This document shows positions 1 to 42,223 of a stretch of 42,223 nucleotides of DNA, one piece after another. The notes below the pieces were generated by a model. That model was not told the DNA's origin. It was given only the letters and a program-made list of their open reading frames with translations, and did no database searches. Source of the DNA: Candidatus Woesearchaeota archaeon (GTDB lineage Archaea > Nanobdellota > Nanobdellia > Woesearchaeales > DATGWN01); contig JBLKOU010000005.1 of assembly GCA_047603125.1 (NCBI GenBank), positions 1 to 42,223 of the forward strand, read 5' to 3'. The first letter of the stretch is position 1; every line of letters starts with the position of its first letter. The position numbers and the translations under genes are program-made.

Positions 1-2
1 CC

Positions 3-494
3 GCAGGGTTAAAAAGTATTATTTTAGCAAAAAAACATAAAGTAGTTGCTATTGATATTAACGAGGATAGATTAAATAATGCAAGGGATAATGCGGTTCT
101 ATTCGAAGTTGCTAAAAATACAGAATTTAAGAATGTTAATGCAGAAAATTTAAACGAATTAAAAAAATTAGGTGATTTTGATGCCATTTATATTGATGTG
201 GACTGGAGAGAAGATTTGTCCCACCCCATAAAAAAACAAAATATAGATCCTTTCAAAACATGTCCTAGAACAGATAAACTATATAAAAATCTTAGAAAAT
301 TACATCCTAAAACTCCGATTATTTTTAAAATCTCTCCTTTTGTTAGAGTTAAAGATTTAACTAAATTAGATTCGTGTGTCATTGAAGAGCTTTATATAGA
401 TGGAAAATTCTTATCTTATAATGTTTATTTTGATCCTAAAATTAAAAAATCAAGATGGCAGGGGATTCATCTTTTTAATAAGGAGGTAATCTGA
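3..494 (+). CDS. Class I SAM-dependent methyltransferase (Tgs1/RsmD-like RNA methyltransferase), 5'-truncated by the window edge
   Basis: Frame 3 is open from position 3 and reads AGLKSIILAKKHKVVAIDINEDRLNNARDNAVLFEV...FDAIYIDVDW. This gives the end of motif I, an acidic motif II (AID) and a DPxW-like motif IV. The listed 198..494 ORF is only its C-terminal part. Confidence 0.7.
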   Translation, partial: AGLKSIILAKKHKVVAIDINEDRLNNARDNAVLFEVAKNTEFKNVNAENLNELKKLGDFDAIYIDVDWREDLSHPIKKQNIDPFKTCPRTDKLYKNLRKLHPKTPIIFKISPFVRVKDLTKLDSCVIEELYIDGKFLSYNVYFDPKIKKSRWQGIHLFNKEVI

Positions 495-496
495 AA

Positions 497-997
497 ATGA
501 AAACTTATATAATGGTAGATATTGAAGCAAATGGCCCAATACCTGGAGATTATTCTATGACTTCCTTAGGAGCGGTAATAGTAGATGAAAAATTAGATAA
601 AACTTTTAAAATAAATATAAAGCCAATCTCTGAAAAATTTGATCAAAATAGGAGACAGTTTGTAGATGAAAAAGATGCAGTGGATGCAAAAGAAGCGATG
701 CAGAAATTTAAGGATTGGATTATAAAAAATTCTTCAGGAAAGCCAGTTTTTATTTCAGATAATAACGGTTTTGATTGGATGTTTGTATGCTGGTACTTTT
801 GGCATTTTTTAGAAGAGAATCCACTAGGATATAATTCTCAAAATTTGAATTCTTTAAACAAGGGATTAAATAAGGATTTGAAGGCGAAAATGGATCTATT
901 AAGAGAAAGAGATCTTACCCATGATGCTTTAGAAGATGCTAAAGATAATGCAAGGATATTTTTCGAACTAAAAAAGGAACATTTCAAAGAGATTTAA
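497..997 (+). CDS. DEDDh 3'-5' exonuclease (Rv2179c/RNase AS-like)
   Basis: Motifs VDIEANGP (ExoI), NNGFDW (ExoII) and HDALEDA (ExoIII); GGAGGT Shine-Dalgarno upstream. Confidence 0.85.
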   Translation: MKTYIMVDIEANGPIPGDYSMTSLGAVIVDEKLDKTFKINIKPISEKFDQNRRQFVDEKDAVDAKEAMQKFKDWIIKNSSGKPVFISDNNGFDWMFVCWYFWHFLEENPLGYNSQNLNSLNKGLNKDLKAKMDLLRERDLTHDALEDAKDNARIFFELKKEHFKEI

Positions 998-1006
998 ATA
1001 CAATTT

Positions 1007-1080
1007 CTTCTTTTTAGAAAAAAGAAGCAAAAAGACGGAAATCCCCATTTTCTTTTTTACAAAAAAAAGAAACAAAAAAA
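1007..1080. repeat. Two tandem A/T-stem hairpins (CTTCTTTTT-AGA-AAAAAGAAG and TTTCTTTTTT-AC-AAAAAAAAGAAA), terminator- or REP-like
   Basis: Two similar palindromes, each followed by CAAAAA, directly after the exonuclease stop codon. Confidence 0.45.
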
Positions 1081-1216
1081 GCGCGCGTCTCTCTAATACA
1101 TAGCCCACCCAAAAAAATATTATTTCTAAATTTATAAAACGGCATTCTCAAAAACTTTGATTTTTTGCCTTCGGCATCGTTGCGCTAAAAATCAAGTCCT
1201 CCAAGTATTCGGACGA

Positions 1217-1310
1217 AACTAACAGGGCTTAAAGGGTTCACTCACCTTGCAGGTTCGCTCTCCCAAATTTTTTGCTACGCAAAAAACTTCCCTTAAGCCC
1301 GATGTTAAAT
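1217..1310 (+). mobile_element. Integron attC-like recombination site 1
   Basis: R'' AACTAAC (1217-1223), spacer AGGGC, L'' TTAAAGGG, hairpin-rich centre, L' CCCTTAA, spacer GCCCGAT, R' GTTAAAT (1304-1310, fits GTTRRRY). L'' has one extra unpaired base relative to L'. Near-identical to 7410-7499. Confidence 0.7.
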
Positions 1311-1314
1311 CCAA

Positions 1315-1430
1315 TAAAATTTCCATTTCTTTTTTTTAGTTTTGGGGAGTTCCGGTGCTACGCACATATTCACTCACTTCGTTCGATATTTATTAGTAGA
1401 AGGGGGAGTTCTTTAACTTAAGGGGAGTTC
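1315..1430 (+). repeat. Left end motif set: 15-bp TAAAATTTCCATTTC plus three GGGGAGTTC boxes
   Basis: 15-mer at 1315-1329 and boxes at 1344, 1403 and 1422; inverted counterpart at 7192-7358. Confidence 0.8.
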
Positions 1431-1553
1431 CTTAGTCCTGTCGGACATCTACACTCGCAACTTCGTTGCTCGAAAATTTATTACTTTTTCTAAATTAAAT
1501 ATACTAAATTAAAAGAAAAGTATATAAATTAAATTAAATCTAGAAATATTAAA

Positions 1554-2351
1554 ATGAATAAAGCGTTATTACATCCTCAAACAGTTTTATTATGTGTAAA
1601 AAAAATTAAAAACCCTCATCTTTTTTTATTAGACTCACTTAATTTAATGAAAAAACCATATACACTGAAATTTAAAGATGGTTATAGTCTTAAAGTAAGA
1701 CCTAAAAATAATAAAAGAGTAGGAGATATTCACGTAATTAAAGATATTATATTATATAATCAATATGAATTAAAATCAATTCCTTCAAAAGGTGTGGTTA
1801 TAGACGTTGGTGCACAAATTGGTTGCTTTTCTGTACCTGTAGCTACAAATACTGATTGCTTAATTATTTCTATTGAACCTGAAAAAACGAATTATGAACA
1901 ACTTAAAAAAAATAAAACATTAAATAAATTAAAAAATATAAAAAGTTATAATGTCGCATTAACAAAAGAAAAAGGTTTTTCTTATTTCTACATATCTCAG
2001 GAAAATAGTGCAGGCCATTCACTGTTTCAGGATGATAAAAAACAAAAATACAAAGTTAAAACATTATCTCTTAAAGATATTATAGATGAAAACAAAATAA
2101 AAAAAATACAATATTTAAAATTAGATTGTGAGGGAGGAGAATATGATATTTTATTAAACTTATCAAAAAAATATCTAGATAAAATTAAAACCATATATTT
2201 AGAACAACACCACACGCCAGACATATTAAATAAATATGCCGAGGAATCCATCACAAATTATTTGGAAAAAAACGGGTTCAATCGAAAACTTATTGATAAA
2301 TTTTATTTTAAAGATGAAGGCACTTTTTACATTTTTAAATTTGAGAAATAA
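1554..2351 (+). CDS. FkbM-family SAM-dependent methyltransferase
   Basis: Motifs VIDVGAQIG, SIEP and LKLDCEGGEYDIL; TATATAAA box at 1521. Confidence 0.9.
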   Translation: MNKALLHPQTVLLCVKKIKNPHLFLLDSLNLMKKPYTLKFKDGYSLKVRPKNNKRVGDIHVIKDIILYNQYELKSIPSKGVVIDVGAQIGCFSVPVATNTDCLIISIEPEKTNYEQLKKNKTLNKLKNIKSYNVALTKEKGFSYFYISQENSAGHSLFQDDKKQKYKVKTLSLKDIIDENKIKKIQYLKLDCEGGEYDILLNLSKKYLDKIKTIYLEQHHTPDILNKYAEESITNYLEKNGFNRKLIDKFYFKDEGTFYIFKFEK

Positions 2352-2433
2352 CCATATTGAATTATAACCCTTCGGAATTTTTCCAAGTTTTAAACATGAA
2401 CATTTATAAACTTATTAAAAATTGTATATTAAA

Positions 2434-3186
2434 ATGCATGAAAAAAATTTATTGAATGAGTGCCCCATAAGATATGGCATCTTATTCGATTTGTTTAGAA
2501 GAAGCACAAATGAAGAAGAACTAATCATCGATAAAATTCTAGAAAAAATTAAACTTAAGAAACATAGAAATTCGTTATTAGATATTGGAGCAAGCGATGG
2601 AAATTTAATTCAGAAAATTATGAAATTTTTTAATAATACTTACGCCATAGAAAAAAGAGACGACTCTACATTATTTTTGGATTCTTTAGGAATAGATGTT
2701 TTAGAGAACATTTGGGAAGATTATAAAGGAAGGAAAAAATTTGATTTTATTCTTGCATCTCATGTATTTTATTATTTTCCGACATCTGATTGGAAAATGC
2801 ATCTTTTAAAAATGATGAAATTACTAAATAAAGAAGGTATCTTAATAGTTATTACAAATAGTATTGAAAGCGAATATACTGATTTTCTAAGAACATTTTA
2901 TCATAAAATATTAGGTGAAAAATTCATTTTAGAATCAATATTCACATACGCTGATAACTCAAATAAAGATTTTAAAGTGACAAAAGAAAGAATTTCAACA
3001 GATATTTTTTTGGAAAATAAAACCCATTTTTTATCAATGTGTGAATTCTGGCTAGGTTCAAGTAAAGAAAATTGGGGGGAGATTCATGAAGAAATTAGTG
3101 ATTACTATACCACTTTAAAAAATAGAAGTCCGCAAGGTAAAACGATTAAGTTAGACTTGGATGTTCTATGTATAGTCAGGAGATAA
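2434..3186 (+). CDS. Class I SAM-dependent methyltransferase
   Basis: Motif I LLDIGASDG, FDFILASHVFYY and LNKEGIL; ATG at 2434 follows a TTTATAAA box at 2403. Confidence 0.85.
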   Translation: MHEKNLLNECPIRYGILFDLFRRSTNEEELIIDKILEKIKLKKHRNSLLDIGASDGNLIQKIMKFFNNTYAIEKRDDSTLFLDSLGIDVLENIWEDYKGRKKFDFILASHVFYYFPTSDWKMHLLKMMKLLNKEGILIVITNSIESEYTDFLRTFYHKILGEKFILESIFTYADNSNKDFKVTKERISTDIFLENKTHFLSMCEFWLGSSKENWGEIHEEISDYYTTLKNRSPQGKTIKLDLDVLCIVRR

Positions 3187-3189
3187 ATT

Positions 3190-4041
3190 ATGAAATTATC
3201 AATAATAATACGCGTTAAAGATGACTTGAGGGTTGCGAGATGTTTAGATAGCATTGATGAAGATGTTGAAGTAGTTGTTGTTCTAAACACCCCTTCTAAA
3301 GAAGTCATAGAACTACTTAAGAAATATAATGTAGTAACAACAAAAATAAATAACAATAATTTAGCTAAAGCACATAATAGAGGAATAGAAGTGAGCAAAT
3401 ATGAATTTGTTTTATTAATGGATTCTGATTGTGTTTTCAAGAAAGGAACGATCAACAAACTTTATCAAGGGCTAAAAAGTGCAGATTTATCTAAAGGTCG
3501 AGTACTATTTAATCATTCTAGTTTTATTAGTAAAACAATTGCATTATCTAGAGAATATCATGTTACTGATATTGAAAATGCATATTCACCACCACTGGCT
3601 TTTAAAAAGGGGATTGATAAATATATAGGAAAATATTATTTTGATGAAGATATATTTTGGACCGAGGATCACGAATTTGATCAACGTGTTAAAAAAGCAA
3701 AATTAAAAATAAATTACAATAAAAAAGCAATAATCTATCATGATGAATTGTCTATAACTTCTGATTTGCGTAGTGCTCACAATTATGGGAGTGGATATTT
3801 TGAAGGAATAAAAAAAGGGGCCATTAAAGGTTGTTTTTTATATGGAGGTAATAAAAAGATATTACTTGCAGTAGGGTTAGATTTTATAAGATTATTGTGC
3901 TTGCCTTTCTTCTTTTTGTCCGTATTAATAAAGAAAAATATTTTTGTAGCATCGTATATGATTATTTGGATGGTTGTATTTAATTTAGGATATTATAGAC
4001 AAATGATGTTTAATCATTTGAATGTAGGTGGGAAAAAATGA
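3190..4041 (+). CDS. Glycosyltransferase family 2 (GT-A) with a C-terminal hydrophobic segment
   Basis: Motifs LSIII, AHNRGI, the DxD motif MDSD and TEDHEF. Confidence 0.85.
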   Translation: MKLSIIIRVKDDLRVARCLDSIDEDVEVVVVLNTPSKEVIELLKKYNVVTTKINNNNLAKAHNRGIEVSKYEFVLLMDSDCVFKKGTINKLYQGLKSADLSKGRVLFNHSSFISKTIALSREYHVTDIENAYSPPLAFKKGIDKYIGKYYFDEDIFWTEDHEFDQRVKKAKLKINYNKKAIIYHDELSITSDLRSAHNYGSGYFEGIKKGAIKGCFLYGGNKKILLAVGLDFIRLLCLPFFFLSVLIKKNIFVASYMIIWMVVFNLGYYRQMMFNHLNVGGKK

Positions 4042-4655
4042 AAAAGATTGTTGTAATTGCACCTCACCCTGATGATGAAATTATTGGTTGTGGGGGTCTG
4101 ATACTAAAAGCAAAAAATGCAGGATATGATTTAGATTTTGTTTACTTTATGACTCCTGAGAAAGAACGATTAAAAGAAATTAATAAAGTAAAGGAAAAAT
4201 TAAATGTAAAAAATATATGTTTAATTAATGCTGGGAAAGGACGAAGTTTCGTATTTAATAAACTAGAAAAAGAAAAACTCTTAGAAGTGCTTTCTCAACC
4301 AATAGATATTCTATTAATTCCTCATATAAACGAATCAGATCAAGATCATTCATTTGTTAATAAAGCTGTTAAAGATTGTTTAATTCTTAGACAAAATAAC
4401 AATCCCTTAAATTTAATATTAGGTTATGAAGTTTGGTCTCCAATAAAAGAACCAACAATACTTGTCAATATAGATGAAGTCTTTGAAGAAAAATTAGAAC
4501 TTATGCAAGCATACAAATCTCAAATAAAGAACCATAATTATATAAATATGATTAGAGGTCTCTCGCAATATAGAGGCTCTTTAAAAGGAAAAAAAGTAAA
4601 TCATGCAGAAGCATATCTTATTTATTACGAAAATAAAGGAGGAATATTTAAATGA
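4038..4655 (+). CDS. PIG-L/LmbE-family N-deacetylase
   Basis: APHPDDE metal motif, DQDH, YEVW and YKSQ; overlaps GT2 stop (ATGA). Confidence 0.9.
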   Translation: MKKIVVIAPHPDDEIIGCGGLILKAKNAGYDLDFVYFMTPEKERLKEINKVKEKLNVKNICLINAGKGRSFVFNKLEKEKLLEVLSQPIDILLIPHINESDQDHSFVNKAVKDCLILRQNNNPLNLILGYEVWSPIKEPTILVNIDEVFEEKLELMQAYKSQIKNHNYINMIRGLSQYRGSLKGKKVNHAEAYLIYYENKGGIFK

Positions 4656-6364
4656 GAATTTTGGGAATTTCAGGATGGAAGAATTTAAAAAAATATTTTC
4701 CAAATACCGATGCATTGCCTTTACACGATGCCTCAGCAGCCCTAATAGTAGATGATGAAATTATTGCTGTAGGCGAAGAAGAAAGATTTACAAGAAAAAA
4801 ACATGGGTATGATACCTTTCCTGTTAATGCAGCCGCTTTTTGTTTAAAAGAGGCAAAACTTACATTAGATGATATAGATAAAATAGCCATATATTGGGAT
4901 TTTCCGTATCATGCAAAAATTAAGGGTGAAAAGTGGACAACAAAAAATGAAGAGTTAGTAGAAAGAATATTTCCTAAAAATTTATTTCCGAGAAATAAAA
5001 ATGTGGAAGTCGTATTTGTTAATCACCACCTAAGTCACGCTGTTAGTGCTTGGTCTTGTTCTAGCTTTAATGAGTCTATTGTTATAGTTGTTGATGGACA
5101 AGGTGAGGATGCATCTACAAGTGTTTGGGTTGCTAAAGAAAATAAATTATCTTTATTGAGAAAAAGTAAGAGTTCAGCATCATTAGGTTTTTTTTATGAA
5201 GCATTGACAGAATTCGTGGGTTTAGAAGCAAATGAACCTGGAAAAACTATGGGCTTAGCATCCTTTGGTAAACCTATATACGACTTAAAAAAGTATTTTA
5301 AAATTGATGATGGAGTTATTAATTTAACTATAGACCCAGAAATAGATGAAAAGTCAGATTTCGATGAACAAAAACAAGTACGAAAATATTGGAAAAATAT
5401 TTTTAGTTCAATAATCAATAAAGAAAATGTAAATACGACAGAGTTCAATAAACTGTCATCACATTTCGATAAAAATGTTGAATTTAATGAAGAATATAAA
5501 AACCTTGCAGCTTCAGGACAGGAAGCACTAGAAAAAGTCATGCTTAAATTGGTTGAATGGACTGTTAAAAATACAGGAATAAAAAACTTGTGCTTGGCAG
5601 GAGGAGTGTCTTTAAATTGTGTTATGAATGGTAAAATTTTACAAAGTGGTTTAATAAAAGATGTTTTTATACAACCAATGGCCCATGATGCTGGTGCAGC
5701 ATTAGGTGCAGCTCAAGCATGTAACGATAAAAAAATAAGTAATTTTCAAGGAATATATTTAGGCCCTGAATTTTCGGAAGAAGAAATAATTAGTGAGCTA
5801 CAAAGGAATAAAGTCACATATAAAAAATCAAATAATGTTTGTTTAGAAGTGGCTAAACTATTAAATAAAGGCAACATAATAGGTTGGTTTCAAGGAAAAA
5901 TGGAAGTTGGTCCAAGAGCATTGGGCAATAGAAGTATTTTAGCCAATCCTATTTTATCTAATGCAAAAGATTTAGTTAATAAACATGTTAAATTTCGTGA
6001 AATGTGGAGACCCTTTGCACCATCTTTATTAGAAGAAGATGTGGATATCTATCTCGTTAATGCACATAAGTCCCCTTATATGATTCTTAATTTTGAAGTT
6101 AAAAAAGAAGCTTTAAAAAAAATTCCTGGAGTTTTACATATAGATAACACTGTTCGACCTCATACCGTTACTGAAGCTCAAAATAAAAAATATTATGAGC
6201 TCATAAAAGAATTTAAGAACATTACAGGAGTAGGTGTAATTTTAAACACATCATTTAATGTAAAAGGAGAACCGATTGTTTGTACGCCCAGAGACGCATT
6301 AAGAACTTTTTATTCATGTGGTATGGACTATTTAATACTGGGAGATTTTATTATAGCTAAATAA
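4652..6364 (+). CDS. O-carbamoyltransferase, NodU/CmcH/TobZ family
   Basis: Motifs HDASAAL, EEERFTRKK, HHLSHA, DGQGE, GKTMGLA, AGGVSLN, GPRALGNRSIL, RPFAPS and NTSFN. Confidence 0.95.
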   Translation: MRILGISGWKNLKKYFPNTDALPLHDASAALIVDDEIIAVGEEERFTRKKHGYDTFPVNAAAFCLKEAKLTLDDIDKIAIYWDFPYHAKIKGEKWTTKNEELVERIFPKNLFPRNKNVEVVFVNHHLSHAVSAWSCSSFNESIVIVVDGQGEDASTSVWVAKENKLSLLRKSKSSASLGFFYEALTEFVGLEANEPGKTMGLASFGKPIYDLKKYFKIDDGVINLTIDPEIDEKSDFDEQKQVRKYWKNIFSSIINKENVNTTEFNKLSSHFDKNVEFNEEYKNLAASGQEALEKVMLKLVEWTVKNTGIKNLCLAGGVSLNCVMNGKILQSGLIKDVFIQPMAHDAGAALGAAQACNDKKISNFQGIYLGPEFSEEEIISELQRNKVTYKKSNNVCLEVAKLLNKGNIIGWFQGKMEVGPRALGNRSILANPILSNAKDLVNKHVKFREMWRPFAPSLLEEDVDIYLVNAHKSPYMILNFEVKKEALKKIPGVLHIDNTVRPHTVTEAQNKKYYELIKEFKNITGVGVILNTSFNVKGEPIVCTPRDALRTFYSCGMDYLILGDFIIAK

Positions 6365-7110
6365 TTTTTTATAAATAAAACGAGTTTAGCAAAGTTTTCA
6401 TTTGACAAACTTAATATTGATTTATTTTGGATATCATCAGGAATTTTTAGGTTTTCAACGATTAATGCTGCTTCTCTTTTGGTTTTATTTTCCATATTTA
6501 TAATCGTATTTCTTAATCCGTTTTTTAACTTTTTATCTTTTTGTAATAATAACTCCTTCATGATTTTATCGAATTTTTTTAAAAATTCTTGATCTTTTTT
6601 TATAAATGATAAAATTACTGAATTTACGCGGGGTTTCGGTTCAAATGAAGTAGGAGATACGGTTTTAATTTTTTTTATTTCAAAAAAAGAATTCAACATA
6701 ACATATAATTTTTTTTCTTTCTTCAAGATTTTCCAAAAATTTTCTCCAACCAATAATATCATTAATTCTATATCTTCTCTTAAAACTTTTTTCATTAATG
6801 GTTCAGATATATGGTACGGTATGTTAGCAATTATTTTGTTAAATCGTAATTTATCAATTATTTTTATTATATCTTTATTTATTACTTCAATATTATGATC
6901 AATTCTTTCTAACAAAGGTATAAGATCTGCATCTAGTTCTACTGTAATTAGTTTTTTACATTTGTTAGATAATTTTTTTGTTAAAATACCTTTACCCGGA
7001 CCTATTTCTAACACTATATCTTTTTTAGTTATTCTTGAGTTTTTTATTATGGTCTCTAACACCACATTATCAATAAGAAAATGTTGTCCCAAATTGGATT
7101 TATCTCTCAT
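6328..7110 (-). CDS. rsmA: KsgA/Dim1/Erm-family rRNA adenine N6-dimethyltransferase
   Basis: Motifs LGQHFLID, VLEIGPGKGILT, ANIPYHIS and FEPKPRVNS; converges on and overlaps the carbamoyltransferase 3' end. Confidence 0.85.
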   Translation of the reverse strand: MRDKSNLGQHFLIDNVVLETIIKNSRITKKDIVLEIGPGKGILTKKLSNKCKKLITVELDADLIPLLERIDHNIEVINKDIIKIIDKLRFNKIIANIPYHISEPLMKKVLREDIELMILLVGENFWKILKKEKKLYVMLNSFFEIKKIKTVSPTSFEPKPRVNSVILSFIKKDQEFLKKFDKIMKELLLQKDKKLKNGLRNTIINMENKTKREAALIVENLKIPDDIQNKSILSLSNENFAKLVLFIKNYLAIIKSPSIK

Positions 7111-7191
7111 TATTTATTAATATTACTGTGCCATTTATATAATTTTTGAAACAAATAGATTGGACAGATATTTGTTCGCTTGTATTGAACG

Positions 7192-7358
7192 GAACTCCCC
7201 CTTGATGTATTGACTTGATGAGCCTTCGGCTTTGATAAAAAAGAACTCCCCTCGATAATTGTTCTCTATGGCACTTCGTGCTTTGAGGGAACGGAACTCC
7301 CCAGTCCTTCGGACATATTGGCTCCCTATGGTTGAATTTATTGGAAATGGAAATTTTA
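7192..7358 (-). repeat. Right end motif set: three GAACTCCCC boxes at a 51-bp period plus 15-bp GAAATGGAAATTTTA
   Basis: Boxes at 7192, 7243 and 7294; the 15-mer at 7344-7358 is the exact reverse complement of 1315-1329. Confidence 0.8.
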
Positions 7359-7409
7359 CTCTGCGGACGCAGGTTTTCCGAACTCCACTTCGTTCGTAAC
7401 GGAAAACGT

Positions 7410-7499
7410 ATTTAACAGGGCTTAAAGGGTTCGCTCGTTGCACTTCGCTCTCCCAAATTTTTTGCAAGCAAAAAACTTCCCTTAAGCCCGATGTTAAAT
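7410..7499 (+). mobile_element. Integron attC-like recombination site 2
   Basis: R'' ATTTAAC (7410-7416, fits RYYYAAC), AGGGC, TTAAAGGG ... CCCTTAA, GCCCGAT, R' GTTAAAT (7493-7499); direct repeat of site 1 differing mainly in the central hairpins. Confidence 0.75.
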
Positions 7500-7659
7500 G
7501 AAATAATTTTTAGTGGCTAAAAGCAGAAGGGGGAAATCAAAAAAAGAAATGATACATATTTGAAAAACAAAAGTTATGAGATATGTTAAAATTAAATCAG
7601 TTTTTAAGCTAAAATATAAAAAATTGATTTTTAGCAGTTTAAGTATTAAAAATAAACTT

Positions 7660-8847
7660 TTAATCTTTAAAATCGTCGACAATTGTTCTAAAAACTTCTA
7701 TTGTTTCATAATCATTTTCATCAAAATAATAATCAGTACTTGTTTTAACTATTATAAAATTATTTAGTGGGTCTATGTATATATATTGTCCCCACACACC
7801 TATTGCTGTATAATCTCCATGACTATTTTCAGGAATCCACCATTTATATCCATATCCGAAAGTCCAATCACTTTGTGGATTATCTCCTGGTTGAAGTCTA
7901 CTTTCATTTCTATTTATACTCTCATGAATCCAATTTTCAGGAACAATATCCAGACCATCATTTAAATACATAAACCCGAATCTAGCATAATCTCTAGAAA
8001 TAGCATTAAGACAACAAAATCCTATAGCTTTATTATTTCTTTCAGTACTCCAATAAGCATCACTTTCCATGCCCAAAGGCTGCCAGATTTTTTCTTCAAG
8101 CAATTTAGGTAAAGTTTTATTACTGACTTCTTCTAATACATAACCTAGAACGAGGGTATCGGAGCTTATATAATTATTATACGTTCCTTGTTCTGTAAAG
8201 AAATCAAGTTCTTTTGTATATTTGAGCATTGACTTGTTTAGACCCATACTCATAGGAAATATCATATTAATGTCACTAGTAAAATCTTCATAGTCTTCAT
8301 TGAATTTAATTCCACTACTCATTGTTAACAAATTTCTTATTGTTACATTTCCATAAGGAGTTCCCTTATATTCTTTAACATATTTTTTAACCGGGTCATC
8401 TAAATTATTAATTAGTCCTTCTTCGTAAAGAATTCCAGTCATAGCAGATACAAAACTTTTAGCAACGCTCCAACTTGTTATTTTATCAGTTTGTGAATAA
8501 TTTTGATAATATTCTTCAAATAAAATAGTATCATTTTGTAATACAATGAGAGAAGTAGTTTCAGTCCTATTTAGGAAATCATTTAAAATCAGTTCTTCAT
8601 CTTCAAAAAAATATATCTCGGGAAGATCTATTTTGTTATATCGAAAATCAAGATCTTCGGAGCCTTTATAAATTTGTTCATAAGGAAATATAGAGTTCAT
8701 GTTTTTAAAATTGTCAGCTCTATGTCCGTCAGCAAATAAAGTAAACATAACACTCCAAGGGCTATTTATCATCCAAATAGCTAATACAGAAAACAAAATA
8801 ATTATTAAGACAAGTATAGTCAAAAATACTTTATATTTACGTTTCAT
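7660..8847 (-). CDS. Serine hydrolase of the beta-lactamase class C/NylB-like family, N-terminally membrane anchored
   Basis: SxxK motif SVAK, LLTMSSG, YISSDT and GYGYKWW; N-terminal transmembrane helix. Confidence 0.9.
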   Translation of the reverse strand: MKRKYKVFLTILVLIIILFSVLAIWMINSPWSVMFTLFADGHRADNFKNMNSIFPYEQIYKGSEDLDFRYNKIDLPEIYFFEDEELILNDFLNRTETTSLIVLQNDTILFEEYYQNYSQTDKITSWSVAKSFVSAMTGILYEEGLINNLDDPVKKYVKEYKGTPYGNVTIRNLLTMSSGIKFNEDYEDFTSDINMIFPMSMGLNKSMLKYTKELDFFTEQGTYNNYISSDTLVLGYVLEEVSNKTLPKLLEEKIWQPLGMESDAYWSTERNNKAIGFCCLNAISRDYARFGFMYLNDGLDIVPENWIHESINRNESRLQPGDNPQSDWTFGYGYKWWIPENSHGDYTAIGVWGQYIYIDPLNNFIIVKTSTDYYFDENDYETIEVFRTIVDDFKD

Positions 8848-8908
8848 ATAGTTGCAAAGAAATTCTCTTTTTTAAATCTTTTCCATAAATAATTACTTTT
8901 TTATATTA

Positions 8909-9844
8909 ATGATCTTTAACAAGTTTAGTAAAATGAAAAAAAAAGAACAGTTTGCATTAATAGTAGGAGCGATAGGGAGTCTTTTGATGGCTTTCATTGC
9001 TTGGATTACATACTATTATTCAAATTCTGAGGCAATTTTGCTTGATGGTAATTATAGTTTTATTATGTTTATAGGTATTCTTATTGCCTTGAAACTTGCA
9101 TCTATCAGAGCTATTAAAACTAAAACCTTTCCATTAGGACAATTTTTTTACGAATCTTTATATGGTTTTATAAAAGGATTAATGATATTTGGAGTTATTT
9201 TAATGGCAGTAATGACTGCTATAGTTAGAATTTTTTCATATTATTTTGGTTCAACAGATAATATACCTCAACTGATTCCAGAGCCTATTATTTATTATGC
9301 TATTACCGTTGGAATTATATGTTTTATTCTTTCGTACAATTACAAAATTCAAAATAAGAAAATAAGTGATTCAAGTATTATATTAAAAACAGAACAAAAA
9401 GCTTCTTTTGTAGATGGAGTTCTGTCCTTTGGAATAGCTATTGGAGTTATTATGGTTTTAACTTTTTCAGGAGATGAAACTGGCAGTTTTATACCTTATT
9501 TAGCAGACTCTATATTTGTATTAGTTTTAGCATCATTTTTAATCAAAGAGCCAATAAAAATCATAAAAGAATCAGTTATTGAGTTAGCATCAGGAACATT
9601 GCAAAATGAAAATACAAAGAAAATGTTTGAAAATGTGATTCAAAAACATAAATCTAAAAATTATAAAATAAAAAACAGCATACTCAGTAAAAATGGAAGC
9701 AAATATATTATCATTTTATATGTTGAAAGCAAAGATGAAACTTATAATATTAAAGACTTAAAAAATATGAAAAAGAATATAGAAAAAGATCTTACGAAAA
9801 ATTACGAATATGTCTTTGTGGACATAATTCCATTTATCAAATAA
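8909..9844 (+). CDS. Cation diffusion facilitator (CDF) family transporter
   Basis: SEAILLDG, FPLG..YE, about six transmembrane segments and a soluble C-terminal domain. Confidence 0.8.
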   Translation: MIFNKFSKMKKKEQFALIVGAIGSLLMAFIAWITYYYSNSEAILLDGNYSFIMFIGILIALKLASIRAIKTKTFPLGQFFYESLYGFIKGLMIFGVILMAVMTAIVRIFSYYFGSTDNIPQLIPEPIIYYAITVGIICFILSYNYKIQNKKISDSSIILKTEQKASFVDGVLSFGIAIGVIMVLTFSGDETGSFIPYLADSIFVLVLASFLIKEPIKIIKESVIELASGTLQNENTKKMFENVIQKHKSKNYKIKNSILSKNGSKYIIILYVESKDETYNIKDLKNMKKNIEKDLTKNYEYVFVDIIPFIK

Positions 9845-9990
9845 ACAGTATAAAAAAATTAAAATATAAACATAATCGTCTCCCTCGATTCTTGTTCTTG
9901 ATGCACTAAGAAATCAAAGATATCTTGTGTCCAAAAAATGTACAATTTCTGAGGATATCACATTTACTCCTTAGATAGAACGCCTCTCAA

Positions 9991-10036
9991 AATTACTCTG
10001 GGGTTTGCTTTCAGCAAATCCTCGGGAACGTTGCAA
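9991..10036 (+). mobile_element. Degenerate attC-like palindrome (site 3)
   Basis: Stem-loop GGGTTTGC-TTTCA-GCAAATCC followed by TCGGGAAC-GTT. GCAAATCCT (10014-10022) is complementary to the AGGATTTGC of the half site at 11321. No clean R'' box. Confidence 0.35.
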
Positions 10037-10095
10037 TTCCGCTTCGCTCCAAAAACGAATTTATTTATAAGTAAGAACATTTTCTAATATTTAAT

Positions 10096-10625
10096 ATGGT
10101 AAATATATTTATTTCATCACAGGCGCTTCAGGAACTGGTAAGACATCTCTAGTTTCTGAATTAAAAAACAAATTTGATAGCAAAGATTGGGAATTTTTAC
10201 ACTTTGATTCTGTTGGTATTCCTTCAACAGAAGATATGATTAAAAAAAGTGGTTCTATAGAGAATTGGCAAAAAGAAACAACTTTTCTCTGGATTGAAAA
10301 AATGCTGACTGAATACAAAGATAGAAAAATAATTATATTTGAGGGTCAAGTCAATTTAGAATTTATCAAATTGGGTTTTTCAGAAAGCAATTTTTCTAAC
10401 TATAAAATTATTTTAATTGATTGTAATGAAGATGTTATGGCCAAAAGACTCTCAGAAAATAGAAAACAACCAGAACTAGTTAATGAAAATATGAAAAATT
10501 GGTTATGTTTTCTTAGAAGACAAGCAAAAAAAGTAAATGCTGCAGTTATTGAAACTTCAAATAAATCCAAATCTGAAGTTCTGTTATCTTTCGAAAATAT
10601 TTTAAAAAAGCATCAAGTGATTTAA
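10096..10625 (+). pseudogene. P-loop nucleotide-kinase-like protein with an out-of-frame start codon
   Basis: YFITGASGTGKTS (Walker A) begins at 10110 in the frame of the 10236..10625 ORF. The only nearby ATG (10096) is one base out of frame (ATGGTAAA where ATG-GGT-AAA would be in frame), and an in-frame TAA lies at 10092. Confidence 0.65.
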
Positions 10626-10626
10626 T

Positions 10627-10755
10627 ATGAAATACAACCCAAAGAAAATTAAGATCTATTCAGAAAACAATGAATTTCAACATGCTGAAGTTCTAAAGAG
10701 AAATAGAGTTAAGCCCTCAAAAATAAAATATTTATATATATGGTCGCTTATATAG
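10627..10755 (+). pseudogene. N-terminal fragment resembling a TrmH/SpoU RNA methyltransferase
   Basis: MKYNPKKIKIYSENNEFQHAEVLKRNRVK resembles, from recall, the N-terminus of a SpoU subfamily. The reading then runs into the TA promoter and stops after 42 aa. Confidence 0.45.
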
Positions 10756-10760
10756 TTATT

Positions 10761-10982
10761 ATGGGCCAAACAACAATCTCAGTAAATCACGAATTACTTA
10801 CCAAACTAAAAGAGAGAATGATGTATGATAGAGAATCATATGAAGAAATAATTTGGGGCGCTTTAGAGGACTCCATGGAATTATCTGAAGAAACTAAAAA
10901 AAGAATCAAAATAGCTGAAGAGGATATTAAAACAGGTAGAGTTTATTCTCTTGAAAATGTTAAAAAGGAATTAGGAATATAA
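10761..10982 (+). CDS. Archaeal RelB-like antitoxin
   Basis: TTISV beta-strand start, ESYEEII and the C-terminal EEDIKTGRVYSLENVKKELGI; lies directly upstream of a RelE remnant; TTTATATA box at 10731. Confidence 0.8.
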   Translation: MGQTTISVNHELLTKLKERMMYDRESYEEIIWGALEDSMELSEETKKRIKIAEEDIKTGRVYSLENVKKELGI

Positions 10983-10983
10983 A

Positions 10984-11230
10984 ATGTTTGATCTTTTTTT
11001 ACAGCCGAATCTAAGAAATTCCTAAAGAAACTTAATGAAAAGATTCTAAAAGAATTATTTCTACATTAGAAAGATGTAGAATCGGACCACATTCTTATGT
11101 TAAAAAATTAATTTCTTCTCCATATTTCAGATTACGTGTTAGAGATTATCGAGTAATTCTGGATATTAAAGCAGGTAAACTTTTAATTATTGTTGTTGAT
11201 ATAGGTCATAGAAAAAACACTTACAAATAG
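10984..11230 (+). pseudogene. relE: RelE/ParE-family toxin with two frameshifts
   Basis: Adding one T to the T7 run at 10994-11000 and one A at ~11038-11041 restores MFDLFFTAESKKFLKKLNEKDSKRIISTLERCRIGPHSYVKKLISSPYFRLRVRDYRVILDIKAGKLLIIVVDIGHRKNTYK. Confidence 0.8.
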
Positions 11231-11297
11231 TGAGCTTAAAATAAAACTTAGCTGAGATTTTTTTGCTTCTCAAAAAACCGCTTGCAGTTATCCCTCG

Positions 11298-11330
11298 GTC
11301 ACTTCGTGACGCCACTAACAAGGATTTGCC
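11298..11330 (+). mobile_element. Left half of an attC-like site at the island/core boundary
   Basis: Hairpin GTCACTTCGTGAC, then CACTAAC-AAGGA-TTTGCC, with no complementary right half downstream. Confidence 0.4.
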
Positions 11331-11487
11331 ACTTTTGTAGTTACGCGAGATGATTTTTTGTGAAAACCAAACTCTTTAGACTGAAAATACTGAAAAACTA
11401 ATCGATTTTTGAACAAGTGAAACTAATTTTAACCAACAACTAACTTTATTAAGGATGAATTCTCAAAATTACCAAAAGAGGTGCAAA

Positions 11488-12390
11488 ATGAAAGTACAAA
11501 TTCCTGCAGATGTTCCAAGAGACAAAGAAAAGACATATTTAGCAAACTACAAATTAGCAACAAAAAACACAGGCAAACTCATGCTCTTTGCTGGTGATCA
11601 ACGAGTAGAGCATCTAAATGATGATTTTTATGGCGAAGGTATCAGCCCGGAAGATGCAACGCCAAAACACTTATTTGATATCGCAAGTAAAGCAAAAATC
11701 GGTCTTTTTGCTACACAATTTGGTTTGATGAATCGATATGCGCGTGAATATCCAAAAATTCCCTATCTTGTAAAATTAAATTCAAAAACACATCTTGTCA
11801 AAACAGATCAGATTGATCCCGTAAGCCGGGCGTGGTTTTCTGTTACTCAAGTGGTTGATTCTGCAAGAAAGGCAGGAATAACAGTTGTTGCCGTTGGCTA
11901 TACAGTATACTTAGGAAGTGAGTTTGAAAACGATATGCTCATTGAAGCAGCGCAAATTGTTCACGAAGCGCATAAACATGGCTTACTGGCAGTGATTTGG
12001 ATGTATCCGCGTGGAAAAGCAATTGTCGATGAACTTGATCCTCATTTAATTGCGGGTGCAGCAGACGTTGCCTCAGCTCTTGGCGCTGATTTTATTAAAG
12101 TAAATTATCCTCGCTCTTTTGGTCAATCTCAAGCATTAGCATTTAAAGAAGCAATTCTTGCAGCTGGAAACTCAGGTGTGATTTGTGCAGGTGGTTCTTC
12201 CACAGATGCTCGCGAGTTTTTACAAGTGCTCCATGATCAAATACATATTAGCGGTGCACGTGGGAATGCGACAGGTCGTAATGTCCATCAAAAATCTCTC
12301 AAAGAAGCAGTGGCATTTTGTAATGCAATTTATGCAATAGTTGTAGAAGGAAAAAGTGTGGACCAAGCGTATAAATTGATGGAGAAATGA
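11488..12390 (+). CDS. fba: Class I (DhnA-type) fructose-bisphosphate aldolase
   Basis: Motifs AGDQRVEH, VKLNSKT, WMYPRG, Schiff-base lysine ADFIKVNYP and GRNVHQ; GAGGTG SD before ATG 11488. Confidence 0.9.
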   Translation: MKVQIPADVPRDKEKTYLANYKLATKNTGKLMLFAGDQRVEHLNDDFYGEGISPEDATPKHLFDIASKAKIGLFATQFGLMNRYAREYPKIPYLVKLNSKTHLVKTDQIDPVSRAWFSVTQVVDSARKAGITVVAVGYTVYLGSEFENDMLIEAAQIVHEAHKHGLLAVIWMYPRGKAIVDELDPHLIAGAADVASALGADFIKVNYPRSFGQSQALAFKEAILAAGNSGVICAGGSSTDAREFLQVLHDQIHISGARGNATGRNVHQKSLKEAVAFCNAIYAIVVEGKSVDQAYKLMEK

Positions 12391-13079
12391 TACAGTTAGT
12401 ATTAGTAAGACATGGACAGAGTACTTGGAATTTAGAAAATAAATTTACAGGTTGGGTTGACGTAGATTTGAGTATTACAGGAAGAAAAGAAGCCGATAGC
12501 GCAGGAAAAGCTCTCAAAGAAAAAGATTTTGAGTTTGATATTGTCTATACTTCCATGCTAAAACGTGCCATTCATACGGCGTATCACATTCTTGAACAAA
12601 TGGATTGCATATATTTACCGGTCATTAAATGCTGGGAATTAAATGAACGACATTATGGAGCATTACAAGGTTTGAATAAGGATGAAATGAGACAAAAATA
12701 TGGGGATGAGCAAGTGTTACTTTGGCGAAGAAGTTATGATGTGCTGCCTCCTGCACTAGATTGGAAAGATGATATGAATCCGAGAAATGATCGTAAATAT
12801 GCGCTTTTATCTGATGACCAAATACCGTTGACAGAATCTTTAAAAAAAACAATAGAGCGTGTTGTTCCTTTTTTTGAAAAAACAATCATTCCTTTACTGC
12901 GTGAAAAAAAAAGAGTTTTGATTAGTGCTCATGGAAATAGTTTACGAGCGCTATGTAAATATCTAGAGAATATTACTGATGAGCAAATTATTAATCTTGA
13001 AATACCAACGGGAAAGCCACTCATTTATGAGCTTGATGAACAAACATTACATGTTCAAAAAAAATATTATTTAGATTAA
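12387..13079 (+). CDS. gpmA: 2,3-bisphosphoglycerate-dependent phosphoglycerate mutase
   Basis: Motifs LVRHGQSTWN, LNERHYGALQG, WRRSYD and AHGNSLRAL. Confidence 0.97.
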   Translation: MIQLVLVRHGQSTWNLENKFTGWVDVDLSITGRKEADSAGKALKEKDFEFDIVYTSMLKRAIHTAYHILEQMDCIYLPVIKCWELNERHYGALQGLNKDEMRQKYGDEQVLLWRRSYDVLPPALDWKDDMNPRNDRKYALLSDDQIPLTESLKKTIERVVPFFEKTIIPLLREKKRVLISAHGNSLRALCKYLENITDEQIINLEIPTGKPLIYELDEQTLHVQKKYYLD

Positions 13080-14116
13080 TACGCCTTTCCGCCACTGGTA
13101 CTACCGGTGATTTTTCCAGAAAGGTCTAATATGATTTTGTCTCTAGAAGGTTTGTATTTTATAAGCTCAACACCTGCTAATGCAAACATTTTTTCTGCTG
13201 CGATGAGTTTTTCATCCAAGGTGGTTGCTCCATGTCCATACACAATCCTTTTAACACCTGCACTCACCAGCATCCGTGCATCAACATGATCGGGCATATG
13301 CGTTGTATAAAGCGTCGTATTTGCTAATTCGCTTGGTGCATTTGCAAGAAGGTTTGTCACAGAACTCAAAACAATATTTCTTTTTGGATCGTCTGCTGGC
13401 AGGGACCACTCGAATTGAGCATCATCCCATTGTGAGGGTAGACCATTATATCCGCAGCTAATAATTCGTTTTCGTTGATTTATCAAACAAGAACCATGTT
13501 GCTTTTGAGAATCTTTGCTGCGCAGACTCGTTAAGACTGCAAGACCCATAAAGTAGGTATCCCAATCGATAAAGTCGGGGTTCTCATATTCATTAAACGC
13601 TCTATCTTTTTTTCTATCGAAGGGTTGCGTTTTCTCATTATCAAAGAGCATCACAAGTTCAATGGGCTCTTGATGTTGAATCTTTTCAACAGGAATGTTG
13701 GCGTGTGTAAACCATTCTCGAGCACGAATGAAGGTCTCACTTCCTTCATATTTATCTGAATTGTAGATGACTTTTCCTATTTGAAACGCAATCATGAGCG
13801 GTGCACATCGATCGCAAGAGAGAAGGGAGGTATACAGCGTTGCTCCAGCAACAGACTGTGTTCTATTGAGTATGGCATTTGGTTCTGCATGATGGGAATA
13901 TGCATATTTTGTCTGAGAAAAATGAGGGCTTTGTTTTGTCCATGGCAGTTTATCATCACCAATTCCGCTTGGAAAACTATTATATCCGAGTCCTATAATA
14001 CGTTTATTTTTTACAATACATGCACCAACTTGCGTGTCCGGATCTTTGCTTCGAAGCTCGGAGAGCCTTGCAGCTGCAAGAAAATAAACATCCCAGTCAA
14101 TTGGTTTTCTTATCAT
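13076..14116 (-). CDS. dCMP deaminase with two tandem deaminase domains, the second degenerate
   Basis: Domain 1: WDVYF..RSKDP..GYN..HAEPNA..CDRC. Domain 2: WDTYF..RSKD..GYNG but without HxE and CxxC. Confidence 0.85.
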   Translation of the reverse strand: MIRKPIDWDVYFLAAARLSELRSKDPDTQVGACIVKNKRIIGLGYNSFPSGIGDDKLPWTKQSPHFSQTKYAYSHHAEPNAILNRTQSVAGATLYTSLLSCDRCAPLMIAFQIGKVIYNSDKYEGSETFIRAREWFTHANIPVEKIQHQEPIELVMLFDNEKTQPFDRKKDRAFNEYENPDFIDWDTYFMGLAVLTSLRSKDSQKQHGSCLINQRKRIISCGYNGLPSQWDDAQFEWSLPADDPKRNIVLSSVTNLLANAPSELANTTLYTTHMPDHVDARMLVSAGVKRIVYGHGATTLDEKLIAAEKMFALAGVELIKYKPSRDKIILDLSGKITGSTSGGKAY

Positions 14117-14481
14117 AGTTCATCATATTTTTTATTTGTACCTTTGCTTGTTCGCACAGGATATTTTTTTGCAATTTCGCGCATTTTTTTTCGTAGTTGT
14201 GAGGACATGTCAAAGTCAAGAAGATCTGATAAACGTAGGAGAGAATAAAATGCATCAGAAAATTCATACATTATTTTTTGCTTTTTCTCTTTATCTTGGA
14301 GCATGAGAATAATTTCATCGGTTTTTTTGAAGCGAAAATGATCCAACAGTTCACTTAATTCGATAATTGCATTCATTGCCATATCTTTTGGTGTATGAAA
14401 TTGCCCCCAATCTCGTTGATCACTAAATTTTTTGGTAAGATCCTTTAATTCTTGTACAGTCGTATGTTCGTCTGTTTTCAT
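14113..14481 (-). CDS. MazG-like nucleotide pyrophosphohydrolase (DCTPP1/dCTPase-like)
   Basis: Motifs RDWGQFHTPKD, ELSELL, EFSD and KKYP. Confidence 0.85.
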   Translation of the reverse strand: MKTDEHTTVQELKDLTKKFSDQRDWGQFHTPKDMAMNAIIELSELLDHFRFKKTDEIILMLQDKEKKQKIMYEFSDAFYSLLRLSDLLDFDMSSQLRKKMREIAKKYPVRTSKGTNKKYDEL

Positions 14482-14690
14482 AGAAAAGAGATATTTGTTT
14501 TTCTATATAAATACTTTGTTTTTTCACGAAACTGAGTCTGCATAAATCAACTCAATTTCTGGTGCGAGTATAAGTGTCGCAATGTGCTTTGATTGACGCC
14601 AAGGTGCAGTAGCCCCAAAATTTTATTCTCTAGAAAAAATTGTTTTTCAAAAAAGACAGGTTTTTAAATGGGGGAAAACTCTTAAAAATC

Positions 14691-15218
14691 ATGGACATCC
14701 TTGAAAAATTAGCATTTTTAGAAGAGCATGCACAAAATAACCATGTGCCAATACTCGGTCCAATAAAGGGCGCATGGTTACAAGAGTATGTGCAAAAAAA
14801 TCGTCCAAAAACAGTCTTGGAACTCGGAACGGCAATTGGCTATAGCACAATCATTTTAGCAAGTCAGGGAGCAAAAGTGATAAGTGTGGACTATGATGCA
14901 AAACGTCAAGCGCTTGCAAAGGAATTTGCCTCGTATTTCTCTCTAGACTGTACCTTTATTCACATGGATGCGTTTGACTATTTAGAACAATGCGAAAAAC
15001 AAAACGATTTTTTTGATCTTGTTTTTTTAGACATTACAAAGAAAAATTATTTACGAGCTTTTATAATATTGCAAAAAATAGCAAACGTTATTATTGCTGA
15101 TAATACTTCGCATCCTGCTTGTCAGGATTTTATGCAGGAAATTCAACGCTTTGATACAAAAAATATTACGCTTGGCGATGGTCTAAGTATTACGAAAACA
15201 CAAGCTCGTACTCAATAA
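14691..15218 (+). CDS. O-methyltransferase (YrrM/TrmR-like)
   Basis: Motifs VPIL, VLELGTAIGYST, FDLVFLD and IIADN. Confidence 0.8.
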   Translation: MDILEKLAFLEEHAQNNHVPILGPIKGAWLQEYVQKNRPKTVLELGTAIGYSTIILASQGAKVISVDYDAKRQALAKEFASYFSLDCTFIHMDAFDYLEQCEKQNDFFDLVFLDITKKNYLRAFIILQKIANVIIADNTSHPACQDFMQEIQRFDTKNITLGDGLSITKTQARTQ

Positions 15219-15720
15219 AAACATGGTCTTGAACTGTGTTAATTTGAATCTTTTCCAGTGTTGTGGAGAATTCTACAAATATTTCACCATTTGGTTCTGT
15301 TACTTGTAAATCAAGTAATTGAAAGGGGCGTCGAATGGGTGCTTGTATATAGCCTGTTCGCTTTTGATGATCCTGTTCATATATTGCTTGGATGAATTCT
15401 TTGACTTGCCATTCAATAAAATGTAGCGAAGGAGTTTGATAATGTGTTGTTCCATCGTCAAATTCTGTAATTTGCGTTTGGTTTTTTATATAAGAAAACA
15501 GTGTTTGATTATACAAGGGTGTTTGTTTATGTTCCGTTCGTGTGTATGGATCAAGAGTGTAAATGATTTCTCGACTAATTTGTCCGTCATCTAGCGTGAT
15601 TGTTGCATGAATGGTCGTATACTCGAGCTTGAATTCTCCTTGCACTGCGTGTAAGCTTGAAAAAGTCAAAAACGCTACAAGAACAATTACAAGTCCAAAA
15701 TAGAGTACGGGTCTATTCAT
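15190..15720 (-). CDS. Hypothetical secreted or membrane-anchored protein
   Basis: 176-aa ORF with an N-terminal hydrophobic segment; ATGA-coupled to the carboxypeptidase. Confidence 0.65.
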   Translation of the reverse strand: MNRPVLYFGLVIVLVAFLTFSSLHAVQGEFKLEYTTIHATITLDDGQISREIIYTLDPYTRTEHKQTPLYNQTLFSYIKNQTQITEFDDGTTHYQTPSLHFIEWQVKEFIQAIYEQDHQKRTGYIQAPIRRPFQLLDLQVTEPNGEIFVEFSTTLEKIQINTVQDHVFIEYELVFS

Positions 15721-17093
15721 ATTTGCACATATTTTTCTTCTAAATAGGCAAGGTAGGGAGTTATGTTAACTTCGCCAACAATTTGTGTTGCTGTTTTTGT
15801 TGCAGCGTATGAGTGCACATGTTTTTTAAGCCATTTTTGTACAGGAGCAAAGTTTTTTGTTTTCATACAAGTGTCTACATCCACTGTTTTTTTCATTTTC
15901 TCAAATAATTGTGCGCTATAAATACTTCCAAGAGCATATGTAGGAAAATAGCCAAATAAACCACTAGACCAATGAACATCTTGAAGAACGCCTTCTTTAA
16001 GCGACTTTGGCGTTTTATTAAAACACTCCTTATACTTTTGATTCCATCGTTTTTCTAAATTATTTACAGAAAGCGTTCCGGTAATTAACTCCAGTTCAAT
16101 TTCAAAACGAATAATAATGTGCAAACAATACGTGAGTTCATCCCCTTCTATTCGAATCAGTGAACCTTCAACAGCATTTAACTGATCATAAAATTCCTGA
16201 AAAGATTTTGTTGGAAGGGAAAGTGTCTTCTTAACTTTTGGATAATACGATTGCCAAAATGCCTTACTTTTACAAATATGATTTTCCCAAATACGTGATT
16301 GTGACTCATGCAAACCAAAAGAGGCTGCTTTGTAGACGGGTGTGTTTTGGTATTTTTTTGGAAATTGCAATTCATAGAGTGCATGACCACATTCGTGCGC
16401 CGTTGAAGTAATAGAAAAGAACGGATTATTTTCTCGAAATGCACAAGCAATACGAATATCATTTGGCGTGATTTGTGTCATAAATGGGTGTGTGGTAACG
16501 CCGTAGGTGAACTGCTTTTGATCCGGGATTATCCATGCAATAAGCTGATCAGTAATACTTTTTTCATCTTTAATTGCATATGTTTTTTTCATAATGGATT
16601 TTGGAGCTTTTTTTTGTGTTTTTACTTTCTGGTACATGTCTACTAATTGTGGTTTGAGCTTTGCAAAGAGTGTTTGAAGCTTCGTAACAGTCATTCCTGG
16701 TTCATAATCTTCAAGCAGTACGTCATAGGGATGTTTTTTTGCATTAAGGTGACGGATTTTTTTTCGTGTTAATGTCAATATTTTTTGTAAATCTTTTTTG
16801 AAAGGAAGCATTGAATTTTTTTCTCGAGAAATCAACCATGATTCATTTGCGTGTGCGATTGTTTTTGATAATTCGCTGACTAGCGATGCGGGAATTTTTG
16901 TTGCATCTTTGATATCTTTTTGAAGATGTTTTCGAATGTGTATGTCAGTTGTTTGTTTTAAAGCCTGCTTTGCTTGCTTTGAACAAAGTAATTGATGATG
17001 TTTTTCACTCACATACGAAAGAAGCTTTGCGCGCTCGCCAACTGCTGCCTTTGGCATGAGTGTTTCTTGATCAAAATGTAAAAGAGCCTGCAA
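15717..17093 (-). CDS. M32 family carboxypeptidase (Taq-type); true start probably slightly upstream
   Basis: Motifs HPF, HECGH, HESQS, IRIEGDE, QDVHW and YFPTYALG. Confidence 0.92.
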   Translation of the reverse strand: MQALLHFDQETLMPKAAVGERAKLLSYVSEKHHQLLCSKQAKQALKQTTDIHIRKHLQKDIKDATKIPASLVSELSKTIAHANESWLISREKNSMLPFKKDLQKILTLTRKKIRHLNAKKHPYDVLLEDYEPGMTVTKLQTLFAKLKPQLVDMYQKVKTQKKAPKSIMKKTYAIKDEKSITDQLIAWIIPDQKQFTYGVTTHPFMTQITPNDIRIACAFRENNPFFSITSTAHECGHALYELQFPKKYQNTPVYKAASFGLHESQSRIWENHICKSKAFWQSYYPKVKKTLSLPTKSFQEFYDQLNAVEGSLIRIEGDELTYCLHIIIRFEIELELITGTLSVNNLEKRWNQKYKECFNKTPKSLKEGVLQDVHWSSGLFGYFPTYALGSIYSAQLFEKMKKTVDVDTCMKTKNFAPVQKWLKKHVHSYAATKTATQIVGEVNITPYLAYLEEKYVQI

Positions 17094-17125
17094 ACTTTGC
17101 AGGTAAGAAAGTTCTTGAAAAAAAG

Positions 17126-17854
17126 TTACCGAAGTAATAATTCCACCTCGTTGACGATATTTTGGTAAATTTCTTCTGCAGAATCTCCACTAAATGTAGC
17201 ACGCCGCCCATTTATAAAAAATGCAGGTGTGCCGCCTAAATTGAGTTGTACTGCGTGTTGTCTTTGATGCTCAACAATTGCTCGTACGTAATCGCTTGAA
17301 TAATCTTCGATGAATTGATCTTCGTCAAGACCGAGTTCTCTTGCATATCCTGGGAGAACTGTTGCAAGATTCGATGCTTGCCACTGAGCCTGTCTTTCAA
17401 ATAAAAGATCATGCATTTCCCAAAAAGCGTCTTGCATTCCTGCAGCTTCTACTGCTCGCGCGGCATTAACGGAATTTGAAGGTGCAGCACGTAGTGGAAA
17501 ATGTCTATACACGAATGTAACATCATCACCGTGGGAATCTATTAATTGATCTATAATGGGAGCATAAAAGGCACATGCGGGGCATGTAAAATCGCTATAC
17601 TCGATGATGACAATAGCACCTGTTCCTTTTGTATGATCCGTTTCTGCTACTTGTGTTGTACTGAGTGGTTTTAAAAAGCTTGTATCAATGCTTGCTGTTT
17701 GAAAAATCTGAAATCCGACAAAAAAAACGAACCCAACAATTAAGATGCCCAAAGTCCAATTTCGTATTGTTTTGACTTGTCGGCGTTTTTTTGCTTCTCG
17801 CACTTGCTTATCTCGTTGCGTATTATGTTTTTTTTCTTTACCGTGACGTACCAT
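17126..17854 (-). CDS. dsbA: DsbA/BdbD-family thiol-disulfide oxidoreductase, membrane anchored
   Basis: Motifs EYSDFTCPAC, YRHFPL and GTPAFFING; N-terminal transmembrane helix. Confidence 0.88.
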   Translation of the reverse strand: MVRHGKEKKHNTQRDKQVREAKKRRQVKTIRNWTLGILIVGFVFFVGFQIFQTASIDTSFLKPLSTTQVAETDHTKGTGAIVIIEYSDFTCPACAFYAPIIDQLIDSHGDDVTFVYRHFPLRAAPSNSVNAARAVEAAGMQDAFWEMHDLLFERQAQWQASNLATVLPGYARELGLDEDQFIEDYSSDYVRAIVEHQRQHAVQLNLGGTPAFFINGRRATFSGDSAEEIYQNIVNEVELLLR

Positions 17855-18767
17855 TTTTGCACCAATTTTCAATAATAGTTCGTTTTTTTGCGATTGACTT
17901 TGCTGTACGTAAACTAAGTATTAATGAATGAAATGAAGGAGGAAAAATACTCTTTTTAAGTTTTCTGAATAAAAATTGGGACTCGACAGTCATATTTTCA
18001 GGAATAGTGCGAGATTTTCCAAAATAAAGGCCTGCTTTTTTATTTCTGGATGTTTGTGAGATACTTGTGGTGTAACAATCAGCAAGTCCTGCATAAGAAT
18101 GTGCGACTCTGGCTGGAATTTTGTGTTTTTTACAAAACGCTTCAAACATTGTTGCAAAGAGTATGCCTTGATGATTATGGCTGACCTTTGTTGCTTCGCA
18201 AACACCGATGAGAAATGCAAATGCATTTTTAAAAACAGAGAGTTTTTGCACCGCTTGTTTGTTTTGTGTAAATTCAAATACAAATCCGGGAAGTTTGCCA
18301 AGTAGTCGCTCTTCTTTTTTTGTACAGGCTATAGTTGCATAGAGTTGATCGGAGAGCTCTGCAGCAAGCGTTGGTCCGCTCATATAGGTGGTGCGCTTCT
18401 TTGAAAATAACTCGAGTGGCAGTTCGCCGTTTTTCCCCAGTCCTTTTGATGTTACTATAAAAAGTGCATTGGTAGCAGGCATTTGCTTGCAAATTGATTG
18501 AAGCGCTGTTGTTGGCGTGCAAACAAAAAGCATATTTAAATTCGAAAGTTCATTTATATCTGTCGTCATGTGAATATTTTTCGACAATTTTTTTCTCGTA
18601 TATTTTGTTGTTCGTGTCTTTTGAAATGAAGCGTAGACATCAGCTTCGATTGTATATACTACGACAGGTTGCGTTTTTGCACAAATACTTGCAATTGCAA
18701 GACCAAATGCTCCTGCTCCGATAATTCCTATTGTTGGTTTTTTTGCATCCATATGTTTGACATTCAT
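17838..18767 (-). CDS. gpsA: NAD(P)H-dependent glycerol-3-phosphate dehydrogenase (bacterial type)
   Basis: Motifs IIGAGAFG, SKGL, SGPTLA, FKNAFA (catalytic Lys), GLAD..TT and SRN. Confidence 0.8.
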   Translation of the reverse strand: MNVKHMDAKKPTIGIIGAGAFGLAIASICAKTQPVVVYTIEADVYASFQKTRTTKYTRKKLSKNIHMTTDINELSNLNMLFVCTPTTALQSICKQMPATNALFIVTSKGLGKNGELPLELFSKKRTTYMSGPTLAAELSDQLYATIACTKKEERLLGKLPGFVFEFTQNKQAVQKLSVFKNAFAFLIGVCEATKVSHNHQGILFATMFEAFCKKHKIPARVAHSYAGLADCYTTSISQTSRNKKAGLYFGKSRTIPENMTVESQFLFRKLKKSIFPPSFHSLILSLRTAKSIAKKRTIIENWCKNGTSR

Positions 18768-18901
18768 GTTCTTATATATTAATGTATTTATAAAAAACTA
18801 TTTGTCTTCATTTCTTTTGAGTAGTAGTGCGAAGATAGAGAGTCTGAAAAATGGATGTGCATGCATAGATTTTTCCATCTCTAGAATAAAATAGCCAAAT
18901 A

Positions 18902-18909
18902 TTTATAAA
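18902..18909 (+). promoter_or_regulatory. Archaeal TATA box of nrdDG
   Basis: TTTATAAA preceded by a purine-rich, BRE-like stretch, about 20 bp before the first NrdR box. Confidence 0.5.
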
Positions 18910-18928
18910 CAGACTTTTCTTTAGTTCT

Positions 18929-18976
18929 ACACAACATATTGTATTACAAGAGTTTGCAAAATACAAGATGGCGGGC
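18929..18976 (+). promoter_or_regulatory. Tandem NrdR boxes upstream of nrdD
   Basis: ACACAACATATTGTAT (18929-18944) fits acaCwAtATaTwGtgt; a weaker ATACAAGATGGCGGGC starts 32 bp later (18961). Confidence 0.7.
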
Positions 18977-19022
18977 AGTTTCTGAGTTCTTCAACAACTG
19001 CTTTTTAAAAAAGGTGAATATT

Positions 19023-22000
19023 ATGGTAAAATTGGTGCATACAAAAACAGAAAGCATTGACACATCGATACTCGATGATTATTTAGATCAACAGGACTGG
19101 CGGGTTAAAGAAAATAGTAATGTCAGTTATTCGTTTTCTGGTTTAATGCTCCATGCAGCCGGTAATATTATTGCCAAATATACGCTCATGCATTACCCGA
19201 ATGAAATTGCGACAGCACATAAAAATGCAGATTTGCATATTCATGACTTATCGATGGGCATTGCAGGGTATTGTGCAGGATGGTCTCTCAAGCAATTATT
19301 ATTAGAAGGGTTTAATGGGGTTGCAGGAAAAACATCGTCTCTGCCGCCAAAACACCTCTCGACAGCATTGGGTCAAATGGTAAATTTTTTAGGAACATTA
19401 CAAAATGAATGGGCGGGGGCTATGGCCTTCTCTTCTTTTGACACGTATTTAGCGCCATTTGTGCGAGCAGATGAGCTTTCTTATGATCAAGTAAAGCAAG
19501 CAGTCCAATCCTTTGTCTATGGGCTTAATATTAGCTCTCGCTGGGGCGGACAGTGTGTGAGTGAAGATACGCAATGTTTGACTGATTCAGGATGGAAGCA
19601 TTATAATGATATTAATCTAAAAAAAGATTTGATTGCGACATTTAACATAGAGACAGGTGTTATAGAATATTTAAAACCAAGTCGAGTAAAATCGTATGAT
19701 TATAAGGGAAAATTAGTGAGATTATCAAATCGTTCTCAGGATCAATTAGTTACACCAAATCACAAAGTTGTACGAAAAGTACATAATTCAGATTCATATG
19801 TCTTAGAGGAGGCACAAGATTTATTTCAATACAAGTCCCCCATCATTATTCCAAATTCTGGTTTTACACAATCTAAAAAAGAAATTGAAGACGAATGGGT
19901 CATGTTATTTGCGTGGCTTGTAAGTGAAGGAACATTTTCTGAGGATAGAGAGCGTGTGTCCATATTTCAATCAACAAAGAATAAAGCAAAATTGGAACAA
20001 ATACGTTTGATTTCAAAAAAACTTGGTTTGCGCTGGGATGAACAATCCCGAGTACATGGCTTTGGAACCGAACCTCTTGTTCGATTGCGTTTCGGGGCAG
20101 AATCTTCCCGCACGATTCGAAAAAAAATTTCTTCAAAAAAGATTCCAGCTATTGTAAAAACACTAAGTGCACGCCAAATTAAATTATTCATTGACACTTA
20201 TGTCTTAGGAGATGGTTCTATTGAAAAAAGTGGAAGAATGCGTATTTATACAAAAGATATTGATGTATTAAATGATTTGCAAGAATTATGCTCGCTCTGT
20301 CTTTATGGAAGTACGGTTTATCGCAGGACTAATGGAGTATATGTATTAAACATTATTCGAAATAACCACACATATGTGAAACTATCGTATGAAAAATATG
20401 TAGGAAAAGTATGGTGTCCAACGACAAAAAATGGTACGTTTATTGCTCGTCGTAATGGGAAAGTTTTTGTGACGGGTAATACGCCCTTTACAAATGTTAC
20501 ACTTGACTGGACGGTTCCTGAAGATATGAAGCAAGAACCAGTCATTTTGGGCGGAAAATATCAAAAGGAAACATATGGTCAATATCAAACAGAAATGGAT
20601 ATGATTAACCGCGCATTTTTAGAAGTTATGATTGAAGGAGATATGGATGGACGGATTTTTACATTTCCAATTCCAACATACAACATTACAAAAGAATTTG
20701 ATTGGGATTCACAAAATGCAAATTTATTATTTGAAATGACTGCAAAATATGGAATACCCTATTTTCAAAATTTCATAAACAGTAGTCTCAAGCCAAGTGA
20801 TGTACGAAGTATGTGCTGTCGCTTACAAATGGATTTACGAGAATTAAAAAGTAAAACGGGTGGTTTATTTGGTTCTGGAGAATCAACGGGCTCTATTGGT
20901 GTTGTAACGATAAATCTCCCTCGAATTGGTTTTTTAGCAAAGGATGAAGATGAGTTTTTATTGCGCCTTGGAAAGCTTACCGATTTGGCATATGAGTCAT
21001 TAGAAGTAAAAAGAAAAATGATTACACAGCACCTAGATAGTGGCTTATATCCATACACGAAGCGTTACTTGGGTTCATATGCAAATCATTTTTCAACAAT
21101 TGGAATTAACGGGATGAATGAAGCTGTACTTAACTTACTTGGTTGTACAATAGTCGATCCAAAAGGTCGTGCCTTTGCTCTTAAAGTGCTTGACTTTTTA
21201 CGTGATCGTTTACAATCATATCAAGAAGAATCGGGAAATCTCTATAATTTAGAAGCAACACCTGCAGAAGGTACTGCGTATCGATTCGCACGCCATGATA
21301 AGCGTTTGTACCCTCAAATTATCACTCAAGGAACAATTGAACCGTATTATACAAATTCAACACAATTACCTGTCGATCAGACTGATGATTTATTTGAAGC
21401 GCTGGATTTACAAGACGAACTTCAATGTAAATATACGGGCGGAACAGTCTTTCATGGTTTTTTGGGTGAGAGTATGAGTGATGTGCAAGCATGTAAAAAA
21501 CTTGTCAAACAAATTGCATACTCGTACAAGATGCCGTATTTTACTATTACGCCAACATTTAGTATTTGCCCAGGAACAGGTTTTGAGCCAGGTGAAGTAA
21601 GTCAATGTCCAAAAACACAACAGCCTTGTGATATTTACAGTCGTGTTGTGGGATACTTTCGCCCCGTGCAACAGTGGAATAAAGGAAAGTCTGCCGAATA
21701 CCAAAAACGAAAAGAATATGTTGCTCAGTTAAAAAATGATTCTGCACAAACACATATACAATCCTGGAATGATATTCCTGATCAATGTATTTTATTGACA
21801 TTATCAGGCTGTCCAAGCTGTCCGGGAGCAAAAGATGCCTTGCAAAATCAAAGCTTGGTTCCCCATACTGTTATAGATGCTTCAACACCGCAAGGAAGAG
21901 AAATGGCAAAACTCTACGCAGTTGAAAAAGTTCCAACGGCGATTTTTATGGATGCACAAAAAGAAATTGTTGCAAAAATAAGCGGAACGCAGCAAATTCA

Positions 22001-22028
22001 AGCATATGTTCAAGAGTTATCCAGATGA
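19023..22028 (+). CDS. nrdD: Class III anaerobic ribonucleoside-triphosphate reductase with an intein and a C-terminal redoxin domain
   Basis: Motifs WRVKENSN, HIHDL, YCAGW, TFPIPT, SMCCRL, EATPAE and the glycyl radical loop YSRVVGY; AAGGTGA SD before ATG 19023. Confidence 0.95.
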   Translation: MVKLVHTKTESIDTSILDDYLDQQDWRVKENSNVSYSFSGLMLHAAGNIIAKYTLMHYPNEIATAHKNADLHIHDLSMGIAGYCAGWSLKQLLLEGFNGVAGKTSSLPPKHLSTALGQMVNFLGTLQNEWAGAMAFSSFDTYLAPFVRADELSYDQVKQAVQSFVYGLNISSRWGGQCVSEDTQCLTDSGWKHYNDINLKKDLIATFNIETGVIEYLKPSRVKSYDYKGKLVRLSNRSQDQLVTPNHKVVRKVHNSDSYVLEEAQDLFQYKSPIIIPNSGFTQSKKEIEDEWVMLFAWLVSEGTFSEDRERVSIFQSTKNKAKLEQIRLISKKLGLRWDEQSRVHGFGTEPLVRLRFGAESSRTIRKKISSKKIPAIVKTLSARQIKLFIDTYVLGDGSIEKSGRMRIYTKDIDVLNDLQELCSLCLYGSTVYRRTNGVYVLNIIRNNHTYVKLSYEKYVGKVWCPTTKNGTFIARRNGKVFVTGNTPFTNVTLDWTVPEDMKQEPVILGGKYQKETYGQYQTEMDMINRAFLEVMIEGDMDGRIFTFPIPTYNITKEFDWDSQNANLLFEMTAKYGIPYFQNFINSSLKPSDVRSMCCRLQMDLRELKSKTGGLFGSGESTGSIGVVTINLPRIGFLAKDEDEFLLRLGKLTDLAYESLEVKRKMITQHLDSGLYPYTKRYLGSYANHFSTIGINGMNEAVLNLLGCTIVDPKGRAFALKVLDFLRDRLQSYQEESGNLYNLEATPAEGTAYRFARHDKRLYPQIITQGTIEPYYTNSTQLPVDQTDDLFEALDLQDELQCKYTGGTVFHGFLGESMSDVQACKKLVKQIAYSYKMPYFTITPTFSICPGTGFEPGEVSQCPKTQQPCDIYSRVVGYFRPVQQWNKGKSAEYQKRKEYVAQLKNDSAQTHIQSWNDIPDQCILLTLSGCPSCPGAKDALQNQSLVPHTVIDASTPQGREMAKLYAVEKVPTAIFMDAQKEIVAKISGTQQIQAYVQELSR
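19554..20480 (+). mobile_element. Intein (309 aa) with a LAGLIDADG homing endonuclease in NrdD
   Basis: Insertion at GGQ|CVSEDT ... VTGN|TPF; block B VTPNH; endonuclease motifs LFAWLVSEG and FIDTYVLGDG; block F VWCPTT. Confidence 0.93.
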
Positions 22029-22723
22029 AATTTTTTGGTTTACAAAAGTTAAGTATGGTTGACTACCCCGGTCACCTGTGTGCGACAATTTTTACTCAGG
22101 GTTGCAATATGCGCTGTTCATATTGTCATAACCCCGAGTTAATTTTTTTACAAAAACAATCCAACAAGGGTTTAGAAGAGACTGAGATTTTGAAGTTTTT
22201 ACAGAAACGAAAAGATCAACTTGAAGGTGTATGTATTACTGGAGGAGAGCCAACAATTCATGGGGACGCTTTGATTGAGAGTATTCGAAAAATAAAATCT
22301 CTTGGCTATCGCGTAAAATTAGACACGAATGGAACAAATCCGACATTGGTGAAAAAACTCATTGCACAAAAACTTGTAGACTATATAGCAATGGATGTGA
22401 AAGGAGATGAAAAATTTTATGAGGTGATTACAAAAACAAACTCATCTTTATATCATTCTCTTTTACAAACAATTGAATTATTGAAACAAAATATGGTTGA
22501 CTATGAATTTCGCATAACTCTTTTTTCAAATCATCATACAGATGAGATGATGGACACTGTTGCAAGGCTTATTTCTGGAGCAAAAGTCATTTATCTACAA
22601 AAAGGAAATCCAAAAACAGCTTGGTGCGATTCTTTTCATTCTCTTGAAGCTGTCTTGGATGAACAAATGTCGGCTTTTCAAAAAATATTCGAAAAACATC
22701 AAGTGATGGCGAAAGTTCGTTAA
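22025..22723 (+). CDS. nrdG: Anaerobic RNR activating radical SAM enzyme
   Basis: Motifs CNMRCSYC, TGGEPT, DTNG and MDVK; coupled to the nrdD stop. Confidence 0.95.
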   Translation: MKFFGLQKLSMVDYPGHLCATIFTQGCNMRCSYCHNPELIFLQKQSNKGLEETEILKFLQKRKDQLEGVCITGGEPTIHGDALIESIRKIKSLGYRVKLDTNGTNPTLVKKLIAQKLVDYIAMDVKGDEKFYEVITKTNSSLYHSLLQTIELLKQNMVDYEFRITLFSNHHTDEMMDTVARLISGAKVIYLQKGNPKTAWCDSFHSLEAVLDEQMSAFQKIFEKHQVMAKVR

Positions 22724-22837
22724 AAATATTTTATTTTTTTGTTTTCTTGTACTTAAGAACTGTTTGCAATGCGAATTTGAGTTAGAAATTTCCCTAGTTT
22801 CAGTAAATTTATATAGCTTTGTAAATGTTTATCATTT

Positions 22838-23374
22838 ATGACTTATTCCATAACGCTAAATGTCTTTTTACCTAAGAAGATAGTGGATGCTTTGAGAAGT
22901 GTAAAAGTGTCTAAAAATTTAGCATATGATTGGCGAGATTCCGGCTATTGCCATATAACTCTCAAATCAATTTCAAAATTGGAGGTTTCTCCAAAAGATG
23001 AACTTTTGGCAGAATGGATATCTTTATCTAAGCAAATTCTGGATAAACAAAAACCCTTTAAAGTTAAGGTTTCGAGTGTTGAGAAATTTCCTAATGCTCT
23101 TTTTGCTAAAGTTGAATCTAAAGAACTTGTGAAACTTCACAACAAATTATTTAAAATTTTGCCTAGTGGCCAACCACAGTTCGAAAATCAAAATTATACT
23201 CCTCATGCCTCAATTGGAGTATTGGATAAAGATGCACAAGTAATCTCTGAAAAAGAGCTACATTTTGGTGAATTTGAAGTAAGAGAAGTGCAATTAATAG
23301 TTTGGAATTGGGATACTAAAAAATTGAAAGATTGTAAAATTTTTCATAAATTTAGCTTAACTAAGACTCTGTGA
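22838..23374 (+). CDS. 2H phosphoesterase (2'-5' RNA ligase/LigT-like)
   Basis: Two HxT/S motifs, HITL and PHASI. Confidence 0.85.
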   Translation: MTYSITLNVFLPKKIVDALRSVKVSKNLAYDWRDSGYCHITLKSISKLEVSPKDELLAEWISLSKQILDKQKPFKVKVSSVEKFPNALFAKVESKELVKLHNKLFKILPSGQPQFENQNYTPHASIGVLDKDAQVISEKELHFGEFEVREVQLIVWNWDTKKLKDCKIFHKFSLTKTL

Positions 23375-23481
23375 AATGACTTCATTTTTGAGATAGCAAG
23401 ATTACAAGATAAAAACTTCTTATTTTGTCTAATTTTATTCGTTTTCGATACCTATAAAAAGACTCACAGTATCTCAATAGT

Positions 23482-25455
23482 ATGCATATAGGCTATCAAG
23501 GAAAAAAACCATTTACGTTTAATCACGAATCTTTAAAAAAACATTGGATAACGCTTGGTTCGAGCGGTTCGGGAAAAACAGTGCTGACAAAGATTCTCGT
23601 AGAAGAATTGGCGGCAAAAAATATTCCAACACTCATTTTTGACCCGCAGGGTGATCTTGCAAGTTTGGGCTTAACTACATCTGCGCAAGAGCGTCAATCT
23701 CATAATTTAGACACATCCAAAAAACTCCTGGATTGCCGTGTATTTACTCCGACAAGTCCAAAAGGCATTCAAACTTGTGTAAATCCGCTTCAAATAACGC
23801 AAAAACATGATGTCGTTGTATTAGATCAAATCGCAAGCTCTCTGGCATCTTTGATTGGTTATGATTTAGCAAATGATAAGGGACAGGCAACAAAGGCAAT
23901 TTTGTATACAGTGCTTGAAAAAAAGGCTTTTCATTCATTTATTGAGCTTGCCCAATTTTTGAAAAACAATCAAGAAGAATACGATCATTTAACGGTAAAT
24001 AAGCAACATGTTAACGAGATTATTCGAAAATTAACACTTTTGACAATAGGGAAAAATTCGCTTTTATTTGAGAAGGGTTTTCGATTTTCTGTTGAGCAAG
24101 TTTTACAAAAACCGGCAATAAATGTTTTGTATTTGAATAGTTTAACGACACAAGAAGAAAAAGAGTTTTTTGTTTCTATGATATTAAAGGATGTGTATCA
24201 ATGGATGCTCAAAAATCCCTCATCCAATTTACAAGCAGCAATAGTCTTTGATGAGATTGCGCCCTATATCCCGGCAGGTGCGAAAAAACCAGTCTGTAAG
24301 GATATTTTAAAATTACTCTTCAAACAAGCAAGAAAGTATGGAATAAGTTTTATTGTTGCGACACAAAATCCGGGGGATATTGATTATCAGGCCTTTGCGC
24401 AGTTTAATACATGGGCAATTGGTCGATTAACAACAAAACAAGATCAAAAAAAGGTTGAAGCGGCTTTAAGCACGTTTACGAGTGAAGATGTGGCAACAAA
24501 ATTGGCAAATATGAAAACAGGACAATTCTTACTCTATTCTCCTGATAATTTTGAGGCAATTCAACTGTTTCAAACACGATGGCTTTACACGCAGCACAAA
24601 ACATTGACTGAAAATGATGTTGCCAAGCTTTCTAAAAATTTTACTTTTGAACAATATACTCCTTCCAAAAAAAGGGCAGAAACAAACACGCCGTCAGAAG
24701 AAAAAGACGAATCAACAACAAAAAAGGCTAAAGGAAAAAGGAATGGAACAAAGCAAACTCCTACAACGCCAACATTAGAAATTACTATTGATTCACAAAA
24801 AGCTCTCTGGAAAGCAGAGTGGCAAAAAAAGCGAAATATTCTTCTTTTTCCAAAAGAGCATGTAACAGACATCACTGACTCGCTCTCGCCCCAATTAGTC
24901 TTAAATGGGACTGCACGAAAAACAATCTTAGGTCTCAAACAACAGCAGCAAGTACGCTTTATGGTGGACATGGTTAGTGGTGTTATTCGAAATCGCTTTT
25001 TTGATGCGTGGCCAACATATATTGATTTTACAGACTCGCAGATACAAATTATTCAAGTATTAAGTCACAAGAAACATAAAATGGTCGACCAAATTGCTTT
25101 TGAGTCAAAATTAACAAAGCAAACCGTAACAAAGAATTTGCAACAGCTCAAGCAAAAGCGTATAGCGTCCTTTGAAAAAGAAGGCTCTGTCGTTCGATGG
25201 TACTTAATAGAGTCGCAACAACTACGTGATGCGAATCGTTTTGCGATAGGGGAAATACCATTAGAAGACATTTCCTCAAAAAAAATTAAAGAGCGCTACT
25301 CCCAAAAACAAATTGAACACTTTCTCAAAGTTTGGTTTAATTTTGATGCAGTGAGCACAGAAATTGTGTACATGCCACTTCGAACATTTACATTTATGAG
25401 TCAGAACGGTTCTCGAAAATTGACTCTCAACCTTCATACGGGCGAGTGGGAGTAG
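23482..25455 (+). CDS. HerA/FtsK-like (DUF87-type) ATPase with a C-terminal winged-helix region
   Basis: Motifs GSSGSGKT, FDPQGD, Walker B VFDE and QARKYG..ATQNP; HTH-like VDQIAFESKLTKQTVTKNLQQL. Confidence 0.8.
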   Translation: MHIGYQGKKPFTFNHESLKKHWITLGSSGSGKTVLTKILVEELAAKNIPTLIFDPQGDLASLGLTTSAQERQSHNLDTSKKLLDCRVFTPTSPKGIQTCVNPLQITQKHDVVVLDQIASSLASLIGYDLANDKGQATKAILYTVLEKKAFHSFIELAQFLKNNQEEYDHLTVNKQHVNEIIRKLTLLTIGKNSLLFEKGFRFSVEQVLQKPAINVLYLNSLTTQEEKEFFVSMILKDVYQWMLKNPSSNLQAAIVFDEIAPYIPAGAKKPVCKDILKLLFKQARKYGISFIVATQNPGDIDYQAFAQFNTWAIGRLTTKQDQKKVEAALSTFTSEDVATKLANMKTGQFLLYSPDNFEAIQLFQTRWLYTQHKTLTENDVAKLSKNFTFEQYTPSKKRAETNTPSEEKDESTTKKAKGKRNGTKQTPTTPTLEITIDSQKALWKAEWQKKRNILLFPKEHVTDITDSLSPQLVLNGTARKTILGLKQQQQVRFMVDMVSGVIRNRFFDAWPTYIDFTDSQIQIIQVLSHKKHKMVDQIAFESKLTKQTVTKNLQQLKQKRIASFEKEGSVVRWYLIESQQLRDANRFAIGEIPLEDISSKKIKERYSQKQIEHFLKVWFNFDAVSTEIVYMPLRTFTFMSQNGSRKLTLNLHTGEWE

Positions 25456-25457
25456 AT

Positions 25458-25865
25458 TTAACTTGCCAGAGCATACTGTTTTGGGAGCGGTCGTGGATTT
25501 TTCATGAGATGGTGCAATGTTTTGACTTGTTCTCTTGATGCGCCCATTTTTCTTAAAAGTCCGAGCGTTGGTGGTTTATTATCAAGTATGAGCTCCACAA
25601 GACCCGTTTCTATGTCCATATTTTGATCATCTAATCGTGGTTTGAGAATATCACTGAATTGTTCTAAAAATTCTTGATATTGGTAATAACCCTCATGCAT
25701 TCTATCGCTCAGTTTATGTTGTTCAAATGAGAGTTCCGCATCAAATGCACTGACGCTCCTGTTTGCCCGCTGAGAACTATACCACTGTTCTATGAGAAGC
25801 GCTCGGATATGTATTGCGTTGTAGACAGTTTGATTTCTCCCGTATTTGAAGCGAAGACCCATCAA
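25458..25865 (-). CDS. Hypothetical protein
   Basis: 135-aa ORF filling the gap, with a TATA-like TTTATAAA upstream. Confidence 0.55.
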   Translation of the reverse strand: MMGLRFKYGRNQTVYNAIHIRALLIEQWYSSQRANRSVSAFDAELSFEQHKLSDRMHEGYYQYQEFLEQFSDILKPRLDDQNMDIETGLVELILDNKPPTLGLLRKMGASREQVKTLHHLMKNPRPLPKQYALAS

Positions 25866-25921
25866 GAGTTCATAGTTATTTCTATTTATAAATATAAAGA
25901 AAAAGAATTGATATATTTATA

Positions 25922-26917
25922 TCAATCCCATTTAAGATTTCCAGAGGACTGGTATTCTGTGACGCGAGTTTCAAAGAAATTTTTCTCTTTACTTAAGTCA
26001 GTAGATTGACTCATCCACGGAAACGGATTTTCTTGGTCGTATTGTTTTGGAAGCCCAATACGCTCTAATCGTCTGTCTGCAATGTATTTGACATAGTTTG
26101 CAAATTGTTGGGCATTAATTCCTAAAACTCCTTGCGGACATGCGTCATGGGCATATTTAATCTCAAAATCTACTGCCTTTTTGATGAGTTCCACAATCTC
26201 TTCTTGAAATTCCTTTGTCCAAACATCAGGGTTTTCTTTTTTGATTGTATTAATTAAGTCACAGCCAAATGCCAGGTGCACACTCTCATCGCGCATGATA
26301 AATTCAAATTGCTCGCCAACACCAACCATTTTATTTTGTCTTTTGAGCGCAAGCATCATAGCAAATCCTGCATAGAAGAAAATCCCTTCCATAATGACAT
26401 AATAACCGATAATATCGTGCAGGAACTTTTGAATGTCTTTTACTGTTTTTGTTTCAAAATTCGGATCCATGACATTTTTTGTTAAATTAATAACAAAATC
26501 ATCCTTTTCTTTAATGGATGGTATTGTGTCATACATACTATAAATCTCTTCTGGATCAAGACCAAGTGTGTCGCAACAATAAATGAATGTGTCTGTGTGA
26601 ATTGCTTCCTCAAAGGCTTGTCGTAATAAATACTGGCGTGATTCAGGATTTGTCACATGTCTATAAACAGCAAGAACAATATTATTTGCAGTTAAACTCT
26701 CAGCTGTGGAAAAAAAGCCAAGGTTCCAAAGAATCATTCGTCGCTCCGTCTCTGAAAGTACAGTGTCTGATTTCCATTGCTCGACATCTTTTTGCATACC
26801 GATTTCTTCTGGTGTCCAATTATTTGCAACACCGTCTTTATAGTGGTGGCGTGCCCATTTATATTTCATAGGCAGTATCTTGTTTGGATCTGTTGCATTA
26901 TTGTTTATTATTCCCAT
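25922..26917 (-). CDS. nrdB: Ribonucleotide reductase beta subunit with the class Ic (Mn/Fe) signature
   Basis: Motifs FFSTAESL, EEAIHTDTF, MEGIFFY, RDESVH and KNFFETRVTEY. Confidence 0.95.
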   Translation of the reverse strand: MGIINNNATDPNKILPMKYKWARHHYKDGVANNWTPEEIGMQKDVEQWKSDTVLSETERRMILWNLGFFSTAESLTANNIVLAVYRHVTNPESRQYLLRQAFEEAIHTDTFIYCCDTLGLDPEEIYSMYDTIPSIKEKDDFVINLTKNVMDPNFETKTVKDIQKFLHDIIGYYVIMEGIFFYAGFAMMLALKRQNKMVGVGEQFEFIMRDESVHLAFGCDLINTIKKENPDVWTKEFQEEIVELIKKAVDFEIKYAHDACPQGVLGINAQQFANYVKYIADRRLERIGLPKQYDQENPFPWMSQSTDLSKEKNFFETRVTEYQSSGNLKWD

Positions 26918-26943
26918 TTTTTATCCTCGTGTATTCTCATTAT

Positions 26944-29709
26944 TTATTGACAAGCTTCGCAGTCCGGATCTGTGAGTGAGCACATTTTTGTCACTTGCGA
27001 CGCCGGTTGCTCTTCTTTTTTTGCTTGCGTATATTCTCTTTTTTGTGTAAAGCCATATTTTTTTGCATCAAGCGTTGACTTTTCTATTTGTGTTGCGCCC
27101 AATGTTCGAAGGTAATACGTTGTTTTCAGACCCTTTTCCCATGCATAAATATATGCTTCACTAAATGCACTTCCGCTTGTTCCTTTGATAAATACATTAT
27201 GCGACTGACTTTGGTCAATCCATTTTGCTCGAACAGCAGTATGGTCAATTGCAATTTTTGCGTCAATGTCAAATGCTTCTTTGTATAACTCTTTGAGCTC
27301 TTCAGGAACGCCTGCAATCAGTGAGACATTACCATCATAGTATTTGAGCTGCTCAAGCATTTCATCATTCCAAAGACCTTGTTTTTTGAGATCTTCGATG
27401 AGATATTTATTGACAATTGTAAACTCTCCACTCATGTTTGACTTTACATAGACATTTTTGTAAATAGGTTCGATGCAAGGAAAGCAACCACTAATAGTTG
27501 AAATAGTTGCAGTTGGGGCAATGGCCATTGTATTTGAATTTCGCATACCTTGTTGTTTGACTTTTTGCTTGAGTGTAATCCAATCCATGCGCTCTTCTCG
27601 TGTAACGGGAATTTTTTCTCCTCGTTCTTTTTCTAAAATGTCGAGTGTGTCAAGTGGAAAGATTCCTCGATCCCATTTAGAACCCTTAAATGATTGATAT
27701 GGCCCTTTCTCTTTTGCAAGATCGCTTGAACCTTCGATTGCGTGAAATGAAATAAATTCCATAACTTTATCGCTCGTTTGAATCGCTTTTGGTGAGTCAA
27801 ATGCGAGTCGCATTTTAAAGAACATATCTTGCACACCCATAATTCCAAGTCCGATTGGTCTGTGCAGCATATTCGAATTCTTTGCTTCTTTTGTCGGATA
27901 GTAATTAATATCAATAACATTATCAAGCATACGAACCGCTGTTTTAACCGTTTTTGCAAGAAGCTTTTCATCAATTTGATTCTGCTCATCTAAGTGCATT
28001 CCTAAATTAATAGAACCTAAGTTACAGACCGCTGTTTCTGTCTTACTCGTATTGAGTGTGATTTCCGTACAAAGGTTTGAATTATGAATAACACCGACAT
28101 GATCTTGCGGTGAACGAATGTTGCACGGATCTTTAAACGTCATCCACGGGTGCCCAGTTTCAAAGAGCATGGAAATCATTTTTCTCCAGAGTTTTTTTGC
28201 AGGGATAACTTTATGCTTTCGAATTTTTCCATTTTCTGCAGCACGTTCATATTCTTCATATTTTTTCTCAAATTCTTTTCCATAAATATGGTGTAGATCA
28301 GAAACTTCATCCGGTGAGAATAATGTCCATGACTCGTCTGCTTTTACTCGTTTCATAAATAAATCAGGAATCCAACTTGCGGTATTCATGTCATGTGCGC
28401 GTCGTCTATCATCGCCTGTATTTTTTCGAAGATCTAAAAAGTCTTCATAATCAAGATGCCAGCATTCTAAGTATGCGCATGTCGCACCGCGTCGCTTTCC
28501 ACTTCGATTAATTGCTGCAGTCACATCATTTGCAATTTTTAAAAAAGGGATAACTCCTTGACTTTCCACATTTGTTGAGTTAATCCAAGCTCCCGTTGAG
28601 CGAATATTCGTCCAATCATTTCCCAGTCCTCCTGACCACTTGGAGAGCTGTGCGTTATCGCTGAATGCTTTGAAAATATCTTGTAAATCATCCATAACTG
28701 TTGTTAAGTAACATGAACTCAGTTGTGGATGTGTTGTACCTGAGTGAAAGAGTGTTGGTGTAGAAGAAACAAATCGTAGTGACGAGAGTACTTCGTAAAA
28801 TTCGAGTGCACGTTGTTCTTTTTCCTTTTCTTCAAGTGCAAGTCCCATTGCCACACGCATCCAAAATGATTGAGCAAGTTCCATGCGCGTTTGCCTGTTT
28901 TTCATAAAGTATCGCTCATAGAGTGTTTGAATGCCCATATATTCAAGCAAATCATCCCGCTCTAATTTGAGACCATAAGAGAGTTTTTCTAAATCAAAGT
29001 CGAGCATACGTTTATCTAAGTAGCCTTGTTCAACACCTTTTTTGATATTATCCACAAATGCTTCCCTGTATGCGAACGGAGCAATCTCGCGAGTAATACT
29101 TTTTCCCATAACTTCTTTATTTAAGCGCATTTGAAAAAGTTTGGATGCAACATTGCTGTATAATGGATCTTTTTCCATAAACGAAACAGTTGCTAAGATG
29201 AGTGCCTTTTCTATGTCGGTCGTAGTAATCCCGTCGTAAATATTTTTCATAAATTCTTTGAAGACAAGATTAAATGAGAATTCTTTGTAACCCTTTGAAA
29301 CGCGATCAAGTGTGTCACGAATCTTTTTTTGATTAAAGAGAACTTTTCTTCCGTCCCTTTTGATAACTGTGAGTCTTCCAAGCAATGTTTTTTCAATATT
29401 TTCTTTTCTCTCTTGTTCACGAACACGTTTTCGTTCTGCTCGGTAGAGAATATATTCTTTTGAAATTTCATAGAGGTTTTTCTTTACAAGGTGTTTTTCT
29501 ATAATGTCTTGGATATTTTCAACATTTGGATAGAATTCGGTAAATCGTTCTTCTATTTCTTTTTGAATATCAAATAATACTGCTTCAAGAACTTCCTCCT
29601 CAAGCACAACTTTCGCCGAACGTGCGGCTTTTTTAATTGCATCCTCTATTCGCGCTGCGTCAAACTCGACAACAGAGCCATTTCTCTTTATCACATACAT
29701 TCCTGCCAT
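26944..29709 (-). CDS. nrdA: Class I ribonucleotide reductase alpha subunit with two ATP cones
   Basis: Two VIKRxG ATP cones, TPTL, LSSCY, SNLCTEI, VCNLGS, APTATIS, KTTYY and the C-terminal CEACQ. Confidence 0.97.
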   Translation of the reverse strand: MAGMYVIKRNGSVVEFDAARIEDAIKKAARSAKVVLEEEVLEAVLFDIQKEIEERFTEFYPNVENIQDIIEKHLVKKNLYEISKEYILYRAERKRVREQERKENIEKTLLGRLTVIKRDGRKVLFNQKKIRDTLDRVSKGYKEFSFNLVFKEFMKNIYDGITTTDIEKALILATVSFMEKDPLYSNVASKLFQMRLNKEVMGKSITREIAPFAYREAFVDNIKKGVEQGYLDKRMLDFDLEKLSYGLKLERDDLLEYMGIQTLYERYFMKNRQTRMELAQSFWMRVAMGLALEEKEKEQRALEFYEVLSSLRFVSSTPTLFHSGTTHPQLSSCYLTTVMDDLQDIFKAFSDNAQLSKWSGGLGNDWTNIRSTGAWINSTNVESQGVIPFLKIANDVTAAINRSGKRRGATCAYLECWHLDYEDFLDLRKNTGDDRRRAHDMNTASWIPDLFMKRVKADESWTLFSPDEVSDLHHIYGKEFEKKYEEYERAAENGKIRKHKVIPAKKLWRKMISMLFETGHPWMTFKDPCNIRSPQDHVGVIHNSNLCTEITLNTSKTETAVCNLGSINLGMHLDEQNQIDEKLLAKTVKTAVRMLDNVIDINYYPTKEAKNSNMLHRPIGLGIMGVQDMFFKMRLAFDSPKAIQTSDKVMEFISFHAIEGSSDLAKEKGPYQSFKGSKWDRGIFPLDTLDILEKERGEKIPVTREERMDWITLKQKVKQQGMRNSNTMAIAPTATISTISGCFPCIEPIYKNVYVKSNMSGEFTIVNKYLIEDLKKQGLWNDEMLEQLKYYDGNVSLIAGVPEELKELYKEAFDIDAKIAIDHTAVRAKWIDQSQSHNVFIKGTSGSAFSEAYIYAWEKGLKTTYYLRTLGATQIEKSTLDAKKYGFTQKREYTQAKKEEQPASQVTKMCSLTDPDCEACQ

Positions 29710-29783
29710 TTATATCACCAGAAGGTTCAGTGTTTTGCTCACCTTCTCATTTAAATACATTGTGGAACTTAAATATATACTTA

Positions 29784-29830
29784 ATACAATTCCTTGTGCT
29801 TCTAACTACTAAAAATACAAGATATTGTGG
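29784..29830 (-). promoter_or_regulatory. Tandem NrdR boxes upstream of nrdAB
   Basis: CCACAATATCTTGTAT (minus strand, 29815-29830) and a weaker GCACAAGGAATTGTAT (29784-29799), 31 bp apart. Confidence 0.72.
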
Positions 29831-29879
29831 TTTCGCTTAAAACCTCTGCTCGTTACTGTTGTGAGAAAATAGTAATAAA

Positions 29880-30836
29880 TTATTTCTTAAATGCTTCAAT
29901 TACAGAAATAGCTGCAGGATCAATTCCTTTGCTTTTTGCCATCTGATAACTTACCCAGTCAGCAAGACTTGCGCTTGTAAATAATTTACCCAGGCGTGAG
30001 TTTCCACGAAGCACAATTTCAATAGCAGCATCCGTTCTTTTTTTGACAAAGGAGTGAAACGCCTCAATCTTTTCATTAATTTGTGCATCATCTGTTGAAT
30101 CTTTTATGATAATTACAAAGTATGGTGTTAAATCATCAAGTGCGTTAAGTTCATTATGAAACAATTCAGGAATAGTGTTTGTAAACGCAAACGTATTTGC
30201 ATTCTCATTAAATGCAATTTTCCACCGATAGCCTATAAACGAGAGTGTTTCGTGCGTATAAATAAGTGGCGTTCGCTCTCCTATTTTTTGTGCGAGCTCT
30301 TGCGCGTAATCTTGATAATTTGTTGTTTCTAAAAGTTTTGCAACTTCCTCGATTTCTTGAAGCGTCCCTGTGAGAATGCCTGATTGTTCTAGTGTAGAAA
30401 CAATGGGTGCAAATAATGAGCCAAGCGCAAGGCGTGGTTGCAGCGCCGTTGGAATTTTAATATAGGTATTTTTATACATGGGTGCTAATTGCTCAAGTTT
30501 ACCGCCGCTGCTCATGACAACGATATGCGGTCCCTTTCTGACAATTTTTCTATATGCAAGAATCGTCTCCTCTGTATTACCTGAAAAACTGATAACAAAG
30601 ACAAGTGAGCGTTTTGTCAGCGTAGCGGGAATAATTGGTGTTCGTAAAATATGAACGGGAATTTCACAGCTATGGGAAATATAATTTTGCAGCAATAATC
30701 CTGGAAGCGCGCTTCCGCCCATGCCGATAATAAATATGGAATCAAATGTTCCTTCAATTTTTTGTCCAAGAGTAACCCCTTTTCTTAATTGATTAGGAAT
30801 TTGTCCAAGTGCGTGCTCGAAGTCATTTTTTTCCAT
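29880..30836 (-). CDS. Bifunctional phosphoglucose/phosphomannose isomerase (SIS family)
   Basis: Motifs GMGGSA, SFSGNTEET, QPR, NENA and PELFHNE. Confidence 0.9.
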   Translation of the reverse strand: MEKNDFEHALGQIPNQLRKGVTLGQKIEGTFDSIFIIGMGGSALPGLLLQNYISHSCEIPVHILRTPIIPATLTKRSLVFVISFSGNTEETILAYRKIVRKGPHIVVMSSGGKLEQLAPMYKNTYIKIPTALQPRLALGSLFAPIVSTLEQSGILTGTLQEIEEVAKLLETTNYQDYAQELAQKIGERTPLIYTHETLSFIGYRWKIAFNENANTFAFTNTIPELFHNELNALDDLTPYFVIIIKDSTDDAQINEKIEAFHSFVKKRTDAAIEIVLRGNSRLGKLFTSASLADWVSYQMAKSKGIDPAAISVIEAFKK

Positions 30837-30933
30837 ACGAGTGGAGTATTTTGCGTTTATATAAAACTTGTGTTCTCCTATCCTTTTTTTGGCAAAACCT
30901 TTAAAAACACTCTATCAAAAATAAGGGAAGAGT

Positions 30934-31197
30934 ATGAGACGAACAAAAAAAGTCTATGGCGAATATAAAACAGATATTTGTCCGTTTTGTGGAAAAAAAG
31001 CGTTCTGTTATAATAACGATCGGATTGCCGTTTGCCAAATGCACAAAAACACAACGCAACCACATCTTGTCTGGTCTGGAGAAGTTGTGCAAGTAAAAAA
31101 AGGCAAGTATGGCAATTATTGCCAAACATTTGCGGGCGATATTGTAGCCCTCAAAAAAGTTTTAGCAGCAAATAATATCGATGTTCAAGATCTCTGA
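30934..31197 (+). CDS. Small hypothetical Zn-ribbon protein
   Basis: CPFC..CQMH motif and KKGKYGNYC; divergent TATA boxes shared with the isomerase gene. Confidence 0.65.
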   Translation: MRRTKKVYGEYKTDICPFCGKKAFCYNNDRIAVCQMHKNTTQPHLVWSGEVVQVKKGKYGNYCQTFAGDIVALKKVLAANNIDVQDL

Positions 31198-32627
31198 TGC
31201 GATTTATATTCAGTGAGTATATCTTTTACCGTTGCAATTTCTAAGAAATTACATGTATGTGGAATTGAACTTGCAGTTCCTGAAACAATAACAATGGTAT
31301 GATTAAGTTCTATAGCCTTTTTTTGAACGAGGTGGTCAACGCAGCCAAAGATCATCTCTTCTGTGCTTTGAAACTCCGTCATTTTAAATGCACGCACGCC
31401 ATGATTCAGGCTGAGTTGGCGCATAACACTTTCATTATAACAGGGTGCAAAAACTGGCTTTCGTGATCGCATAGCTGAAATAATTCTTGCCGTCTGTCCG
31501 TTAAATGATGGAACAACAATGGCGTCAATGTCTAATGATAGTGCAGCATCCACTGCAGCCTTTGCTAAGAACATTTTAGGATTGTGAATGTCGGGCTCCA
31601 CTCCTGCAGGATTTGTTTTTCGATGAAACTTTGCAAGATGCTGTGAAATTTCAGCCATTGTTCGCACAGCTTCAACAGGATAATCACCATAAACAGTTTC
31701 TCCACTCAGCATAACTGCACCAGCACCATCTAAGATTGCATTTGCGACATCGCTAACTTCTGCTCTTGTTGCTCTTGCGTTTTGTATCATACTCTCAAGC
31801 ATTTGTGTTGCAACAATAACAGGCTTTGCGCGCTTCATACAAGCAATAATCATTTTCTTTTGCATGACGGGTACTTCACTTGCAAACACTTCTACACCCA
31901 GGTCTCCTCTGGCAATCATAATTCCATCGGCGATATCTAAAATTTCATCTATGTTTTCAAAACCTTCTCGATTCTCAATTTTGGCAATAACTTTTATTGG
32001 ACTTTGCTTTTGCTCAAGAATATTTTTGACCGCCAGAACATCTTTTTTATTTCTGACAAATGAATGTGCAATAAAGTCAAGGTTTTGCTCAATTGCAAAT
32101 TGAATAAAATCTTCATCTTTTTTTGAAATAGATGGGAGATTAATATGCACGCCAGGAACATTTACTGTTTTTTTGTTTTTCACAGTTCCGGACTCTCGTA
32201 CGCGACACAGGAGTGCTTGCTCTTCTTTTTGCTCGACAAGAAAAGATAATTCGCCATCATTAATTAAAATCTCTGTACCGATAGGTACATCATTATGGAA
32301 CTGTGCATAGTTAATATAGATAGTATTTGGTTTTTGATATGACACATCCCCAGAAATAGCGACAAGATCGTCTTTTTTTACAGCAATGGGCTCTTCAATA
32401 TGCGTCGTTCGCATTTCTGGTCCTTTCGTGTCAAGAAGGATAGCTATTTTATGAGAGACAGCTCGAACATTTTCAATAATCTTTTTTGTACCTTCAGTGT
32501 CTTGGTGTGCCGTGTTGAGTCTAACAACATCCATTCCATGAGCGTAGAGTGATTCAATAAAGTCCTTTTCGCAACGAAGATCTGAAATCGTTGCAACAAT
32601 TTTTGTGTTTTTTCTTCTATAATTCAT
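31185..32627 (-). CDS. pyk: Pyruvate kinase
   Basis: Motifs TKIVATI, DTKGPE, AKIEN, ARGDLGVE, ATQMLESM and MLSGET. Confidence 0.97.
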   Translation of the reverse strand: MNYRRKNTKIVATISDLRCEKDFIESLYAHGMDVVRLNTAHQDTEGTKKIIENVRAVSHKIAILLDTKGPEMRTTHIEEPIAVKKDDLVAISGDVSYQKPNTIYINYAQFHNDVPIGTEILINDGELSFLVEQKEEQALLCRVRESGTVKNKKTVNVPGVHINLPSISKKDEDFIQFAIEQNLDFIAHSFVRNKKDVLAVKNILEQKQSPIKVIAKIENREGFENIDEILDIADGIMIARGDLGVEVFASEVPVMQKKMIIACMKRAKPVIVATQMLESMIQNARATRAEVSDVANAILDGAGAVMLSGETVYGDYPVEAVRTMAEISQHLAKFHRKTNPAGVEPDIHNPKMFLAKAAVDAALSLDIDAIVVPSFNGQTARIISAMRSRKPVFAPCYNESVMRQLSLNHGVRAFKMTEFQSTEEMIFGCVDHLVQKKAIELNHTIVIVSGTASSIPHTCNFLEIATVKDILTEYKSHQRS

Positions 32628-32777
32628 AGTTTGCTTGCGAAATTGAGGGATTTAAAAAGGTTTAGTTTCTTCGGGTTTATCTAAAAAAATAAAGAGCGCC
32701 TTGTAAAATCCGAGTTTTTTTTATCTTTAAAAAGTAAATGTGGAATAGTTTAAATACTTGGAAAGCATAGATTGAGT

Positions 32778-33104
32778 ATGAGACGATACGAGACATTACA
32801 AGACTGTTTGGAAGACTTTTCTCTGCGTTGTTCTACGCAAATCGGGAGAATACGTGCCTGTTCTGATTTTTATAAACAAGTCGTTCCACGTCAAAAATCG
32901 TTAAAGCGTTCAAACTTAAATGCTGGGCCGTATAATCGTTTTGTTACGTATGCGATACAGACAAGAAGATATGGTCAATTACGAGAACTCGTCACGACAG
33001 TGATTGACGAAATGGAAAAAAATGAACTCACGCAGCGATATATCCCGAAATTACAAGGGCATCTGGAACAGATTTTACGTGAAAGAAATAATCGTCATCA
33101 ATAA
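32778..33104 (+). CDS. Hypothetical protein
   Basis: About 108-aa ORF with a TTTAAATA box upstream. Confidence 0.55.
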   Translation: MRRYETLQDCLEDFSLRCSTQIGRIRACSDFYKQVVPRQKSLKRSNLNAGPYNRFVTYAIQTRRYGQLRELVTTVIDEMEKNELTQRYIPKLQGHLEQILRERNNRHQ

Positions 33105-33117
33105 TTGATGCTCATAA

Positions 33118-34350
33118 TCACACCGTACGATACTTTGCAATAATATCTAAAAGTTCTTGGGCTTTTGTAACATGGTGGTATTGCTGTAAAATAGCTTGCT
33201 TATTTTGCTCACGCGCAGACATTGCCGTTTCTTTTTGGCTTTCTAAATCTGCAACAAATGATTGTAATTGTTTTCGACTTGCAACTGCACGAAAAAATTC
33301 CATTCGTTTTTTATATCCTGGTATAAAATCAAATCCTTCGTAAAATGAAGGCTGATTTAAGTGTGATAAGTCAAGACCACTGTTTTGAAAATCCCGTGTT
33401 TGATCAGGTAAATCTCTTCCAAGGATCGGTACGTCTGCAAGCCATGGCTCTAGAAAATTATATCCGAATCCTTCATTTAAACTCGTAGTAAGAGCATAGT
33501 CGCTTGCATGATAAACATCGGCGAGTGTAAATGAACTGCGATCGAGATGTGCGTGGAATGAACCGATAGCATGAGTCACATTTATTTCTTGTAAATATTT
33601 TTTTAAATGGGAGGCATATGGTTCTTCTCCAGGTAATGTTGAGAGAAAAAAGGCATCTTTTCCATCTTGTTCCAATGCTTTTGCATATGCGATAGCGTGT
33701 TCAAAATTTTTTCGTGGAATTAAGCGACCTGGATAAAAGACGATATGCGCATCATGGGGGATGCCCGCACGCCTATGTAAAAAATCACGAGTTTGTCCAT
33801 AGGTATGCCGTCTTTGAAAGTCTTGTGAATTGAGTGAGTTTGCCAGTACGTGTACATCCTTAACTCCAAGCCTGTGTAGATGTGTTGCATCATGTTGGGT
33901 GAGTGCAAGGACGGGAGTATTTTCTGGATACATAGTATCTATGTTTCCTCCGGCCTCTTCGTATCGTTGTTGATATTGTTCTTTTCTTTTATGTAAGAGG
34001 TCATGTGCGCGAAAGACGACCGTTTTATTTGTTTCTCTCGCAAATCTTAAAAATCCAAGTGTTGCGTGAGGAAAAATGCCAAGCGTGGGGTTTTCTATAA
34101 TTACGGTATCTAAGTCTCTCGTTTTTTCGTGAAGTTGATCCGCGATCACTCTTGGCGCATGTGACCCCGTTTGAAGCAAATTGACATTTTTTGTGTTGAT
34201 ATTTTTGGGTAAACAAAGACTGGGGTCGATACCTTGTGCTAACAGACAAATATTGTCCATACCAAGATGTTGTAGCCCTTCTATATTGTTTTTGACAACC
34301 GTATATACGCCATCTTTGGCAAATGTATAGTGCATAAATCCTAGTTTCAT
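33118..34350 (-). CDS. Glycosyltransferase family 4 (GT-B)
   Basis: Motifs HY..DGV, YPGRLIPRKN and EGFGYNFLE. Confidence 0.85.
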   Translation of the reverse strand: MKLGFMHYTFAKDGVYTVVKNNIEGLQHLGMDNICLLAQGIDPSLCLPKNINTKNVNLLQTGSHAPRVIADQLHEKTRDLDTVIIENPTLGIFPHATLGFLRFARETNKTVVFRAHDLLHKRKEQYQQRYEEAGGNIDTMYPENTPVLALTQHDATHLHRLGVKDVHVLANSLNSQDFQRRHTYGQTRDFLHRRAGIPHDAHIVFYPGRLIPRKNFEHAIAYAKALEQDGKDAFFLSTLPGEEPYASHLKKYLQEINVTHAIGSFHAHLDRSSFTLADVYHASDYALTTSLNEGFGYNFLEPWLADVPILGRDLPDQTRDFQNSGLDLSHLNQPSFYEGFDFIPGYKKRMEFFRAVASRKQLQSFVADLESQKETAMSAREQNKQAILQQYHHVTKAQELLDIIAKYRTV

Positions 34351-34482
34351 TTTTATCTCTGGAAAATGAGAAATAATCTGGTCTTTTTAATTCTTTGCAC
34401 TTATGATTAATTACAACCCTATAGACGAACCCTTGAGTAATCCATCAATAATTTTAAAAAAGGAAGGCTCGAAAAGTACCTG

Positions 34483-35937
34483 ATGCCTAAAAAGAAAAAG
34501 CTCACTAAGAAAAAAATACCCACTTTACAGTATGGAGTTATTCATTCTCAACATGGTTTGGCCGATGGTGTTTCCATTGTTATGGGGCAAATTGAAGACG
34601 TGATGCAAAAATACATGAAAGTTGATCCAAAAAACATTCATTATCTGACGGGTAAGTCTGGAAAAAAAACACGACAAGTTCATGAAAATGAACTTATTTG
34701 GCATAAACATACTGCGAATCGATATGTAAACACGCATTATCAAAAAGGACTTTCACAGAAAAAACACGAATATATTGAAAAGCAAATTCAAAAAACACAA
34801 AAAGTGATAGAGCGCTTTATAGAAAAGCATGCAATTGACGTTTTAATTGTGCATAATTCCTGCCATCCTGTTAATTTTTGTTATGCGGTGGCACTTTCTC
34901 GCTATTATGAGCAACAAAAGGCAGAAAAGAAAAAAACACCTAAATATATATTGTGGTGGCATGATTCCTTTTTAGAAAGAGAGCGCTATAAAAATCCACA
35001 CCCACTCATAGAACAATATTTGTATGAGGGTGTTCCTGGAAAACATGTGGATTATGTTTTATTCATTAACTCCCTTCAGTTCAAAGGTGCGCAAGAATAT
35101 TTTCATTCCATAGAGCAAAAACACCCTGACTTTTTTCCGCTCATTGATTTAAATCATGATGTCATTTATAATACAACTGATTTATACATTAAATCCTTTG
35201 AAGATTTACAGGAGTCTAAAAATGTTGACCTTGTAAACTCTTTTCTTGAACAATTTCATGTGCTTGAGACGCTCAAAAAAGATCATGTCTCTTTTGAAAA
35301 AACGGTGTTTTGTTTGCAACATACTCGAGTTGTTCAGCGAAAGCGCATCGATTTTGCACTCGAATATTGTTTTTCATTCCTATACATGCTCAAAAAAAGA
35401 AAAATTGCACAAGCGCTGTACTTTTTAATATCGGGAAACAGTGGGGATGAGTTTGATAAAACGAGACACGATTTAGAGAAGCTGCACAAACAACTCAGTA
35501 AAAAATATGGCATCGATACGTTTTATTTGGTATTTGCAGAAGATTTTGATAAACAAGAGATTCCATTTGAAGAGTATCCGCGAATCTTTGCTAAATTAAA
35601 TGGCTTCTCTACTTATTTTAGTGAAATCGAAGGGTTTGGAAACAATTTGCTAGAAGTTATGGCTTCAGGTTTAATTCCAGTAGCATATACATATCCTGTG
35701 TTTTTGAGTGATATTAAAAAATATAATTTTAAGATTATCGCCTTGGATCATTTTGTCATTGATTTAGATTCGCAGTTACAATTATTGGAAGTTTTACAAA
35801 ACCAACGGAAGCGAAAAATCTGGGTACAAAAAAATCTAAAAATTCTCGAGAAAAAATTAAATCATCGCATGATAAAACAAAAACTCACGCGTGCAATTAT
35901 ACGTAATACTGAAGACGAATCATTGAATGGTAAATGA
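34483..35937 (+). CDS. Glycosyltransferase family 4 (MggS-like)
   Basis: Motifs GLADGVS, WWHD, TRVVQRKRI and EGFGNNLLE. Confidence 0.8.
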   Translation: MPKKKKLTKKKIPTLQYGVIHSQHGLADGVSIVMGQIEDVMQKYMKVDPKNIHYLTGKSGKKTRQVHENELIWHKHTANRYVNTHYQKGLSQKKHEYIEKQIQKTQKVIERFIEKHAIDVLIVHNSCHPVNFCYAVALSRYYEQQKAEKKKTPKYILWWHDSFLERERYKNPHPLIEQYLYEGVPGKHVDYVLFINSLQFKGAQEYFHSIEQKHPDFFPLIDLNHDVIYNTTDLYIKSFEDLQESKNVDLVNSFLEQFHVLETLKKDHVSFEKTVFCLQHTRVVQRKRIDFALEYCFSFLYMLKKRKIAQALYFLISGNSGDEFDKTRHDLEKLHKQLSKKYGIDTFYLVFAEDFDKQEIPFEEYPRIFAKLNGFSTYFSEIEGFGNNLLEVMASGLIPVAYTYPVFLSDIKKYNFKIIALDHFVIDLDSQLQLLEVLQNQRKRKIWVQKNLKILEKKLNHRMIKQKLTRAIIRNTEDESLNGK

Positions 35938-36504
35938 TCGCATGTTCAAAAAATCTTCTTTTACAATCTCTCGCAACTTCGGATTATATAAGAGTGCGGC
36001 AGGATGATACTGGGGAAAGACAAGGTATGTTTTTTTGTGGATAAGAATTTGGTGTTTTTGTCCATGTATTTTTGAAATTGTGTCAATGTTTTTCATGTTT
36101 GAAACATCAAAACCAGAGAGAACAAATTTTGTTGCAAAGTTTCCAAGTGTCACAATAATCTTTGGCTTAATACAATCAATTTGTCGCAATAAATATGGTG
36201 TGTGATTTCTCATTTGCTCTACTGTGGGGTTTGCGTTTTTTGGTGGTCGATATTTGAGAATGTTTGCAATGTATACCTCTTGTACTGATAAGCCGATGTG
36301 TCCTAATAATGCATCCAATTCTTTTCCTGCACGTCCGACAAATGGCTCTCCTGCCTGATCTTCTTTTGCACCTGGAGCTTCTCCAATAATGAGTATGGTT
36401 GCATGCGGGTTTCCTTTTCCAAAAACAAGGTTTGTTGCAGCGTCTTTTAGCGGGCAGTGCAGCTGTTCAAGAATGTCTGTTCGAATCTGCTCTAACGAAT
36501 CCAT
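35920..36504 (-). CDS. udg: Family 4 uracil-DNA glycosylase
   Basis: Motifs GEAPG, PFVGRAG, RPP and HPAA. Confidence 0.9.
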   Translation of the reverse strand: MDSLEQIRTDILEQLHCPLKDAATNLVFGKGNPHATILIIGEAPGAKEDQAGEPFVGRAGKELDALLGHIGLSVQEVYIANILKYRPPKNANPTVEQMRNHTPYLLRQIDCIKPKIIVTLGNFATKFVLSGFDVSNMKNIDTISKIHGQKHQILIHKKTYLVFPQYHPAALLYNPKLREIVKEDFLNMRSFTIQ

Positions 36505-36545
36505 GTATGTGTGAAGGCGTGTTTTTTTAAAAATGTTGAGTTTAC

Positions 36546-37313
36546 TCACGCTTTATCTATTTTCAAAATAATTCCGACTGGACAGTGATCAGAACCAAAA
36601 ACATCATCACGTATATACGCGTCCACTAAATACGGTTCGAGCGCTTGCGAGATAAGAAAGTAATCAATACGCCAGCCAATACCTTTTTGCCGTGCTTGAA
36701 ACATGTACGACCACCAAGTATATTTAATGGTATCTGGATAGAGATGTCGAAATGTGTCAATAAAACCAGCAGCAAGCACATTTGTCATGCCTTCCCGTTC
36801 TTCATCTGTAAACCCAGCACTGCGTTTATTTGATTGTGGGTTTTTTAAATCAATTTCTTGGTGGGCAACATTAAGATCACCACAAATTACGACGGGTTTT
36901 GTCTTTTCAAGTGATTTTGCATATGTAAGAAAGTCAACATCCCATTCTTTTTGACGATATGTTAATCGCTCCAATCCTCTTTTCGAGTTCGGTGTATAGA
37001 CATTGATCAGATAGAATGATTCATATTCGAGTGTAATAACGCGCCCTTCCGTGTCATGTTTTTCAATTGCAAGACCATAGACAGTGGAGAGTGGTTCTAT
37101 TTTTGAAAATACTGCAACGCCACTGTATCCTTTTTTTTGTGCAGAATTCCAATAATGGTGGGGATACTCATCCAATAAAAGATCAACTTGATCAGGGTGG
37201 GCCTTTGTTTCTTGCAAGCAAATTATATCGGCTTGTTCACTTTTGATATAGTCAAGAAATCCCTTTTTGAGCACTGCGCGAATTCCGTTTACATTCCATG
37301 ATATGAGTTTCAT
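36546..37313 (-). CDS. xth: Exodeoxyribonuclease III (AP endonuclease)
   Basis: Motifs SWNVNG, LQETK, GDLNVAH, WRIDY and SDHCP. Confidence 0.97.
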
Positions 37314-37364
37314 AGGAAAAACACAAACACAACATATTAAAAAGGTTACGTCTTATTACTTTCT

Positions 37365-37727
37365 ATGTTAGTACTCCCAATACTTGGAATTTTGGTAAGT
37401 TATTTGATGCTTCGTGCGAGTACGGCGACAAAAAAGCAATTTTGTGACTTGATAAGGTGGTCCTCGTGCTCAAAAGCAGCAAAAGATTCTAGTGCGCGAT
37501 TATTTTTTGGTATACATAATGCAAAGGTGGGTATTTTCTATTATATATTCATTATTTTAACAGAAGCAAATCAATATACTGCTTTGTCGATGATATCTGC
37601 CACGCTTGCTGTTGTGGTTAGTACCTATTTGGCGTATTTGCTCTGGAAAAAACGAAATTTATGTATTTTATGTTTGGCAGCCTATGTTATCAACCTTCTC
37701 ATCTTTTTGGAAATTGTCTTTTCTTAG
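37365..37727 (+). CDS. Vitamin K epoxide reductase (VKOR) family protein
   Basis: Loop Cys pair (C..SC), CILC in the last transmembrane helix and four hydrophobic segments. Confidence 0.8.
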   Translation: MLVLPILGILVSYLMLRASTATKKQFCDLIRWSSCSKAAKDSSARLFFGIHNAKVGIFYYIFIILTEANQYTALSMISATLAVVVSTYLAYLLWKKRNLCILCLAAYVINLLIFLEIVFS

Positions 37728-37734
37728 ATTTTGA

Positions 37735-38655
37735 TTAAATAATTGGTCGAAGGATGCGCTCAATATCTTGGATTGTTTTTGCAAGAGAAAGCTCTTCTCG
37801 AATTTTTGCTCCACCCTCAATACCTTTTGTAAAGTGCATGGCTTGATTTTTGATGCTGGAAAACAAAATTTGATATTTTTTTGCAAGCTCAAGATATTCA
37901 AAAAACTGCTCAACAGGATGTTTTGTATCATATGTACCTGTTTGCAAATAATCATTGATTTGTTTAAAGATATAGGGATTTCCAATAGCTCCTCGTGCAA
38001 TCATTATAGCATCCACTCCGCTTTGATCCAATCGCTTCTTAAAACTTTCCGGTGTGAACACGTCACCATTTCCTATAACGGGAATGTCAACATGTTCCTT
38101 TACTTGTTTGATTATATCCCAGTTTGCTTGCCCACTATACCCTTGCTTTTGTGTTCGTCCGTGAATGGCAATTGCACTTGCACCAGCTTTTTGTACAAGC
38201 GTTGCAACTTCAAGTGCATTAATAGAATGGTCATCCACTCCGATTCGAATTTTTACTGTTACTGGTGTTTTTGTGCACGCAACAAGTTGGGAAATAAATT
38301 CATAAATAAGTTGTGGATTTTTGAGCATTTGACTGCCCGCACCTGTTTTAATCACTTTCCAAGCTGGGCAGCCGCAGTTCACATCAATAATATCAAATTG
38401 CTCTTCTAACATTTTGGCAGCTTGTGTGATATCAGTGACATTTGATCCAAATAATTGCACAGCAACGGGTTTTTCGCTTGAATCTCGCACAATCATACGC
38501 TGCGCACTTTTACTTTGACGAACAAGACCTGTTGAGCTGACAAATTCGGTATATGTCATTCCTGCGCCATATCGCTTTGCAAGTGTTCGAAATGCAACAT
38601 CAGTAATTCCAGCCATCGGCGAGAGTAGTGCTGGTGAGTTTAATTTTGGAAACAT
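37735..38655 (-). CDS. dusB: tRNA-dihydrouridine synthase (DusB-like)
   Basis: Motifs PMAG, QLFG, NCGCP, HGRT, NGD and ARGAIGNP. Confidence 0.92.
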   Translation of the reverse strand: MFPKLNSPALLSPMAGITDVAFRTLAKRYGAGMTYTEFVSSTGLVRQSKSAQRMIVRDSSEKPVAVQLFGSNVTDITQAAKMLEEQFDIIDVNCGCPAWKVIKTGAGSQMLKNPQLIYEFISQLVACTKTPVTVKIRIGVDDHSINALEVATLVQKAGASAIAIHGRTQKQGYSGQANWDIIKQVKEHVDIPVIGNGDVFTPESFKKRLDQSGVDAIMIARGAIGNPYIFKQINDYLQTGTYDTKHPVEQFFEYLELAKKYQILFSSIKNQAMHFTKGIEGGAKIREELSLAKTIQDIERILRPII

Positions 38656-38705
38656 TTGTGAAAAAAAGTAGAAATTATTTAAATGATTATGCTTTAAATC
38701 AAACC

Positions 38706-39293
38706 ATGAATATACTTGATAAAATTCAAATAGCAATCGCTAAACCTGATCAGATTGCAACATTAGTCAAATCAGGACAAACTGGTTCAGCCATAGGATA
38801 TTACGCAATTTTGCTTATATTTATGGTTGTTATGTCAACTATTGTAAGCGTAGTTTTGGGCTTAGCTTTAAGTTCTGTTATGGGTCCATTTGGCATTTTT
38901 GGTTCAACAACTGGTCAAGCAATTTTTGAAATTGCATTAATGCCCTTAACATATGGATTAGCGCTTGTTGGTTTTTTTATAGCTGCCGCAATTTTGCACG
39001 TTTTGTTACTTATTTTTGGTGCGCGTGGCGGTATTGAGAAAACGATTCAGTCCTATGCATATAGCTCAACACCAACCTTACTCTTTGGTTGGGTTCCTAT
39101 TCTTGGTTGGGCTATTTGGGTGTGGTTCCTTGTTTTAATGATAATAACAAGTGCTAAAGTTCATGATATATCTATGTTACGTTCGGTGCTTGCGTTATTT
39201 GTCGTTCCGGCGATCATTTTAGCAATAATTGTCACAGGAATCTTCATACTTGCCTTTCTTGTATTTGGAGCAATGGGTGGTATTGGAATCTAA
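38706..39293 (+). CDS. Yip1-family membrane protein
   Basis: About five transmembrane segments with HVLL..FG and AYSSTP. Confidence 0.8.
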   Translation: MNILDKIQIAIAKPDQIATLVKSGQTGSAIGYYAILLIFMVVMSTIVSVVLGLALSSVMGPFGIFGSTTGQAIFEIALMPLTYGLALVGFFIAAAILHVLLLIFGARGGIEKTIQSYAYSSTPTLLFGWVPILGWAIWVWFLVLMIITSAKVHDISMLRSVLALFVVPAIILAIIVTGIFILAFLVFGAMGGIGI

Positions 39294-39329
39294 AAACATT
39301 TTTAAACAATTTTTTCTTTCCCTTTTTTT

Positions 39330-40244
39330 ATGACAATACAAGTGTTATTATATTACAAATATGTACCCTTACAAAATCCGGAAGAGTTTGTTGAAAAAAC
39401 AAAACAATTTTGCCAACAACGCGGCATTTTAGGTCGGATTCTTATTAGTGAGCAAGGTGTTAACGGAACATGCGCGGGAGAAAGAAAGGCAATTGACGCA
39501 TATAAACAGTGGATGCAAAAGCACCCCGAATTTTCAGATATCTGGTTTAAAGAACAGACTGCGCCAAAAAACCCCTTTACAAAATGCTCCGTTCGTTATA
39601 GAAAGGAGTTAGTGACATTGCGACAAGGAAAAATCGATCCACAAAAAGGAGGCGAGCATGTGTCTGCACAGCAAGTTCATGAACTGGTGAAACAATATGG
39701 TGATGATGTGGTCTTTTTTGATGCCAGAAATGAAATTGAGTCGCGCATTGGAAGATTCAAAAATGCAATTTGTCCAGATATTAAGACGTTTCGTGAAATT
39801 CCTCAAATCATTAAAGAATATGCGCCAAAATTGAAAAATAAAAAAGTGATTATGTACTGCACAGGCGGCATACGCTGTGAGACTGCAAGTGTACTCTTAA
39901 AACAACAAGGCGTTGAGGATGTGTATCAAATTGATGGCGGTATTTACAATTATTGCCAGACATATCCTGATGGTTTATTTGAAGGGACTTGTTATGTTTT
40001 TGATGAGCGCATGCAAATTGGCTTTGGCAAGCAAAATGCGGTGCTTTTAGAGGATGATGTGAGTGAAGAAAAAATCATATCTGCGTGTGAATTCTGTCAG
40101 AAAAAAACTGCGCGTGTAATAAACGATGAGCGTTATTTAGAGCGTGTGCAGCGTGTTTGTTGTAACGACTGTGATGCCAAGCTTGATATTTCCCGTATTC
40201 GTACAAAACAAGAACGACAAGTATTACTCGCTCAACACAAATAG
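39330..40244 (+). CDS. trhO: Rhodanese-domain tRNA U34 hydroxylase (TrhO/YceA)
   Basis: Motifs LLYYKY, GRIL..GVNGT, DARN, YCTGGIRCE, GGI..Y and CYVFDER. Confidence 0.88.
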   Translation: MTIQVLLYYKYVPLQNPEEFVEKTKQFCQQRGILGRILISEQGVNGTCAGERKAIDAYKQWMQKHPEFSDIWFKEQTAPKNPFTKCSVRYRKELVTLRQGKIDPQKGGEHVSAQQVHELVKQYGDDVVFFDARNEIESRIGRFKNAICPDIKTFREIPQIIKEYAPKLKNKKVIMYCTGGIRCETASVLLKQQGVEDVYQIDGGIYNYCQTYPDGLFEGTCYVFDERMQIGFGKQNAVLLEDDVSEEKIISACEFCQKKTARVINDERYLERVQRVCCNDCDAKLDISRIRTKQERQVLLAQHK

Positions 40245-41360
40245 TTCCAGTGAGTCGAGTATTCTATTTTTAAAATCCTCAAAATCTTCAACTTTACAAA
40301 TTGCACCGGCTGCAGGTATATGACCGCCACCATTGGACTGATCAAAATCTTTTGCAACAAATTGTGCAAGCTCGCCTAAATGATGGGTTCTCGCGTTTGA
40401 TCGAAGGCTGATATGATAAAATCCATCTCCAGCATCTTGATAGAAAAACCAGATGTATTGTGGGTGTAAATAAGAGACTATTGAGGAGCAAATACTTGAG
40501 AGTTTATATTTTCCAAATATTTGATACATGCGCACACCTTTATATTCTTTTGATTTATCAAATGCGCTTTTTAGAACAGACTCGAAAAGTTGTAATTGCT
40601 CTTTATATTGATCTTCAAAGCCAAGCATTTGCTCGATACTTGTAGCTTGCAAATACGCATCAAAGACTGCTTGTACTTGTGCGCCACTGGCACTTGCAGC
40701 AAAGCCAACAATATTAGCGAATCGTCCATTGGGTGTATAAAAAAATGAGTCCCGGTTTTCTCCAACCAAAACGTGTTGTTTTTCTAAAAGCGCTTTGACA
40801 TAGTCAGACCACTCGATGATGTTCATATCCCCAATCATCCCTGCTGCAATTTTCCACTCAACATGTGTTATATCAACCATGTGGGAGCAAACATCATAGA
40901 CAAATTTTGCGCAACAATATTGTGATGGATTATCGCACTGTGCACTATTAGTTGGATGAATGAATAGTCGCTTCTTTTGTCCATCGTGTACATCATATTG
41001 TTGTGTTGCATTAAAATGATGGTCTATAATGATAAGGTTAAATGGAAATGTGCTCAATTGTTCTTCTTCTAAGAATCGCCAGGATATGGGTTCAAAATCA
41101 ACACAAATAATTGTTTGTACACCTTGGCTCAAAAAATCTTCTTGTTGTTCTTTTTTAAATACTGGTGTATCTTTTGTTTTTGGTTTGGTGATAATCGTTT
41201 CAAACCCGAGTTTTTGTAATGTTTCATACATACTAATCCCTGCACAAAGCCCGTCGGCATCATCATCATATGCGAGCACAACGGGTGCATGTTTTTGTTG
41301 TGTCTGTAAAAACGATTGTAATTGTGTTATTCTTGTTGTATCTGTAATAGTAAAAGGCAT
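40224..41360 (-). CDS. DHH-family phosphoesterase with a DHHA1 domain
   Basis: Motifs DDDADG, CVD, IDHH, SLRS and GGGH..AAG. Confidence 0.88.
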   Translation of the reverse strand: MPFTITDTTRITQLQSFLQTQQKHAPVVLAYDDDADGLCAGISMYETLQKLGFETIITKPKTKDTPVFKKEQQEDFLSQGVQTIICVDFEPISWRFLEEEQLSTFPFNLIIIDHHFNATQQYDVHDGQKKRLFIHPTNSAQCDNPSQYCCAKFVYDVCSHMVDITHVEWKIAAGMIGDMNIIEWSDYVKALLEKQHVLVGENRDSFFYTPNGRFANIVGFAASASGAQVQAVFDAYLQATSIEQMLGFEDQYKEQLQLFESVLKSAFDKSKEYKGVRMYQIFGKYKLSSICSSIVSYLHPQYIWFFYQDAGDGFYHISLRSNARTHHLGELAQFVAKDFDQSNGGGHIPAAGAICKVEDFEDFKNRILDSLELFVLSE

Positions 41361-41445
41361 GTCTGTGTAAAAAATATGTTTGTTTATAAGTGTTTGGGAT
41401 TGGGTGGTTTAAGAATTTTAGAGATGGATTATTATTATGATTCCA

Positions 41446-42072
41446 CTAGGATCTTAATTTTTTAACCTCGGCTTTAATCATTTGTACGATTTCAGGGAAT
41501 TCAGATATTTTAAAATGTCCATTTTTACTCTCATAAATTTTAAAATTTGCATTCTTTAATTTTTTCTTGAATTTTTGAGCATGAGAGACGGGAACCACAT
41601 TATCATCTTTTGAAAATAATAGATACAGGTTTTTAGAATTTTTCTCGAGTAATGACAGATCTCTTTTCAATTTAAATCCACCGACTAGATCTTCACTTGG
41701 CAAACTATTATCGTAAGGCGGACAGATTAAATATGTGGCTAATATTTTTTTTGGAAATGTATGCTCTGATAAATACTTTGCGAGAAAGGTTCCTCCTAAA
41801 GAACTGCCGATTAGAATAATATTGTTTTTTAACTGAGGAAAATGTCGTTCTAAATGAATTTTCCACTCATCATATTTGGCGTTTTCAGCTAAGGGCATCC
41901 GTGGCTTAATAATTTCAAAATTTTTGCCGAGATTTTTCTTAAAAAAATCTTCGTGCCAACGAATTTTTTCTTCAATTGAAATTTCACGAGTTTGTAAGTA
42001 TTTCAGATAATCTTTTTTACTTTTGAAAGTCATTCCTCCATGAATAAATAATATCTGAATTTTTTCTTTCAT
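41446..42072 (-). CDS. Alpha/beta hydrolase (RBBP9/YdeN-like)
   Basis: Motifs IHGG, GSSLGG nucleophile elbow, SKDD and GHF. Confidence 0.85.
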   Translation of the reverse strand: MKEKIQILFIHGGMTFKSKKDYLKYLQTREISIEEKIRWHEDFFKKNLGKNFEIIKPRMPLAENAKYDEWKIHLERHFPQLKNNIILIGSSLGGTFLAKYLSEHTFPKKILATYLICPPYDNSLPSEDLVGGFKLKRDLSLLEKNSKNLYLLFSKDDNVVPVSHAQKFKKKLKNANFKIYESKNGHFKISEFPEIVQMIKAEVKKLRS

Positions 42073-42223
42073 GTTATTTTTAAAGTAATTTTGTTTTATT
42101 AAGCTATCGAAAAGGTTTTTTTATCTCTTACGTGCTCATTCACATGCGTACGTAAAAAGTCTACTTTTTCTTAATTTTTGATAAATTTTGGTAAAAACCG
42201 AAAGATTAATATATATCTAATAT

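Follow-up and report, generated by a model that had tools for sequence, protein, structure and literature searches.

The AT-rich island at positions 1-11,330 of the window (the whole stretch of DNA analysed here, i.e. the 42,223 nucleotides of contig JBLKOU010000005.1, positions 1-42,223, in assembly GCA_047603125.1 of a Candidatus Woesearchaeota archaeon) is a cassette array in which the 90-bp repeats are folded recombination sites, and it is not a canonical integron. We consider the island to be, quite probably, the distal part of an integron-like cassette array served by a XerA-like recombinase that would act on an attI site and on the folded sites. The platform is widespread in Woesearchaeota and in their class, and the site family is present in 53 of the 121 genomes of the phylum.

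The original prediction, which was made from the letters of the window, had described an AT-rich, integron-like island with two direct repeats of about 90 bp in a probable DPANN archaeon, and on these points it was right. The two copies are 91% identical over 91 nt, their bottom strands fold with z = -3.7, and the GC content of the island is 0.283, against 0.364 for the rest; the host is of Woesearchaeota type, with a tiny DPANN genome (assembly size 1.12 Mb). A genome-wide scatter of the repeat, named beforehand as evidence against an array, was looked for, and just these two full copies were found in the assembly. An Rfam search gave no significant match. Window position 1 is also the first base of the contig (C35), and the sequence leftward of it is unreadable. 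The features of the island are collected in Table 1.

Table 1. Features of the cassette island, in window positions
Feature	Position	Strand	Remarks
Leftmost cassette cargo, truncated (5')	3-997	+	SAM methyltransferase fragment 3-494; DEDD-type 3'-5' exonuclease 497-997
Trailer, leftmost cassette	1154-1219	+	Hairpin-rich; 97% identity to a trailer preceding a site in G015
Site 1, folded, attC-like	1217-1315	+	TAAC 1220-1223, GTTA 1304-1307; Xer-type right arm 1305-1315
Complete six-gene cassette, 6,189 bp	1305-7493	+	Own ends are inverted repeats; interior 1454-7363 on one contig in run X2
Leader, six-gene cassette	1305-1500	+	Trailer segments recur in inverted form at 1315-1329 and about 1344-1353
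Five co-oriented cargo genes	1554-6364	+	FkbM methyltransferase, SAM methyltransferase, GT2 glycosyltransferase, PIG-L deacetylase, NodU/CmcH-type carbamoyltransferase
KsgA/RsmA-like rRNA adenine dimethylase	6328-7110	-	No other PF00398 member of the assembly exceeds the cut-off
Trailer, six-gene cassette	7140-7412	+	7344-7358 repeats 1315-1329 in inverted form, perfectly over 15 bp; C-GNA-G mini-hairpins on the bottom strand
Site 2, folded, attC-like	7410-7504	+	TAAC 7413-7416, GTTA 7493-7496
Leader, next cassette	7494-7560	+	In G019 and G039 a leader 87-90% identical follows the attI-like site beside the recombinase gene
Divergent cargo pair	7660-9844	both	Serine hydrolase, beta-lactamase fold (7660-8847, -); CDF cation transporter (about 8933-9844, +)
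Orphan trailer, attC-like site lost	9956-10049	+	82% over 98 nt to a G055 trailer preceding an intact site
Decaying distal cargo	10095-11229	+	P-loop kinase with its nearest ATG in another frame; antitoxin-like ORF at 10761-10982; RelE-like ORF spread over three frames
Trailer and truncated attC-like 5' arm	11256-11327	+	TAAC 11316-11319; marks island end

The sites of this family are 76-165 nt in length and folded. Two-sided changes were found at 9 of the 16 pairs, with 94% of the cells paired in comparison with 32-49% in slid controls, and, when the 3' halves were picked by sequence alone, a perfectly complementary 5' spacer occurred in 18 of 31, against 2.8 by permutation (0/5000). Both halves of the site show a TAA-spacer-TTA geometry, the right arm is a conserved, Xer-type sequence of 11 nt, TTAnnnn(C/T)AAT, and the sites are co-oriented in all the arrays examined, with homology breaking at GTTA. 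The sites do not show the full canonical attC anatomy originally attributed to the repeats. In canonical attC sites the extrahelical bases lie across from the AAC triplet, on the other arm (G16 and T23/24, bottom strand; PMC5027507); in this case the canonical extrahelical C, the less distal of two such bases and the one scored, was at the expected position in 0 of 40 sites, and the central spacer was fully paired in 24/40 and at least 4/5 paired in 31/40, a 2-nt bulge being present on the arm that carries AAC. Nor is an extra L-box base a general trait of the family, the unbulged register pairing better in 28 of the 40 sites and the bulged one in 11, both window sites among them, with one tie.

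Comparison of junctions supports a crossover between the G and the TTA of GTTA (in site 1, putatively between 1304 and 1305), which would leave chimeric sites after insertion. Precisely, R'' fitted the R' of its own cassette better than that of the in-situ neighbour in 25 cases and worse in 2, with 7 ties, among 34 cassettes, and the corresponding values in a held-out set of 36 cassettes were 27, 6 and 3, so that the neighbour was favoured in 8 of 70 cassettes overall; the genomes are related, so that the P values overstate the strength of the evidence, sites were probably missed inside some long "cassettes", and 6 of the 20 held-out loci had been selected for a nearby recombinase match. For first cassettes, whose own R' lies in attI, 3 or 4 of 4 bases matched in 11 of 14. 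The hybrid pattern that had been read in the window is established in the relatives, but inside the window alone the same test is a tie (3/4 vs 3/4). In site 1, R'' and R' fail to match, as reported, and the R'' of site 2 does match the R' of site 1, but this second match is non-discriminating because the own R' of site 2 reads the same 7 nt.

Arrays in the relatives begin at an attI that resembles dif and lies just upstream of a gene, divergently oriented, for a XerA-like recombinase, and the whole layout of gene, attI and array was found in G007, G015, G011, G026 and G037. Upstream of 29 recombinase loci, judged by eye, there was an attI-like motif in 21 and a dif-like motif in 4. The attI consists of arm-TAA, 6 bp and TTA-arm (11-6-11 dif geometry), and its right arm varies between genomes and matches the R'' of the first cassette. 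The single tyrosine recombinase of the assembly, encoded on another contig (C18), belongs to the attI-linked clade, and C18 terminates exactly at the GTTA of its attI; we infer that C18 joins C35, and no contig-end overlap of C18 with C35 or any other contig was found. An integrase with the IntI-specific insertion had been predicted to the left of the window: the expectation of an upstream recombinase agrees with this arrangement, but the protein on C18 is XerA-like and has 18 residues between the aligned blocks where IntI4 (2A3V) has 67. It is 252 residues long, colinear with P. abyssi XerA and conserved in its catalytic residues (R118, K143, H201, R204, H227, Y236), with a motif spacing of 58 vs 105-106 in IntIs. 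Its best NCBIfam match was NF040815 (archaeal XerA), with 203 bits, below the cut-off of 220, and its match to TIGR02249 (IntI) was split and reached 171 bits, with a cut-off of 265. The predicted structure (pLDDT 87) fits XerA and IntI4 alike and does not discriminate between them.

The attI-linked proteins formed one clade (SH-aLRT 94-95), separate from dif-linked XerA and from IntI. This clade grouped with dif-linked XerA (96) in the first tree; the AU test kept a grouping with IntI (p = 0.43), and a tree that included 18 IntIs and used a mixture model (quick tree only) did not settle the branching among the three clades. A derivation of the recombinase from XerA is therefore not claimed. 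A broad-pattern contig scan, limited to the matches listed, served for tree outgroups only. A generic attC finder, used without a positive control, gave no match at 48 bacterial and archaeal homologue loci and is uninformative on Bacteroidota and CPR.

Multi-gene cassettes on both strands with their own promoters had been proposed, and this was right. TATA-like boxes lay at -36 to -21 of 6 of the 7 gene starts tested, while they lay at 4.2% of island positions. Cargo ORFs pointed the same way as the array in 71 cases and opposite in 58 (30 vs 29 in the first set, 41 vs 29 in the held-out one), and 23 of 70 intervals held multiple ORFs; this is not the promoterless, co-oriented, single-ORF format of integron cassettes. 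Leaders 92-95% identical to that of the six-gene cassette occur in G050 and L185, where they carry different cargo, and the modelled circle junction of this cassette folded at -50.8 kcal/mol, against -33.4 +/- 3.0 kcal/mol with 27 other leaders. The five-gene cargo is likely to serve glycan or small-molecule modification, and the nearest named relatives of the KsgA/RsmA-like protein are Nanoarchaeota/Woesearchaeota proteins. We compared the KsgA-like gene across genomes and the cargo set with array loci, and found no second whole six-gene cassette in another array. The RelE-like label was given by resemblance, NCBIfam having returned no match; the array of G007 ends in a pair similar to the antitoxin-like and RelE-like ORFs of the window.

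According to the mechanism that we propose, a dedicated XerA-like enzyme, which on C18 has no IntI insertion, would join the double-stranded, dif-like attI with the single-stranded, folded site of a cassette, and a single strand exchange between AA and C (between G and TTA on the top strand) would insert the cassette. The second exchange would be blocked because the central regions of attI and of the folded site are unalike, and replication would resolve the junction, as for integrons and the CTX phage. Excision would take place by site-by-site recombination. Each cassette would be a shell of leader, trailer and site, its ends being inverted repeats of each other, filled with cargo that brings its own TATA promoters, hence gene orientation would be free and multi-gene cassettes common.

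We considered whether the XerA-like protein could be the housekeeping dimer resolvase, with the attI-like site as the chromosomal dif and the cassettes as IMEX-like passengers piling up at it. The lack of another tyrosine recombinase in the assembly, the dif geometry of attI, the archaeal XerA family as top match and the integration of CTX phage, folded and single-stranded, at dif (PMC5357621) are all consistent with this; however, a distinct recombinase clade adjoins symmetric dif-like sites, G050 and G054 have one recombinase in each clade, and the attI right arm is variable and fits the R'' of the first cassette, which a conserved dif would not do. We therefore regard it as unlikely. The C18 recombinase may also resolve dimers in this host, because no dif-type paralogue was found in the assembly; one pattern for a dif-type site gave no match there. 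A canonical CALIN, i.e. ordinary attC sites with an IntI unassembled or acting in trans and a XerA-like gene incidentally nearby, would account for the AAC/GTT ends and the integron-like hybrid junctions, and IntI-less attC clusters have been reported for 16 Nanoarchaeota MAGs (PMC9668308 Data S1). We judge it very improbable, since IntI exceeded the cut-off in none of the 121 genomes of the phylum, the sites have neither the canonical extrahelical base nor an unpaired spacer, and in 11 of 14 cases the R' of the first cassette lies in the site that adjoins the XerA-like gene.

Two further explanations concern the fold itself. On the same platform recombination might be double-stranded and of Xer type, the fold serving, e.g., transcription termination or cassette formation; the TAA-spacer-TTA in each half and an enzyme without the helix tied to single-strand recognition (PMC7790495) fit this. 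We give it little credence, as compensatory changes keep the halves paired, all the GNA mini-hairpins near the sites are on the bottom strand and, from tyrosine-recombinase chemistry, the unlike spacers of attI and site would block the normal two-exchange reaction. That the repeats are MITE/REP-like hairpins which have gathered in an AT-rich island without taking part in gene capture is hardly credible: the intergenic DNA is hairpin-rich and an orphan trailer-like sequence also occurs on C32 of the same assembly, but with two full copies genome-wide, co-orientation, linkage to attI and homology breaks at GTTA the repeats behave otherwise, and the hybrid junctions in both cassette sets contradict it.

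The array shares with integrons a divergent recombinase gene, an adjacent attI whose insertion point is a GTT, folded sites in a common orientation that have AAC/GTT ends, the crossover between G and TT with chimeric sites, a TA-like pair in an array and purine-rich bottom-strand loops. It differs from them in the absence of the IntI insertion near patch III, in a central spacer that is paired and has a 2-nt bulge (integron attC sites leave 5-6 nt of each arm unpaired there and have an extrahelical base), and in the conserved Xer-type right arm, the inverted-repeat cassette ends and the both-orientation cargo with its own promoters. The Nanoarchaeota attC tested by Ghaly et al. 2022 (PMC9668308) has canonical anatomy and is by eye unlike the window-type sites. 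Archaeal XerA/dif (Badel 2021, PMC8371274; Castillo 2017, PMC5357621) has in common with the present system the colinearity with P. abyssi XerA and an 11-6-11 site beside the gene; the recombinases here, however, form a clade separate from the dif-linked DPANN XerA and have folded-site partners in arrays, and archaeal dif is a single, conserved, symmetric 28-bp site whereas attI has one variable, cassette-derived arm. With CTX-type IMEX there would be shared a folded single-strand partner, an Xer enzyme without I2 and one strand exchange, but these elements use the host dimer-resolution Xer at the chromosomal dif, while here a single recombinase would be dedicated to the array (it is a separate paralogue in G050 and G054, and the sole recombinase in this assembly), the cargo is non-phage and in serial arrays, and the sites are foldable after insertion, a fold that integrated CTX loses. 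The pdif modules of Acinetobacter plasmids likewise have accessory genes between Xer-type sites. Those are short and double-stranded and serve XerC/D, in contrast to the 76-165-nt folded sites tied to attI. No earlier description of a XerA-like/attI/folded-site cassette system was found in the literature searched.

The I2 insertion is regarded as the innovation that gave integrases the ability to act on folded single strands in recombination (PMC7790495). Detection tools demand it, recombinases without I2 near attC being dismissed (PMC4889954). If the system is as we propose, integron behaviour would be possible without I2, and the system would be an intermediate found in nature or a case of convergence. 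A broader reading, on which our confidence is evenly balanced, is that of a second kind of integron, in which an I2-less Xer-family system, an independent invention or a living pre-I2 stage, captures and shuffles cassettes in about four of ten Nanoarchaeota genomes, the cassettes being made by filling a reusable, inverted-end leader-trailer shell with genes of the host lineage. The reuse of leaders with different cargo bears on the open question of the origin of cassettes, and filled shells would make cassette genesis directly testable. The system could also be a main route of accessory-gene turnover in reduced genomes, it may explain some of the integrase-less arrays in DPANN genomes, and such a small enzyme, if it does move multi-kilobase cassettes, could be a compact tool.

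At the distal end of the island, the "degenerate attC" proposed at 9991-10036 had to be reassigned, since the site model gave no match even with filters off and the segment lies inside the trailer at 9956-10049, the attC itself being missing. The half site at 11313-11327 proved real, with 83% identity over 71 nt to a trailer and attC 5' arm of G015.

Among the contigs of four metagenome runs, no excised-circle or empty-site junction was found. Joints linking 1236-1370 with 7299-7533 were considered as evidence of a circle and rejected, being explained by repeated sites and by cassettes of other organisms. In run X2 the cover was zero over 7813-8246 and no contig joined across, and no argument is based on this gap; the depths of contigs close to sites were high and are not equal to copy numbers. 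An exact-leader scan of JGI metagenomes returned one locus, and a lake-metagenome contig (run X8) extends the half site past 11327 into a full arm.

The island in bases 1-11327 of the window (GC 0.283, against 0.364 over the remaining window) is a genuine cassette array that behaves like an integron, and it falls outside integrons as delimited by IntI and the canonical attC. The window spans a complete contig (C35) of an assembly of 1.12 Mb in 70 contigs, and the homologues of its proteins carry Woesearchaeota or Nanoarchaeota names. The two repeats of about 90 bp originally predicted to be folding recombination sites were confirmed as such: they are 91% identical, folding of the bottom strand gives z = -3.7, and no other full copy was found in the assembly by BLAST, by a structural finder or by a covariance model. 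Precisely, the structural finder gave, at a score of at least 9, 2 matches in the genome and 0 in the reversed genome. All 8 of the C-GNA-G mini-hairpins of the island are on the bottom strand, 7 of them grouped in two clusters flanking the sites. The half site predicted at 11313-11330 is genuine, whereas the proposed degenerate site at about 9991-10036 is not a site and belongs to a cassette trailer. In this distal part the cargo is decayed, with a kinase start out of frame and a RelE-like ORF spread over three frames.

Features of the cassette array in the window
Feature	Positions	Remark
Site 1	1217-1315	
Site 2	7410-7504	
Six-gene cassette	1305-7493	6,189 bp
Orphan trailer	9956-10049	resembles the trailer preceding an intact site of relative G055; own site absent
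Truncated 5′ arm of attC-like site	11313-11327	

Another orphan trailer-like stretch, 71-79% similar to the window trailers, was seen on the minus strand of contig C32 (5494-5646), upstream of a gene and with no site after it, and is possibly a stranded cassette end. Directly after the exonuclease gene, where a trailer would be expected, window positions 992-1035 resemble a cassette leader of genome G126 (86% over 44 nt); the two kinds of cassette end may have parts in common.

The site stem has two paired segments, of 5 and then 11 bp, separated by a bulge of 2 nt that lies on the AAC arm (bottom strand); two-sided (compensatory) changes occur at 9 of its 16 pairs. As the original sites had been picked partly by pairing, we repeated the pairing test on held-out loci, in which 40 3′ halves were selected by sequence alone. 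A candidate 5′ half was present for 31 of these, and the four free spacer bases were perfectly complementary in 18 of the 31, where permutation gave 2.8 (0 of 5000). The predicted full attC anatomy was not found: the canonical attC has an unpaired spacer and extrahelical bases (definition in the accessible text of PMC5027507), whereas here the spacer is paired and the first extrahelical base of that definition occurs in 0 of 40 sites, which would fit an enzyme without the helix reading that base. The family consensus after GTTA is nnnn(C/T)AAT, which makes the arm 11 nt long, with Xer/dif geometry (dif geometry from PMC8371274).

The integrase had been expected left of the window. The only tyrosine recombinase of the assembly (252 aa) has a suitable orientation but is on a separate contig, at the end of C18, with its 5′ side pointing to the contig end; C18 terminates at TTAA-TACTTG-TTA, i.e. 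at a GTTA. The orientation is compatible with a join to C35 and no read joins the two contigs; variable first cassettes in the population would produce a break at this GTTA. The protein aligns as a single block to P. abyssi XerA but splits into two against IntI4, with 18 residues opposite 67 of IntI4; the IntI-specific insertion is lacking. Both model scores were below their cut-offs: 203 with a cut-off of 220 for archaeal XerA, and 171 with a cut-off of 265 for IntI. The catalytic residues are kept across 21 aligned homologues.

In 29 homologue loci from relatives, upstream motifs were read by eye: a conserved TTAATAnnnGTTA-like motif lies shortly upstream of the recombinase gene in 21, a symmetric dif-like site in 4, and neither kind within 260 nt in 4. 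In trees, the attI-linked and dif-linked recombinases are two separate clades, both distinct from IntI, with no settled sister order among the three; genomes G050 and G054 each encode one protein of each clade. CPR-type homologues (L107, L111, L114, L121) have dif-like palindromes upstream, as in the DPANN dif-linked group. Clostridium homologues with the same NCBI name are directly upstream of IS91-family transposases (L181, NZ_CP077625.1); the shared name covers several unrelated contexts.

With a model built from 27 sites, 27 of the 61 near relatives searched had sites, as did 53 of a set of 121 high-quality genomes from across the phylum, both counts including this genome and some training genomes; 8 of the 53 are outside the order. 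In a profile search of the same 121 genomes no protein reached the IntI cut-off, and the matches listed extend over one end of the model (N- or C-terminal) and miss its middle. In five genomes (G007, G015, G011, G026, G037) the layout is complete: an attI-like motif next to the divergent recombinase gene, followed by 3-5 co-oriented sites with unrelated genes between them; the antitoxin-like member of the terminal gene pair in G007 is 53% identical to that of the window. Among 20 further loci, of which 6 were selected for a nearby recombinase match (those of G085, G127 and G137 were not), a recombinase ORF occurs in 7, upstream and divergent in all 7. Intervals of 11.7 kb (G029:C4 15129-26790; L032, L033) and 14.9 kb (G160:C14) are either very large cassettes or contain missed sites, the former with 11 co-oriented genes, metal-handling by look. 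ORF-less intervals of 95-250 nt, attI-to-site or site-to-site, are candidate empty shells (G037:C3 103041-103468, which includes a tandem duplicate, G029:C4 5797-5901, G051:C54 and G125:C3).

Ghaly et al. reported attC clusters in 16 Nanoarchaeota MAGs with 0 IntI in all, and the accessible text does not mention XerA (PMC9668308). Cury et al., in the part of the paper available, described 21 recombinases that lie next to attC sites and lack the IntI domain, and judged them not to be IntI (PMC4889954). Our literature search, with most subscription journals outside its reach, found no description of this XerA-type cassette system. The chance that it represents a kind of integron of its own, or an ancestral one, is judged to be even.

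If insertion occurs at G↓TTA, the 4 bases before TAAC should complement the 4 after the previous GTTA and not those after their own. Of 34 intervals, 25 favoured this prediction and 2 the in situ alternative, with 7 ties (P = 6e-6); of 36 held-out ones, 27 favoured it and 6 the alternative, with 3 ties (P = 3e-4). Because the genomes are related, both P values overstate the significance. The hybrid R′/R″ pattern originally ascribed to this crossover thus holds in relatives, but the window's own pair ties (3 versus 3), so the argument fails on the window alone. For first cassettes, in which the previous GTTA is that of the recombinase-adjacent motif, 3-4 bases match in 8 of 10 and 3 of 4 cases, which ties the gene-adjacent site to insertion. 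As independent evidence, the leader behind site 2 sits behind the recombinase-adjacent motif in G019 and G039, and that behind site 1 recurs after different site arms, with other genes downstream, in G050 and a JGI contig. An ORF resembling IS200/IS605 TnpA follows a near-copy of the latter leader at L021 (G050:C90, ~42700-43100).

Trailers match the leader of their own cassette, inverted, more closely than the following one in 28 versus 4 of 33 cases, and in 29 versus 4 of 35 at further loci. The six-gene cassette has a perfect 15-bp inverted match (1315-1329 with 7344-7358), better than that of its trailer with any of 33 other leaders. The junction of its circle, as modelled, has a folding energy of -50.8 kcal/mol; the in situ value is -33.5, and 27 other leaders give -33.4 +/- 3.0. 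The six genes therefore form one unit, whose interior was assembled as a single contig of 5,910 nt in a run from a second study.

Most likely, the recombinase would bind attI in double-stranded form and a cassette site as its folded bottom strand, exchanging one strand pair at AA↓C. Since only R-proximal bases are common to the two spacers (6 bp in attI, bulged in the site), a second strand exchange would be impossible; replication would then resolve the junction, as described for the CTX phage (PMC5357621) and, in the accessible text of PMC7790495, for integrons. The inverted ends may unite the two junctions of a cassette on lagging-strand DNA or, alternatively, may stabilise the excised circle or record cassette construction.

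The multi-gene, two-stranded cassettes of the original prediction were upheld by this six-gene unit and by cargo orientation, which is free (same versus opposite, 30 versus 29 and 41 versus 29). At least 2 ORFs occur in 9 of the 34 intervals and in 14 of the 36 held-out ones, some long intervals probably concealing missed sites. The genes also appear to have their own promoters, as proposed, with TATA-like boxes at 6 of 7 gene starts in the window against 4.2% by chance. The six-gene cargo suggests glycan or small-molecule modification. Outside the island, window positions 18939-22028 and 25922-29709 contain, by resemblance, a gene like that of anaerobic ribonucleotide reductase, apparently with an intein, as well as class I reductase-like subunits; this DPANN genome is of 1.1 Mb. 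The assembly has a single KsgA/RsmA-family gene (6328-7110), which is within the mobile cassette; with this query, homologues turned up in only 22 of 151 genomes of the order, a patchy distribution, and the closest relatives of the protein are DPANN.

Follow-up and report, generated by a model that had tools for sequence, protein, structure and literature searches.

The inverted modules at the two ends of the segment spanning positions 1315–7358 are best explained as the conserved accessory arms, A (left) and B (right), of multi-gene cassettes that carry no recombinase gene of their own. Once a cassette is excised as a circle, these arms would stand on either side of its recombination site and would pair or be bridged end to end; we assign this reading a probability of about 0.55. 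They are very unlikely to be local operators. The window referred to throughout is the whole stretch of DNA that was analyzed (42,223 nt), which comes from the 1.116-Mb genome of a DPANN archaeon (Woesearchaeota-like).

Layout of the locus

The features of the locus, by position in the window and strand, are as follows:

1217–1310 (+): attC/dif-like folded site 1, AACTAAC ... GTTAAAT; folds as an imperfect hairpin
1304–1484 (+): A-end arm, from GTTAAAT to the inner BRE/TATA-like CGAAAATTTATTAC; based on identity to relatives and an alignment of 22 A-ends
1315–1329 (+): A-end 15-mer TAAAATTTCCATTTC; 14 of 15 positions invariant in 22 A-ends, the remaining one at least 90% conserved
1344–1352 (+): box A1, GGGGAGTTC, flank CCG
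1355–1365 (+): hairpin H1, GTGC-TAC-GCAC, then ATAT; stem invariant in 22/22 A-ends; C-GTA-G on the minus strand
1403–1411 (+): box A2, GGGGAGTTC, flank TTT
1422–1430 (+): box A3, GGGGAGTTC, flanks AAGG and CC
1435–1469 (+): hairpins H3, GTCC-TGTC-GGAC (1435–1446), and H4, GCAAC-TTC-GTTGC (1457–1469); the H4 stem covaries with TTTTAC/GTAAAA in relatives
1554–6364 (+): cargo operon of FkbM methyltransferase, methyltransferase, GT2 glycosyltransferase, PIG-L-type deacetylase and NodU/CmcH-type carbamoyltransferase
6328–7110 (−): cargo gene for a KsgA/Erm-family rRNA adenine dimethyltransferase; TATA-like box ~29 nt upstream (about 7134–7143)
7192–7200 (−): box B3, GGGGAGTTC
7221–7231 (−): hairpin AGCC-GAA-GGCT (minus strand); compensatory swap to AGGC/GCCT in L200
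7243–7251 (−): box B2, GGGGAGTTC
7271–7281 (−): hairpin GCAC-GAA-GTGC (minus strand); GCTC-GTAA-GAGC in relatives
7294–7302 (−): box B1, GGGGAGTTC
7304–7314 (−): hairpin GTCC-GAA-GGAC (minus strand); GTGC-G(A/T)A-GCAC in relatives
7344–7358 (−): B-end 15-mer TAAAATTTCCATTTC
7361–7407 (−): outer part of the B-end, with stem-loops CTGC..GCAG and GTTTTCCG..CGGAAAAC and a partial fourth box, GGAGTTCGG; stems covary in relatives
7410–7499 (+): attC/dif-like folded site 2, ATTTAAC ... GTTAAAT; folds
7500–7548 (+): box-less stretch past site 2, ending in GAAGGGGG; read by eye, resembles AGAAGGGGGCGAGAAAAC, the inner-boundary motif of complete relatives' arms

A sequence-only reading of the window had described most of this geometry, and it proved exact for the 15-mer and its reverse complement, the six boxes, their period of exactly 51 bp on the right, the identical order of the box flanks (CCG, TTT and AAGG..CC) at either end, the start of the left 15-mer 4 bp past the GTTAAAT of site 1 (1304–1310) and the lack of a visible target-site duplication at the ends. 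The left-hand boxes are spaced by 59 and 19 bp. Both copies of the 15-mer in the whole genome lie at the ends of the locus. The box is found six times at the locus against an expectation of 0.07, and none of 100 shuffles gave six; genome-wide there are eight copies (6/8 within the locus), and a composition-based estimate of ~2.5 chance copies per genome fits the two outside. Another motif, TCCAATAAA, had been described as mirrored: it is present at both places, but out of mirror register, overlapping the outer edge of the left 15-mer and sitting inside the right one. It has 41 copies in the genome and adds nothing to the evidence.

The arms recur in pairs around unrelated cargo

Positions 1304–1481 match 43 of 401 genomes of the order (E ≤ 1e-5), with 89–96% identity in other families (96% over 178 bp in G050 and 89–94% in G358, G137 and G267, all from other families); at the same threshold, none of the seven genomes of the host's own family matches. 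A search with a two-box pattern returned 28 metagenome stretches, three of them GC-rich chance matches, and no viral contigs. The ends are of two types: 23 distinct A-ends, with boxes at about +29, +88 and +108 from the 15-mer, and 20 distinct B-ends, with box 1 at +56 in 18/20 followed by a period of 49–55 bp. These form 14 clean A/B pairs and one probable pair, facing each other 2.4–8.1 kb apart, and no A/A or B/B combination is present among the pairs found. At this size and with coding cargo, the units are not MITEs.

Cargo differs among pairs and includes restriction-modification and defence genes, ABC transporters, GroES/GroEL, Fe-S proteins and sugar-modifying enzymes. Tyrosine recombinase genes (PF00589) are absent from the interior of all 14 clean pairs, and one pair (L185) contains an IS-type DDE gene. 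The KsgA/Dim1-family gene in the window's cassette is the only one in the genome, which is odd for a gene aboard a freely mobile unit. Decayed copies also occur (L195 and a one-box A-end of G212), and relic arm pieces lie at window positions 9876–9905.

The earlier reading had attributed the modules to a mobilization system and proposed that relatives be scanned for the motif. In other genomes and in metagenome contigs, box modules co-locate with attC/dif-like sites around unrelated cargo in the 14 clean pairs, and these pairs, the boundary at GTTAAAT and the adjacency of A-ends to XerA-like genes together support the link to mobilization well. Every locus comes from a metagenome assembly, and these repeats are points at which such contigs break; the contigs showed no excised product, unoccupied site or intermediate specific to one strand, and contig joints that 'go back' are accounted for by other attC copies in the community.

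Flanking sites and the candidate recombinase

Sites 1 and 2 are direct repeats of roughly 95 bp, 83–87% alike and found only in these two copies in the genome. When the insertion boundaries of relatives were compared, as had been suggested, arm homology was found to set in with the GTTAAAT that belongs to an attC/dif-like site. A-ends of different elements share homology from this point regardless of the sequence outside, and B-ends, which adjoin a site from its other side, have the same GTTAAAT start. For site 1, the crossover probably falls at GTTAAAT 1304–1310 or immediately to its left. Integron attC sites have the ends RYYYAAC ... GTTRRRY, and dif sites consist of 11-bp arms and a 6-bp spacer. 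Shorter sites of 28–29 bp occur at one B-end (G077) and one A-end (G157), and the window's sites have the same arms plus a ~70-nt insert. The right arm of the site (..GATGTTAAAT) resembles the XerD arm of bacterial dif. The term XerA/dif-type folded site fits the flanking repeats better than that of a classical-integron site. The box-less stretch past site 2 is possibly a minimal or relic cassette start.

On a 1.1-Mb metagenome contig (L203), at least five co-oriented ATTTAAC..GTTAAAT sites stand in a row that starts near a XerA-like gene, and the A/B unit is one cassette among them. Most cassettes of this fully visible array have no A/B arms, so the arms are dispensable for recombination as such.

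In relatives, A-ends lie 100–500 bp from XerA-like genes at a rate far above chance. Such a gene is present within ±1.5 kb at 5 of the 29 non-self loci fetched by module DNA (4/28 without G251, which is unpublished). At these loci it is invariably divergent from an A-type end (G075, G030, G320, G312 and G251), and the same holds for L185 and L198. The host's only PF00589 gene is at a contig end: the contig stops 95 bp before the start of the gene, on ...AATACTTGTTA, and a join between gene and cassette is for this reason absent from the assembly. The host protein aligns with XerA end to end in one stretch (4a8e, E 2e-40). Its alignment with IntI4 (2a3v) is split in two, and the host protein has 19 residues at a place where there are 68 in IntI4; the IntI-type additional domain (around patch III) is absent, and the G075 protein behaves alike. 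The XerA-like proteins are 252–276 aa long, and residues 6–246 align with XerA residues 17–271; since the alignment begins at about residue 6, they have no extra N-terminal arm-binding domain. By its position, the probable enzyme for the flanking sites is a chromosomal XerA-type recombinase without the integron-specific domain. No conserved candidate for a box-binding protein was found near the elements.

Hairpins and complementarity between arms

The hairpins of the arms are selected as structures. In A-end stems, 20 cells are changed on both sides compared with 7.8 in shuffles, and in B-end stems eight pairs compared with 2.2; in neither case was a value as high reached in 500 shuffles. Mini-hairpins of the form C-GNA-G or C-GNNA-G are confined to one strand, with 59 in 22 A-ends and 51 in 19 B-ends, that is, 110 on the bottom strand versus 0 on the other. 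Within the window, seven of the genome's 73 such triloop hairpins fall in 911 bp, on a single strand. DNA mini-hairpins of the d(GNA) and GCGNAGC/GCGNNAGC types are reported to be very stable (PMC3201870, PMC13037366).

When the B arm, site and A arm are joined in silico, the predicted fold of either strand pairs the two 15-mers and brings boxes 1-1, 2-2 and 3-3 together in register (minimum free energy −82 and −85 versus −48 and −50 for shuffles). Such a fold is trivially expected of any inverted repeat, and when the arms are folded singly, their gain in stability over shuffles is only modest (z = −1.5 and −3.4). Variants of box 3 agree between the two ends of one element (L184, L202, L193, L179 and G077), and true A/B pairs beat shuffled pairings (permutation p = 0.015), a result that rests on box 3 and on elements that are interrelated. 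The complementarity of A and B, the concerted box-3 variants and the polarity of the hairpins point to strand pairing in folded single-stranded DNA.

We propose that each arm lies just inside a folded attC/dif-like site at which a chromosomal enzyme, putatively of XerA type, would act. The cassette would be excised as a circle in which B arm, site and A arm become contiguous, giving a composite att region of ~500 nt that would resemble an attP core flanked by both of its arms. Because each arm preserves the 15-mer and three boxes of the other in inverted form and identical order, the arms could contact each other box by box, presumably 1-1, 2-2 and 3-3. Contact may be by base pairing in folded bottom-strand single-stranded DNA, through a box-reading protein bridge or both, and the mini-hairpins between the boxes would hold the bottom strand folded.

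Alternative explanations

The cassette context would be the same if the boxes and 15-mer were duplex-DNA sites for an accessory protein or the recombinase, with strand pairing playing no part; the nearest models would be the arm-type sites of lambda attP and the accessory sequences of cer and psi. A device that worked by pairing alone would not need the same 9-mer three times in each arm. The identical copies invite mis-register, and together with an invariant 15-mer containing the dyad AAAT-TTCC-ATTT, typical of protein sites, they look more like putative protein-binding iterons. The 49–55 bp between B-end boxes, ~five helical turns, would place them on the same face of the duplex, and variants of boxes 1 and 2 are uncompensated between ends (G358, L179, L189 and L195). 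However, no candidate binder was found: the XerA-like proteins have no additional domain for the arms, and TrmB-type genes adjoin an element at two loci only and are 34% alike. Duplex binding also leaves unexplained the one-strand GNA/GNNA polarity and the matching of box 3 within elements, and we regard it as possible but unlikely.

The sequence-only reading had itself offered shared operators as its alternative, and a portable regulatory region whose boxes, serving a transcription factor as operators or upstream activating sites, co-regulate the genes at both cassette ends would suit the window, where both box sets lie upstream of inward-pointing genes. It would also suit the BRE/TATA-like CGAAAATTTAT that terminates the A-end and is conserved in many copies. 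This arrangement does not hold across the 14 pairs: the neighboring gene points inward at 14/28 ends, as under random orientation. Moreover, each of the two window genes is preceded by a TATA-like box of its own, which lies ~30 nt from the start codon and not within the conserved module, the two copies of GGGGAGTTC elsewhere in the genome represent background frequency and no regulator gene is conserved nearby, which together make operators very unlikely.

The asymmetric ends, each with three repeats whose spacing differs by side, mutually inverted and conserved across cargo, recall a non-autonomous Tn7/Mu-like transposon with its transposase encoded elsewhere and attC/dif-like sites as preferred targets. 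Yet no transposase is common to the units (0/14 clean pairs, the sole DDE gene, in L185, being of an unrelated IS type), and there is no target-site duplication. The outer boundary is the GTTAAAT of complete, co-oriented sites rather than a split target, and the linked enzyme is a tyrosine recombinase; we consider a transposon highly improbable.

Covarying stems, and one hairpin variant whose GUAA loop would be a GNRA tetraloop in RNA, could mean that structured non-coding RNAs of the element, such as guide or regulatory RNAs, are encoded in the arms. We judge this extremely unlikely: positions 900–7800 match no Rfam 15 family at E ≤ 0.1 (three microRNA-type chance matches, E 0.19–0.42, all lie outside the arms), the loops are mostly triloops, which are disfavored in RNA and classic in stable DNA mini-hairpins, and the polarity tracks how the recombination sites, rather than the genes, are oriented.

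Very high identity between families and the decayed copies noted above would suit selfish repeats or relics without present function, alike through recent spread and homologous recombination, but the boxes, 15-mer and H1 are invariant and other stems compensated while spacers diverge (mean column identity 58–64%), a patterned conservation that implies selection rather than recency alone and renders this reading exceedingly improbable.

Comparison with known systems

Much as in integrons, the accessory-arm cassettes that we favor apparently form rows of co-oriented imperfect palindromes that end in a GTTRRRY-like GTTAAAT and separate accessory-gene cassettes, with a divergent tyrosine recombinase gene at one end of the row (in relatives) and the folded bottom strand as the likely substrate. 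They differ in that the recombinase is XerA-like, without the IntI-specific domain, and in that the cassettes are multi-gene (2.4–8.1 kb) with promoters of their own. To our knowledge, 200-bp arms with iterated boxes are not a feature of classical attC sites. The portions consulted of the account of archaeal integrons and CALINs by Ghaly et al. 2022 (PMC9668308) mention no such arms.

With IMEX and the dif modules of Acinetobacter, as presented in parts of three sources (PMC6449649, PMC13141974, PMC5357621), the cassettes share the lack of an own recombinase, bounding sites of putative Xer type and apparent movement by the host's chromosome-resolution recombinase. In those parts, dif modules have inverted 28-bp pdif sites on plasmids, whereas the sites here are direct and mostly carry a ~70-nt palindromic insert, in an archaeal host with a single XerA; conserved accessory arms with repeated boxes are not described there for either system.

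Tn7 and Mu ends likewise have three subterminal repeats per end, unequally spaced and in inverted orientation; here there is no DDE transposase or target-site duplication, and the boundaries are at tyrosine-recombinase-type sites.

Lambda attP has arm-type sites, and the Xer sites cer and psi have accessory sequences of roughly 180 bp. In common with these, the cassettes have a tyrosine-recombinase core adjoined by ~200 bp of accessory sequence in which short sites are repeated. This sequence is placed on both sides of the core in the circle and at the inner ends when integrated. Lambda integrase has an N-terminal arm-binding domain, unlike the recombinase here, and no partner of the ArgR, PepA, IHF or Xis type is identified. 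What sets the present arms apart from both systems is that they are mutually complementary and carry strand-polar DNA mini-hairpins.

Two arm modules bracket the cassette

The modules at the ends of the 6-kb cassette (1315-7358) are the two arms of a cassette chassis common to many elements. The sequence-only reading had described a 15-mer repeated as its exact reverse complement, six further boxes in inverted orientation and a 51-bp period among the boxes on the right; all three were recovered, the period being exact, with left-hand spacings of 59 and 19 bp. The left module is termed an A-end and the right module a B-end.

1217-1310, site 1, attC/dif-like folded repeat ending GTTAAAT
1315-1329, plus strand, 15-mer TAAAATTTCCATTTC
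1344, 1403 and 1422, plus strand, boxes GGGGAGTTC of the A-end
1355-1365, hairpin H1 of the A-end
7192, 7243 and 7294, minus strand, boxes GGGGAGTTC of the B-end
7344-7358, exact reverse complement of the 15-mer
7410-7499, site 2, attC/dif-like folded repeat ending GTTAAAT
A-end layout: GTTAAAT, four bases, 15-mer, boxes at about +29, +88 and +108
B-end layout: GTTAAAT, about 50 conserved bases, 15-mer, box 1 at +56 (18/20), then a 49-55-bp period

The flanking repeats, about 95 bp each, are direct and 83-87% alike. By chance 0.07 copies of GGGGAGTTC would be expected in the window, and none of 100 shuffles reached the observed six. These make up six of the eight copies in the 1.116-Mb, 70-contig host genome, of which the window is the entire contig C35, and a whole-genome scan found neither the 15-mer nor the arms of the flanking attC-like repeat elsewhere. 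The element TCCAATAAA, which had been taken as mirrored between the modules, occurs 41 times in the genome and lies out of mirror register; it contributes nothing to the modules and was dropped.

Arms are shared across families and occur as A/B pairs

Pieces of the left intergenic region share 93-98% identity with genomes of other families in the same order. The module at 1304-1481 matches 43 of 401 sampled genomes of the order (E ≤ 1e-5; three of the 43, G251, G215 and G217, are flagged as unpublished), with 96% identity over 178 bp in G050, 94% in G267, 90% in G358 and 89% in G137, and matches none of seven genomes of the host's own family. Many matches break off where contigs end, the usual behaviour of repeats. 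With a two-box pattern, 28 stretches were retrieved from metagenome contigs, three of them GC-rich chance hits, and none from viral contigs; the bare 15-mer was discarded as a probe of genome contigs, since nearly all of its 119 stretches were chance hits in unrelated AT-rich genomes, although one of them identified the G077 contig as a public MAG contig.

The copies sorted into 23 A-ends and 20 B-ends, all distinct. Wherever the flank sufficed, ends of the two types face each other, giving 14 clean pairs 2.4-8.1 kb apart (the window, G075, G077, G358 and ten metagenome pairs) and one probable additional pair in G212; no A/A or B/B pair was seen among the sorted copies, and three copies (L196, L198 and G198) are partnerless despite at least 7.6 kb of inward flank. 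Cargo varies by pair and includes restriction-modification and other defence genes, ABC transporters, GroES/GroEL with Hsp20, Fe-S and NifB-type proteins, an aldehyde dehydrogenase set and helicases. No pair contains a tyrosine recombinase gene, and an IS-type DDE gene lies within one pair only (L185).

In many relatives the inner edge of both arms is marked by an inverted motif, AGAAGGGGGCGAGAAAAC (for example, L010 15331-15380 and L044 4740-4764), of which G077 has a variant form common to both ends; both arms of the window cassette are without it. A role for this motif as a 5' leader or ribosome-binding site was discarded, as it falls downstream of the TATA-like box in A-ends and upstream in B-ends. 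At one A-end, otherwise intact (L011, G050:C90), the feature directly following is an IS200-type Y1 transposase gene (10459-11130) that carries a terminal hairpin, and the 4.7 kb between transposase and contig end hold no B-end; the insertion looks to have cut the cassette. At two loci a TrmB-family regulator gene is situated immediately outside the element and directed towards it, namely L010 7805-8542 (B side, G075) and L052 10797-11540 (A side, G212).

Conserved boxes, covarying stems and one-strand hairpins

Fourteen of the 15 positions of the 15-mer are invariant in 22/22 A-ends, the remaining position being at least 90% conserved, and the four stem pairs of H1 (GTGC-NNN-GCAC) with the following ATAT are likewise invariant in all 22. 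Across 19/19 B-ends, box 1 and its flank (GGGGAGTTCCGTTC) are invariant, as are eight of the nine positions of box 2. Other stems change sequence and keep their shape: GCAAC/GTTGC is exchanged for TTTTAC/GTAAAA, GCAC/GTGC for GCTC/GAGC, AGCC/GGCT for AGGC/GCCT, and TTTTCCG/CGGAAAA for TTTTCGG/CCGAAAA. Two-sided changes number 20 cells in A-ends against 7.8 in shuffles, and 8 pairs in B-ends against 2.2 (a count with one misaligned helix, 24% paired); 0/500 shuffles were as high in either case.

The boxes and 15-mer are inverted between the ends and the hairpin loops are not, so that the loops are polar. Hairpins of the form C-GNA-G or C-GNNA-G on the window-minus strand number 59 in the 22 A-ends and 51 in the 19 B-ends, with none on the other strand, a count that amounts to about seven independent positions because the copies are homologous. 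Seven of the host genome's 73 such triloop hairpins lie within 911 bp in the window, with identical polarity. On an attC-like reading of the sites (top strand running ATTTAAC to GTTAAAT), the polar strand is the 'bottom' one. According to the available text of two papers, d(GNA) triloops closed by C-G and GCGNAGC/GCGNNAGC 'mini-hairpins' are exceptionally stable in DNA (PMC3201870, PMC13037366).

Possible pairing between the two arms

We modelled the circle junction in silico by fusing the A-end to the stretch made up of B-end and site 2 and folding the product. Both strands gave folds in which the folded site is enclosed by in-register pairing of the 15-mer copies and of boxes 1-1, 2-2 and 3-3, with predicted minimum free energies of -82 and -85 kcal/mol, compared with -48 and -50 for shuffles; any inverted repeat should behave in this way, and the result establishes no more than the feasibility of the geometry. 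Each arm folded alone was only modestly stable (z = -1.5 and -3.4). More telling are matched variants of box 3: the two ends carry one common form in L184 (GAGGGAGTTCC), L202 (GGAGGAGTTCC) and L193 (GGGGAGTTTTGAA), and share a truncation in L179 and G077. True A/B pairs beat shuffled pairings (permutation p = 0.015), wholly via box 3; the variants of boxes 1 and 2 show no compensation between ends.

Recombination sites and XerA-like genes

Homology among A-ends begins at GTTAAAT regardless of the sequence outside. An attC-like hairpin with covarying arms usually lies there; sometimes the place is taken by a site of dif size (28-29 bp), and in several genomes by the region upstream of a tyrosine recombinase gene. 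For B-ends, the starting GTTAAAT is the complement of a site's opposite end. One metagenome contig of 1.1 Mb has a row of at least five cassettes, the A/B unit among them, separated by co-oriented ATTTAAC...GTTAAAT sites; the row begins near a XerA-like gene (a tyrosine recombinase, PF00589), and the other cassettes there are without arms.

Module DNA fetched 29 non-self loci of ±1.5 kb, five of which contain a Xer-like gene (G075, G030, G320, G312 and G251); without the unpublished G251 the count is 4 of 28. The gene was always divergent from an A-type end at a distance of 100-400 bp; well under one case is expected by chance, an estimate based on about one gene per genome. In G198 the gene is 1.7 kb off, and L185 and L198 have the same arrangement. 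The host genome has a single tyrosine recombinase gene, XerA-like and coding for 252 aa (contig C18 10034-10887, locus L009). C18 breaks off 95 bp upstream of the gene's start codon with ...AATACTTGTTA, which corresponds to the first four letters of GTTAAAT; this is where GTTAAAT and a repeat would begin, and where an A-end follows in relatives; the join to the window contig is not assembled.

The XerA-like proteins, which are 252-276 aa long and 37-53% alike, align with archaeal XerA from end to end (4a8e, E 2e-40) and are without the integron-specific domain, since they have 19 residues in place of the 68 of IntI4. The XerA-like gene of L010 (G075:C2, 15642-16463) is, by eye, much richer in G+C than the adjoining AT-rich cassette, and this locus has 46% G+C overall versus about 30% in most other loci.

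Search for excision products and empty sites

All loci derive from metagenome-assembled contigs, which break at these repeats. The right-flank gene (7660-8847) was found in 0/9 other genomes of the family, so the comparison yielded no cassette-free homologous site. The sequencing runs listed as containing the contig were eight, all of DNA and from two lake-water studies, with no RNA run among them. Among assembled contigs from four of these runs, summed depth, which is not copy number, was 14-166 over the arm/site bins (1131-1592 and 7137-7598) versus about 2-20 over the cargo (4/4 runs), which fits many other copies in those communities. Two back-joints in the run contigs, from 7432 to 1285 and from 7433 to 1258 with 39 other letters, had sides of only 31 letters; they were rejected as circular junctions, as they match other attC copies and the 39 letters are the G075 variant.

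Host genome and cassette cargo

The host genome codes for tandem TBP and archaeal SSU rRNA. Five plus-strand genes lie between the modules (FkbM methyltransferase, a second methyltransferase, GT2 glycosyltransferase, PIG-L-type deacetylase and NodU/CmcH-type carbamoyltransferase), and a single minus-strand KsgA/Erm-family gene converges on them. The first gene in each direction has a TATA-like box about 30 nt before its start codon, within the cargo and outside the conserved modules. The operon (1554-6364, plus strand) resembles a sugar or glycan tailoring set and, with the convergent rRNA methyltransferase, recalls by analogy small antibiotic-tailoring clusters with a self-resistance gene. 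In a genome with a completeness rating of 100%, this rRNA adenine dimethyltransferase (6328-7110, minus strand) is the sole clear PF00398 match, a second match scoring 18.5 bits, under the cut-off. Its scores fall short of both curated cut-offs, with 159 against 171 bits for KsgA and 141 against 212 bits for Erm; either a mobile cassette carries a gene that is normally universal, or the housekeeping copy is absent from the assembly.

G+C is 24-32% in the first ~11 kb of the window versus 32-40% beyond, the low-G+C island taking up the whole left contig end (1-11400). Within it are relic arm pieces (the stretch at 9876-9905 is similar to the inner portion of B-ends) and, near 10750-11230, an apparent toxin-antitoxin-like pair. 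A site-like stretch follows at about 11240-11340, with ACTAACAAGG and two hairpins, TTTTTTGC and GTCAC-TTC-GTGAC, the latter with matching strand polarity; this stretch is probably where the row of cassettes ends. Further along, the anaerobic ribonucleotide reductase NrdD (18939-22028, plus strand, 1029 aa) probably contains an intein, given a LAGLIDADG-type domain at residues 414-476.

Interpretation and alternative explanations

Lying inside the crossover sites, the arms would flank the site in circular form like attP arms. Their most likely role, with a probability of roughly 0.55, is to aid recombination by bringing or holding both ends together on folded bottom-strand DNA; a protein may in addition read the repeated identical boxes. 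A fuller proposal is more tentative: one conserved pair of arms, each of about 200 bp, could serve as a shared DPANN operon 'vehicle' that makes any 2-8 kb block a substrate of the housekeeping XerA, the arms zipping the ends as folded bottom-strand DNA, the C-GNA-G mini-hairpins stabilising them and the iterated GGGGAGTTC boxes being read. Excision, XerA as the enzyme, single-stranded intermediates and binding are putative throughout.

The best-placed alternative, though an improbable one, is that the arms are pure duplex protein-binding sites. Two candidate binders were rejected: TrmB-type genes adjoin the element at the G075 and G212 loci, are only 34% alike and are missing from the other loci, and an IS200-type TnpA adjoins an A-end in G050 only. 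It is quite unlikely that the modules are operator or promoter units: the sequence-only reading had raised shared operators because both modules lie upstream of inward-pointing genes, but across the 14 pairs an inward-pointing gene adjoins 14 of 28 ends, the value for random orientation, so that reading does not generalise. Slightly less probable still are transposon ends. We consider it very improbable that the arms are RNA genes (an Rfam scan of 900-7800 at E ≤ 1 gave three microRNA-type chance matches and nothing else) or, equally, functionless repeats.

Significance and comparison with known systems

To our knowledge, gene flow in DPANN archaea, host-dependent organisms with tiny genomes, is poorly understood. 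Cassettes run by the cell's chromosome-resolving recombinase would explain cross-family spread at over 90% DNA identity of defence systems, transporters, chaperonins and cell-surface sugar pathways. The conserved arms offer a searchable metagenome signature for such cassettes, and site plus arms a defined short DNA substrate for assays of archaeal XerA on folded single-stranded DNA. The system also bears on the long-standing question of the origin of integron-type single-strand recombination from Xer systems, because it links a Xer-type enzyme with attC-like folded sites and accessory DNA.

In the available text of their description, archaeal integrons have IntI proteins with an additional domain and are mostly attC clusters without integrase (PMC9668308); the XerA-like recombinase of the arm system differs from these in having no such domain. 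The accessible portions of papers on archaeal XerA/dif and tyrosine recombinases (PMC2958812, PMC3646895, PMC8371274) make no mention of IMEX, integron-like cassette arrays or DPANN and give no dif sequence in the text, and a literature search turned up no account of Xer-type cassette arrays from DPANN archaea, the archaeal integron paper alone surfacing. As far as the available accounts go, IMEX and the Acinetobacter dif modules share the logic of a recombinase-less unit but differ in site orientation and host, and are without such arms. What is new here is arms common to cassettes and families, iterated boxes and mini-hairpins polarised to one strand; if the proposed role is true, the system would be the first integron-like one with an accessory-arm architecture, and its recombination would make natural use of the DNA mini-hairpin motif.
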